DNA from: Syntrophomonadaceae bacterium | GTDB taxonomy: Bacteria > Bacillota > Dethiobacteria > DTU022 | Length of the DNA: 43,624 bases | Assembly (NCBI GenBank): GCA_007119615.1 | Contig: SKPH01000006.1 | Coordinates: forward strand, 1 to 43,624 | Direction of reading: 5' to 3' | Shown: piece by piece, positions 1-43,624 of the stretch | Layout of the letters: each line of letters starts with the position of its first letter | How positions within the stretch are numbered: position 1 is the first letter of the stretch | Translations under genes and position numbers: made by a program | The notes under the pieces: model-generated | The model's input: the letters and a program-made list of their open reading frames with translations, nothing else | Told to the model about the DNA's origin: nothing | Databases searched by the model: none

Positions 1-3
1 AAA

Positions 4-80
4 TGGTCGGAGCGAAAGGATTTGAACCTTCGACCTCTTGACCCCCAGTCAAGCGCGCTACCAAGCTGCGCCACGCCCCG
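4..80 (-). tRNA. tRNA-Pro (anticodon GGG), CCA end encoded
   Basis: Reverse complement reads CGGGGCGTGGCGCAGCTTGGTAGCGCGCTTGACTGGGGGTCAAGAGGTCGAAGGTTCAAATCCTTTCGCTCCGACCA. Anticodon stem CTTGA/TCAAG with loop CT-GGG-GG, T-arm GGTTCAAATCC, 3' CCA; 77 nt. Confidence 0.97.
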
Positions 81-99
81 ATGTATAAATTCTTAACCC

Positions 100-128
100 A
101 TTTTAATTCAATAACTATCAAAAGTCAA
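100..128 (-). promoter_or_regulatory. sigma-A promoter for tRNA-Pro
   Basis: Minus strand TTGACT (128-123), 17 nt, TAAAAT (105-100), about 20 nt upstream of the tRNA. Confidence 0.7.
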
Positions 129-140
129 TAAAACCGCAAT

Positions 141-168
141 GCAGGAATAATGCCGGATGGAGAGAACT
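141..168 (+). promoter_or_regulatory. sigma-H-like promoter upstream of plsY paralog
   Basis: GCAGGAAT...GAACT: AGGA (143-146), 17 nt, GAAC (164-167); resembles the Bacillus sigma-H consensus AGGA-N17/18-GAAT. Confidence 0.4.
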
Positions 169-268
169 AATATGCTTGAAAGCGCAGTTTTATCTTGCAG
201 TAAGCCATTTCCGGATTGGACCTGCACCGGTTAACCTGAAAATCTACAGAGCTGAGGTGACATCTTGG

Positions 269-850
269 ATGACAACAACGATAGTAATGATGCTTACTGC
301 CTATTTGCTTGGTTCGATTCCTACAGCCTACCTGTTTGGCCGGTTTGGAAAAAATATTGATATTCGCAATGAAGGATCGGGCAACATTGGCGGAATGAAT
401 ATATACAAAACTGCAGGGCTACTGCCCGGAATACTTACGGTATTAATTGATGTTGGTAAGGGAGCTCTGGCGGTGTTTATAGCCCTGTCGTTTTCAGGTA
501 ATCCTGCGGTCGTTTTTCTCTGCGGTTTCCTGGTAATTGCCGGCCATAATTACAGCCTGTTTATGAAGTTCCGGGGAGGCAAGGGACTTGCTACAGCCCT
601 GGGGGTATTTATTATACTCTCTCCATTCAGTATAATATTCGCAATCCTGTTCGCAGTTACCCTCACGCTGTTCCTGAAAGACGCCAATACCGCTTTCGGC
701 AGCGCCACCCTGAGTATCCCGCTTATTTTATGGTTGCAATACAGTGAATGGGAATGGGTTGTTTTCGGACTGGCCGTGGCGTTGATTATCATCATCAAGC
801 ATATTCCCGATTACCGGGCCTACGCCCGGGGTCGCCGTAAGCTGATCTAG
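269..850 (+). CDS. plsY: glycerol-3-phosphate acyltransferase PlsY family, second divergent paralog
   Basis: Motifs YLLGSIP, GSGNIGGMN, DVGKG, GHNYS..FRGGKGLAT; multiple hydrophobic helices. Start moved to ATG 269 behind GAGGTGA. Confidence 0.85.
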   Translation: MTTTIVMMLTAYLLGSIPTAYLFGRFGKNIDIRNEGSGNIGGMNIYKTAGLLPGILTVLIDVGKGALAVFIALSFSGNPAVVFLCGFLVIAGHNYSLFMKFRGGKGLATALGVFIILSPFSIIFAILFAVTLTLFLKDANTAFGSATLSIPLILWLQYSEWEWVVFGLAVALIIIIKHIPDYRAYARGRRKLI

Positions 851-1020
851 TTGGAGGCATACACTCAAAGCATAAATTCCGGAAGTTGAATCTGGGATAA
901 AAAACATATTGCTGTGAATAATTTCAACTAATAATGCCTGGTTCTTATTTCCAGGCAGCGATCGCTGGGTAAAAGGAGGAAGCGGTAACTAACGAGACGG
1001 GTTCAATGAGTATAGTTATG

Positions 1021-2220
1021 TTAACCTTGAATTTTGAAATAACTGAACAGCTGTCCGAAATTAATTCCGGCGATACTCCGGTTAATATACTGGTTGTAAA
1101 GCTGCCTGTTTCCTTCCTCCAGGTGAGATGATTTGATCCCGTGTGAACTGGATAAAAAGGTTTCTATAGCAGCTGCCAGATGATCGCAGGCCTTGATTAT
1201 TTCACCATCAAGAGGCGAAAATTGATCGCTGTTATAACTATGGTTAATATCCTCGGAACTGACCTTCCTGATCTGCCCGCCTTCAATAATTTTACTGGCA
1301 AATTCGTTATCGGTAAAATACTTCAGCTCATCATGCCAGGCCACCGGTAACAGGGGAAAAATTCTCTCTTCAAGCTGCCTGTGTTCAATATCCTTAATAA
1401 TTTCTTCAATCCCTGCTACAGAGCGCTTCACCGGCGAGACGATATCCCGGGTCAGCACTTCCGGCAGGTCATGAAACAGGGCTGCAAAATAATTGTTGTA
1501 GATCCTCTGCGGGCAGGCTCTAAGTTCCACTGAGCACAGGTAGCTCATCATCGCTACTACCAGCATATGTCCCATAACGGAAGTCTTAGGAACGCGCGGC
1601 GACTGGGCCCAGCGCTGCTGAAATCGCAGCTGCCCGACCAGGTCAAGAAAATTACTGGTTTTTTTACCCAGGGCCAACTTCTGCACTCCCGCTAAATCGT
1701 AGTGCTCTTCAATCTGGTTTGCTATTGCCGCCCTGGTCTCCTCAAGGCCGTATATACCTTCATTTAAACGGTAAATAATCGTGAATTCCCAGTTGGTAGC
1801 GAGATAGTGGGCTGCCTTTAATATTCTCCTTTCCAGGTTATCGCGAATCGGAGAAAATAAATAGTTTTCCATCATCGAAATGAAATCGACACTTAAATCG
1901 GTAACTTTGTACTGTAATTGTTCGAGTACCCAGCGGTTAAGCTGCTCTCCCTTTTCATCCATCAACCTGTAGTAGACAGGTGGTTTTAAATCAGTCAGCA
2001 CTACGCGCTGCAGGAATTCGAACAGCCCACCCTCGATCAAGCGAGGCCAGTTAATTTCTGCGCCATGATCGGCTTCCTCGATCTTGGCCAGAACATAAGC
2101 ATAAACCATCTTATGGGCCTGTTTATCGAGCTCGGTAAAATGTTCAGGACGAATATGGTCGTTCCAGCGCTGGATGCTCGCCGCCTCAAAAAACAGTTCA
2201 AATAGTTCCTTTCTAATCAC
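1021..2220 (-). CDS. HD-superfamily hydrolase (YfbR/5'-deoxynucleotidase-like, two internally homologous halves)
   Basis: The C-terminal half has RW..SVMGH, FHDLPE, TRDIVSPVK and ACDHL. The N-terminal half has the related RWND..ELDKQAHK..LTDLKPPV without the HD dyad. GTG start. Confidence 0.75.
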   Translation of the reverse strand: MIRKELFELFFEAASIQRWNDHIRPEHFTELDKQAHKMVYAYVLAKIEEADHGAEINWPRLIEGGLFEFLQRVVLTDLKPPVYYRLMDEKGEQLNRWVLEQLQYKVTDLSVDFISMMENYLFSPIRDNLERRILKAAHYLATNWEFTIIYRLNEGIYGLEETRAAIANQIEEHYDLAGVQKLALGKKTSNFLDLVGQLRFQQRWAQSPRVPKTSVMGHMLVVAMMSYLCSVELRACPQRIYNNYFAALFHDLPEVLTRDIVSPVKRSVAGIEEIIKDIEHRQLEERIFPLLPVAWHDELKYFTDNEFASKIIEGGQIRKVSSEDINHSYNSDQFSPLDGEIIKACDHLAAAIETFLSSSHGIKSSHLEEGNRQLYNQYINRSIAGINFGQLFSYFKIQG

Positions 2221-2253
2221 AGGAGCACAACCTTTCTATCCGAGGTTAGCAAC

Positions 2254-2841
2254 TTAACTCTTTTTCCCCAGTTTTGATTCTGTCCCTTTTAGCAATCGGC
2301 CGATATTTTCATGATGCCGCAATATTACCAGCAGCGCTGTGGCCGCTCCAAAGATTAAGTAGGGAAGATCATAGCCGAATAACCAGAAAAACAGGGGAAC
2401 CAAAATTGCCCCAATCATCGAGCCGAGGGAAACATAACGGGTAACCGCAATAATTAAGCCCGCGGTTGCAATCAAGCTTAGAGTAACCATTCCCGAAACT
2501 GCAGCCAGAACCCCAATGCCCGTGGCTGCAGCCTTTCCCCCTTTGAATCCAAGAAAGAGCGGGAAACTGTGCCCGACCATGGCCAGAAAACCGGCAAAAA
2601 GATAGACTGCAGGAAGATCACTAACGGTTTTAGCGATCAAAACAGCGGCAGTTCCTTTAAGCATATCAAGGAGAAACACAGGCAGCGCCGCCCGCCAGCC
2701 CATAACCCTGAGGACATTAGTCGCTCCGATATTTCCACTTCCATAATTTCTGATATCGGCTTTTTGAAAAATCCGGGACACCAGGTAACCAAAAGGCAGT
2801 GAGCCGATCAAGTAGGCTGCGATCAGAACAATATAGATCAT
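2254..2841 (-). CDS. plsY: glycerol-3-phosphate acyltransferase PlsY
   Basis: YLIGSLPFG, GSGNIGATNVLR, FKGGK, RHHENIGRL motifs; directly downstream of der. Start ATG 2841 behind GAGGAG. Confidence 0.93.
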   Translation of the reverse strand: MIYIVLIAAYLIGSLPFGYLVSRIFQKADIRNYGSGNIGATNVLRVMGWRAALPVFLLDMLKGTAAVLIAKTVSDLPAVYLFAGFLAMVGHSFPLFLGFKGGKAAATGIGVLAAVSGMVTLSLIATAGLIIAVTRYVSLGSMIGAILVPLFFWLFGYDLPYLIFGAATALLVILRHHENIGRLLKGTESKLGKKS

Positions 2842-2842
2842 C

Positions 2843-4174
2843 TTACTCTCCTCTCCGCTGCCGCCGTTTAAACTTAACGATGATCGGAGTTCCTGTAAAA
2901 TCAAACGATTCACGAATTCTGTTCTCCAGGTAACGTTTATAGGAAAAATGGATCAACTCCGGCTCGTTGGAAAAGAAAACAAAGGTCGGGGGTTTCACTG
3001 CGGGCTGAGTTACATAAAATATTTTGACCCTTTTACCCTTAACCGTCGGCGGTGGATTTACAGCCAGGGCATCTTCAAGTAGTTCATTCAACAGGGGAGT
3101 TGCAATCCGCTTGTGCTGCTCCTGCCAGGCCTGCATAATAAGTGGAAATAACTTATCGAGCCGCCAGCCGGTCAGAGCCGAAACAAAAGCTACCGGAGCA
3201 TAGGGAACAAAACTAAATTGACGTTTCAGGTTATTCAGGTAGAGTTCGCGGGATAATTCCCTGTCTTTAATCAGATCCCACTTGTTTACAACCAGGATCA
3301 GGCCCCTTCCCGCTTCGTCAACATATCCGGCCAACCGTTGATCCTGTTCTGTTATGCCGCTTTCTCCATCCAGCAGTATCAGTGCAATATCAGCTCTTTG
3401 CACGGCTCTCAGGGAACGCAGAACACTGTAATACTCCACGGCATCTTTAACCCTGCTTTTGCGCCTCATACCGGCAGTATCGATCAGAACATACGATCTG
3501 TCTCCGTGCTGAAAGGTTGTATCCACAGAATCCCGGGTTGTACCGGGCATGGGGTTAACAATTACCCGCTCCTTACCCAGCAGGGTGTTAATCAATGAAG
3601 ATTTGCCCACATTGGGCCTGCCGATGACGGCTACTTTTACAGAGTCGTCTTCTTCATCCGCATCACCTTCCGATTCGGGAGGAAGGTAACTGCATATTCT
3701 GTCAAGAAGCTCGCCTGTTCCCCTGCCGTGCGAGGCGGAAATTGCCAGAGGTTCATCAAAACCAAGGCTGTAAAAATTATATTTTGAATTTTCCATTTCA
3801 TGGTAGTCTATTTTGTTAACAACAGGTATCACCGTTTTTCTGCTCCGTCTGAGCAGACCGGCAATTTCCTCATCAAGAGGAGTTAAACCTTCCCTTCCAT
3901 CGAGCAAAAAGATAATCAACCTTGCTTCCTCAACAGCCAGGTCAACCTGGTGGCGGACCTGGGTGGTCAGCTGATCGCTCTTGCCGAAGGTTAAGCCGCC
4001 CGTATCGATAATTACCAGGCTGCGCCCGCACCATTCGGATAAGCCATAGAGGCGATCCCTGGTTACACCAGGCACCTTTTCCTCAATTGCCGTCCTGGCG
4101 GAAGTAAGGCGGTTAAATAATGTCGACTTGCCGACATTCGGCCGGCCGACGATGGCAATAATGTTATCGGTCAC
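2843..4174 (-). CDS. der: ribosome biogenesis GTPase Der (EngA)
   Basis: Two GTPase domains (GRPNVGKS twice, DTGG/DTAG, NKID/NKWD) and a C-terminal KH-like PPTFVFF. Probable GTG start 4174 behind AAAGGGG. Confidence 0.97.
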   Translation of the reverse strand: MTDNIIAIVGRPNVGKSTLFNRLTSARTAIEEKVPGVTRDRLYGLSEWCGRSLVIIDTGGLTFGKSDQLTTQVRHQVDLAVEEARLIIFLLDGREGLTPLDEEIAGLLRRSRKTVIPVVNKIDYHEMENSKYNFYSLGFDEPLAISASHGRGTGELLDRICSYLPPESEGDADEEDDSVKVAVIGRPNVGKSSLINTLLGKERVIVNPMPGTTRDSVDTTFQHGDRSYVLIDTAGMRRKSRVKDAVEYYSVLRSLRAVQRADIALILLDGESGITEQDQRLAGYVDEAGRGLILVVNKWDLIKDRELSRELYLNNLKRQFSFVPYAPVAFVSALTGWRLDKLFPLIMQAWQEQHKRIATPLLNELLEDALAVNPPPTVKGKRVKIFYVTQPAVKPPTFVFFSNEPELIHFSYKRYLENRIRESFDFTGTPIIVKFKRRQRRGE

Positions 4175-4202
4175 AGATCCGGACCCCTTTGTGATCAAAT
4201 TT

Positions 4203-5525
4203 TTATTTGCCGGCGATCCCGCGGATTTTTGAATGTAAATCCAGGGGGCCGTTTACTGCGTAAACAGAAGCATTCAGAGCGCTTTCCACCTCATTTACAG
4301 TCAAATCATCAAGGAAAAAATTGCTTTCATCTTTAAGCAGTGTCTCAGATATAAATACCGCATCACCCAGATCTTTTCCTTTAAGAGCAGCGATCAGGTC
4401 GCTCCCGGTCAACAGGCCCGACACGGTTACCGGATCACCGAAAAATTCATTATTAACAATCTCCACCCTGATTGACAGTTGATCAATTGAACTAAAACCA
4501 GCCGCCAGGAGCTCCATTAGGGAGGAAGCAGCATGACCTGCGGCAATAGTTACTGAAAATGGCTTAGCAAGGGGTAAGGCTTCCTGTTGTTCAACTAAAG
4601 CCAGTTCGTTCAAAAAATTCCTGGCCAACCCGACACCGTTTTCCAGCTGGGGATACCCTTCGTATTCACTGTCAGCAGGATATTCGGCACCGGCAAGATT
4701 ATAGAATTCATCAGCCAGAAATACAAAGCGGCTTCCTCTTTCTTTCAGAAACAAACGCTGCATTACGCTAATTTTTTCAACCAGCTCCGCCGCTTCACGG
4801 GGCTCAAATTTTCTGAGCGGTTCCAACCCGCAGCGGTGACCGGTCAGGCCGATCGGCACCAGGGCAATGCTGGTGAGGTTAGACCCCATCGTGCTGAGAT
4901 CACTTATGGTCCTCTCCATTTCAGACCCTGTGTTAAACCCGGGGCAGAGGACTACCTGGGCATGAATCCGGATACCGCTATCTACCAGCCTGGCCAGGTT
5001 AATTAAGCCCTTTTCAGCCTTTTTTGTACCAAACATAACCCGGCGCAGATCAGGATTTGTGGTATGAACCGATACGTATAGCGGGCTTAGCTGAAGCCGG
5101 ATTATGCGCTCAAGCTCCGGTTCCGTCAGGCGGTTTAAGGTAATAAAATTTCCGTAAAGAAAAGATAACCTGTAGTCATCATCTTTGATGTATAAAGCAG
5201 GACGCATTCCCGTAGGATTTTGTTCAACAAAACAAAAAATACACCGATTAACACAGTAATGCATAATTGAAATTGTCGGAGGTGTAAAATACAGGCCCAG
5301 GGGTGTTCCTGGAGGTTTGATGATTCTGATCCTCCGGAAAATTCCCGCTTCATCCTGAACAAGTAGGCGCAGGCGGTCATCAGATTCCATAATTTTATAA
5401 TCAATAATATCGCCAATTTGCTGATTGTCGATCCGGTGCAGTTTCCAGCCGGGCCTGATATCTGCAGCATAAGCCGGTGAACCAGGTGAAACTTTTTCTA
5501 TGTCATGACCTGAAGATTTCTCCAT
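4203..5525 (-). CDS. PDZ + radical-SAM-like Fe-S protein (DUF512 family)
   Basis: N-terminal PDZ-like segment (PGSPA..A.IRPG), CVNRCIFC (CxxxCxxC), KDDDYRLSFLYGNFITL, YPQLENGVG; usual neighbour of der. Confidence 0.85.
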   Translation of the reverse strand: MEKSSGHDIEKVSPGSPAYAADIRPGWKLHRIDNQQIGDIIDYKIMESDDRLRLLVQDEAGIFRRIRIIKPPGTPLGLYFTPPTISIMHYCVNRCIFCFVEQNPTGMRPALYIKDDDYRLSFLYGNFITLNRLTEPELERIIRLQLSPLYVSVHTTNPDLRRVMFGTKKAEKGLINLARLVDSGIRIHAQVVLCPGFNTGSEMERTISDLSTMGSNLTSIALVPIGLTGHRCGLEPLRKFEPREAAELVEKISVMQRLFLKERGSRFVFLADEFYNLAGAEYPADSEYEGYPQLENGVGLARNFLNELALVEQQEALPLAKPFSVTIAAGHAASSLMELLAAGFSSIDQLSIRVEIVNNEFFGDPVTVSGLLTGSDLIAALKGKDLGDAVFISETLLKDESNFFLDDLTVNEVESALNASVYAVNGPLDLHSKIRGIAGK

Positions 5526-5553
5526 AACTTTATCCCGCTTGCTTAAATATTTT

Positions 5554-6612
5554 TTATAACATTGACCGTTCGGCATAGATGGAAGGATCAATACCTCTAC
5601 GCTGCATCCATTCTGCTGTAAAACCGGTAATTACGAGAGGAGTTTGCTGTAATTCAGCGATTGATGATGCACCGGCCATCATCATGACCAGGCGCAAATC
5701 TCTTTCAATGGTTCTGATTTTATTGATCAGGGCTTTTTTCCCTTTTTTAAGCAGCATATAGAGCGGATACCCGGCCATACCGGCCGCACAGGCTCCGAGG
5801 GACAGCGCTTTGGCAATGTCGAGCGCTTCATAAGTTCCCCCTGATGCAAAGATATCGACCCTGCCTTCAGCAGCATCAACCACTTCTATAAGGCTGATTA
5901 CTGTCGGTATACCCCATTTTTCCAGGCCGCCGGAGATTCTTTTCCCGGACCGCATGCTTTCAATAGCCGGGAAATTTGTTCCTCCCCTGCCACCGACATC
6001 AATTGCCTCCACACCAGATTTTATCAGCACGCGGGCCTGTTCACGGGCGATACCGAATCCAACCTCTTTGGCAATCACCGGGACATTGATTCCCGCAGTA
6101 ATCTGCCTGATTCTCTCGATCATCCCGCGAAACCTGGAATCACCTTCGGTCATAAAAAGTTCCTGTGGGACATTGAGGTGAACCTGAACCCCGTCTGCCC
6201 TGATCATCCGAACGGCCTTTTGAACCATTCCGGGACTAGCATAAGAACCGATATTGGCCCAGATAGTTCCATCAGGATTAACCCGCCGGACCACCTTAAA
6301 ACTCGCCTCAGCTTTACTTCTTTCCAGGGCAACCATCTGGGATCCGACAGCCATCGGTAATCCAGTCAGTCTCGCCACATCAGCAAGGGAAGCGTTTATT
6401 CTTAAGGCCAACCCGGTTCCTCCGGTAAGAGCATTAATAAAAAGGGGCGAACGCTCCGTTCGCCCCAGGTAGCTCGTTTTCAGGCTGATATCACTTAAAT
6501 CCCGATCGGGCAGGCAGTTATGTACAAAGTTCAGATCAGAAAAGTCTGCCCGTTTCGGTTTTCTACAGATACTTAGATAAATATGCTCGTTTTTGCGAAC
6601 TAACCTGGGCAT
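5554..6612 (-). CDS. fni: type 2 isopentenyl-diphosphate delta-isomerase
   Basis: RKNEHI, PLFINALTGG, MAVGSQ, HLNVPQE..EGD, KEVGFG, GRGGTNF..IE, WGIPT motifs. Confidence 0.93.
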   Translation of the reverse strand: MPRLVRKNEHIYLSICRKPKRADFSDLNFVHNCLPDRDLSDISLKTSYLGRTERSPLFINALTGGTGLALRINASLADVARLTGLPMAVGSQMVALERSKAEASFKVVRRVNPDGTIWANIGSYASPGMVQKAVRMIRADGVQVHLNVPQELFMTEGDSRFRGMIERIRQITAGINVPVIAKEVGFGIAREQARVLIKSGVEAIDVGGRGGTNFPAIESMRSGKRISGGLEKWGIPTVISLIEVVDAAEGRVDIFASGGTYEALDIAKALSLGACAAGMAGYPLYMLLKKGKKALINKIRTIERDLRLVMMMAGASSIAELQQTPLVITGFTAEWMQRRGIDPSIYAERSML

Positions 6613-9012
6613 TTAACCCTCGCCACCGTCTTGTTCGGAATCTTCATCCGTTCCGGTTTCAGTGGTTTCTTCTTTAGAATAATCACTCTTATCGAATAGA
6701 TCGCCGAAGACGTCGCCCAGAGTGACGTTACCGTTTTCGGTTCCACTGCCTTCTGTACTGCCGGGAACAACTGTGACCCCACCGGCATCTTTAACACTTA
6801 AACTAATCCTTTTAGCCTTCGGCTTAACTTCAAGGACTTTTACTTCAACCTCTTCTCCCTCACTAAGAATTTCAGAAGGATGTTTGACATGGTAGTCGGC
6901 TAGTTGAGAAATATGAGCCAATCCCTCCACACCCGGTTTAATCTCAATAAAAGCGCCGAAGTTGGTAAGGCGTGTTACTCTTCCGTTGATTACCTGGTCA
7001 CTTTTGAGATCTTCAATAGCTTTTGTCCAGGGATCGGGCTGGGTTTTTCTTATGCTTAGGCTAATTCTTTCTTTTTCGGGAATAACCTCGAGCACCTTAA
7101 CCTCAACATCGTCTCCAACCTGGAGTATTTCCCTGGGATGTCCGATTCTTTCCCACGATAATTCAGAAATATGAACCAGTCCATCTATTCCTCCCACGTC
7201 GACAAAAGCGCCGAAGTCAGTAAGCCGCTTAACTGTGCCGGTTATAGTTGAACCAACCTCCAGCGAATTAAGAATTTCCTCTCTTTTCATGGATGTTTCT
7301 TCTTCCATGATTTTTCTGCGGGTTAAGATCAGCTTTCCCTTTTCGCGATCATATTCCAGTATTTTGAACTTGATCTTCTGTCCTTTGAACTCATTGAAAT
7401 CGGGAATGTACCTGGTATCAACAAGAGATCCGGGCATAAAACCCTCGATTCCCGCCCCCAGGTCGACTAATATTCCGGCGGAGACAACCTGTTTTGCTTC
7501 ACCTTCAAGAATTTCCTGGCTCTCCAGGGCATCTTCAAGCTCTTTAAGCCGCTTGTCTCTGGCTAATCGTTTGTGAGAAACAATTACTTTATCTTCCTGC
7601 TCGTCTGTCTCCAATACTGTTACCTCGACATCATCCTCGGGGGCAAACAGATCCGCTAAGACCTGTCCCCTGTCAAGATGAACTTCGCCGGCAGGAAGGA
7701 TAGCCTCAGTTTTTGCACCTATATCAACATAGACTTCCTCATCGGTGACCCGGGCAACTTTGCCGGAAACCTGTTCACCAACCTGAGGCTCTTTAATTCC
7801 CAGGTTATAATCAAGCTGCTCTTCTGGCGGTGCTTCAGTTTCTGCTGTTTCATCTGCTTCACTCTGAGTTTCAGTTTGTTCTTCTTCTTTTTCTTCATCA
7901 GGTGCTGTTTGATCTGTTTCTTCTGCTTCACCCTGTGCTGCAGTTTGTTCTTCTATCTCTTCTTCATCAGGTGCTGCGGTTTGTTCTTCTTCCTGAACCT
8001 CTTTTTGCGCTTCAGGTTGTACTTCTTCTTCTTCTGCTACTACCTCTTTTTGTTCTTCCACCCTCTCTTCATCCTGTAGTTGAGCTTGTTCTTCTTCCTG
8101 GGCTTCATCTTCAGTTTCGATCTTTTTCTGATCCATTATTTCTTTCTGCTCTTCGTCCAACTCTACACTCTGCACTTCCTGATTCTCTTTCTCCATACTC
8201 TCCACTACCTCCTTTATCGTCCAGGGGGGGGTTGAAGCACCGGCGGTAACACCAATCACACGGTATTGCCTCAAAAACGACCGATCCAACTCCCCGGCAT
8301 TCGTTACACGGCAGGATGGCTTCAACTGCCGGCAACAATCAAAAAGGGCTTGCGTATTAGCGCTTGTTTCACTGCCTACCACCACCAGCGCTTCAACCCT
8401 TTGTGCCAGTTTTTCTGCTTCTTTCTGTCTGATCCTGATTTCCGGACAGAGCGTATCGAAATACTGTCCTTCAGGGTCTTTTTCCATGTATAATTTTTTA
8501 ACCTGTTCATATTGACCGGGATTACTGGTAGTCTGGGCTATAAGCGCAGAAGGCAATTCAATTGCAAGTAATTCCAGTTCTTCCGGTGATGATATCACTT
8601 TCGCATCTCCGCCGGCCCATCCGATCAACCCTTTTACTTCGGGATGGTCCTGATTACCGAAAATGATTACATTAATTCCTTTTTCGCTTAACGCGGCGGC
8701 AATTTCCTGCACCCGACTAACACGGGGACAGGTCAGGTCCAGGACTCTCAAATGATCAAGCAGGTTGAGTTCTTTCAGCTTCTCCGGAGTCACGCCGTGA
8801 GTGCGGACAGCTATAAATGATCCTTCGGCTTCCCCGGGGTTATTTACTACAGTGACCGAACATTCTTTTAAATAGTCGACAACCTGATCATTGTGGACAA
8901 TCGGCCCGAGGGTGGAACCTCCGCAAGTTTTCCCCGCCTCTTGAAGCAAACTGTTAACTGCCCGGGTGACGCCCGAACAGAAACCTGCCTTACTTGCTAC
9001 TATAACCGGCAA
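6613..9012 (-). CDS. ispH: bifunctional IspH (LytB) / 30S ribosomal protein S1 fusion with a long acidic linker
   Basis: IspH motifs AGFCSGV, IVHN, THG, TCPRV, HPEV, QTT, TLC..RQ, TAGASTP; about 130 aa of Glu/Gln-rich linker; four S1 domains (e.g. FGAFVDVGGIDGLVHISEL). Likely TTG start 9012 behind GGAGTGA. Confidence 0.92.
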   Translation of the reverse strand: MPVIVASKAGFCSGVTRAVNSLLQEAGKTCGGSTLGPIVHNDQVVDYLKECSVTVVNNPGEAEGSFIAVRTHGVTPEKLKELNLLDHLRVLDLTCPRVSRVQEIAAALSEKGINVIIFGNQDHPEVKGLIGWAGGDAKVISSPEELELLAIELPSALIAQTTSNPGQYEQVKKLYMEKDPEGQYFDTLCPEIRIRQKEAEKLAQRVEALVVVGSETSANTQALFDCCRQLKPSCRVTNAGELDRSFLRQYRVIGVTAGASTPPWTIKEVVESMEKENQEVQSVELDEEQKEIMDQKKIETEDEAQEEEQAQLQDEERVEEQKEVVAEEEEVQPEAQKEVQEEEQTAAPDEEEIEEQTAAQGEAEETDQTAPDEEKEEEQTETQSEADETAETEAPPEEQLDYNLGIKEPQVGEQVSGKVARVTDEEVYVDIGAKTEAILPAGEVHLDRGQVLADLFAPEDDVEVTVLETDEQEDKVIVSHKRLARDKRLKELEDALESQEILEGEAKQVVSAGILVDLGAGIEGFMPGSLVDTRYIPDFNEFKGQKIKFKILEYDREKGKLILTRRKIMEEETSMKREEILNSLEVGSTITGTVKRLTDFGAFVDVGGIDGLVHISELSWERIGHPREILQVGDDVEVKVLEVIPEKERISLSIRKTQPDPWTKAIEDLKSDQVINGRVTRLTNFGAFIEIKPGVEGLAHISQLADYHVKHPSEILSEGEEVEVKVLEVKPKAKRISLSVKDAGGVTVVPGSTEGSGTENGNVTLGDVFGDLFDKSDYSKEETTETGTDEDSEQDGGEG
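7837..7974 (-). repeat. imperfect 69-bp (23-aa) tandem duplication in the acidic linker
   Basis: APDEEEIEEQTAAQGEAEETDQT / APDEEKEEEQTETQSEADETAET; TCTTCATCAGGTGCTG occurs at 7892 and 7961, 69 bp apart. Confidence 0.75.
8194..8215 (-). promoter_or_regulatory. internal Shine-Dalgarno and in-frame ATG for a stand-alone S1 protein
   Basis: Minus strand AAAGGAGGTAGTGGAGAGT-ATG (ATG 8196-8194), right after the IspH C-terminal motif and in frame with S1. Confidence 0.6.
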
Positions 9013-9078
9013 ACGATCACTCCAACACAATAATTTATCATAACACAGTTAAGCAAAGCTTGCACATTCTGCTTAAAA

Positions 9079-9690
9079 TTAAACAGCCTTTGTGGCTGGG
9101 ATCAAATCCCTTATCCTGCCCATGATTTCATAACTCATTTCTTCGAGTTGAGCTTTTTTATCTTCTTTATTTTCATAAACCAGCGGAGGTAAAACAAAAG
9201 CTGAACCGATATAAACGTGCAGCGGACGGAAAAACCGGTACGGCCCGACGATAGCTACAGGCACAACAGGAACCCCACTCCGAACTGCAATCATAGCTGC
9301 ACCATTGTATGCTTTTTGCAGTTTTCCGTTTTTACTCCTTGAACCCTCCGGAAAAAGGCCCAATACCTGGCCATCATTTAATAATTTATAAGCTGTTTTA
9401 ATAGCGCCGTAATCGGCTTTTTCACGATCAACCGGAAAAGCGCCGGCCATGCGAACCAGGGAAGATAATATAAAGTAGTCGAAAAGTTCTTTTTTGGCCA
9501 TAAAGCGGATGCGGTAATGAGCCGGAAATGCCGCTCCAACTGTTCCCGGGTCGGCCCATTTGATATGATTGGAACAAATGATAAAAGGTTTCCGCCCGGG
9601 AATATTTTCTGGATTGTGTACTCTCATACAATATAACAACTTCAAACAGCTATAAAAAAGAAAACGCCCGAAATAATACAAACCGCTCAC
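9079..9690 (-). CDS. plsC: 1-acyl-sn-glycerol-3-phosphate acyltransferase
   Basis: NHxxxxD (SNHIKWAD), FMAKKELF, FPEGSRS motifs; follows cmk. Confidence 0.9.
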   Translation of the reverse strand: MSGLYYFGRFLFYSCLKLLYCMRVHNPENIPGRKPFIICSNHIKWADPGTVGAAFPAHYRIRFMAKKELFDYFILSSLVRMAGAFPVDREKADYGAIKTAYKLLNDGQVLGLFPEGSRSKNGKLQKAYNGAAMIAVRSGVPVVPVAIVGPYRFFRPLHVYIGSAFVLPPLVYENKEDKKAQLEEMSYEIMGRIRDLIPATKAV

Positions 9691-9700
9691 CTGGCCTCTT

Positions 9701-10378
9701 TCAATGCAATTCCTGACTTATAACCTCTACTACTTTATTAACAACCGTCTCAAACGTCATCCCGGTAGTATCTATTACCAGGGCATCTCCGACAATGGTC
9801 AGCGGCGAATCATCTCGTTGAGAATCGATTGTATCACGATTCATGATCTCGGAAGCTACCTCTTCTTTTGTGAGAGAAATCCCTTTTTCCAGCTGTTCCT
9901 TACTTCTCCTCCGGGTTCGTTCCTCCAGGGACGCATCAAGGTATATCTTGAAGTCGGCATCGGGCATTACCCGTGATGCAATATCTCTTCCTTCCATAAC
10001 AATCCCTTTTGATTCTTCGGCAATTGCCTGCTGCATAGCTACCAGCCGGCGGCGGACCAGCGATATGCAGGAAACGGGAGAAACAAGCTCATTTACATGT
10101 GATCTCCGGATTTCCTCGGTGACATCTTTACCATCGAGATAAACTCTTTTTTCTTCGTCAAGATCAATTGAGGTTCGATCCAACAGTTCTTCAAGAGCTT
10201 CGCTGTTATTCAGATCAAGGCTTTCACGGATTACCTTCAGAGTAACTGCTCTGTACATAGCCCCGGTATCGAGATACTTGATGTTCAGGCGCTTTGCTAC
10301 TTCCCGCGCCACAGTACTCTTTCCGGCTCCAGCCGGTCCGTCTATAGCTATTCTGGGATACTTTTTCTTATCGGTCAT
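9701..10378 (-). CDS. cmk: cytidylate kinase
   Basis: IAIDGPAGAGKST, LDTGAMYRA, MEGRDI, RDTIDSQR. Confidence 0.96.
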   Translation of the reverse strand: MTDKKKYPRIAIDGPAGAGKSTVAREVAKRLNIKYLDTGAMYRAVTLKVIRESLDLNNSEALEELLDRTSIDLDEEKRVYLDGKDVTEEIRRSHVNELVSPVSCISLVRRRLVAMQQAIAEESKGIVMEGRDIASRVMPDADFKIYLDASLEERTRRRSKEQLEKGISLTKEEVASEIMNRDTIDSQRDDSPLTIVGDALVIDTTGMTFETVVNKVVEVISQELH

Positions 10379-10403
10379 TCTCCACCACGACTTACTCTCT
10401 TTT

Positions 10404-10796
10404 TTAATCTTCCGGATCCTGAATTATACTTTGAAGGTCTCTTAGTTTCACAGCCTCTTTCAGGTATATATGTTTCACCTGATCCTGGCCAAGAGTTGTA
10501 TTAACCAGCAGCAGGATCCTAATACAGAGTGGAAGAGCATCGGGGACATCGATCTCGGAATGGCAAAAAAGAGGTACCTTCACCCAGCCCATTTCCCGTG
10601 CAGCCTTGGCTGGAAAAGCACTGTTTAGATCCGGAGTGGCTGAGAATAATACAGAAGCGATATCCACTGTCTCGATATTATTGACTTTGATCATTTCAGA
10701 TAACAACTCTCGGGTAGCCTTATATATTTCATCCGGATTGTTTTCGGCGGCTGTAATAGCTCCCCTGATTCCTCGGACTGATCTTATCTTGTTCAT
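10404..10796 (-). CDS. aroH: AroH-type chorismate mutase
   Basis: RGIRGAIT, TPDLNSAFPA, CIRIL, HIYL..A..LR. Confidence 0.92.
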   Translation of the reverse strand: MNKIRSVRGIRGAITAAENNPDEIYKATRELLSEMIKVNNIETVDIASVLFSATPDLNSAFPAKAAREMGWVKVPLFCHSEIDVPDALPLCIRILLLVNTTLGQDQVKHIYLKEAVKLRDLQSIIQDPED

Positions 10797-10886
10797 CGAT
10801 CGAATTACTCCCGGCAGATAGGTTTAACCAGAAAAGCATTATTATTCTCTCACTAATACCGGCAATTTGCAAGCGATCCCTCATCT

Positions 10887-11609
10887 TTAAGCCTTGAGGC
10901 CAACCATTCTGTAAAGACTTTCAATTTCACTGCGGTCCAGGTGACGATAAGATCCCCGCGGCAGGTTAGCGGTAGTCATGCCGGCAAAACTTACCCTCCG
11001 GAGCGCCCTGACCCTGTGCCCTACTGCTGCGCACATTAATTTTACCTGCCTTTTTTTCCCTTCGGTCAGTGATATCTCCAGCAGCGTGTCTTTGTTGGAT
11101 ACTGTTTTTAAATTCCTGACTCCGGCCGGAGCTGTTTTCTCACCATCAATAACCAGGCCGGAACGTATTTGCTCCAGGGCTTCACTTTTCACCAGGCCGC
11201 TTACCCTGGCCTGGTAAACTTTCTTTACATTATAACGCGGATGCATCAGTCTGCAGGCTAATTCTCCATCATTGGTCAGCAACAGGACTCCGCTGGTATC
11301 GGCATCGAGACGGCCTACAGGATAGAGCCGTGCTTCAACATCGCTGACAAGATCGGTTACCGTCGGGCGATTATGAGTGTCACGAGTGGTAGATATATAT
11401 CCGGCCGGTTTATTCAGAAGGACATACACCTTTTCTTCAAAACCGGTGATTGGTTTGCCGTCTACAGTAATTTCATCATCATTGCCGACAATGATTTGTG
11501 GTTTGTCAGCTACGGTACCATTTACCCGCACCCGGCCTTCGCTGATAATAATTTCAGCCCGGCGGCGCGATGCAACACCTGCTCTGGCCAGGTATTTTAC
11601 CAGGCGCAT
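10887..11609 (-). CDS. rluB: rRNA pseudouridine synthase (RluB/RsuA family)
   Basis: S4 domain (RLVKYLARAGVASRR), NKPAG, catalytic VGRLD, EGKKRQV; downstream of scpB. Confidence 0.88.
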   Translation of the reverse strand: MRLVKYLARAGVASRRRAEIIISEGRVRVNGTVADKPQIIVGNDDEITVDGKPITGFEEKVYVLLNKPAGYISTTRDTHNRPTVTDLVSDVEARLYPVGRLDADTSGVLLLTNDGELACRLMHPRYNVKKVYQARVSGLVKSEALEQIRSGLVIDGEKTAPAGVRNLKTVSNKDTLLEISLTEGKKRQVKLMCAAVGHRVRALRRVSFAGMTTANLPRGSYRHLDRSEIESLYRMVGLKA

Positions 11610-11622
11610 ATTATAACCTCAT

Positions 11623-12162
11623 TTAATTTTCAGCTTGTTTTTCAACCTGTTTCTCTATTTCCAGCGGAGGAAGTTCTGCAAGATCCATGAGGCCAAAATA
11701 CTTCAGGAAATCGGGCGTAGTGTTGTAAAGCAGCGGTCTCCCGGGTCCTTCTTTACGGCCGCTAACCCGAATCAATTTTCGCTTGAGCAGGTTTTCAAGA
11801 ACATGCTCACTTCTTACCCCGCGGATTGATTCAATTTCAATCCTGGTCACCGGCTGTTTGTAGGCGATAATCGCCAGCGCTTCCAGGGCGGCAGTAGACA
11901 GGTTGCTTGAGACATCTTCACTGAAAGCTTTCTCCAGATACGGTGCAAGTTCGGGTCGGGTGCCCATCTGGTACCCCCCCGCCGCTTCAAAGATCTGCAA
12001 ACCACGCCGGGCTAAGGAAAATTCATCCTGCAGTTCCCGTACCAGGGCTGCAACTTCTTCAGACGCAATGGAAAGGACAGCGGCTATTTTATCTGCTTTT
12101 ACCGGTTCCTCGCTTAAAAATAGCAGAGCTTCAATCGTTTTTTTCTGTTCTTCCTTCTCCAC
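11623..12162 (-). CDS. scpB: SMC-Scp complex subunit ScpB
   Basis: IEALLF, LSTAALEALAIIAYKQPVTR.EIE.IRGV, GRPLLY.TT..FL..FGL. GTG start 12162 behind AGGAGGAGG. Confidence 0.95.
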   Translation of the reverse strand: MEKEEQKKTIEALLFLSEEPVKADKIAAVLSIASEEVAALVRELQDEFSLARRGLQIFEAAGGYQMGTRPELAPYLEKAFSEDVSSNLSTAALEALAIIAYKQPVTRIEIESIRGVRSEHVLENLLKRKLIRVSGRKEGPGRPLLYNTTPDFLKYFGLMDLAELPPLEIEKQVEKQAEN

Positions 12163-12946
12163 TCGCTTCCTCCTCCTGTAAAGAGTCCGGGTCCAATGTA
12201 ACAAATATTGTTCCGAAGGTATTTTCCTGTAACAATACAACCCTGCGCAGGCGGGCCATTTCCAGAAGGGCAATAAAGGTAATAATTACTTCCCAGAGCC
12301 CTCCGGCATTGATAAATTCTTTCATCGGAAGCGGCCGCCTGTGCCGGAGCAGGACAGACTGGATATAATCAGATTTTTCGGCAACCACAAAATCCTCAAC
12401 GGCGCTGAAAGCCGGTACATAAGCATCTGTCATAGTGGCTTCGGCAAAACGATGCATGATATCACTGAGCTGGTTGGCGCCTTCCCATATTGTATAAACG
12501 GTTTCCTGCCGGGTAAAAACCATCACTTTCTGCCCGCCGGTAGAACGCAGATAAATCTTTTGCTGTTCCACTTCTCTTTCTTGTAAATAGCGGGCCATTT
12601 CCCTGAAAATACGGTATTCTTCCAGGCGTTGAAACAGCTCTTCAGCGGTGTTAATCTCAAAAAGTTCTTCATCCTCTTCCCGGTTCTCACCGCTCACAGG
12701 GCGGGGCAGCAGCAGTTTCGATTTAAGCCGCAGCAGTGTGGCGGCCATAACTAAAAATTCACTGGCGATATCGAGATTAAGCTCTCTCATCGATTGCAGG
12801 TAAGAGAGATATTGATCTGTAATTTCGGCAATTGAAATAGACCAGATATCAACCTCGGCTTTCTTAATCAGGTGAAAGAGGAGGTCAAACGGACCTTCAA
12901 AAGAGGGGAGCTTAATCTTATACTCAGTCTGCTGCATAGTTTGCAT
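12131..12946 (-). CDS. scpA: segregation and condensation protein ScpA
   Basis: FEGPFDLLFHLI, ITDQYL, EFLVMAATLL.LKSK.LLP, TFIALLEM. Confidence 0.93.
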   Translation of the reverse strand: MQTMQQTEYKIKLPSFEGPFDLLFHLIKKAEVDIWSISIAEITDQYLSYLQSMRELNLDIASEFLVMAATLLRLKSKLLLPRPVSGENREEDEELFEINTAEELFQRLEEYRIFREMARYLQEREVEQQKIYLRSTGGQKVMVFTRQETVYTIWEGANQLSDIMHRFAEATMTDAYVPAFSAVEDFVVAEKSDYIQSVLLRHRRPLPMKEFINAGGLWEVIITFIALLEMARLRRVVLLQENTFGTIFVTLDPDSLQEEEASGEGRTEKND

Positions 12947-13070
12947 TTTCCTTTAATGGGCGCTCTGGTTATCAAATAATCATCTCGTTATAAACTACCC
13001 TGCTCCCAGTGGTGGGGCGGCATCGGTGAGCCGGCGACGACATCCTGTTTTTCATCCTGTGTCTTACAGG

Positions 13071-14057
13071 TTACCGCAGGCCGATCTTTTCATAAACCTG
13101 CCTTAGCTTGGTTTCGGCCCTGGCTTCGGCTCGCTTGGCACCTCTGTTCAACATGGCTTCCAGGTAACCTTTTTCTCCGGTAAGTTCCCGGTAGCGCTGT
13201 TGTAATGGCTCCAGGGTTTCTATAACAGCTTCGGCCAACTGTTCTTTCAAATCTTTGTAGCTTTTTCCGGCAAAATGATCCTCGATCTGATCCCTGGTTT
13301 TCTCAGTTACAAGCTGATAAATCGTCAGCAGATTATTTACTCCCGAACGTTTTTCATCAAACTTAATCTCCCGGTGTGAATCAGTTGTAGCTTTCTTAAT
13401 CTTAGCCCGGATTTGATCGGGAGCATCGAGCAGGAAAATCGAGTCATCTTTCTTCTCTTCACTTTTACTCATCTTTTTATCAGGGTTAGAAAGACCCATT
13501 ACCCTTCCCCCTACCGGAGGAATGTAAGCATCAGGAAGAACGAATACTTCCCCGTAGCGGTAATTAAAACGTTGGGCAATATCCCGGCAGAGTTCAACAT
13601 GCTGTTTCTGATCTTCTCCTACCGGAACCAGGTTTGTATCATAGAGCAAAATATCTGCTGCCTGCAAAACCGGATAATCGAAAAGTCCCACACTTACTTC
13701 ATCTTTAGCTTTTTCTGACTTTTCCTTAAACTGGGTCATTCGATGAAGCCAGCCCATCGGAGTAATACAGTTTAGCAACCAGGCCAATTCAGAGTGGGCT
13801 TTTACGTGGGACTGGATAAAAACTGTTGAATTATCTTCATCGATACCGGCGGCAAAAAGCAGCCCGGCCACTTCGCGGATGTTAGCTCTCAGGGTGTCAG
13901 GATCCTGGGGCACGGTTACAGTATGAAGATCAACCACACAGAAATAGTTGTCATACTGTTTCTGCATTTCTACCCAGTTTTTTATCGCTCCCAGGTAATT
14001 ACCCAGGTGCTGATTACTCGTAGCCTGTATTCCCGAAAATACTGTCTTTTTATCCAT
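13071..14057 (-). CDS. trpS: tryptophan--tRNA ligase
   Basis: FSGIQ, HLGNYLGA (HIGH motif), YPVLQAADIL, VPVGEDQKQH, KMSKS. Confidence 0.97.
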   Translation of the reverse strand: MDKKTVFSGIQATSNQHLGNYLGAIKNWVEMQKQYDNYFCVVDLHTVTVPQDPDTLRANIREVAGLLFAAGIDEDNSTVFIQSHVKAHSELAWLLNCITPMGWLHRMTQFKEKSEKAKDEVSVGLFDYPVLQAADILLYDTNLVPVGEDQKQHVELCRDIAQRFNYRYGEVFVLPDAYIPPVGGRVMGLSNPDKKMSKSEEKKDDSIFLLDAPDQIRAKIKKATTDSHREIKFDEKRSGVNNLLTIYQLVTEKTRDQIEDHFAGKSYKDLKEQLAEAVIETLEPLQQRYRELTGEKGYLEAMLNRGAKRAEARAETKLRQVYEKIGLR

Positions 14058-14090
14058 TCATAATCGCCCTCCTGTAGTGTTGCAACCTGA

Positions 14091-14729
14091 CTAAATACCC
14101 GGCAACAAACCGATAATCAGATCGTAAAATACTATAATTGAGTTGGCGACAGGAAATATAATAATCCTGAAAGCCCCGGAAAATATGAGCAATAGCAATA
14201 ACAACGGAGCGTAACGCTCGATCTGCTGGTATAATCTCATCTGGGAGCTGGGAAGAAACGACATCAAAATCTTTGAACCATCGAGTGGAGGAATCGGGAT
14301 CAGGTTAAAGATTGCCAGGTAAATATTGATCATTATCAGCTGCTGCATAAAGCTGAAGAACAATCCCCCGAAGGCAATCAACCCGGCGTTATACAACACT
14401 GTAAATATTAGTAAACTGAAAAAGCTGAGGATGAGATTGGACATCGGCCCGGCAAATGAAACCCAGCGCAGTCCTGAGCGAAAAGAGGTGAAGTTATTTG
14501 CATTGATCGGAACCGGTTTGGCCCATCCGAAACCGACGAGAAGAATCATCAGTGAACCGATGGGATCGAGATGATTAATAGGGTTAAGGTTCATGCGACC
14601 CAGTTTTTCAGCAGTGGAATCACCAAAGTGATAGGCCATCCGGGCATGGGCAAATTCATGAACCGTAATAACAATGAGTAATACGGGTATCCGAAGAGCA
14701 ATGAGAATAGGATCTAAACCGAAAAGCAA
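14091..14729 (-). CDS. site-2 protease family (M50) membrane metalloprotease
   Basis: HEFAH, AGPMSN, FNLIPIPPLDG; hydrophobic. TTG start behind AGGAGGAGG. Confidence 0.92.
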   Translation of the reverse strand: MLFGLDPILIALRIPVLLIVITVHEFAHARMAYHFGDSTAEKLGRMNLNPINHLDPIGSLMILLVGFGWAKPVPINANNFTSFRSGLRWVSFAGPMSNLILSFFSLLIFTVLYNAGLIAFGGLFFSFMQQLIMINIYLAIFNLIPIPPLDGSKILMSFLPSSQMRLYQQIERYAPLLLLLLIFSGAFRIIIFPVANSIIVFYDLIIGLLPGI

Positions 14730-17408
14730 TTAATCCTCCTCCTTTCTTTTTTCTGTTTCCAGATACTTTATCACATAATCGAGCTCCTCCTGAGGAGTAT
14801 TGACTTCTCCATCCAGAACAGCTTGCTTAAGGCTATCTATTATTTGCCGGTAACGCGGCCCCGGCTCCAAACCCATTTTTTTCAAATCGCCTCCATCAAG
14901 ACGCGGGCGGATATAGCGCAGCCCGTCCATGTAGATCTTCAGGTGATCCATGACAGCAACGCTTTCGGTCAAGGCATGGGCCAACATGAGGGCTTCGATA
15001 GGCAGGGGTTCAAGATAGCGGACCACTGTGCTGGGGTTCAGATCTTCCCGGCCCAGCTTTTCAAGAACTGTGGGAACTTCCCGGCAGGCCTGAAAAATAA
15101 TTGAAGCTCTCTCTTGTGATAAGTTCAACTTACTTATTATAACAGAGAGGTCTGCAGATTCCAAACCACAGAACAAACCGCTAAGATATGTTAACTCCTT
15201 ATCAGGTTTTTTTTCCCACTCCCGGTTGTATGCCCAGTCCAAAACATTTTCAAGCTCAAAAAGGAGCTGCCAGATTTGTTGGCCCGGGTTTGTTCGTGGG
15301 TAGAGGTAAGGCATTAATCCCAGCTGATCAAAACGCCTGAGAATGTTAACTGGCGAGGGCTCATTGTAGATAAACCTTAATTCCCTGTTTAACCGCTGCC
15401 TGCTCACTTTTTCCAATACTTTTTGCTCAATTGCTTTTTCAATCCTCTCAAGAGTGTTCGGTTCTATTGTAAAAGCATAGCGTTGCTCAAACCTTACAGC
15501 CCGAAGGATGCGAAGTGGGTCATCAACAAAACTGAGCTGGTAAAGCGCCCTGATTATTTTACTCTGCAGGTCGCATCTTCCGTTAAAGTAATCGTAAAGT
15601 TCACCGTAATTATCTCCCACGAGAGAGCAGGCCATTGTATTTATCGTAAAATCGCGGCGGAAAAGATCGTTTTTTAAACTGGAACTTTCAACGCTTGGCA
15701 GGGCAGCCGGCGAAAGATAGAACTCTTTTCTCGCGGTGACCAGATCCAGCCTGAAACCATCTTCAAGTTCTATCGATGCTGTGCCAAATTGTTCAAAATG
15801 TTTCATACTGCCCGCTAACAGTTTATTCAGATTCCGGGCGAAATCCACGGCATCACCGAGAACCACGAAGTCAAGATCTTTTTCAAGAGGATATTTAAGC
15901 AGAAGATCCCTGATCATGCCGCCAACAAGATATATTTTTATATTCTGCCGCTCGGCAAGGCTTCTGACTCGCAGCAACAGTTTTTGTATTCGGGCCGGCA
16001 TTTCGCTTTGAATCAACGGCAAAATATTAACATCCTTTTCCTGGTCAAAATACCCGGACTCAGTTTCTGAAGTTGATTCGGTTCCTGCAACCTGGCTTAA
16101 TTTTTGTTTTAAAGATCGTCCTCTTCTGTCGAGAGAACTCAAGTAACGAAGGATATCGGAGCGGGTGACAATACCGACCAGGGCTCCGCTTGAATCAACA
16201 AGGGGAATCCGGCCGATATTTTCTTCAACCATCAGCCTGCGCAGTTCTGTCAGTGACTGTTCAGGCGCCGCAGTAATCAGTTTGCGGGACATAAAACCTT
16301 TTACCGGTGCGTGCCCCAGGCTGCTGCGCAACCCTTTGTGCAGGTCGCGGCGGGAAATGATCCCGACCAGACGCCCATCTTCAGTAACCGGAGCCCCTTT
16401 AAAGCTGTGTTCAGACAGCAATTGATCGGCTTCTTCAAGAGTGGTTTCGCTCTTTACAGTCAGGACCGGTTTGGATGCCGCTTTTTCAGCAGTAACCGCC
16501 GGCGGAAGGTAGTATTTCAGAAACTCAACCACCTGCTCCCTGACTTCTTCCACCTCAACCCCTTTGAAATGCGCAGAAACCACCCCGGGGTAACCTTTTA
16601 CATTAAACGGCGCCAGCAGTTCTACCAGGTCCACATCTTCATCTTTGGATCTTGCCGCCAGGTATATGCTATCGGTCATCTGAATAATGATCACTGTCAG
16701 GCTGGCATCTTCAATCTCATCCAGAAGCTGTAGTATTACGGCGGCTCCGTCAACATATTCATCGAGAATTGTAGTGCTAATCAAAACACGCCGCTGGTTT
16801 AATTCATAGAATTCACTGTTATGGAGTAATTTTTCCAGGAGTTCCTTCTGGACATCAGTAAGAGGCGACCGCAGATATTCCTGGATCAACTTTGTGCTGA
16901 GACCATTTTCCCAAAGATAGGCTACGGCTTTTGCGTCCCTGGCAGTAGAGATTTCATAAGTAAGACAACCTGTGTCTTCGTAAATGCCAAGGGTAAACAG
17001 GGTCGCCTCAAACTCTGTTAAAGGCAGTTTTCTTTTAATAATATCTTCCAGTAAAATAGTTGTCGTCGCACCAACCGGCTCAATCCTGGCTGAATCTGCT
17101 CCCAGATCTTCTTCGCCCGGGTGATGGTCGTAGACTGTAATGTGCCCGGCCTGATCGAGAAGTGAGGCCCATTTCCCCAATCGCTCCTTCCGATTTGTGT
17201 CCACTACAATGAGCGAGTTGAGTTTTTGATCGAGATCTTTTGGATCGCTTAGCGGCAGCAGGTCACGATAAAGATTAATGAATGCACGGACATTAGGCTG
17301 CAGGGGTTCAGGCATCAGGGCGGTAGTTCCGGGATATAGCTTTGTAGCGGCAACCAGTGCCGCCAGGGCATCAAAATCTCCGTTTACATGCGTGATTATT
17401 AAATTCAC
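14730..17408 (-). CDS. DHH/DHHA1 phosphoesterase + CBS pair + tRNA nucleotidyltransferase (CCA- or A-adding)
   Basis: DHH motifs THVNGDFDA, VDT, YDHH, GIYEDTG; two CBS domains (GIISRRD, GIVTRSD); NTase motifs LVGGMIRD..DLDF, RRDFTIN, DDPLRILRAVRF. GTG start 17408. Confidence 0.88.
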   Translation of the reverse strand: MNLIITHVNGDFDALAALVAATKLYPGTTALMPEPLQPNVRAFINLYRDLLPLSDPKDLDQKLNSLIVVDTNRKERLGKWASLLDQAGHITVYDHHPGEEDLGADSARIEPVGATTTILLEDIIKRKLPLTEFEATLFTLGIYEDTGCLTYEISTARDAKAVAYLWENGLSTKLIQEYLRSPLTDVQKELLEKLLHNSEFYELNQRRVLISTTILDEYVDGAAVILQLLDEIEDASLTVIIIQMTDSIYLAARSKDEDVDLVELLAPFNVKGYPGVVSAHFKGVEVEEVREQVVEFLKYYLPPAVTAEKAASKPVLTVKSETTLEEADQLLSEHSFKGAPVTEDGRLVGIISRRDLHKGLRSSLGHAPVKGFMSRKLITAAPEQSLTELRRLMVEENIGRIPLVDSSGALVGIVTRSDILRYLSSLDRRGRSLKQKLSQVAGTESTSETESGYFDQEKDVNILPLIQSEMPARIQKLLLRVRSLAERQNIKIYLVGGMIRDLLLKYPLEKDLDFVVLGDAVDFARNLNKLLAGSMKHFEQFGTASIELEDGFRLDLVTARKEFYLSPAALPSVESSSLKNDLFRRDFTINTMACSLVGDNYGELYDYFNGRCDLQSKIIRALYQLSFVDDPLRILRAVRFEQRYAFTIEPNTLERIEKAIEQKVLEKVSRQRLNRELRFIYNEPSPVNILRRFDQLGLMPYLYPRTNPGQQIWQLLFELENVLDWAYNREWEKKPDKELTYLSGLFCGLESADLSVIISKLNLSQERASIIFQACREVPTVLEKLGREDLNPSTVVRYLEPLPIEALMLAHALTESVAVMDHLKIYMDGLRYIRPRLDGGDLKKMGLEPGPRYRQIIDSLKQAVLDGEVNTPQEELDYVIKYLETEKRKEED

Positions 17409-17727
17409 TTCATACACCTGTTTTCTCCAAGGCTTTGCTATCTTAAAATAATTGATCTTACCCGGCGTTTCCAGGTATAACATATGAGTAGCAGTAGCTA
17501 CCCTGCCGCGGCAACTTCACCGTCACTTCACCGGTTTAAAGTCCCGGAAGAATTTCAGGAAGCTGCTCAAACCCGGGTAGTTGATTGCACTGCCTTTAGT
17601 TAATCAAACTTCTCAACTACAGCTTTGGGAGTATTGAAATCTTGATCTCCATACATTTTAGCAGCAGGAAAAGCGCCGGCGCCGGACGCTATCCGGGACG
17701 ATCGCCAGACCCCGCTTCACCGGCAAA

Positions 17728-18615
17728 TCAGGCCCGGGGATGCGATTTATCATATACTTCTCTAATCTTTCTGCGGGTAATCTGGGTATAAATCTGAGTC
17801 GTAGAGATATCGGAGTGGCCAAGCATTTCCTGGACAGACCTTAAATCTGCACCGTTCTCCAGCAGATGCGTAGCAAAAGAATGGCGGAGAGTATGCGGGG
17901 TTACGTCGCCTTTAATATTAGATTTTCTGGCATATTTTTTAAGTATTTTCCAAAAGCCCTGTCTTGTCATTCGACTGCCGTGATGGTTAACAAAAAGAGC
18001 CGGTTCACCGTTCTTTTTAAGTTGTTTCGCCCTTGATTTATCCAGGTAGTCATTAACATAGTTAATTGCTATGGAACCAATAGGCACAATACGCTCCTTC
18101 ATACCTTTGCCCCGGCAGCGCAGGTAGCCTACAAGAGGATCAAAATCGGTGATGTTGAGGGAAACCAACTCCGATACTCTAATCCCGGAGGCATAAAGCA
18201 GCTCCAGCATAGCCCTGTCCCTCAGCCCGTTATGCTCTCCAGGCTTTGGCTGGGAAAGCAACTGGTCCACTTCCTGTGTAGTCAGAACACGGGGAAGCCT
18301 TTTTTCAATACGCGGCGACTCCAGCTCCAGAGCCGGGTTGCTTTCAATTACTCCTTCCTGGAGGAGATAGTTAAAAAAAGATCGGATTGACGCAATACAG
18401 CGTGATATCGAGGAAGTTGCGTTGCCGTTCTTTTTTAATTCGCCAATAAATATGTTTAATGATTCCCGGTCGATTATTTCCGGTTCTTTGATTTTTCTTT
18501 TGTCCATGAATGTAATAAATTTATTCAGATCGCGCCGGTAAGATTCCAATGTATTCTTGGAAAGGCCTTTTTCTACCGCCAGGTAATTACTATATTCTTG
18601 TAAAAGTTTCTGCAT
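17728..18615 (-). CDS. xerD: site-specific tyrosine recombinase XerD
   Basis: LAVEKGLSKNT..Y, RDRAMLELLYASGIRVSEL, GKGMKER, HTLRHSFATHLLENGADLRSVQEMLGH, TTQIY; standard position after nudF. Confidence 0.93.
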   Translation of the reverse strand: MQKLLQEYSNYLAVEKGLSKNTLESYRRDLNKFITFMDKRKIKEPEIIDRESLNIFIGELKKNGNATSSISRCIASIRSFFNYLLQEGVIESNPALELESPRIEKRLPRVLTTQEVDQLLSQPKPGEHNGLRDRAMLELLYASGIRVSELVSLNITDFDPLVGYLRCRGKGMKERIVPIGSIAINYVNDYLDKSRAKQLKKNGEPALFVNHHGSRMTRQGFWKILKKYARKSNIKGDVTPHTLRHSFATHLLENGADLRSVQEMLGHSDISTTQIYTQITRRKIREVYDKSHPRA

Positions 18616-18663
18616 GGGTATTGCTGTCCTCACATATGACAATTAATATTGAAGTATAAAGCA

Positions 18664-18691
18664 ATTCAACACCGGTATATTAAATACCTTC
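18664..18691 (-). promoter_or_regulatory. sigma-H-like promoter upstream of xerD
   Basis: GAAGGTATT...GAAT: AGGT (18689-18686), 18 nt, GAAT (18667-18664). Confidence 0.35.
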
Positions 18692-18737
18692 TAGAATTGG
18701 GCAATCTGAATAAATATATTTAATTTATTGGCAACTT

Positions 18738-19268
18738 TTAAATTCCCCTGAGCATTGCTTCCTGCAGCGCAATAATTGTTTTACCATCTTTAATCTGGCC
18801 GGACTTAATCATTTCCAGGGCTTCGGACAGGGGAACAGTAACTACACTGATTCTCTCTTCCGGGTCGGTGGTCGGGGCTGTGGATTCTTTTAAATCCGTG
18901 ACCTCAAAGATGTAAATTAATTCATCACAAAAACCGGGAGAAGGATAAAATAAAAATAACTCCCTCCACTTTCCACCTTCAAGTCCGGTTTCTTCCAACA
19001 ATTCACGACGAGCACACTCCAGTGGTTCTTCGTTTGGCTCAAGTTTGCCTGCCGGGATCTCCAGGAGGATCTGCCCCGCAGGCTGACGGTGTTGTTTAAC
19101 CAGGATGATACCCTTCTTTTCATCGAGTACCAGCATGGCAACTGCACCTGGATGCTCAACTATTTCGCGAAAAGCAATCTGCCCTCCGGATATTTTAACC
19201 CGATCCTGGCGGACATTGATAATCCTGCCCCGGTAAAGATAGCTGGTCGACAGGGTTTCTTCATGCAA
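18738..19268 (-). CDS. nudF: NUDIX hydrolase, ADP-ribose pyrophosphatase
   Basis: REIVEHPGAV, Nudix box GKLEPNEEPLECARRELLEETG, SPGFCDE, IKDGKT. Confidence 0.88.
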   Translation of the reverse strand: MHEETLSTSYLYRGRIINVRQDRVKISGGQIAFREIVEHPGAVAMLVLDEKKGIILVKQHRQPAGQILLEIPAGKLEPNEEPLECARRELLEETGLEGGKWRELFLFYPSPGFCDELIYIFEVTDLKESTAPTTDPEERISVVTVPLSEALEMIKSGQIKDGKTIIALQEAMLRGI

Positions 19269-19297
19269 CCGGTCGCTAATTAGCTTTCACCTCACAA

Positions 19298-20443
19298 TCA
19301 GATTTTTCTGCAGATAATGCCGTTGGCAATAATCAGACGCTGGATCTGGCTGGTTCCTTCGTAGATCTGCATTATCTTGGCATCGCGCATATATTTTTCA
19401 AGCGGATAATCCCTGGTGAACCCGTAACCGCCCAGTACCTGGAGAGCATCTACTGTCACCCGCATAGCCATATCGCCGGCATAAGCCTTGGCCATGGCGG
19501 CATAAGTGGATAGGCCTTTTTCACCTTTACCGATCATGGCTGCTGCGCGGAAGATCAAACAACGGGCCGCTTCAATCTCCATCGCCATATCGGCCAGCAT
19601 AAACTGGATAGCCTGTTGCTGAATAATCGGTTTTCCAAACTGGACCCGTTCACGGGCATAATCTACAGCCGCCTCATAAGCAGCCCTGGCCACACCCACC
19701 GCCAGCGAAGCAATCATCGGCCTGGAGATATCAAAAGTTTCCATCGCCACTCTGAAACCACCGCATTCTTTGCCAAGCATATTTTCCCCGGGGATGCGGA
19801 CATCTTCAAAAACTACCACTGCCGTATTGCTGGCCCGGATACCCATTTTCTTCTCTTTTTTACTGGCATCAATACCCGGAGTGCCTCTCTCCACAACGAA
19901 AGGAGTCAGAGTTCTGGCCCCTCTTTTCGGATTAACAACTGCAAATACGACATAAAAGTCGGCGTAAGTTCCGTTGGTAATGAAGCATTTGGTTCCGTTA
20001 ATTATATAATCGGAACCATCTTTAATTGCCGTGGTTGAAATTGAGCTGACATCGGAGCCGGCATTTGGTTCGGTAAGGCAGAATGAAGCCAATTTACCAT
20101 CGCACAGTTCAGGCAGGTACTTTTTCTTCTGTTCTTCACTGCCTGCAATCAGGATCGGAAGCATGGCCAGAGAGTTGGCGCCTACCCCGGTAGCTATACC
20201 GGCACAACCTCGTCCTAACTCTTCAGTCACCAGGCATACAGTAACTTCATCCATTCCTGCCCCGCCGTATTCTTCCGGAATATTGATTGATGAAAATCCT
20301 TCGGCAGTCATCCGGCGGACCAGATCTACAGGCATCTCCTCTTTTTCGTCGTATTCGGCCGCAACCGGAGCAATCTCTTTTTCAGCATATTCGCAGGCCA
20401 TTTTCTGCATGGCCAGTTGTTCGGTGGTAAGTTCAAAGTCCAT
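19298..20443 (-). CDS. acyl-CoA dehydrogenase (short-chain/butyryl-CoA type)
   Basis: FCLTEPNAGSD, NGTKCFITNG, KMGIRAS, RVQFGKPI, QVLGGYGF, RDAKIMQIYEGTSQIQR with the catalytic Glu in YEG. Confidence 0.93.
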   Translation of the reverse strand: MDFELTTEQLAMQKMACEYAEKEIAPVAAEYDEKEEMPVDLVRRMTAEGFSSINIPEEYGGAGMDEVTVCLVTEELGRGCAGIATGVGANSLAMLPILIAGSEEQKKKYLPELCDGKLASFCLTEPNAGSDVSSISTTAIKDGSDYIINGTKCFITNGTYADFYVVFAVVNPKRGARTLTPFVVERGTPGIDASKKEKKMGIRASNTAVVVFEDVRIPGENMLGKECGGFRVAMETFDISRPMIASLAVGVARAAYEAAVDYARERVQFGKPIIQQQAIQFMLADMAMEIEAARCLIFRAAAMIGKGEKGLSTYAAMAKAYAGDMAMRVTVDALQVLGGYGFTRDYPLEKYMRDAKIMQIYEGTSQIQRLIIANGIICRKI

Positions 20444-20526
20444 TGTTTATCCTCCCTGTCATTGTTTAATTCATTTCAATCCGTTTTTTTTAACACAGCT
20501 GCTGCGGTTCAGCACATTTAAACGGA

Positions 20527-22242
20527 TCAGTTGGCAGCCTTCAATTTTTTGTGGCGTCTGGCTCTTTCCAGCAAGCTGTCGACATGCCTAAGGCTTACTT
20601 CATCGATGCTTGCTCCGTCGAGCATGCGGGCCAATTCCTCCCTAATTTCCGGTGTGGATAATTTTTCTGCCCTGGTGATAGTCCTGTTCCCGGCTGTCTC
20701 TTTATAAAGGCGGATATGGCAATCGGCCATTGAAGCAATTTGCGGACTGTGTGTAACACACATGACCTGGTGATGAAAGGCCAGTTGTGCCAATTTTTCG
20801 GCAACTGCCTGCACTGTTGCACCACCGATACCTGAATCTACCTCGTCAAATATCAGGGTAGGAATCAGGTCCTGGCGGGCCAGGATAGTTTTAAGAGCCA
20901 GCATTACCCGCGATACCTCTCCGCCTGAAATAATCTTTGTCAGGGGCTTAACTTCTTCACCGCGGTTGGCTGAAAAAAAGAACTCAACCTGGTCCATCCC
21001 TTTTGGAGAAAATCTCTCTTTAGCCGTAATTCTGATTTCAAACCGGGCGCCGGCCAGGGCGAGCTCTTTCAGGCACTCTTCAAGCAGTTTTTCCAGGTTA
21101 AGCGCTGTCTCCCGGCGCAGGGCGCGCAAAGAGTTACTTTCCGCAGTCAGTTCTTTTTCCAGATCGCTTATCTCAGCTTCAATTTTTTCAACCACTGCTT
21201 CGCTGTTCTGCAGCCGCTCCAGGTCTTCTTCGAGCTTCTCACCAAAAGCGATTATGTCTTCGATCGTCGTTCCATATTTACGTTTTAGGTTGTTTACCAG
21301 GTTTAATCGATCCTGAATTACGGTTAATTCATTGGGTTCAAATTCAAACCCGGCCTGGTAATCACGAAGCTCGTAGGAAACTTCCTCCAACTGGGCAGAG
21401 GCGCCGGCAAGAAGATCCAGCAGGGGAGAAAGTTTCCGGTCGATGGTCGCGGCTTCACTCAGGAGTTTCAATGACCGGTTCAAACGATCGACTATGGCTT
21501 CCACCGGGCTGTCTTCTTCACCGCTGTAAATATCGGCATACGCACTTGCAGTCAGGTTGCATATTTTTTCAGCATTGGCCAGAATTTTTTCTTTTTCGGC
21601 CAATTCCTGGTCTTCACCGGGGCTAAGCACTGCCTCCTTGATCTCTTTAAGCTGGAAAGCAGTTATGTCTATCCTTCTCTCACGTTCAACACTGCTTTCT
21701 CCGAGTTCTGTCAGCTCTTTTTTTAGGCTTTGGATCTTTTTAAAAAGTTCATCTACTTTAGAACGGGATGTATTTATAGTTTCTCCACCAAATGAGTCGA
21801 GCAGCTCAAGATGTTGTTCCGGCCGCAGTAACGACTGGTGCTGGTGCTGTCCGTGCAGATCAACTAACAACTGCCCGATTTCTTTTAGAAACGATACCGG
21901 AACCGCACGCCCGTTGACCCGGGCTACGCTGCGGCCGGTGCGAAATACTTCACGGGCGATAATCAGTTCATCGGAAGGATTAATTCCGGACTGATCGAGA
22001 AATTTACCGATCTCGTCCGCCAGAGCCGGTTCGCAGCAAACAATACCTTCGACATATGCTGTATCGCTTCCCTGGCGAACCTGTTCTACTACGGCTCTTT
22101 CACCGAGGAGCAAATTTATAGCATCGATAATAATAGATTTTCCTGCTCCTGTTTCACCGCTTAATATATTCAAACCGGGACTAAAGTTAAGGCTCAGGTC
22201 ATCAATCAGAGCAAAATTGGAAACCCTTAACTCAATAAACAT
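20527..22242 (-). CDS. recN: DNA repair protein RecN
   Basis: Walker A GETGAGKS, HGQHQHQ, coiled coil, SGGEVSRVMLALK, FDEVDSG, VTHSPQ. ATG 22242 behind GGGAGG. Confidence 0.96.
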   Translation of the reverse strand: MFIELRVSNFALIDDLSLNFSPGLNILSGETGAGKSIIIDAINLLLGERAVVEQVRQGSDTAYVEGIVCCEPALADEIGKFLDQSGINPSDELIIAREVFRTGRSVARVNGRAVPVSFLKEIGQLLVDLHGQHQHQSLLRPEQHLELLDSFGGETINTSRSKVDELFKKIQSLKKELTELGESSVERERRIDITAFQLKEIKEAVLSPGEDQELAEKEKILANAEKICNLTASAYADIYSGEEDSPVEAIVDRLNRSLKLLSEAATIDRKLSPLLDLLAGASAQLEEVSYELRDYQAGFEFEPNELTVIQDRLNLVNNLKRKYGTTIEDIIAFGEKLEEDLERLQNSEAVVEKIEAEISDLEKELTAESNSLRALRRETALNLEKLLEECLKELALAGARFEIRITAKERFSPKGMDQVEFFFSANRGEEVKPLTKIISGGEVSRVMLALKTILARQDLIPTLIFDEVDSGIGGATVQAVAEKLAQLAFHHQVMCVTHSPQIASMADCHIRLYKETAGNRTITRAEKLSTPEIREELARMLDGASIDEVSLRHVDSLLERARRHKKLKAAN

Positions 22243-22289
22243 CCCGTATCCTCCCAAATGCCATACCAGCTTTCGCCTTGGTTGTTTTA

Positions 22290-22319
22290 ATTATATGGTG
22301 CTTATAATTCAGTTTACAA
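22290..22319 (-). promoter_or_regulatory. possible sigma-A promoter for recN
   Basis: TTGTAA (22319-22314), 18 nt, TATAAT (22295-22290). Confidence 0.45.
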
Positions 22320-22382
22320 AAACTCACATGCTCCTACACGCCGGATCATAATCCCTTGTTCCGGACCTTAATATCTGCTTAA

Positions 22383-23234
22383 TTAACCTTTTAATTTCTG
22401 ATGAAGCATCCTGTAGAATGAATAATCATGAAAACAGACCAGCTTAACCTTTTGTTCGGAGCGTCGAATAATAATATGATCTTTATCTTCCATGGCAAAC
22501 CTGACCTGGCCGTCGACCGTGAGGACGACCTGGACTTGACGGGAATCGATGCGCAGCTTCATTTTATCATTGCCGTTAATAATTACCGATCTATTGTAGA
22601 GACTGTGCGGGCAAATCGGGGTTACCACAAACAATTCCATGGTCGGGTTGACGATCGGGCCCCCCGCCGACAGAGAATATCCCGTCGAACCGGTTGGTGT
22701 GGACACGATAATTCCGTCCCCGGAGTAGCTTTCCATAAAATCTTCATTAACGTGGGTTTCAACCTTGATTATTCTTGAAAAAGGCCCTCTCGAGATAACG
22801 ATATCATTGAGGGCCTGGTAATATCCCAGGTCATCATCGCCACGGCGCAACCATGCTTCGATCATCATCCGCTCCTGGTAGCTGTACTGTTCCGTTGCGA
22901 TATACTGTAAGAAGCGTTCCATCTGCTCAACTTCAATTTCAGCTAAAAAGCCCTTCTGTCCGAGGTTAATGCCCAGTATCGGCACATCCCAGCAGGCCAG
23001 ATCACGGGCGACACGAAGAATGGTGCCGTCCCCTCCGACAACTATAATAATTTTTAGTCTATCCTTCCATACGGAGAGCTGCTCAGCCAGTGATACTTCG
23101 CTGTAGAAGTCTGCCAGTTCTTTACCGGCTACCTGCATAGTAATCTGGCGCTGTTTAAAGAAGCGGGTTATCTTCTCGACAACCAGGGTTGAATTTTTTT
23201 TATGCCAGTTGGGAATTAACCCTAGATCTTTCAC
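22383..23234 (-). CDS. nadK: NAD(+) kinase
   Basis: GGDGT, GINLGQKGFL, ALND, GDGIIVSTPTGSTGYSLSAGGP, TPICPHSL, TVDG. Confidence 0.96.
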   Translation of the reverse strand: MKDLGLIPNWHKKNSTLVVEKITRFFKQRQITMQVAGKELADFYSEVSLAEQLSVWKDRLKIIIVVGGDGTILRVARDLACWDVPILGINLGQKGFLAEIEVEQMERFLQYIATEQYSYQERMMIEAWLRRGDDDLGYYQALNDIVISRGPFSRIIKVETHVNEDFMESYSGDGIIVSTPTGSTGYSLSAGGPIVNPTMELFVVTPICPHSLYNRSVIINGNDKMKLRIDSRQVQVVLTVDGQVRFAMEDKDHIIIRRSEQKVKLVCFHDYSFYRMLHQKLKG

Positions 23235-23269
23235 ACGGTTCCTCCTGTGAAACTATTTCTATATTTTTA

Positions 23270-23296
23270 ATTCTTTGCAGCAGCTCCGGATCCTTT
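23270..23296 (-). promoter_or_regulatory. sigma-H-like promoter upstream of nadK
   Basis: AAAGGAT...GAATT: AGGA (23294-23291), 17 nt, GAAT (23273-23270). Confidence 0.5.
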
Positions 23297-23304
23297 ACCT
23301 GGCT

Positions 23305-24141
23305 TTAATTTTTCTTTCCCAGTAATTCATGATGAGCCTGCACAACGGCCCGATCAATGCAGCCGGTATAGTCCTCCCGGCAACTGCACCCGGACTTCCG
23401 GTTAAAATCAAAATAAGCAAAATACTCAATGTTACCCTTAGGTCCGGGCCACCTGGAGAAAGTTATATCCCGGAAGCAGTATCCGGCTCGGCAGGCCATA
23501 TCTAAGGTATCTTTAAGAATCCTGCGGTGCAGTTCGGGGTCTCGGATAACACCTTTTCCTTTGCCGGCATCTATCCGGCCCGCTTCAAACTGTGGCTTAA
23601 TCAGGGCAAGTACAGCGGGAATAGTCAGTTTACTTAATACAGGCAGTACTTTGGAGAGCGAGATAAATGATACATCTACAACTGCCAGATCCGGCAGCCG
23701 GTCCAAATCACTGCGCGTAAGATTGCGGATATTAAACCGTTCCATCACAGTGACCCTGGAATCATTGCGCAGGCTCTGGTCAAGCTGCCCGTAGCCTACA
23801 TCAAGGGCAAATACAAATTTGGCTCCTTTTTTCAACAGGCAATCAGTGAAACCTCCGGTTGATGAGCCGACATCGAGAACAACCAGACCCCGCACATCGA
23901 TCTGCAGCTCATGCAGCGCACCTTCAATTTTTAATCCGCCGCGGCTAACATAAGGGTTTTCAGGTTTGCGCAGGTTGATCTCCACACTGCTGTCATGGAG
24001 TGTGCCCGGTTTATCGCTAACCCGACCGTTTACAATAACATTTCCGGCCATTATTTCAGCCTGAATACGGCTGCGGCTTAAATCGGGCCGTCTTTCTGCG
24101 AGCAGCAGATCCAGGCGTTCCTTTCGTTCCCGGGCGCTCAA
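23305..24141 (-). CDS. tlyA: TlyA family rRNA 2'-O-methyltransferase
   Basis: S4 domain (ERLDLLL), YVSRGGLK, LDVGSSTGGFTD, DVSFISL, LIKPQFEAG, GPKGNIEY. The TTG start at 24141 overlaps the dxs stop (TTGA). Confidence 0.94.
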   Translation of the reverse strand: MSARERKERLDLLLAERRPDLSRSRIQAEIMAGNVIVNGRVSDKPGTLHDSSVEINLRKPENPYVSRGGLKIEGALHELQIDVRGLVVLDVGSSTGGFTDCLLKKGAKFVFALDVGYGQLDQSLRNDSRVTVMERFNIRNLTRSDLDRLPDLAVVDVSFISLSKVLPVLSKLTIPAVLALIKPQFEAGRIDAGKGKGVIRDPELHRRILKDTLDMACRAGYCFRDITFSRWPGPKGNIEYFAYFDFNRKSGCSCREDYTGCIDRAVVQAHHELLGKKN

Positions 24142-26030
24142 GTCAGACCTTTTGCCGCCTGTCCACCGGCAAATGCAAGAGCCACATTGTAAATGCCGTC
24201 TGCGTCCAGATGACAGACGGAGAGCATCTGTGCCCTGGTTCCATGGCCGACAAAACAATCGTCTATCCCCAAACGTTTAATGGGCAGAAACATTCCTCTT
24301 TTCTCCAGCAGCTCCATAATGCCGCTGCCGAATCCTCCGCCCAGAACATTTTCTTCTACAGTAATCACCCGGCCGCATTTCCTGGCCCAGCCTAAAATCA
24401 GATCTTCATCGAGAGGTTTTATGAAACGGGCATTGATTACTGCCGTTTTTATCCCCTGCCAGAATAACTTTTCCGCAGCCTCAAGGGCTGAATTAACGAT
24501 TGTTCCTGCTGCAATAATCAGTAGATCTTCACCCTGCCGGATCACTTCTCCCCGGCCCCAGGGAAGAATCCTCGGTTTGGTTAGTTCGACTCCCAAAACT
24601 TTATCGCGCGGATACCTGATAGCTACAGGGCCGCCCACATGGTTAAGAGCTGTGGCAAACATATGTTGGAGCTCATCTTCGTTTGCAGGAGCCATTACCG
24701 ACATATTCGGCATAGTGCGCAGATAGGTAAGGTCGAAAAGCCCCTGGTGGGTTTCACCATCTTCTCCGATAATACCAGCCCGATCTACAGCAAATACAAC
24801 CGGCAGATCCTGCAGACAGGTATCATGTAATATCTGATCGTAAGCGCGCTGTAAGAAGGTGCTGTAAATGGCAACTACCGGCCGCATACCGCCCGCAGCC
24901 AGGGCTGCTGCAAAGGTGACGCCGTGCTGTTCAGCGATACCGACATCGTAAAATCTACCTGGAAACTCCTTAGAGAATTTGTTCAGGCCGGTACCGGCAG
25001 TCATTGCGGCAGTTATGGCTACTATATCCGGGTTTTCACGACCCAGTTGCAGCAGTGTCCGGCCAAATATATCTGTATAGGTCGGGCTTTTCTTTTCTTT
25101 AAGAGGCAGGCCGTTGTTTAAATCAAAAGGTCCGATTCCGTGAAATATTTCGGGGGATTTCTCTGCGTAATGATATCCTTTCCCTTTTTCGGTTACAACG
25201 TGAACTAAAACAGGACCGCTCATTTTATCGGCCTGTTGCAGTATATTCATGATCAGAGATATATTATGGCCGTCTACAGGGCCAAAATAGGTAAACCCAA
25301 GTTCTTCAAAAAGCATTCCCGGCATAATCAGGTATTTCAATCCGCCCTTAATTCTCTCAGCCGAATTCACCATCTGTTCGCCAACCAGCGGAATCCTGCC
25401 TACGAATTGCTCAAAATCTTTTTTCAGGCGGGAATACTTCGGATCGGAGCGAATACGCCCCAGGTAAGAGGACATGCTGCCTACATTAGAACTAATTGAC
25501 ATCTTGTTGTCGTTAAGAATGACCAGCAGGTTTGCCTTGATATGGCCGGCGTGGTTTAGTGCCTCGAATGCCATTCCTCCGGTGAGTGCTCCATCGCCTA
25601 TCACAGCAGCCACTTTATAGTCATCACCCTTGCAGTCACGGGCTCTGGCCAAACCGAGAGCAGCCGAAATTGAGGTGCTGCTGTGGCCGGTTAAAAAAGG
25701 ATCGTGCTCGCTTTCCGATGGTTTTGGAAAACCGCACAACCCCCCTTGCTGGCGCAGGGTCGGGAACTGGTCCCAGCGGCCGGTCAGGAGCTTATGCGGG
25801 TAGCTCTGATGCCCGACATCCCAGATCAGACGATCCCTGGGACTGCTGTAGTTACTGTGCAGGGCTACTGCCAGTTCAACAACCCCGAGGCTTGCCGCAA
25901 GGTGGCCGCCGTTATCGGCAACCGTTCTAATCATATATTCACGAATTTCCGCAGCAGCTTCGATCAGCTGTTCAGGGCCCAGTGTTTTCAGGTCCTGCGG
26001 CAGCTTTAAACTGCTGAGTAGCTCTCCCAT
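24138..26030 (-). CDS. dxs: 1-deoxy-D-xylulose-5-phosphate synthase
   Basis: GGHLAASLG, WDVGHQSYPHK, GHSSTSISA, TPP motif GDGALTGG..NDN, DVGIAEQH, YSTFLQRAYDQ, DRAG..DGETHQG. Confidence 0.97.
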   Translation of the reverse strand: MGELLSSLKLPQDLKTLGPEQLIEAAAEIREYMIRTVADNGGHLAASLGVVELAVALHSNYSSPRDRLIWDVGHQSYPHKLLTGRWDQFPTLRQQGGLCGFPKPSESEHDPFLTGHSSTSISAALGLARARDCKGDDYKVAAVIGDGALTGGMAFEALNHAGHIKANLLVILNDNKMSISSNVGSMSSYLGRIRSDPKYSRLKKDFEQFVGRIPLVGEQMVNSAERIKGGLKYLIMPGMLFEELGFTYFGPVDGHNISLIMNILQQADKMSGPVLVHVVTEKGKGYHYAEKSPEIFHGIGPFDLNNGLPLKEKKSPTYTDIFGRTLLQLGRENPDIVAITAAMTAGTGLNKFSKEFPGRFYDVGIAEQHGVTFAAALAAGGMRPVVAIYSTFLQRAYDQILHDTCLQDLPVVFAVDRAGIIGEDGETHQGLFDLTYLRTMPNMSVMAPANEDELQHMFATALNHVGGPVAIRYPRDKVLGVELTKPRILPWGRGEVIRQGEDLLIIAAGTIVNSALEAAEKLFWQGIKTAVINARFIKPLDEDLILGWARKCGRVITVEENVLGGGFGSGIMELLEKRGMFLPIKRLGIDDCFVGHGTRAQMLSVCHLDADGIYNVALAFAGGQAAKGLT

Positions 26031-26048
26031 CGCAATCCCCCCGCGATT

Positions 26049-26621
26049 TTACTCCGTCTTTTTTATCCAGCTTAAAGGTCTTTCCAGTCGGGTTATCAAT
26101 GACCCGACGACCAGGATCACTTCAGTTGAATGGTTTATGGCAACTATCTTACCCCAGGCTTTTCCTCCCACGGTCAAAGCGGCAACCAGAGCTGTCAGCA
26201 AAATACCGAGGTAGAATTCGGTCCGGGCTAAAGTAGCATCGGCAACAAGCCTGAAAACAATAATAGCGGCCAGTGTGCCGCTGACAACCCCGCTGATATC
26301 TCCGGCTACATCATTACAGAAATTTGCCACCTGCTCAGCATTTTTTACCAGGTAGACGCCGCGTTTTGCCCCGACAACTCTCCGGGCTGCCTTGGCGTTG
26401 AGGGGCCCTATTTTAGCTGCAGCAGCGGCAGTACCGATGAGATCAAAAATTACACCTACAAAGATGACAAATAATAAAATTGCAAACGCAGCAATAAGTG
26501 ACTGGATCTCACTGAGTGAATATTGTGTGATAAAACCAAAAATGATGGCCAGAATAAAGGTCCAGATTGAAATTATTATAACCCAACGTGTCCGTCGACG
26601 CTTTTTCCTGATTTTAGCCAA
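26049..26621 (-). CDS. oapA: OLE-associated protein A, membrane protein
   Basis: 190 aa with about four hydrophobic helices, FDLIGTA, NFCNDVAGDISGVVSG (DxxxD), ALTVGGKA.GK; lies between the OLE RNA and dxs. Confidence 0.88.
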   Translation of the reverse strand: MAKIRKKRRRTRWVIIISIWTFILAIIFGFITQYSLSEIQSLIAAFAILLFVIFVGVIFDLIGTAAAAAKIGPLNAKAARRVVGAKRGVYLVKNAEQVANFCNDVAGDISGVVSGTLAAIIVFRLVADATLARTEFYLGILLTALVAALTVGGKAWGKIVAINHSTEVILVVGSLITRLERPLSWIKKTE

Positions 26622-26644
26622 ACCTCATCACCTTTGTACAAAAA

Positions 26645-27205
26645 ACATAAGTGGTAACAAACCAGGTAAACTTTGCGGCTTAGGTCCAGCAGGATTTCCC
26701 ACATGGTCACCTGTCGTTGCCGAGCAGGCAGTTCCCTTTTAAGACTATGCCCGCTGTGTCACCAACAGCAGAACTGGATTACCACTTAGCTCACACTTTA
26801 ATCCCTGGCTTGTTTCTCTTTCGAGAGCAGTCTAGAAGATTTCCCCCCTGACGCCTGGTCTCCCCTAGCCTCTTTTGCAGAGTAGGTTTAAGGTATTTGC
26901 ATTCCCTCCACCTATTCCACTCAAGGCAGGCTACACTGCACACAGCTTTTGTACCGCATGCAGGTTTCTTACCCAAGCAGTAGCCTTTTGTTTATTAAAC
27001 AATACGCCACCGTCATTGGGTCTCCACGAAGGCAGGGTCAACGCCTACATGCCATTGTAGATCGCCCCGTCCTTCTTAACTCCCAGCACCAGCTCCCGAC
27101 TGGGCGTCGGCAGCCACCACCAGGAACTTCATCGGTGTGCCCTTAACGGATTTTTAGGCCCGTTTTCGGAGAGGGGCGGCAACTAGAATACTGCACCACT
27201 TATGC
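26645..27205 (-). ncRNA. ole: OLE RNA (ornate, large, extremophilic RNA)
   Basis: About 560 nt with no credible ORF. The ends form a perfect 10-bp stem (CAUAAGUGGU 27204-27195 / ACCACUUAUG 26655-26646). It carries blocks I recognise as OLE-conserved: GUAUUCUAGU, CUAAAAAUCCG, GGGCACA.CGAUGAAGUUCCUGGUG, GCUGGGAGUUAAG, GGCGUUGACCC, GUGGAGACC, GCAGUGUAGCCUGCCUUGAGUG, CUAAGUGGUAAUCCAG, GGGAAAUCCUGCUGGACCUAAGCCGCAA..UUUAC. Synteny with oapA-dxs-tlyA-nadK-recN matches known OLE loci. Confidence 0.93.
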
Positions 27206-27220
27206 TCGTTGCTGTGGAAT

Positions 27221-27249
27221 ATTATAGCATATCCGGGCTTTCTTCTCAA
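27221..27249 (-). promoter_or_regulatory. sigma-A promoter (extended -10) driving ole-oapA
   Basis: TTGAGA (27249-27244), 17 nt ending TGC, TATAAT (27226-27221); about 15 nt upstream of the OLE 5' stem. Confidence 0.8.
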
Positions 27250-27288
27250 CCTTACCGGAATTGACCGCTAAGCGATTTTACGGCGATT

Positions 27289-28227
27289 TTATAACAGCCC
27301 ATGGTTAATTTTGCATGCTTTCAGGGCGTTTTTCAACAACATCCGGTTAGTTACCGAGCCAACACCTTTAGGAACAGGGGATATGGCCCTGGTCTTATCT
27401 TTGACCGCGTCGAAGGATACATCGCCAACAGTTTTAGTCTTCGGTTTGCCCTTTTCATTGAGTACCGGTTCACCTTTTTCATCAACTACTTTTACCCGGT
27501 TAATTCCGACATCAATTACAATTGCCCCTTCTTTAACCTGCTCAGGACCGATTAAGTCTGCTTTGCCGGCTGCTACGATCAGGATATCGGCCCCCGTGGT
27601 GTGCTTCTCAAGGTTGCCCTTCATGCTGGTAAAGACATGCGTAACACTGGTAGTCGCATTTCGGTTAAGAGCGAGGAAGGCCACAGGTTTACCGACAATG
27701 TTAGAGTGGCCGACAACAACAATCTCAGCACCTTCAAAGAAGTCTTTTGGATCCATATTTTCGTCATTACGGGCAAAGCGTTCCAGAATTTCGATTACCG
27801 CCGCCGGAGTTGCCGGTGGGAAGGTAACCTCGCCCAGGGCGAGTTTACCCATGTTGAAAGGATGGAAGCAGTCAATATCTTTATTAACATCAATTGAGTT
27901 TATTACAACCGTATCCGATATCTGTTCGGGAAATGGGCGCAGGGGTAAAATTCCGCTGACCGTCGGATCGGCATTCAGTTTCTGTACAATATTGATAACT
28001 TCTGCTTCTGTTACATCCGCGGGAGGGTTTTCGTTAACATAGGCAAATCCGGCTTCTTCACAAAACTTTTCTACCTGCCCTCTGTACATGCGGGAACCGA
28101 AATCATCCCCAACCAGGAGGGTGGCAATCCCCGGGGTAATACCTTTGGCTTTAAGCTCCTCCGTTTCTTTGATAATTTCTTTCATGATCTCTTCGCCAAT
28201 CGCTACACAGTCAATTACTTTTGTCAT
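27289..28227 (-). CDS. folD: methylenetetrahydrofolate dehydrogenase FolD (probably monofunctional)
   Basis: LLVGDD, LNADP.VSGI, KDIDCFH, PATP, GHSNIVGKP, VIDVGIN, GDV, SPVPKGVG. YxxxK reads YRGQV and the GILVQLP equivalent reads GILPLRP. ATG 28227 behind AAAGGGG. Confidence 0.9.
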   Translation of the reverse strand: MTKVIDCVAIGEEIMKEIIKETEELKAKGITPGIATLLVGDDFGSRMYRGQVEKFCEEAGFAYVNENPPADVTEAEVINIVQKLNADPTVSGILPLRPFPEQISDTVVINSIDVNKDIDCFHPFNMGKLALGEVTFPPATPAAVIEILERFARNDENMDPKDFFEGAEIVVVGHSNIVGKPVAFLALNRNATTSVTHVFTSMKGNLEKHTTGADILIVAAGKADLIGPEQVKEGAIVIDVGINRVKVVDEKGEPVLNEKGKPKTKTVGDVSFDAVKDKTRAISPVPKGVGSVTNRMLLKNALKACKINHGLL

Positions 28228-28344
28228 CTTACTGTTCCCCTTTCTCAGTTTAAAATGATGATCTTCAGACATACATGCAACCTTTTTAATCGAAGTAATA
28301 AATGTGACCGGATTTAATTTGAGCCGCCGGTTTTCACAGCCTGC

Positions 28345-28980
28345 TTAAACCGATCTGAATTTGCTAATTACGCTATTCAGGGTTTCATCGGCAATTTTGC
28401 CGCCTTCCTCGATCAGCTGATCCATTTCTGCTGTTGTTTCATTTATAAAATTTTCATCTTTTATTGCGCCCAGGTTGATCAATACATTCAACTGGCCGCT
28501 GATCAGGGCTGCTTTTAAAAAAGCGACTCCGCAGCCGACATCAGAAATAGCAAGTTTTGTTCCAATCTGGCCCATCCGTTCATGGATCTTAATTCCCTGG
28601 TAAGCTTTTCGCATAATCTCCATCGGAACGGAGCATGCTTCTATTGAGCATTCTTCCATAACTTTTGCCTTGTGTTCGGCCTGGTCGGGTGTGTCTTTCG
28701 GCAGGCCGTACGCTTTTGAAAGCGGTTCAAATACCTCTGCATCCCTGTCGATTAATTTCTTGAGATCTTCGATAATCTGGTTACCCTGCTCCAGCAAGCT
28801 ATTTACTTCATCTTCAACATCGGCAAATTTCTTTTTCCCTACGGTCAGGTTGCCGACCATATTCGACAGGGCCATACCGATAGCGCCGCCCATTGCGGCC
28901 GCCCCGCCTCCCCCGGGAACCGGGGCTTTCGAAGCCAGAACATCGAGAAAGTAACTGCAGCTTTTGTCTGCCATTGCCAT
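28345..28980 (-). CDS. fchA: methenyltetrahydrofolate cyclohydrolase (FTCD_C / cyclodeaminase family)
   Basis: LASKAPVPGGGGAAA, MVGNLTVGKK, D...F, AYGLPK, ISDVG, NVLINL. ATG 28980 behind GAAGGAGG; adjacent to folD. Confidence 0.88.
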   Translation of the reverse strand: MAMADKSCSYFLDVLASKAPVPGGGGAAAMGGAIGMALSNMVGNLTVGKKKFADVEDEVNSLLEQGNQIIEDLKKLIDRDAEVFEPLSKAYGLPKDTPDQAEHKAKVMEECSIEACSVPMEIMRKAYQGIKIHERMGQIGTKLAISDVGCGVAFLKAALISGQLNVLINLGAIKDENFINETTAEMDQLIEEGGKIADETLNSVISKFRSV

Positions 28981-29085
28981 AATAGAACCCTCCTTCAGCA
29001 TTTTCGATCCCGGATGCCTGAATTCAGAAGGCGTAATTATCAGCCTTCCGGAAACATCCGTTATATATAAAAGCTTTTACAGCTT

Positions 29086-29970
29086 CTACCTCGTCCGGTA
29101 GATCATTTTGTTTGCCAGTTCCTTTAACAGCCCGGAAGGGCGATCAAGTTTATCCAGCGCCGATACAGCATCGATATATAACGCTTCGGCTCTTCTTCGG
29201 GCTTCTTCAGAACCAAGCAGGGCCGGATAGGTAGCTTTGGACAGGATCTGGTCTGCACCGGCCGGCTTGCCAAGCTCCGCTGTTGTGCTTTCGTAATCGA
29301 GCAGATCATCGATAATCTGGAAAGCAGGCCCGATCCTGGAAGCATAAGCATTCAGGACTTTGATTTGTTTTTCGGAAGCGTTCGCCGCGATCGCGCCGCA
29401 CACTACTGCAGCTCGCAGTAGTGCTCCTGTCTTCATTATTGCGATTTTGTCAACCTGGGCGGCATCCAGGGCAGCTCCTTCGGCTTCAAGGTCGAGGACC
29501 TGTCCACCGATCATCCCTTCCACTCCCGCCGCTCCGGCCAGCTCGCCCGTGATCCGGATCGCCCGTTTCTCCCTGCCTGCCCGGGAACCGTAGCAGGCTA
29601 TTGTTTCAAAAGCGAGGGTAAGCAGGGCATCTCCGGCCAAAATGGCTACCGCTTCACCGTAAACACGGTGGCAAGCCGGTTTACCGCGTCTCAGATCGCT
29701 GTTGTCCATTGCCGGCAGATCATCGTGAATCAGGGAGTAGGTATGTATATATTCCAGGGCACAGGCAACATCAATTATCGATTCGTCTTCCGCCCCAAGG
29801 GTCTCGGCAACGGCAAGCGCCAGGATGGGCCTGAGCCTTTTGCCGCCTGCTTCCAGGCTGTAACGCATTGCATCAACAACTGCAGCAGGGGCGGACCGAG
29901 GCATTCTTTCTGCCAGGGCCCGATCAATCTTAGCTTTTTCCTGCTCCAGGTATTTCCCGATTTCAATCAT
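29086..29970 (-). CDS. ispA: farnesyl/geranyl diphosphate synthase
   Basis: GGKRLRP, HTYSLIHDDLPAMD..D.RRG, AILAGDALL, GQ.LD, KTGALL, FQIIDDLLD, K.TYP. Confidence 0.95.
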   Translation of the reverse strand: MIEIGKYLEQEKAKIDRALAERMPRSAPAAVVDAMRYSLEAGGKRLRPILALAVAETLGAEDESIIDVACALEYIHTYSLIHDDLPAMDNSDLRRGKPACHRVYGEAVAILAGDALLTLAFETIACYGSRAGREKRAIRITGELAGAAGVEGMIGGQVLDLEAEGAALDAAQVDKIAIMKTGALLRAAVVCGAIAANASEKQIKVLNAYASRIGPAFQIIDDLLDYESTTAELGKPAGADQILSKATYPALLGSEEARRRAEALYIDAVSALDKLDRPSGLLKELANKMIYRTR

Positions 29971-30236
29971 GAATCGTCTTCCCCAATCTCTTCTTCCGGT
30001 TCTTCGTAAATATCCTGTTCAAAAGGCTGCCGATCTTCTTTAAGTAAATATTCAACCCTGTACTCAATTTCAGCCAGCTTTTCACGGCAATAACGGGAAA
30101 GGGCAATGCCTTCCTGGAAAGCGGAAAGTGATTCTTCCAGGGGTATCTCGGTATCTTCAAGGCGGTTGACCAGCTCCTCCAACCTCGCAATCGCTTCTTC
30201 GTAAGTCATCTTCTCAATTTTTTTATTCGCCACCAA
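29967..30236 (-). CDS. xseB: exodeoxyribonuclease VII small subunit
   Basis: TYEEAIARLEELVNRLE..EIPLEESL..FQEG..L...C...L; between xseA and ispA. Confidence 0.93.
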   Translation of the reverse strand: MVANKKIEKMTYEEAIARLEELVNRLEDTEIPLEESLSAFQEGIALSRYCREKLAEIEYRVEYLLKEDRQPFEQDIYEEPEEEIGEDDS

Positions 30237-31449
30237 TTACGCCCTCCTCAACTTTCTCCGTACGGCAGTAAGCCCGCCCGTCCCTGAAGCTAAGCTGAAG
30301 CAGGCGGCCCAAACGGACATCATGTACCGAGCGGATTATATTCCCCTCTTCATCCCGGCAGTAGCTGTATCCCCGTTTCATAACCTTTAGAGGGCTGTAG
30401 CCTTCCAGCTTGTCTGTCTGAGCAGACAACTTCATTCCTTTATACTGCAAGACCCGGACAATCTCACGGCGCAATTTAACATCCAGCTGCTTCAACTGTT
30501 CCCCGGAAAATTTCAGGCGTTTTCCGGGCAGGCGAAAAAACCGTTCGCTGACAACATGATCGAGTTTCTGCTTTTCCTGCTGGTTCCGTCTTTTAAGCGC
30601 CGTGGCCGCTCGCTCCCGCAGGCGGTCCAGCTTAAGGAGCAGTTCTCCTTGATCCGGAACAGCCACCGCCGCTCCGGCTGTAGGAGTCGGAGCTCTTAAA
30701 TCAGCGGTAAAGTCGGCAATGGTAAAATCAGTTTCATGCCCCACAGCAGATATTATTGGTAATTCAGACCGGTAAATAGCCCTGGCCACAGCTTCTTCAT
30801 TAAAAGGCCACAAGTCTTCAAGTGAACCGCCCCCGCGGGCCAGGATAATCAGGTCGATATCGCTGCGCCGGTTAAGCAGATCCAAACTCGTGATAATATC
30901 CGATGCCGCTCCGGCACCCTGAACCAGGCTTTCCACCACCAGCAGATGAATATGGGGAAACCTTTTTTTTATTGTAGTCAGCATATCCTGCAGAGCGGCG
31001 CCAGTCGGTGAGGTCACAAGGGCAATTTTTCGGGGCAGCAACGGGATCGCTTTTTTGGTTTCTGCCTTAAAAAGGCCTTCAGCTTCAAGCTTTTTTTTCA
31101 GCTGCTCAAAAGCAAGAAAAAGCGAACCCATTCCGGCCGGTTCCATCTCTACAACATAAAGCTGATAAACACCGTCGGGTTCATAAACCGAAATATTGCC
31201 GTGAAGAATCACTTCCATCCCATCTTCCGGTTTAAACGGACAGCGTGCGTTATCACGGCGGAAAAAAACACAACGCAATGCGGAAGAGCTATCCTTGAGG
31301 GTAAAATACATGTGCCCCGATCGATGGTGTTTGAAATTTGACAGCTCCCCGGCCACCCGCAGATCCCTCAGGCGGGGATCACCGTGAATTAAACCCTTGA
31401 TGTAGCGGTTTATTTCAGAAACTTTTAAAACTTGAAGGTTGTTTTGCAT
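30223..31449 (-). CDS. xseA: exodeoxyribonuclease VII large subunit
   Basis: GELSNF..SGHMYFTLKD, TSPTGAALQD, VQG, RGGGSLEDLWPFNEE, SAVGHETD, APTPTA, RGYS. Confidence 0.96.
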   Translation of the reverse strand: MQNNLQVLKVSEINRYIKGLIHGDPRLRDLRVAGELSNFKHHRSGHMYFTLKDSSSALRCVFFRRDNARCPFKPEDGMEVILHGNISVYEPDGVYQLYVVEMEPAGMGSLFLAFEQLKKKLEAEGLFKAETKKAIPLLPRKIALVTSPTGAALQDMLTTIKKRFPHIHLLVVESLVQGAGAASDIITSLDLLNRRSDIDLIILARGGGSLEDLWPFNEEAVARAIYRSELPIISAVGHETDFTIADFTADLRAPTPTAGAAVAVPDQGELLLKLDRLRERAATALKRRNQQEKQKLDHVVSERFFRLPGKRLKFSGEQLKQLDVKLRREIVRVLQYKGMKLSAQTDKLEGYSPLKVMKRGYSYCRDEEGNIIRSVHDVRLGRLLQLSFRDGRAYCRTEKVEEGVIGGE

Positions 31450-31492
31450 ATTGGCGATAATCTTAAGCCGGTTAAAACTGTTTTTAACAGCT

Positions 31493-33520
31493 TCAAACCA
31501 GGCCTTTCATCTCCTCCCGGACATCTTCCAGCGAATTATAGCTCCACCTTGCTCCCATCGCATCAGCCAGATCCAAAATAAACCGCCAGTCCGGCGTAAG
31601 ATTTTCACCGGTCGGCAGGGCGGCCTTGTTTAAGCGGGTCTGGGCGGAAGAATTCGTAAATAAGCCCTCTTTGGAAATTATATCCTGGGCGGGAAATATC
31701 AGATCGGCTCCGCCGGGAATTTCTTCTTCATCGCCGCATACCGCTGCCAGGAATTCAATTCCCGCCTTCTTTTGATCAGCGTAGACTTTACCGAAAGATA
31801 AAAGGCCTTTAACTTTCCCACTTTCGGCGGCAGCAAGTATATCTTCCCTGGCCATTCCGCTCGCGCCGTTAAGAACCGCAAAGCCGGGACCGTAAAAGGG
31901 AGTTCCTCCCGCGGCCAGAACGCCAACTGCGTTACTGTATTTGGAGAGCAGCAATAAGTTACTGCAGCCCTGCTCTATCTGCCCGCCGGTAACAGCCAGT
32001 TTCAGGAGCATATCAACAGACTGGTCGGATGCAGATTCAAAAAACGATGAACCGGCCACTATATAGCTGTTCGGGCCGGAGAGCAGCTTGGCGGCGGCCC
32101 GGAGATTGTCATCGCTAATCCCGCTTAATGAAACTGATCCGGTTTCTTCATCTCCGTTTTGGAGGGCAACGAGCGCCTCCATAAATGCAAATTCACCGTT
32201 ATTTTCTGTGGTATAGATTATCTCTTTCCAGGCCGAATTTTCTCTTTCGGTTTCAGCAGGCCTGATAATAACCGCATCGCCAAATCTCCCGGAATGATCT
32301 ACCGCCATGGCGGCAACCGGGTGGCTCTCATCTATTTCTCTTCCCAGGACAAGGATTGTTTCGGCATTACTGAGGGCGTACGGGGTGGGGCAGGCAATAC
32401 CGGTTCCTGTGATATCCTGCATGCCCGTAAATGCTTTAACCCAGGCCGGTTCAGCCCCCAGATCTATATTGGCGGTGCCCAGGACGGTTCTGGCAAATTT
32501 TTGAGCCAGGTAAATTTCTTCGCTGCTGAGCTTTCCCGATCCCAGTACAGCCAGTGCATCCGGACCAAAATCTTCCTTAATTTTCAGCAGGACATCAGCC
32601 GCTTTCCGGATTGCCTGATCATAAGTTACTTCTTCATAACCTGAACCGTCTGTTTTAAATTTCATCACTGCAGTAATCAGTTTTGCTGCATCTTCACGAA
32701 TAAACCCGAACTTGCCTCTCTTGCAGAGCCAGCTTACACTGTCCCCTTCCCTGGGAACCGTAACCCTGATCATATCGTCGCCGGAAAGCTGCCTCTCCAG
32801 GTAACAGCCTACCGAGCACTCAGTACAAATACCGGGAACACAGGAAAGTTCCCACTCCCTGCCTCCGGCGCTGCGAGTCTTTTCGGTAAGCGCTGCAACA
32901 GGGCAGACATCTACGCATTGTCCGCACATCACGCAGCCGGCTTCTTCCATGGTTACTTCCTTTCCGTCGCGGCAGGGTATAACCCTGGTATTGACCCCGT
33001 TGCCGGTCAGGCTGTAAACGAAGGCCCCTGGACCGGTCCGGCAGATCTGCAGACACCGGCCGCATAGAATACATTTTTCCTCATCACGGACGATATATGG
33101 GTTATCGGAGAATGTCCCAGCGGGAATATCCCTGGGGATCTGGTCAGGCAGATTTGACTGGAACCTGTAAGCGTTTTCCTGCAGTTCGCAGGTTCCGGTT
33201 CTCACGCAAGTCAGGCAGTCTTTGTATGGATGAGTAGCCAGGGACAGCTCCAGGATCTTGCAGCGCATCTCCTGTAATTCCGGTGTGTCGGTTGTTACAA
33301 TCATTTCTTCTTTCACCGGATTGTCGCAGGAAGTGACCGGGCGCTCCATTCCACTGATTTTAACTATACAGATCCGGCAGTGCCCGAGCGGTTCCAGCCT
33401 GGGATGATAGCAAAGGGTGGGAATGGTAATTCCGTTTTGCCGAGCTGCTTCCAGGATTGTTGTGCCCTCATCGGCAAATATTTTTTTACCGTCAATTGTT
33501 AAACTAATGGTTTTTATCAT
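31493..33520 (-). CDS. SfrA/NuoG/FdhA-like Fe-S protein with a degenerate molybdopterin-oxidoreductase fold
   Basis: [2Fe-2S] motif (PTLC..CRIC..SC), H-x3-C-x2-C-x5-C, 2x[4Fe-4S] (CILCGRCLQIC; CVMCGQCVDVCP), CTECSVGC..LCKRG. The FDH catalytic loop (NxDxCARx[U/C]H) is replaced by NIDLGAEPAW, and the protein ends without the C-terminal molybdopterin-binding domain. Confidence 0.75.
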   Translation of the reverse strand: MIKTISLTIDGKKIFADEGTTILEAARQNGITIPTLCYHPRLEPLGHCRICIVKISGMERPVTSCDNPVKEEMIVTTDTPELQEMRCKILELSLATHPYKDCLTCVRTGTCELQENAYRFQSNLPDQIPRDIPAGTFSDNPYIVRDEEKCILCGRCLQICRTGPGAFVYSLTGNGVNTRVIPCRDGKEVTMEEAGCVMCGQCVDVCPVAALTEKTRSAGGREWELSCVPGICTECSVGCYLERQLSGDDMIRVTVPREGDSVSWLCKRGKFGFIREDAAKLITAVMKFKTDGSGYEEVTYDQAIRKAADVLLKIKEDFGPDALAVLGSGKLSSEEIYLAQKFARTVLGTANIDLGAEPAWVKAFTGMQDITGTGIACPTPYALSNAETILVLGREIDESHPVAAMAVDHSGRFGDAVIIRPAETERENSAWKEIIYTTENNGEFAFMEALVALQNGDEETGSVSLSGISDDNLRAAAKLLSGPNSYIVAGSSFFESASDQSVDMLLKLAVTGGQIEQGCSNLLLLSKYSNAVGVLAAGGTPFYGPGFAVLNGASGMAREDILAAAESGKVKGLLSFGKVYADQKKAGIEFLAAVCGDEEEIPGGADLIFPAQDIISKEGLFTNSSAQTRLNKAALPTGENLTPDWRFILDLADAMGARWSYNSLEDVREEMKGLV

Positions 33521-33536
33521 CTTTTCCCCTCCCCCT

Positions 33537-35498
33537 TTAAGATATGATCAGGCCCAGACGCAGGCACTTGAAACATCTTTCGGTTTCCTTAACGACAGAT
33601 GAAGGGCACTTGAATCCCAACTCGGCCTCATCGAATCCGCGCACTCTTTCATCCACCGGGCTGACCTCTTCCTCCAGCCTTTCTCTTCCTCCGATCATTT
33701 CCGGTACTGTAAGTTCATTATAAACACCTAATTTTTCAAGGTGTTTCTCCATTTCGAACTGCCCACCGACAGAACTTTTTCCTTTTCGGAGGTAGCTGTC
33801 GATTGCTTCGGCAGCACGATTGGCCGATGCAATCGCTTCAATAACAGTCCGGGCGCCCAAAACGGCATCTCCCCCGGCAAATATTCCGGGCTTATCCGCC
33901 GCCATAGTTTCTTCATCGACAGCCAGGGTGCCCCATTTGGTAACATCCATACCGCAACCTTCGTTAAGGTAGCAAAAATCAGCAACCTGGCCGATTGCCG
34001 GTATCGCTGTATCCACCTTAAGAACAAATTCCGACCCGTCCAGGGGCACCGGCCTACGGCGGCCGCTGGCATCCGGCTCCCCCAGTTTCATCCTGATACA
34101 TTCCATACCGCTGACTGTGCCTTTTTCCTCGAGGATACAGACGGGATTAGCTAAAAGGTGGAACCTGATACCTTCCTCTTCGGCCGCATCAACTTCCGCC
34201 TTGCTGGCGGGCATTTCCGTCCTGCTGCGGCGATAGATTAAATGGACCTCCTTGACCCCAAGACGAACAGCGGAACGGGCGCAATCCATCGCTACGTTTC
34301 CGCCGCCGATCACAGCAACGCTTTCGCCAAGATCCACTTCCTCTCCGAGATTGACCTTGCGCAGGAATTCGATGCCCGGCATATAACCGTAATAGCAGGC
34401 ATCCTCCCCTTCGCAGCCAAGGGTGGAGCTTTTATGAAGGCCGCTGGCGATAAAGATCGCCTTATAGCCCTGCTCCCAGATCTGATCCAGTGTAATATCT
34501 TCACCCACCCGGGTGTTATATTTAATTTCCACGCCCAGGCTGGTAACCAGCTCAACTTCGGCGTTCAGAATATCACGCGGTAGTCGGTAACTTGGAATAC
34601 CGACAGCAAGCATGCCGCCCGCAACAGGCAGTTCTTCAAATATCGTAACATTATAACCTTTCAAGGCAAGCTGATATCCTGCATTCAGACCGGCCGGGCC
34701 GGCTCCTACTATCGCCACTTTGTCCGCATCCGGTAGGGGTTTAGGGTAATCTCTCTTACTGTCGTTATCGGTGCCGGCAACGAAATCGGCAGCAAAACGT
34801 TTTAAAAGCCGAATTGATATTGACTCGTCATACGGCTGCCGGTTGCAATTCGATTCGCAGGGATGCACGCAAACCCGTCCCAGGGTTCCGACCAGGGGTG
34901 TTTTCTCCCGGTTAACAGCAACAGCTTCCTCGTAGTTACCTTCCCTGATGCATTCAATGTATTTGGGAATATTAATATGTGCGGGGCATCCGTTGCGACA
35001 TGGCGCAGTCAGGATGGGTCGATACTGATCGGTTTTTCCAACTGCAGGCCTGTTGCCGTTCAAACATGCTTTGAAATCTTCCTTAAAATGTTCAAGGGCA
35101 TGCAGCAGGGGTAGCGGTGAAGAAACTCCCAGTTCGCAGAGTGAACCGTCTCTAATCAGCACCGCTAGCTCACCTAGGAATTCAAGGTCTTGCCCGGTCC
35201 CTTTTCCTGAAATTAAGTTTTCCAGGCGATCGGAGATTACTTTACTTCCTGCCCTGCAGGGAATACAGCGGCCACAGGACTCGTTCTGGACACAACTGTA
35301 AAATTCTTTTAACGCTCCGATCAGATCTACTTCAGGATCGACAATAACCAGCCCTGCCCATCCGATCATCGCTTTCAGGTCTCCACTGCCAAACTTTGCC
35401 GGAAGATCCAGTTCTTCAAGATCGGTGCGTTGATCCAAATCTTTATCCCGTTCGTCAACTATTTTTCCATTCCAGCTGCTAAAAAATACCTTGGCCAT
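33537..35498 (-). CDS. SfrB/FdhB-like NAD(P)H-binding Fe-S flavoprotein (NuoF-type Fe-S domain + GltD/SudA-like domain)
   Basis: N-terminus MAKVFFSSWNG, ESCGRCIPCR..SLCELG, APCRNGCP, GRVCVHPCE..C.R, GAGPAG, GGGNVAMDCAR, YRRS, FAGGD, ERCFKC. Confidence 0.82.
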   Translation of the reverse strand: MAKVFFSSWNGKIVDERDKDLDQRTDLEELDLPAKFGSGDLKAMIGWAGLVIVDPEVDLIGALKEFYSCVQNESCGRCIPCRAGSKVISDRLENLISGKGTGQDLEFLGELAVLIRDGSLCELGVSSPLPLLHALEHFKEDFKACLNGNRPAVGKTDQYRPILTAPCRNGCPAHINIPKYIECIREGNYEEAVAVNREKTPLVGTLGRVCVHPCESNCNRQPYDESISIRLLKRFAADFVAGTDNDSKRDYPKPLPDADKVAIVGAGPAGLNAGYQLALKGYNVTIFEELPVAGGMLAVGIPSYRLPRDILNAEVELVTSLGVEIKYNTRVGEDITLDQIWEQGYKAIFIASGLHKSSTLGCEGEDACYYGYMPGIEFLRKVNLGEEVDLGESVAVIGGGNVAMDCARSAVRLGVKEVHLIYRRSRTEMPASKAEVDAAEEEGIRFHLLANPVCILEEKGTVSGMECIRMKLGEPDASGRRRPVPLDGSEFVLKVDTAIPAIGQVADFCYLNEGCGMDVTKWGTLAVDEETMAADKPGIFAGGDAVLGARTVIEAIASANRAAEAIDSYLRKGKSSVGGQFEMEKHLEKLGVYNELTVPEMIGGRERLEEEVSPVDERVRGFDEAELGFKCPSSVVKETERCFKCLRLGLIIS

Positions 35499-35554
35499 TT
35501 ATCCCTCTCTCTTCCCGCTAAAATCGAAATCTTTTAATAAACAACAAGAGTAAC

Positions 35555-35581
35555 CTTCGTCATCTATTGATAAATTCCTTT
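35555..35581 (-). promoter_or_regulatory. sigma-H-like promoter upstream of the oxidoreductase pair
   Basis: AAAGGAATTT...GAAG: AGGA (35579-35576), 17 nt, GAAG (35558-35555). Confidence 0.45.
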
Positions 35582-35611
35582 CAAAGTTAAACGATACTTC
35601 GAATATTGTAG

Positions 35612-36586
35612 TTACCGTGATGTTCTGTTTTGATAAATTCGCGCAGCCTGCACTGCAAGGCCGACAGCGTTATCCGCAGCAAAACGGGGCCGGCTAAAAA
35701 AGAGTTTCAACCCGGTTATTCTTTCTTTAAGCCGCTCCCTGATAAAAAGGTTGGCCGTAACACCGCCAACTGCCAGTAGTCCTTCGTATTGATCTTCTTT
35801 TTGAATAAAGTAATTTACCGCTGCCGAAAGGGAGTCGGCAATACATATTTCAACTGCCCGGGCTAAGTCAGCCTTGCTGCAGCCCTGCTCCAACAGCCTT
35901 TCAGCGTGGCTGGCCGGACCGGAAAAACTTATTTCCGATCCCCTGACCGCAACCGGCAGCGCCAGACCCTCAGCACGGCACCCTGCTGCGATTGTTTCGA
36001 ATCCGGGGCCCGCTGGAAATGGCAGGCCCATAGCCAGTCCAAGGCGATCAATGAATTGCCCGGCATTTAAATCAGTTGTTCCTCCCAGTAAATCGAGTTT
36101 AAGGTTCCCGGGACTCTTTTCCTCTGAGGCAATAATCTCTGTCGTTCCACCGGACAGGTGAAGAACCAGGTAGCGGCCACAGGGCAGGTCTGAGGACCAT
36201 AACCCGGCCATGACATGTCCTTCCTGATGGGAGGAAGGCAAAAAAAACAGGCCCATGGTTTCGGCTAAGAACAAACCAAAGGCCTCGCTGACTTTAAATA
36301 CCGGCATATATGATCCGCTAACGGGACGGGGTTGGACCGAAGCAGCTATAGCTGTTACAGCTGCCCCTTTTAGAATCTCTGCGCTATCTTTCCAGAGGAG
36401 GGGCATATTGGCGACATGAGCGAAAACTGCTTCCGATTGGCGCAGTCCCAGGGCGCCTTCTTTAACCGGAAGGGGTATTCTGTTATCGGCAATTAGTTTT
36501 TCATCCCCATCAACCAGGGCCAGGGAAGTTGTATAGGCGGAAGTATCAAGACCCAGAAATAATGATTTTTCAGGATTCTCTTTCAA
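35612..36586 (-). CDS. TsaD/Kae1-like ASKHA-fold protein (O-sialoglycoprotein endopeptidase-like paralog)
   Basis: LGLDTSAYTTS, LRQSEAVFAH, SHQEGH (HxxxH), HLSGGTT, D.NAGQFIDRLG, VGGVTAN, DNAVG. Confidence 0.78.
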   Translation of the reverse strand: MKENPEKSLFLGLDTSAYTTSLALVDGDEKLIADNRIPLPVKEGALGLRQSEAVFAHVANMPLLWKDSAEILKGAAVTAIAASVQPRPVSGSYMPVFKVSEAFGLFLAETMGLFFLPSSHQEGHVMAGLWSSDLPCGRYLVLHLSGGTTEIIASEEKSPGNLKLDLLGGTTDLNAGQFIDRLGLAMGLPFPAGPGFETIAAGCRAEGLALPVAVRGSEISFSGPASHAERLLEQGCSKADLARAVEICIADSLSAAVNYFIQKEDQYEGLLAVGGVTANLFIRERLKERITGLKLFFSRPRFAADNAVGLAVQAARIYQNRTSR

Positions 36587-36986
36587 GCGCTTCTCCTGCC
36601 ACTCGATCTAAGATACTGTTAATGAAGCCGACTGCCTCACCGGAGCTTCCATACTTCTTGGCCAACTCGAGAGCTTCGTTTATCGAGACGGCATGGGGAA
36701 TATCAGGCTTGTAAATTATTTCATAAAGGGCTAACCGCAGCAGGTTTCGATCAACTGCGGAAATGCGATTCAACTCCCATTTAACCAGATGTTTGCTAAT
36801 TAAATTATCGAGAGTGTGGCGGTTTTCAATGGTGCCTGTTACCAGATCGCGAATGAACTGTTCCTCTTCATTTTTGAAACCAAACCCTTCGAGAGTATGC
36901 CTCAGAGCCAGCTCAACTCTGCATTTGCCGATATCAATTTGGAAAAGGGCCCTGAAAGCTACATCTCTCGCTAAACGACGGGACAA
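36570..36986 (-). CDS. nusB: transcription antitermination factor NusB
   Basis: SRRLARDVAFRALFQ, W.LNRI..VDRNLLRLA.YE, VSINEALELAKKY, FINSILD. TTG start 36986 behind GGAGGT. Confidence 0.95.
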   Translation of the reverse strand: MSRRLARDVAFRALFQIDIGKCRVELALRHTLEGFGFKNEEEQFIRDLVTGTIENRHTLDNLISKHLVKWELNRISAVDRNLLRLALYEIIYKPDIPHAVSINEALELAKKYGSSGEAVGFINSILDRVAGEALERES

Positions 36987-37040
36987 TTGGTATCTACCTC
37001 CACAATCCATTGATCAATATTTGCTCTTTAAACGGAGTAA

Positions 37041-37093
37041 ACAAAAAGCTGACAGGGCCTTTTTCGGTATAGCCGGTATGGCCCTGATTCAGC
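37041..37093 (-). terminator. putative intrinsic terminator between DUF2273 and nusB
   Basis: Minus strand GCTGA(AT)CAGGGCC...GGCCCTGTCAGC followed by TTTTTGT. Confidence 0.5.
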
Positions 37094-37101
37094 CATAACG
37101 T

Positions 37102-37329
37102 TTAATTATCTTCTTTTGGAGAAAATAGCCGGCGGAAAAAACGGCCTATATTTTTATTTACTTCCAACCGCCACCCGATCAATAACCCTGCCCCGATGGA
37201 AAGGAAAATAAATATGCTCACCCAAAAACCGTAGTTGATGACCAGGAGGGCAAAAACCAGTCCGAAGAAGCCTCCTAAAATTTTACCCCAGTGTTTATTG
37301 ATTAATACCCACCAGTTTAAATCTGACAT
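37102..37329 (-). CDS. DUF2273 small integral membrane protein
   Basis: HWGKILGGFFGLVFALL...GFW..IFI..G..IG; conserved asp23-amaP-DUF2273-nusB order. Confidence 0.82.
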   Translation of the reverse strand: MSDLNWWVLINKHWGKILGGFFGLVFALLVINYGFWVSIFIFLSIGAGLLIGWRLEVNKNIGRFFRRLFSPKEDN

Positions 37330-37361
37330 AGTATGCTCCCTCCTTGCAAGCTATTAACCGC

Positions 37362-37895
37362 TTATTTTTTGGAAGCGGCCTGATCCATATTAACATTTTC
37401 TACTATAATCTTTACTTCCGAGACTGTGACTCCTGTAATTTCTTCGATATATTCTTTTGTTCTTGATTGAAGATCGTTTATCAAATCGGGAAGAGCCAGG
37501 TCGGGCATAACTGTGATCCGGATCCGGATCACTAAACCATCAGGTGTGAAAACAACATTTCTGCCGGCATCTTTAATGCCCCGGGTCTGCTGTACAACAC
37601 GCAGAACCATATTTTCAACTGCAGTGATCGAGATTAAAACTTCGCCGTACTCACTGCCTTTTAAAACGGCGGTACCAACCTTCTTTTTCGAGGAACGAAA
37701 ACCCAGCGCAAGCAAAATCAGGGCAATGAGCAGCAAAGCTGCTCCTACAACTAACATCACGTTTTCGTCAGCCCACGCCGGCAACTCTACCTGCAGGCCC
37801 GGCAGCAAGTCGTAATTAACAACCAGCAGGAAAAGGGCCCCTCCAATGAACAGAAGTCCCAGGAATACAAGTAAAATGCGGGTAAATGTTTTCAT
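37362..37895 (-). CDS. amaP: alkaline shock response membrane anchor protein AmaP
   Basis: Two N-terminal TM helices, GEV.IS..AVE, C-terminal Asp23-like LQ..K..IEEITG..V.EV; follows asp23. Confidence 0.8.
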   Translation of the reverse strand: MKTFTRILLVFLGLLFIGGALFLLVVNYDLLPGLQVELPAWADENVMLVVGAALLLIALILLALGFRSSKKKVGTAVLKGSEYGEVLISITAVENMVLRVVQQTRGIKDAGRNVVFTPDGLVIRIRITVMPDLALPDLINDLQSRTKEYIEEITGVTVSEVKIIVENVNMDQAASKK

Positions 37896-37928
37896 GCCAA
37901 CTCCCCCTTAAATATCACTCATTATCCT

Positions 37929-38354
37929 TTAATTCTCTGTTTCTTCCACGACTTCCTCGACTTCTATTTCCTCTTCCGGTTCTTCTTCGTCTTTGGGGAA
38001 GTGTACGCCCTGGACGTGGACGTTTACGTGGGCTACTCGCAACCCGGTCATATCCTCGATCGCTTTTTTGACGCTCTCCTGAATATCCCAAGCCACATCC
38101 GGGATTCGTGCTCCGTAGTCAACTACAATAAAAATATCGATTTTTGCCTCTTCGGTGTCTACTTCAACTTTAACCCCTTTGGATAGGTTGCGCCGGCCAA
38201 GGACCTCTGCGATACCCCCGCCAATGCCACCGCTCATCGAGGAAACACCTTCAATTTCTGTAGCGGCGAGGCCGGCAATGATTGATACCACTTCTTCGGC
38301 AATTTTGACAACACCTAATTCAGATGGTAATTTTCGGCTTTCTTCCTGAGTCAT
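37929..38354 (-). CDS. Asp23/Gls24 family envelope stress response protein (YqhY-like)
   Basis: GVVKIAEEVVSIIAGLAATEIEGV, KGVKVEV, V.YG..IPDVA..IQE.VK..IE.MTGL.V..VNVHVQGV. Confidence 0.92.
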   Translation of the reverse strand: MTQEESRKLPSELGVVKIAEEVVSIIAGLAATEIEGVSSMSGGIGGGIAEVLGRRNLSKGVKVEVDTEEAKIDIFIVVDYGARIPDVAWDIQESVKKAIEDMTGLRVAHVNVHVQGVHFPKDEEEPEEEIEVEEVVEETEN

Positions 38355-38410
38355 TTTCCGATACCTCCTGTATTAAAATATGGTCCAAATACCTGATTTC
38401 TACTGTTTTA

Positions 38411-38439
38411 ATTATATCAGACTCAAACAGCCTGTTCAA
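38411..38439 (-). promoter_or_regulatory. sigma-A promoter (extended -10) for the asp23 operon
   Basis: TTGAAC (38439-38434), 17 nt ending TGA, TATAAT (38416-38411). Confidence 0.75.
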
Positions 38440-38483
38440 TTTTATCGGTTGGCACGGCATGAAAAGAGGTAGTTTTCTTTAAC

Positions 38484-38939
38484 CTATTCTTCTTTTTCTT
38501 CAGTCTCCTCAGGGAGATCTTCAGACTCCACATCCCAATCCTCGTCATCGACCAGAACTACTTCACCGCATCCCGGGCAGGTCACTTCAATTGAGGATTC
38601 CTGATCCAGGATATCATCATCGACTACTACAATCTCACGGCAATTAGGGCATTCCAGGGAAAAACCGCTTTCAAAGTCGTCTTCGTAGTCTTCATCATAG
38701 AGTTCTTCTTCATCTTCGTAAAAATCGTCTTCCAGGTCTGTAAGATCGTCATCTATGGCCTCGGTATATTCAAACAGTTCTTCGTAATCAACTCTGAGCT
38801 GCTCAATCTCGTCAGTCATCTCTTCGAGCAGATCGACGATCCTCTGCAATACCTTCTGTTCCTTGCTTTCCTCACCAAGTTCCAGTCCTTCAGTGAATCC
38901 TCTCAGGTAGGATACGCGTGCTTTCAGATCTTCAGTCAT
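38484..38939 (-). CDS. CD1247-like acidic protein with C-terminal zinc ribbon
   Basis: LKARVSYLRG..EGL, acidic coiled coil, CPNC...CPGC; usual position after efp. Confidence 0.78.
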   Translation of the reverse strand: MTEDLKARVSYLRGFTEGLELGEESKEQKVLQRIVDLLEEMTDEIEQLRVDYEELFEYTEAIDDDLTDLEDDFYEDEEELYDEDYEDDFESGFSLECPNCREIVVVDDDILDQESSIEVTCPGCGEVVLVDDEDWDVESEDLPEETEEKEE

Positions 38940-38974
38940 TCGGGGTCCCTCCCATAATATAATTTATTCGGCTG

Positions 38975-39532
38975 TTAAGCCCTTTCAATATAATTGCCTG
39001 TACGGGTATCTACTTTTATTGAATCGCCGCTGTCAACAAACAGGGGCACCTGGACAACCAGGCCGGTTTCCAGTGTTGCAGGCTTGGTAGCGCCTGATGC
39101 GGTATCGCCTTTTATTCCCGGCTCTGCTTCGGTGACTTTCAGGGTCACCGTTAAAGGTGTGTCGACACCGACAACTTCCTCGCCGTACATTAGCACGTTC
39201 AGACGGTCGTTTTCTTTCAGATATTTTACTCCATCGCCAATCTGTCCTGCAGACAGGGCGATTTGTTCGTACGACTCCATGTCCATCATGTGGAACATAT
39301 CATCATCGCGATACAGAAATTCCATCTCCCTGCGCTCCAGATGAGCCCTGGCAACCTTTTCTCCGGCCCGAAAAGTTCGATCAACGATTGATCCCGTTCG
39401 CATATTTTTCAGTTTTGTGCGCACAAATGCAGCGCCTTTTCCCGGTTTCACATGCTGGAATTCCAATACGTTATAAATCTCCCCCTCCAATTCAATCGTT
39501 ATTCCTGTATGAAACTCGTTGGTTGATATCAT
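38975..39532 (-). CDS. efp: elongation factor P
   Basis: [49 protein letters not shown]. Confidence 0.97.
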
Positions 39533-39558
39533 GCTTATTCCTGCCCTTCATCCTGTTC

Positions 39559-40623
39559 TCAAATTACTATCAGTTCGCGGCTGCTGTTTGTTAATATCTC
39601 CGGTCCATTATCTGTTACACAAACCATATCTTCGATTCGCACACCGCCCCAGCCGGGAATGTAAATACCAGGCTCTACAGTTACTACCATCCCCGGTTTC
39701 AGGATAGTCTTGCTGCGGGGGTTAAGGACAGGTTGCTCGTGGGTTTCCATACCGACACCATGCCCCAATCCGTGACCGAAATAGCTTTCGTACCCGGCTT
39801 CGCTGATAATTTCACGGGCCACAGCATCAACTTCACTGCACTGCAGGCCGGCTTTTACAGCCGCTGCCGATTTTTCCTGCGCCCTGTACACAATATCATA
39901 AATTTCACGGCTGCGCTCATCAATTGAACCGAGAGCAACAGTTCTGGTCATATCGGTGGCATAACCTTCAAAAACTGCGCCAAAATCTATGGTTACCAAT
40001 TCTCCTTTTTCCATTACTTTCCCGGAAGCCGTTCCATGCGGCAGGGCGCCACGTTTTCCTGATGCGACAATAAAGCGAAAGCTAGTTTCGTCCGCCCCGT
40101 GCTTAAGAAAGAAAACTTCAAGTTCAACAGCAAGCTCTTTTTCCGGCATACCGGGCCTGATCTTTGATTGGATAAAATCAAAAGCCCGATCGGTAACTTC
40201 GGTTCCGCGGCGTAAAATATCAAGCTCGGCATCACTTTTGATAATACGAAGTTTTTCTACGGTTTCATCGAGGGGAATAAGTTCAACGGGAAGCTTCTCT
40301 TTCATTTCTCCGTAAACAGAATAGACGACATGTTTAGATTCAAAGCCCAGTTTCATCCATCCGGCATCTTCAACCAGGGGGACAAGGCATTTATAGAGGT
40401 CATCTTTCCAGCGGAAAATCGTAAACTGCGGAGCCTGGGCGGCTGCCTGTTCAATGTAGCGAAAATCTGTTACCAGGTAAGCTTCATCGGAGCTGACCAG
40501 CAGCGCCCCGGCAGTTCCGCTAAATCCGCTCAGGTAATGGCGGTTTACGGGGTTGGTTACAATAATTGCATCAACATTATTCTGATCCAGCAGTTCCCTG
40601 AACTTCTTCAATCGCTCTGACAT
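39559..40623 (-). CDS. Xaa-Pro aminopeptidase (M24)
   Basis: YLSGFSG, TDFRY, ALPHG, DFG....Y.TDMTRT, HGLGHGVG.ETHE.P, TVEPGIY...GGVRIED. Confidence 0.93.
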   Translation of the reverse strand: MSERLKKFRELLDQNNVDAIIVTNPVNRHYLSGFSGTAGALLVSSDEAYLVTDFRYIEQAAAQAPQFTIFRWKDDLYKCLVPLVEDAGWMKLGFESKHVVYSVYGEMKEKLPVELIPLDETVEKLRIIKSDAELDILRRGTEVTDRAFDFIQSKIRPGMPEKELAVELEVFFLKHGADETSFRFIVASGKRGALPHGTASGKVMEKGELVTIDFGAVFEGYATDMTRTVALGSIDERSREIYDIVYRAQEKSAAAVKAGLQCSEVDAVAREIISEAGYESYFGHGLGHGVGMETHEQPVLNPRSKTILKPGMVVTVEPGIYIPGWGGVRIEDMVCVTDNGPEILTNSSRELIVI

Positions 40624-40632
40624 AGTTCCGCC

Positions 40633-41079
40633 CTAACTTTTCTTTATTATATTTACAAGAGCTTCCAGCCCCAAAAGGTAACTGTCCAGGCCCAGGCCGT
40701 AAATCAAGCCGTCTGCAATTGGAGAAACAACCGAATGGTGCCTGAATGGTTCACGGGCAAATACATTGGTCAAATGGATTTCGACCAGGGGCAGGCCGGA
40801 GGCAATCAGTGCATCCCGAAGAGCATAACTGTAATGGGTCAGGGCAGCAGGATTAATAAGAATGCCCCGGTAGTTTTCTGTGCTATCATGTATGTGGTCA
40901 ATTAAAGCTCCCTCATGATTTGACTGGTGACAATCAACTTCGATATCCAGGGATTTTCCGCGTTTTTTCAGTTCATTGTTAATTTCATCCAGGGTGAACT
41001 CGCCGTAAACATCCGGTTCCCTGCTCCCCAGTAAATTTAGGTTTGGACCATGCAGCACGAGCACTTTTTCCACCGGCAT
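40633..41079 (-). CDS. aroQ: type II 3-dehydroquinate dehydratase
   Basis: HGPNLNLLGSREPDVYG, QSNHEG, NPAALTHYS.ALRDA, EIHLTN..ARE.FRH.S. Confidence 0.96.
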   Translation of the reverse strand: MPVEKVLVLHGPNLNLLGSREPDVYGEFTLDEINNELKKRGKSLDIEVDCHQSNHEGALIDHIHDSTENYRGILINPAALTHYSYALRDALIASGLPLVEIHLTNVFAREPFRHHSVVSPIADGLIYGLGLDSYLLGLEALVNIIKKS

Positions 41080-41114
41080 ATTATTGATGCCTCCCTGTTA
41101 AGCCTGTTAATTTT

Positions 41115-41142
41115 ATTCCTCCGGCAGGCAATAAAATCCTGC
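41115..41142 (-). promoter_or_regulatory. sigma-H-like promoter upstream of aroQ-pepP-efp
   Basis: GCAGGATTTT...GAATA: AGGA (41140-41137), 18 nt, GAAT (41118-41115). Confidence 0.5.
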
Positions 41143-41163
41143 CGCGTCAGGAAATAATATCTC

Positions 41164-41688
41164 CTAAAGCTTTAATTTTTCCTCTATTTCCCGTACTATT
41201 TGCGACGCCGTTTTACCGGATGTATCAATGCTGAGATCACAACAGTTATAATACTGCCTGCGTTCTTCAAGCAGTTTTTTGATCTTGCCGGGGATATCCG
41301 GTCCCTTCAGCAGGGGTCGTATCCCAGTTTTGCCCGATCGTTTCATGATATCATGTGGCGATGCAGTTAGCAGAATCAGCAAGCCGGTTTTTTTAAGCCG
41401 GATTCGATTTGCCTCGCTCAACAAGACACCGCCTCCTGTCGCCACAACAAGGCTGCCGGCAGGATATCTATCAAGGCCGGTAATTATTTCACTCTCCAGC
41501 TCCCTGAAATAAGGCTCACCAAACTGCTCAAAAATCTGGTCGATTTTTAAGCCGGTCATATCCTCAACCACCCGGTCGGTATCGATGAAGCTCCTGCCTA
41601 TGCGTAGAGCCAGCTTTTTTCCAACAGTTGTTTTGCCGGTTGCCATAAAACCGGCCAGGATGATATTTGTATTTCCGGTATCACCCAT
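41164..41688 (-). CDS. aroK: shikimate kinase
   Basis: GFMATGKTTVG, DTD, GE.YFRELE, VATGGG, RPLL, R...Y. Confidence 0.94.
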   Translation of the reverse strand: MGDTGNTNIILAGFMATGKTTVGKKLALRIGRSFIDTDRVVEDMTGLKIDQIFEQFGEPYFRELESEIITGLDRYPAGSLVVATGGGVLLSEANRIRLKKTGLLILLTASPHDIMKRSGKTGIRPLLKGPDIPGKIKKLLEERRQYYNCCDLSIDTSGKTASQIVREIEEKLKL

Positions 41689-41714
41689 AATCTGCTTATT
41701 CCTCCCCGAACCTG

Positions 41715-42215
41715 TCAGTTTGACGGAGGTTGGTCAGAAATTCTTACCCGCCCCGTTGCAGGTGTAACGATTATATAGATCAATTGATCATTTTCAGCAA
41801 TGAGCGCGACCGTTCCGCCCTGGTTTGGAGCCCCGCTGCGTTGAAAACTAAGCAAAGGGTAACCACTTCCGGAAGGAAAATTTGTCGAGCTATAACGTAC
41901 ACCTTCAGGAAGCTTTACGGTATATCTTTCCCCGGTTTTGCCATCTGTTACCCGGTAGTCATTGACAGATAGACGCATTTCAATAAGCTGGGTCCAGCCG
42001 ACGGTGATCGCTTTCTGCTGGGCTTTACGCATATCCATTGCCATACCACGGGCAGCCAGTTCAAGATTCCGTCCTCTGCCCATGCCGGTAACAGCCGGGG
42101 TTGCAATCAAGACTATTAAACTGAGCAGGGCTATTACGCATACTAGCTCGACCAGGGTAAATCCCGTTTCACTTTTTTTTCCTGTCCCGGCCCGGTATAA
42201 TATTTTCCGGATCAT
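41715..42215 (-). CDS. type IV (pseudo)pilin, ComGD/FimT/GspH-like
   Basis: Class III signal peptide KKSETG|FTLVEL followed by a hydrophobic helix; C-terminal F..SGAP..GGT and TGRVRI. Confidence 0.85.
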   Translation of the reverse strand: MIRKILYRAGTGKKSETGFTLVELVCVIALLSLIVLIATPAVTGMGRGRNLELAARGMAMDMRKAQQKAITVGWTQLIEMRLSVNDYRVTDGKTGERYTVKLPEGVRYSSTNFPSGSGYPLLSFQRSGAPNQGGTVALIAENDQLIYIIVTPATGRVRISDQPPSN

Positions 42216-42223
42216 TTACAGGC

Positions 42224-43624
42224 TTAACTCCTGTTCAGACGGGACAACACTGCAATATTGCCGCTGTCACCGATAATTTTTGGGTCGGAAATGCTGCTAA
42301 AGGTTGTTCTGACAATTTCATCAACCGTGGACAAGCCTGCTTCGACACAACGCAGACCATCTTGCACCATGGTGAGCATTCCATTTTCAACAGCTTTTTT
42401 TTGCAGTGCATCCGTAGTTGATTTTCTTAAAATCATATCCGTCAGGTCATCATCTACTACAAATACTTCATGGACCGCGGTCCGACCCCTATAGCCGGTA
42501 TTGTTGCAATATTTGCACTTCATACCGCGTTTCAACCTGGGCGGAGGATCTTTATGGAAAAAGTGCCGGTAAAAATATTTATCTTCGTCACCGGGCACAT
42601 ACTCACTGATACAATGGGAACATATTTTTCTTACCAGTCTCTGCCCGACCACACCCATCAGCGAAGCGGTAATCAGGTATTCCTGAAGGCCCATATCTGC
42701 CAGGCGGGTTACGGCCCCTGCGGCGTTATTGGTATGCAGCGTGCTTAAAACCAGGTGCCCGGTAAAAGCTGCCTGGGCGGTTATCCGAGCGGTTTCGAGG
42801 TCTCTTATTTCACCGACCATGATAATATTCGGATCCTGGCGGAGGATCGAACGCAGGGCGTTGGCGAAATCACGGTTTATCCGCGGATTAATCTGGACCT
42901 GGTTTACTCCCTTTAACCGGTATTCAACCGGATCTTCAACGGTCACGATATTGTCATGAGGCCGGTTCAGATAATTAAGAGTCGAATATAAAGTAGTTGT
43001 TTTACCGCATCCGGTCGGGCCGGTGACCAGCACAAGACCACAGCGGTTAAGCAGCAGGCGCTTGAAAGCATGATAATTATATTTGGAAAAACCCAGTTTA
43101 TCAAGGGACAGGATGATTTTTTCCTTTTCCAGGAGGCGGATTACCACTTTTTCACCATAAATAGTAGGCAGAGTGGAAACCCGCATGCTAATCCCTTCCC
43201 CGGCGCCCTTCCACGCGATATTTCCATCCTGGGACAGTCTTCGTTCGGCGATATCCAGGTTGGCCATGATTTTTACCCTCGAGATTATATTGGCCTGGGT
43301 GTGCCTGGGTGGAGCAGCCAGGTCATGCAGAACTCCGTCCAGGCGCAGCCTGATACGCAAACCTTCATCGGATGGCTCAATGTGAATATCACTGGCCCCC
43401 TCTTCGATCGCTCTCTGGATGAAGGAGTTAACAACCCTGACCACCGGCGCGTTATCTTGCTGCTGCCCGGTAAATTCCGTAGTTCGGGCCGGTTGAATTG
43501 TTTCCGGTTCCGGTTGGCCATCACCTGTTTTGTTCTCGCTTCCTGTCTCTCCAATACTGTAATACTGGGTAAGGAGATAATTTACGGTACTTTCCCTGAC
43601 TGCAACCGGATATACTTCCGATCC
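42224..43624 (-). CDS. GspE/PilB/ComGA-family assembly ATPase (5'-partial, runs off the window)
   Basis: The frame stays open from 43624 (GSEVYPVAVRE...DNAPVVRVVN). ASDIHIEP, Walker A GPTGCGKTTT, TVEDPVE, LRQDPNIIMVGEIRD, TGHLVLSTLHTN, Zn motif CSHC/CKYC. Confidence 0.93.
   Translation of the reverse strand, partial: GSEVYPVAVRESTVNYLLTQYYSIGETGSENKTGDGQPEPETIQPARTTEFTGQQQDNAPVVRVVNSFIQRAIEEGASDIHIEPSDEGLRIRLRLDGVLHDLAAPPRHTQANIISRVKIMANLDIAERRLSQDGNIAWKGAGEGISMRVSTLPTIYGEKVVIRLLEKEKIILSLDKLGFSKYNYHAFKRLLLNRCGLVLVTGPTGCGKTTTLYSTLNYLNRPHDNIVTVEDPVEYRLKGVNQVQINPRINRDFANALRSILRQDPNIIMVGEIRDLETARITAQAAFTGHLVLSTLHTNNAAGAVTRLADMGLQEYLITASLMGVVGQRLVRKICSHCISEYVPGDEDKYFYRHFFHKDPPPRLKRGMKCKYCNNTGYRGRTAVHEVFVVDDDLTDMILRKSTTDALQKKAVENGMLTMVQDGLRCVEAGLSTVDEIVRTTFSSISDPKIIGDSGNIAVLSRLNRS

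What the first reader, a model, noticed from the sequence alone, without database searches (positions are those of the whole stretch)
26049..27249. OLE RNA / OapA ribonucleoprotein locus missing from the ORF track
Seen: a ~560-nt stretch with no credible ORF, closed by a perfect 10-bp terminal stem and full of short hairpins (e.g. CUCUCGAAAGAGA, CUCUGCAAAAGAG, GCUGUUGGUGACACAGC). It is followed ~25 nt later by a 190-aa membrane protein with the NDxxGD (DxxxD) motif. Known: OLE RNAs are among the largest conserved bacterial ncRNAs, occur in anaerobic or extremophilic Bacillota upstream of oapA-dxs-tlyA-nadK-recN, localise to the membrane via OapA, and have no resolved biochemical activity. Inference: this is an intact, fairly compact OLE from a probably little-studied lineage. 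The class is known, but this is the most notable element in the window.
Basis: partly seen in the sequence, partly recalled or inferred. Interest (0 to 1): 0.75.

Follow-up and report, generated by a model that had tools for sequence, protein, structure and literature searches.

The report
Ordinary OLE RNA with OapA gene
This stretch encodes a textbook OLE RNA, a large membrane-bound bacterial non-coding RNA of still unknown chemistry, followed by the gene for its membrane anchor OapA; it is a normal member of a known class.

Summary
The observation and the interpretation both hold. Rfam's OLE model (RF01071) matches window 26635-27215 (minus strand) end to end at 465 bits (cut-off 50). The 10-bp terminal stem, the named hairpins and the 190-aa membrane ORF with DVAGD 24 nt downstream are all present. 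The gene order is the usual xseA-xseB-ispA-fchA-folD-OLE-oapA-dxs-tlyA-nadK-recN.

Relatives back this up:
- In 35 related OLE sequences, 93 of 176 predicted pairs show compensatory changes, against 52.7±3.5 in shuffles.
- A TTGnnn-17/18-TATAAT promoter is kept in 32 of 32 close loci.
- All 31 sampled genomes of the order carry OLE, one of them split by an assembly gap.
- The same genome encodes an OapB-like protein. A same-genus genome encodes a YbxF/OapC-like protein.
- RNA-library contigs pile up on OLE and not on its flanks.

The "compactness" is a shortened P9 stem without the palindromic loop that forms one dimer bridge in the published cryo-EM structure. The whole order and other families share this, and shorter P9 stems are already in print. 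Verdict: a known class and an ordinary member, of low interest.

The parts
27221..27249 (-). Sigma-70-type promoter of ole: -35 TTGAGA (27244-27249), 17-nt spacer, TG-extended -10 TATAAT (27221-27226). The start is inferred at about 27212-27214.
   Evidence: 11 of 12 consensus matches, TG before the -10. The position is kept in 32 of 32 close loci and in 53 of 59 distinct upstream regions overall.
26635..27215 (-). OLE RNA gene (581 nt as matched by Rfam RF01071).
   Evidence: 465.2 bits, E 1.5e-133, model 1-616. Single copy in the genome. Covariation.
27195..27204 (-). 5' arm of the terminal stem that closes the RNA.
   Evidence: Read. Helix 1: 10 of 13 pairs change on both sides.
26646..26655 (-). 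3' arm of the terminal stem, followed by a U-rich tail.
27145..27164 (-). P4 hairpin with the A-rich loop. In the published dimer this loop forms the A-A contact.
   Evidence: loop columns invariant in 35 sequences. The role is taken from PMC12265935 section 4.
27081..27140 (-). J4a/5, P5/P5.1 and J5/6. This holds the k-turn region bound by OapC in H. halodurans and the L5.1 loop (27101-27105).
   Evidence: Conserved columns. The role is taken from PMC9723947 and PMC12265935. Position 27135 is C where 90% or more of the relatives have T.
27028..27076 (-). P6/P6.1 with the L6.1 loop (27050-27056), which is complementary to L5.1.
   Evidence: helices 9 and 10.
26867..26927 (-). Shortened P9. The distal roughly 38 nt of the consensus (the P9.3 hairpin with its palindromic loop) are replaced by a short tip at about 26893-26906.
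   Evidence: 41 consensus positions against 3; inner span 38 nt here. Across 88 sequences the span is bimodal, 33-48 or 71-81 nt.
26751..26771 (-). P13 hairpin, the OapB-binding site. It has a GUGA tetraloop (26759-26762) and a single bulged U (26765) two pairs below the loop.
   Evidence: helix 23 (7 of 8 pairs change on both sides). The site is defined in PMC7936274.
26049..26621 (-). oapA: a 190-aa membrane protein with a TTG start. DVAGD is encoded at 26298-26312.
   Evidence: (motif invariant in 28 of 28).
27289..28272 (-). folD, the upstream neighbour.
24138..26030 (-). dxs, the downstream neighbour. It is followed by a tlyA-like methyltransferase (23305-24258), nadK (22383-23234) and recN (20527-22257).

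Best explanation
**What it is.** This is an intact ole-oapA locus, the genes for the RNA and the membrane-anchor protein of the OLE ribonucleoprotein particle.

**Shown here**
- A full-length OLE RNA gene with its own conserved promoter.
- oapA following it, with no terminator between them.
- The P13 GUGA-plus-bulge site for OapB, intact.
- The conserved L4, L5.1 and L6.1 loops, present.
- An OapB-like gene elsewhere in the same genome.
- RNA-library contigs that cover OLE far more deeply than its neighbours.

**Inferred from work on Halalkalibacterium halodurans and on clostridial OLE RNAs**
1. The RNA is made from its own promoter, and probably also by read-through from folD.
2. It folds and pairs with a second copy through the L4 and L5.1/L6.1 contacts.
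3. OapA holds it at the membrane.
4. OapB (on P13) and OapC (on the k-turn beside P5) stabilise it.
5. The particle helps the cell tolerate stresses such as alcohols, cold, excess Mg2+ and poor carbon sources.

**Mechanism I think most likely (about 40%).** OapA is a trimmed CNNM-type divalent-cation transporter. The RNA supplies the sensing and regulating role that the CBS and CorC domains play in all-protein relatives such as MpfA and CorB.

**What differs here.** In this lineage the P9 arch and its palindromic kissing loop are missing, so that one dimer bridge cannot form in the published way.
For: - **Identity:** (465.2 bits against a cut-off of 50, full model). (single copy).
- **Structure:**. 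176 pairs, 97.0% paired; 93 pairs change on both sides, against 52.7±3.5 in shuffles (0 of 500) and 32-47 when partners are slid.
- **Context:** (ispA, FTCD_C, folD upstream; dxs, FtsJ+S4, nadK, recN downstream). (Asp23, nusB and efp further upstream).
- **Promoter:**
- **No terminator:** one search finds no minus-strand terminator between OLE and oapA.
- **OapA:** DVxGD is invariant in 28 of 28 relatives. 27 of the 28 OapA loci have OLE upstream. The model has pLDDT 79.3. The six best Foldseek matches are all CNNM CorB/CorC transmembrane domains, E 0.011-0.66. The four best VIA-align matches are the same proteins: Z 11.0-12.7; rmsd 2.9-3.7 A over 126-131 residues for three of them, 8.7 A for the fourth, 7cfg.
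- **OapB:** a 95-aa ORF between map and infA on contig C56. Its best solved relative is 'OLE-associated protein B' 7k9b, E 1.4e-6.
- **OapC:** an L7Ae-family gene is in 28 of 31 relatives, and in 24 of 24 that are at least 90% complete. In the one locus annotated (L105) it sits between rpoC and rpsL. The same-genus copy sits just upstream of rpsL and best matches solved YbxF, E 1.1e-15.
- **CNNM in relatives:** only 2 of 31 relatives have a CNNM hit that is not the OapA gene itself. This fits the published OLE/MpfA anticorrelation (PMC11332333).
- **RNA:**. RNA run X3 has summed contig depth of 7.5e3 to 9.3e5 over 26510-27211, against 0-4 in the flanks. An exact-match RNA contig at 26953-27041 has depth 3976, against 5.6 on oapA and 2.6 on folD. 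DNA contigs of the same sample lie flat at about 14.
Against: - No function was tested here, and the biochemical activity of OLE is unknown in any species.
- The RNA evidence is from assembled contigs, not reads. Depths add up look-alike OLE RNAs of many organisms: 1618 contigs were laid, only 330 of them at 99% or more. No 5' or 3' end can be seen, and the tool warns against ranking genes by such depth.
- OapC and bS21 were not found in this genome. It is only 69.8% complete and lacks the rpsL-rpsG region, so this says little either way.
- OapA has no Pfam or NCBIfam match and does not reach the CNNM profile even at E 10.
- The fold match is below Foldseek's E 0.001. Its Z of 12.7 is in the range that helical bundles can reach by arrangement alone; the next unrelated rows reach Z 9.4.
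- The distal P9 with its kissing loop, one of the dimer contacts in the solved structure, is absent.
- The OapB-like protein carries A where the H. halodurans protein has an RNA-contacting N, N56 in the paper's numbering (alignment; the offset of 4 is my inference).
Confidence: 0.9

Rival explanations
1. The element is a true OLE RNA, but it works chiefly as a ribozyme that catalyses a reaction not yet identified. OapA would then be only its membrane tether. The discoverers have long held this view.
For: The size, about 27 helices and many invariant unpaired nucleotides are typical of catalytic RNAs. The argument is made in PMC11332333 (abstract) and PMC12265935 (introduction).
Against: No reaction has been found in roughly 20 years (same papers). 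OapA resembles a transporter domain. CNNM transporters are rare where OLE is present (PMC11332333), which points to overlapping function with a transporter.
Confidence: 0.2
2. The structured RNA acts in cis, as a long leader that controls expression of oapA-dxs-tlyA-nadK-recN, and not as a free stable RNA.
For: No intrinsic terminator lies between OLE and oapA. The cluster is one polycistronic transcript in H. halodurans (PMC12265935 introduction).
Against: RNA-library contig depth falls by about three orders of magnitude or more between the OLE bins and the oapA bins. That fits a separately accumulating RNA. The RNA carries binding sites for trans-acting proteins (P13/OapB). Published work shows membrane localisation and a dimer structure.
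Confidence: 0.03
3. The locus is a decaying remnant: an OLE gene that lost P9.3 and is on its way out in a small genome.
For: The distal P9 is missing. The assembly is small, 1.06 Mb at 69.8% completeness. The published survey links reduced OLE variants to reduced genomes (PMC11332333 section 5).
Against: The match is full length with few non-standard pairs. The same short P9 is kept across the order with compensatory changes in its remaining stem (helices 15 and 16). The promoter is conserved. All 31 sampled genomes of the order keep OLE. P7, P8 and the OapB site are intact. The RNA library holds abundant OLE contigs.
Confidence: 0.02

Closest known systems
OLE ribonucleoprotein complex of Halalkalibacterium (Bacillus) halodurans (OLE RNA with OapA, OapB, OapC; Breaker laboratory)
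   Same: The RNA family is the same and the RNA has its own promoter (PMC9723947 passage). oapA lies directly downstream and carries DxxxD. The P13 site has a GUGA tetraloop with a single bulged U two pairs below it, as described for nucleotides 498-504 of that RNA. An OapB-like KOW protein is present. A YbxF-like protein is present in a same-genus genome. The neighbourhood holds isoprenoid, folate, NAD and DNA-repair genes.
   Different: The P9 stem is about 38 nt shorter and has no palindromic loop. The host is an uncultured lineage with a small genome, found in runs labelled soda lake or alkali sediment. Nothing was tested at the bench. I did not compare OapA directly with the H. halodurans protein.
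OLE RNA homodimers solved by cryo-EM (Clostridium acetobutylicum, Kretsch et al. 2025, PMC12286853; C. botulinum, cited in PMC12265935)
   Same: The nucleotides of the L4 A-rich loop and of the L5.1 and L6.1 loops, which form three of the four dimer contacts, are present and invariant among relatives.
   Different: The fourth contact cannot form as published. It is a kissing pair of palindromic L9.3 loops (GGCC, also GAUC or AGCU), and that hairpin is absent here. In one search, 0 of 42 short-P9 sequences carry GGCC, against 40 of 46 long-P9 sequences.
Published OLE size variants (full-length, variant 1, variant 2; Fernando and Breaker 2024, PMC11332333)
   Same: A shorter P9 is listed as a trait seen 'in many clades' (section 5).
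   Different: Variant 1 also has shorter P7 and P8 and often lacks the OapB site. Variant 2 lacks P7 and P8. Here P7 (53 nt) and P8 (27 nt) are of normal length and the OapB site is intact. The Rfam score of 465 bits lies above their 390-bit line for 'full-length', but their model is not the Rfam one.
CNNM/CorB/CorC/MpfA divalent-cation transporters (solved: 7m1t, 7m1u, 7cff, 7cfg)
   Same: The predicted OapA fold aligns best to their transmembrane domain. Several relatives' OapA genes hit the CNNM profile weakly over profile positions 1 to about 130. Bona fide CNNM genes are rare in the OLE-bearing relatives, 2 of 31.
   Different: OapA has no CBS or CorC domains (190 aa, no Pfam match). It carries DxxxD, which CNNM domains lack (PMC11332333). 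This window's OapA does not reach the CNNM profile at all.

Membership tests
OLE RNA (Rfam RF01071) | Score above the curated gathering threshold over the whole covariance model | tested here: met
   465.2 bits against 50, E 1.5e-133, model 1-616 of 616, not truncated.
OLE RNA (Rfam RF01071) | Ornate secondary structure supported by covariation | tested here: met
   De novo RNAalifold on 35 sequences gives 176 pairs in 27 helices. 93 pairs change on both sides, against 52.7±3.5 in shuffles (0 of 500) and 32-47 for slid partners.
OLE RNA (Rfam RF01071) | oapA immediately downstream, within a cluster of housekeeping genes (isoprenoid, folate, NAD, DNA repair) | tested here: met
   27 of 28 OapA-relative loci have OLE upstream.
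OLE RNA (Rfam RF01071) | Host in Bacillota, typically anaerobic or extremophilic | tested here: inconclusive
   Relatives are MAGs that depositors labelled Syntrophomonadaceae, Dethiobacteria or Bacillota. The best-holding runs are labelled soda lake or alkali sediment. The organism itself is unnamed and its physiology was not tested.
OLE RNA (Rfam RF01071) | OapB site: GNRA tetraloop on P13 with a single-nucleotide bulge | tested here: met
   GUGA loop at 26759-26762 and bulged U at 26765. The loop columns read G-Y-R-A in all 35 rows of the alignment, by my reading. Helix 23 covaries. The site is defined in PMC7936274.
OLE RNA (Rfam RF01071) | K-turn-forming nucleotides flanking P5 (OapC site) | tested here: inconclusive
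   The flanking columns are invariant or nearly so, but I did not model the k-turn. Position 27135 is C where 90% or more of relatives have T. If this is the equivalent of H. halodurans U84, the paper reports that U84C still binds. That equivalence is my inference.
OLE RNA (Rfam RF01071) | Accumulates as an abundant discrete RNA | tested here: inconclusive
   RNA-library contigs have summed depth 7.5e3-9.3e5 on OLE against 0-4 on the flanks. An exact-match contig has depth 3976. These are contigs only: no ends, and several organisms are summed.
'Full-length' OLE as in the cryo-EM dimers | Long P9 with a palindromic L9.3 kissing loop (bridge B3) | tested here: not met
   41 consensus positions are replaced by 3. 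The inner P9 span is 38 nt, against 71-81 nt in long forms, and has no GGCC, GATC or AGCT. Published variants that lack whole stems are still counted as OLE, so this does not bear on class membership.
OLE 'variant 1' (Fernando and Breaker 2024) | Shorter P7, P8 and P9; often no OapB site | tested here: not met
   Only P9 is short. P7 is 53 nt and P8 is 27 nt, as in long forms, and the OapB site is intact.
OapA | Small membrane protein with about four transmembrane helices and a basic cluster | tested here: met
   Four hydrophobic segments and 8 K/R in the first 12 residues. The model is all-helical. Which face of the membrane the basic cluster lies on was not tested.
OapA | Conserved DxxxD motif | tested here: met
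   DVAGD at residues 104-108. D104, V105, G107 and D108 are invariant in 28 of 28 relatives.
OapA | CNNM-like transmembrane fold without CBS or CorC domains | tested here: inconclusive
   The top six Foldseek rows (E 0.011-0.66) and top four VIA-align rows (Z 11.0-12.7) are CNNM CorB/CorC. This is below Foldseek's 0.001 and within the range helical bundles can reach by chance. No other domains were found.
OapA | Binds OLE RNA and brings it to the membrane | not testable with these tools
   This needs binding and localisation assays.
OapB (YbzG) | Protein of about 95-100 aa with an N-terminal KOW barrel, homologous to the solved OapB | tested here: met
   A 95-aa ORF on contig C56 between map and infA. 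Its best solved relative is 7k9b 'OLE-associated protein B', E 1.4e-6, residues 6-59 on 6-59. The next rows are L14e at E 0.03 or weaker.
OapC (YbxF) | L7Ae-family k-turn binder encoded between rpoC and rpsL | tested here: inconclusive
   Not found in this genome, which also lacks rpsL and rpsG. It is present in 28 of 31 relatives. It sits between rpoC and rpsL in the one locus annotated, L105. The same-genus copy lies just upstream of rpsL and matches solved YbxF at E 1.1e-15.

The most novel reading that the evidence does not exclude
In this soda-lake order, and in several other families of the phylum, OLE particles work without the P9 arch and its L9.3 kissing bridge. The boldest reading left open is that these short-P9 RNAs assemble differently from the solved clostridial dimer. 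They might form a looser or differently angled dimer held only by the L4 and L5.1/L6.1 contacts, or use a partner that replaces the arch. The arch would then be an accessory and not part of the core mechanism.
Probability: 0.25. Interest if true: 0.4.

Novelty: already known. Interest (0 to 1): 0.18.

Why it matters
The class is one of the best-known unsolved bacterial RNAs, but this copy adds little. A standard Rfam scan finds it. A survey of GTDB genomes already lists 2,822 OLE hits in Bacillota (PMC11332333 section 5). OLE RNA has also been reported among the abundant non-coding RNAs of a soda-lake sediment metatranscriptome (PMC6704655 passage).

Three modest points may be useful:
1. In this order OLE was found in all 31 genomes sampled, and the partner genes are traceable.
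2. The order is a natural set of RNAs that keep every conserved core except the P9.3 hairpin. That gives a comparative handle on whether that dimer bridge is needed.
3. The conserved cores of OLE break metagenome assemblies. Surveys of MAGs will therefore miss or split some copies.

Tried and rejected
- **OapB by motif.** A residue-pattern search built from contact residues named in PMC7936274 found nothing. The pattern was too strict: this protein has N-I-A-H where I had asked for N-x-N-H. I found OapB instead by looking between map and infA. I recalled that position from Bacillus gene order; it did not come from a call.
- **KOW profile PF00467 in the own genome.** Nothing scored over the cut-off, even though the OapB-like ORF exists. 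That short profile was not a usable test.
- **L7Ae, CNNM and bS21 in the own genome.** No matches. The bin is 69.8% complete and lacks the rpsL region, so I draw nothing from these.
- **Two-anchor P9 measurement.** It picked up false matches on wrong strands. I discarded it and repeated it with longer anchors. In one search some P7 and P8 values near 80-108 nt are artefacts of an early anchor match, and I do not use them.
- **Same-genus genome G001 without OLE.** This looked like a loss, but it is an assembly break. The two halves lie at two contig ends.
- **L047.** This OapA-like gene (36-39% identical) in an uncultured Clostridium MAG has no OLE within the 1.5 kb held on either side. I did not follow it further.
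- **RNA run X19.** It holds only short, diverged OLE pieces: 27 contigs, 1 of them at 99% or more. It is not evidence for this organism.
- **Earlier notes of this scan.** Nothing near the place or under the words searched.
- **Supplement of PMC11332333 held as text.** It names no lineages, so I cannot say whether this species is among the published hits. The supplementary figures and alignment files were not seen.
- **Searches in print.** 'OLE RNA' with 'Dethiobacter' gave one paper. I ran no search for 'short P9', so I make no claim that the P9-only truncation is unpublished.
Full report
**The observation**

On the minus strand, a perfect 10-bp stem (arms 27195-27204 and 26646-26655) encloses 559 nt. 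Twenty-four nucleotides after the stem a TTG opens a 190-aa ORF (26049-26621). The ORF has four hydrophobic segments, 8 K/R in its first 12 residues, and DVAGD at residues 104-108.

**What it is**

A scan of the whole window against Rfam 15 gives two matches. One is a tRNA at 7-80. The other is OLE (RF01071) at 26635-27215 on the minus strand: 465.2 bits against a gathering score of 50, E 1.5e-133, model positions 1-616 of 616, not truncated. It is the only copy in the assembly, which has 1.06 Mb in 66 contigs and is 69.8% complete.

Pfam names the neighbours on the same strand:
- Upstream: exonuclease VII large and small subunits, a polyprenyl synthase (ispA), an FTCD_C cyclodeaminase and folD.
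- Downstream of the 190-aa ORF: dxs, an FtsJ+S4 methyltransferase (tlyA-like), NAD kinase and recN.
- Further upstream: nusB, an Asp23-family gene and efp.

This is the gene neighbourhood described for ole (PMC12265935 introduction).

**Transcription signals**

A promoter-like site lies at 27249-27221, with TTGAGA, a 17-nt spacer, and TATAAT preceded by TG. It ends 6 nt before the Rfam match begins. In all 32 distinct loci from the window, its order and the OapA relatives, a TTGnnn-17/18-TATAAT site sits 13-25 nt before the conserved 5' core. Across all 59 distinct upstream regions examined, 53 have such a site within 75 nt. No minus-strand terminator lies between OLE and the ORF. H. halodurans likewise has a promoter of its own for ole inside a larger operon (PMC9723947 passage).

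**Relatives and structure**

OLE was found in 30 of 31 genomes of the same family and order, counting the window's own. The exception was the same-genus genome G001. Its copy turned out to be cut by an assembly gap: model positions 1-219 lie at one contig end and 428-616 at another. So the count is 31 of 31.

A scan for OapA relatives in named genome records gave 28 loci, and 27 of them have OLE upstream.

I aligned 35 distinct full-length sequences and let RNAalifold predict a structure without reference to Rfam. It gave 176 pairs in 27 helices, and 93 pairs have changes on both sides. Counted with controls:

| Measure | Observed | Shuffled | Partners slid 1-3 columns |
|---|---|---|---|
| Cells paired | 97.0% | 89.4% | 41-47% |
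| Pairs changed on both sides | 93 | 52.7±3.5 (0 of 500 reach 93) | 32-47 |

**Why it is compact**

Against the Rfam consensus the only large difference is in P9, where 41 consensus positions are answered by 3. I measured the distance between conserved anchors in 88 distinct OLE sequences. This sample is deliberately mixed: the relatives, the 30 best hits of the phylum sample, and 20 shorter hits that I fetched on purpose. The inner P9 span is sharply bimodal:

| P9 form | Sequences | Inner span | With GGCC | With GGCC, GATC or AGCT |
|---|---|---|---|---|
| Short (the window is 38 nt) | 42 | 33-48 nt | 0 | 8 (by my reading, inside stems) |
| Long | 46 | 71-81 nt | 40 | 42 |

No sequence falls between the two ranges.

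The tetranucleotide GGCC is the palindrome of loop L9.3. In the cryo-EM dimer this loop kisses its twin to form bridge B3, and it covaries to GAUC or AGCU (PMC12286853 passage; PMC12265935 section 4). P7 (53 nt) and P8 (27 nt) are of normal length.

The short P9 is shared by every order relative examined except G019 (locus L002). It also occurs in other families of the phylum sample: G155 and G114 (f47), G132 (f78), G078 (f54), G063 (f39), G046 (f22), G113 (f46) and G130 (same class). In that evenly drawn sample, 113 of 151 genomes had OLE, and most full hits were 600-640 nt long.

Shorter P9 stems 'in many clades' are already noted in print, there together with shorter P7 and P8 (PMC11332333 section 5). 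So the compactness is real, typical of the lineage, and not new in kind.

**Protein partners**

*OapA.*
- The ORF has no Pfam or NCBIfam family.
- In 28 relatives D104, V105, G107 and D108 are invariant, as is a TVGGKAxGK stretch. DxxxD is the published hallmark of OapA and is absent from CNNM domains (PMC11332333 passage).
- An AlphaFold2 model built on that alignment (pLDDT 79.3) finds CNNM transmembrane domains first. The six best Foldseek rows are MtCorB and CorC, E 0.011-0.66.
- The four best VIA-align rows are the same proteins: Z 11.0-12.7; rmsd 2.9-3.7 A over 126-131 residues for three of them, 8.7 A for the fourth, 7cfg. Unrelated helical bundles follow at Z 9.4 and below.
- This agrees with the published comparison but is not strong on its own.
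- The nearest named cultured organism is Alkaliphilus transvaalensis, at 48% identity, with OLE upstream.

*OapB.*
- The same genome has a 95-aa ORF between map and infA on contig C56.
- Its best solved relative is 'OLE-associated protein B' 7k9b (E 1.4e-6). L14e proteins follow at E 0.03 or weaker.
- Its RNA site is intact: P13 ends in GUGA, with one bulged U two pairs below. That is the arrangement required in H. halodurans (PMC7936274).

*OapC.*
- No L7Ae-family gene was found in this genome. The genome also lacks rpsL and rpsG.
- Among relatives, 28 of 31 have one, and 24 of 24 among those at least 90% complete.
- In the one locus annotated (L105) it lies between rpoC and rpsL.
- The same-genus copy lies just upstream of rpsL and best matches solved YbxF, E 1.1e-15.

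*CNNM transporters.* Hits that are not OapA itself occur in 2 of 31 relatives. This is in line with the reported anticorrelation between OLE and MpfA (PMC11332333 abstract and passages).

**Expression**

One RNA library (X3, from the same sample as DNA run X2) holds 43% of the sampled words of the stretch. I laid it on 23000-30000.
- RNA contigs sum to depths of 7.5e3, 3.4e5 and 9.3e5 in the three bins covering OLE. Most other bins read 0-4, with one outlier of 25.5 at 29552-29785.
- DNA contigs of the organism lie flat at about 14, with a 20- to 80-fold rise over OLE. That rise reflects look-alike OLE genes of other community members.
- One RNA contig matches the window exactly over 26953-27041, a variable part of the RNA, at depth 3976. 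Exact-match RNA contigs on oapA and folD have depths of 5.6 and 2.6.

These are contigs, not reads. They show no ends, they add up several organisms, and the tool warns against ranking genes by them. I take them as support for an abundant OLE transcript, not as proof. A published soda-lake sediment metatranscriptome likewise lists OLE RNA among its most abundant non-coding RNAs, at about 1% of ncRNA reads (PMC6704655 passage).

**How it most likely works**

Shown here:
- The gene and its promoter.
- The covarying fold.
- The partner genes.
- The intact OapB site.
- The conserved L4, L5.1 and L6.1 loops.

Taken from the literature:
- OapA binds the RNA and brings it to the membrane.
- OapB and OapC are needed for function.
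- The RNA dimerises.
- Loss of the particle makes H. halodurans sensitive to alcohols, cold, Mg2+ above about 2 mM and poor carbon sources.

The mechanism I favour, at about 40%, is that OapA is a pared-down CNNM-type cation transporter. The RNA would replace the regulatory CBS and CorC domains of MpfA-like proteins. The main rival, at about 20%, is an unidentified ribozyme activity. Neither can be decided by computation.

**Verdict**

The element is a regular member of a well-described class that routine annotation finds. Its one peculiarity, the lost P9.3 hairpin, is shared with many relatives and is of a kind already reported. Interest is low.

Noticed in passing
L024 (a 2,881-base contig of a MAG labelled Ilumatobacteraceae), OLE at 879-1457 and oapA at 1501-2040: The OLE and OapA most like the window's (nhmmer 527 bits; OapA 82% identical) sit on a very short contig binned into an actinobacterial MAG. 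This is almost certainly a mis-binned Bacillota contig. It matches the published remark that OLE hits outside Bacillota look like assembly or transfer artefacts (PMC11332333 section 5).
   Followed up: partly
G001 contigs C20 and C21 (L101 1-217, L100 1-188); window 26656-27141 in DNA runs X1 and X2: Metagenome assemblies break inside OLE. The same-genus genome has its copy split over two contig ends, and the DNA contigs of two runs stop at 26656 and resume at 27141. The likely cause is that co-occurring relatives share the invariant cores. Surveys of MAGs will therefore undercount or truncate OLE.
   Followed up: yes
window 27135 (minus strand): C stands where 90% or more of 35 relatives have T, in the joining region before P5 that forms the OapC k-turn. 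It may correspond to the U84C change that was tolerated in H. halodurans, but the numbering equivalence is my inference.
   Followed up: no
window 6613-9030 (minus strand): An 805-aa ORF fuses LytB/IspH (residues 9-280) to four S1 domains. It looks like an ispH-rpsA fusion. The isoprenoid genes ispA and dxs flank OLE in the same window.
   Followed up: no
window 14730-17483 (minus strand): A 917-aa ORF combines DHH, two CBS domains and a poly(A) polymerase/CCA-adding head domain.
   Followed up: no
window 176-850 (plus strand) and 2254-2913 (minus strand): Two PlsY-type glycerol-3-phosphate acyltransferase paralogues lie within 2 kb, on opposite strands, around an HD-domain gene.
   Followed up: no
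window 31493-35498 (minus strand): Two large iron-sulfur/flavin oxidoreductase genes sit between the nusB region and xseA, inside the otherwise typical OLE neighbourhood. One resembles a molybdopterin-type enzyme with NuoG-like clusters. The other combines a NuoF-like domain with a pyridine-nucleotide disulfide reductase domain.
   Followed up: no
L047 (uncultured Clostridium sp. MAG), oapA-like gene at 1501-1995: This OapA-like gene (36-39% identical, DVIGD kept) has no OLE within the 1.5 kb held on each side. It may be a stand-alone paralogue, or its OLE may be encoded elsewhere.
   Followed up: partly
L114 1725-2009 (own genome, contig C56): The OapB-like protein keeps the G-R, R and N...H contact residues of the solved OapB. 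It has A where that protein has a second RNA-contacting N, and K where it has R35 (paper numbering; the offset is inferred).
   Followed up: partly
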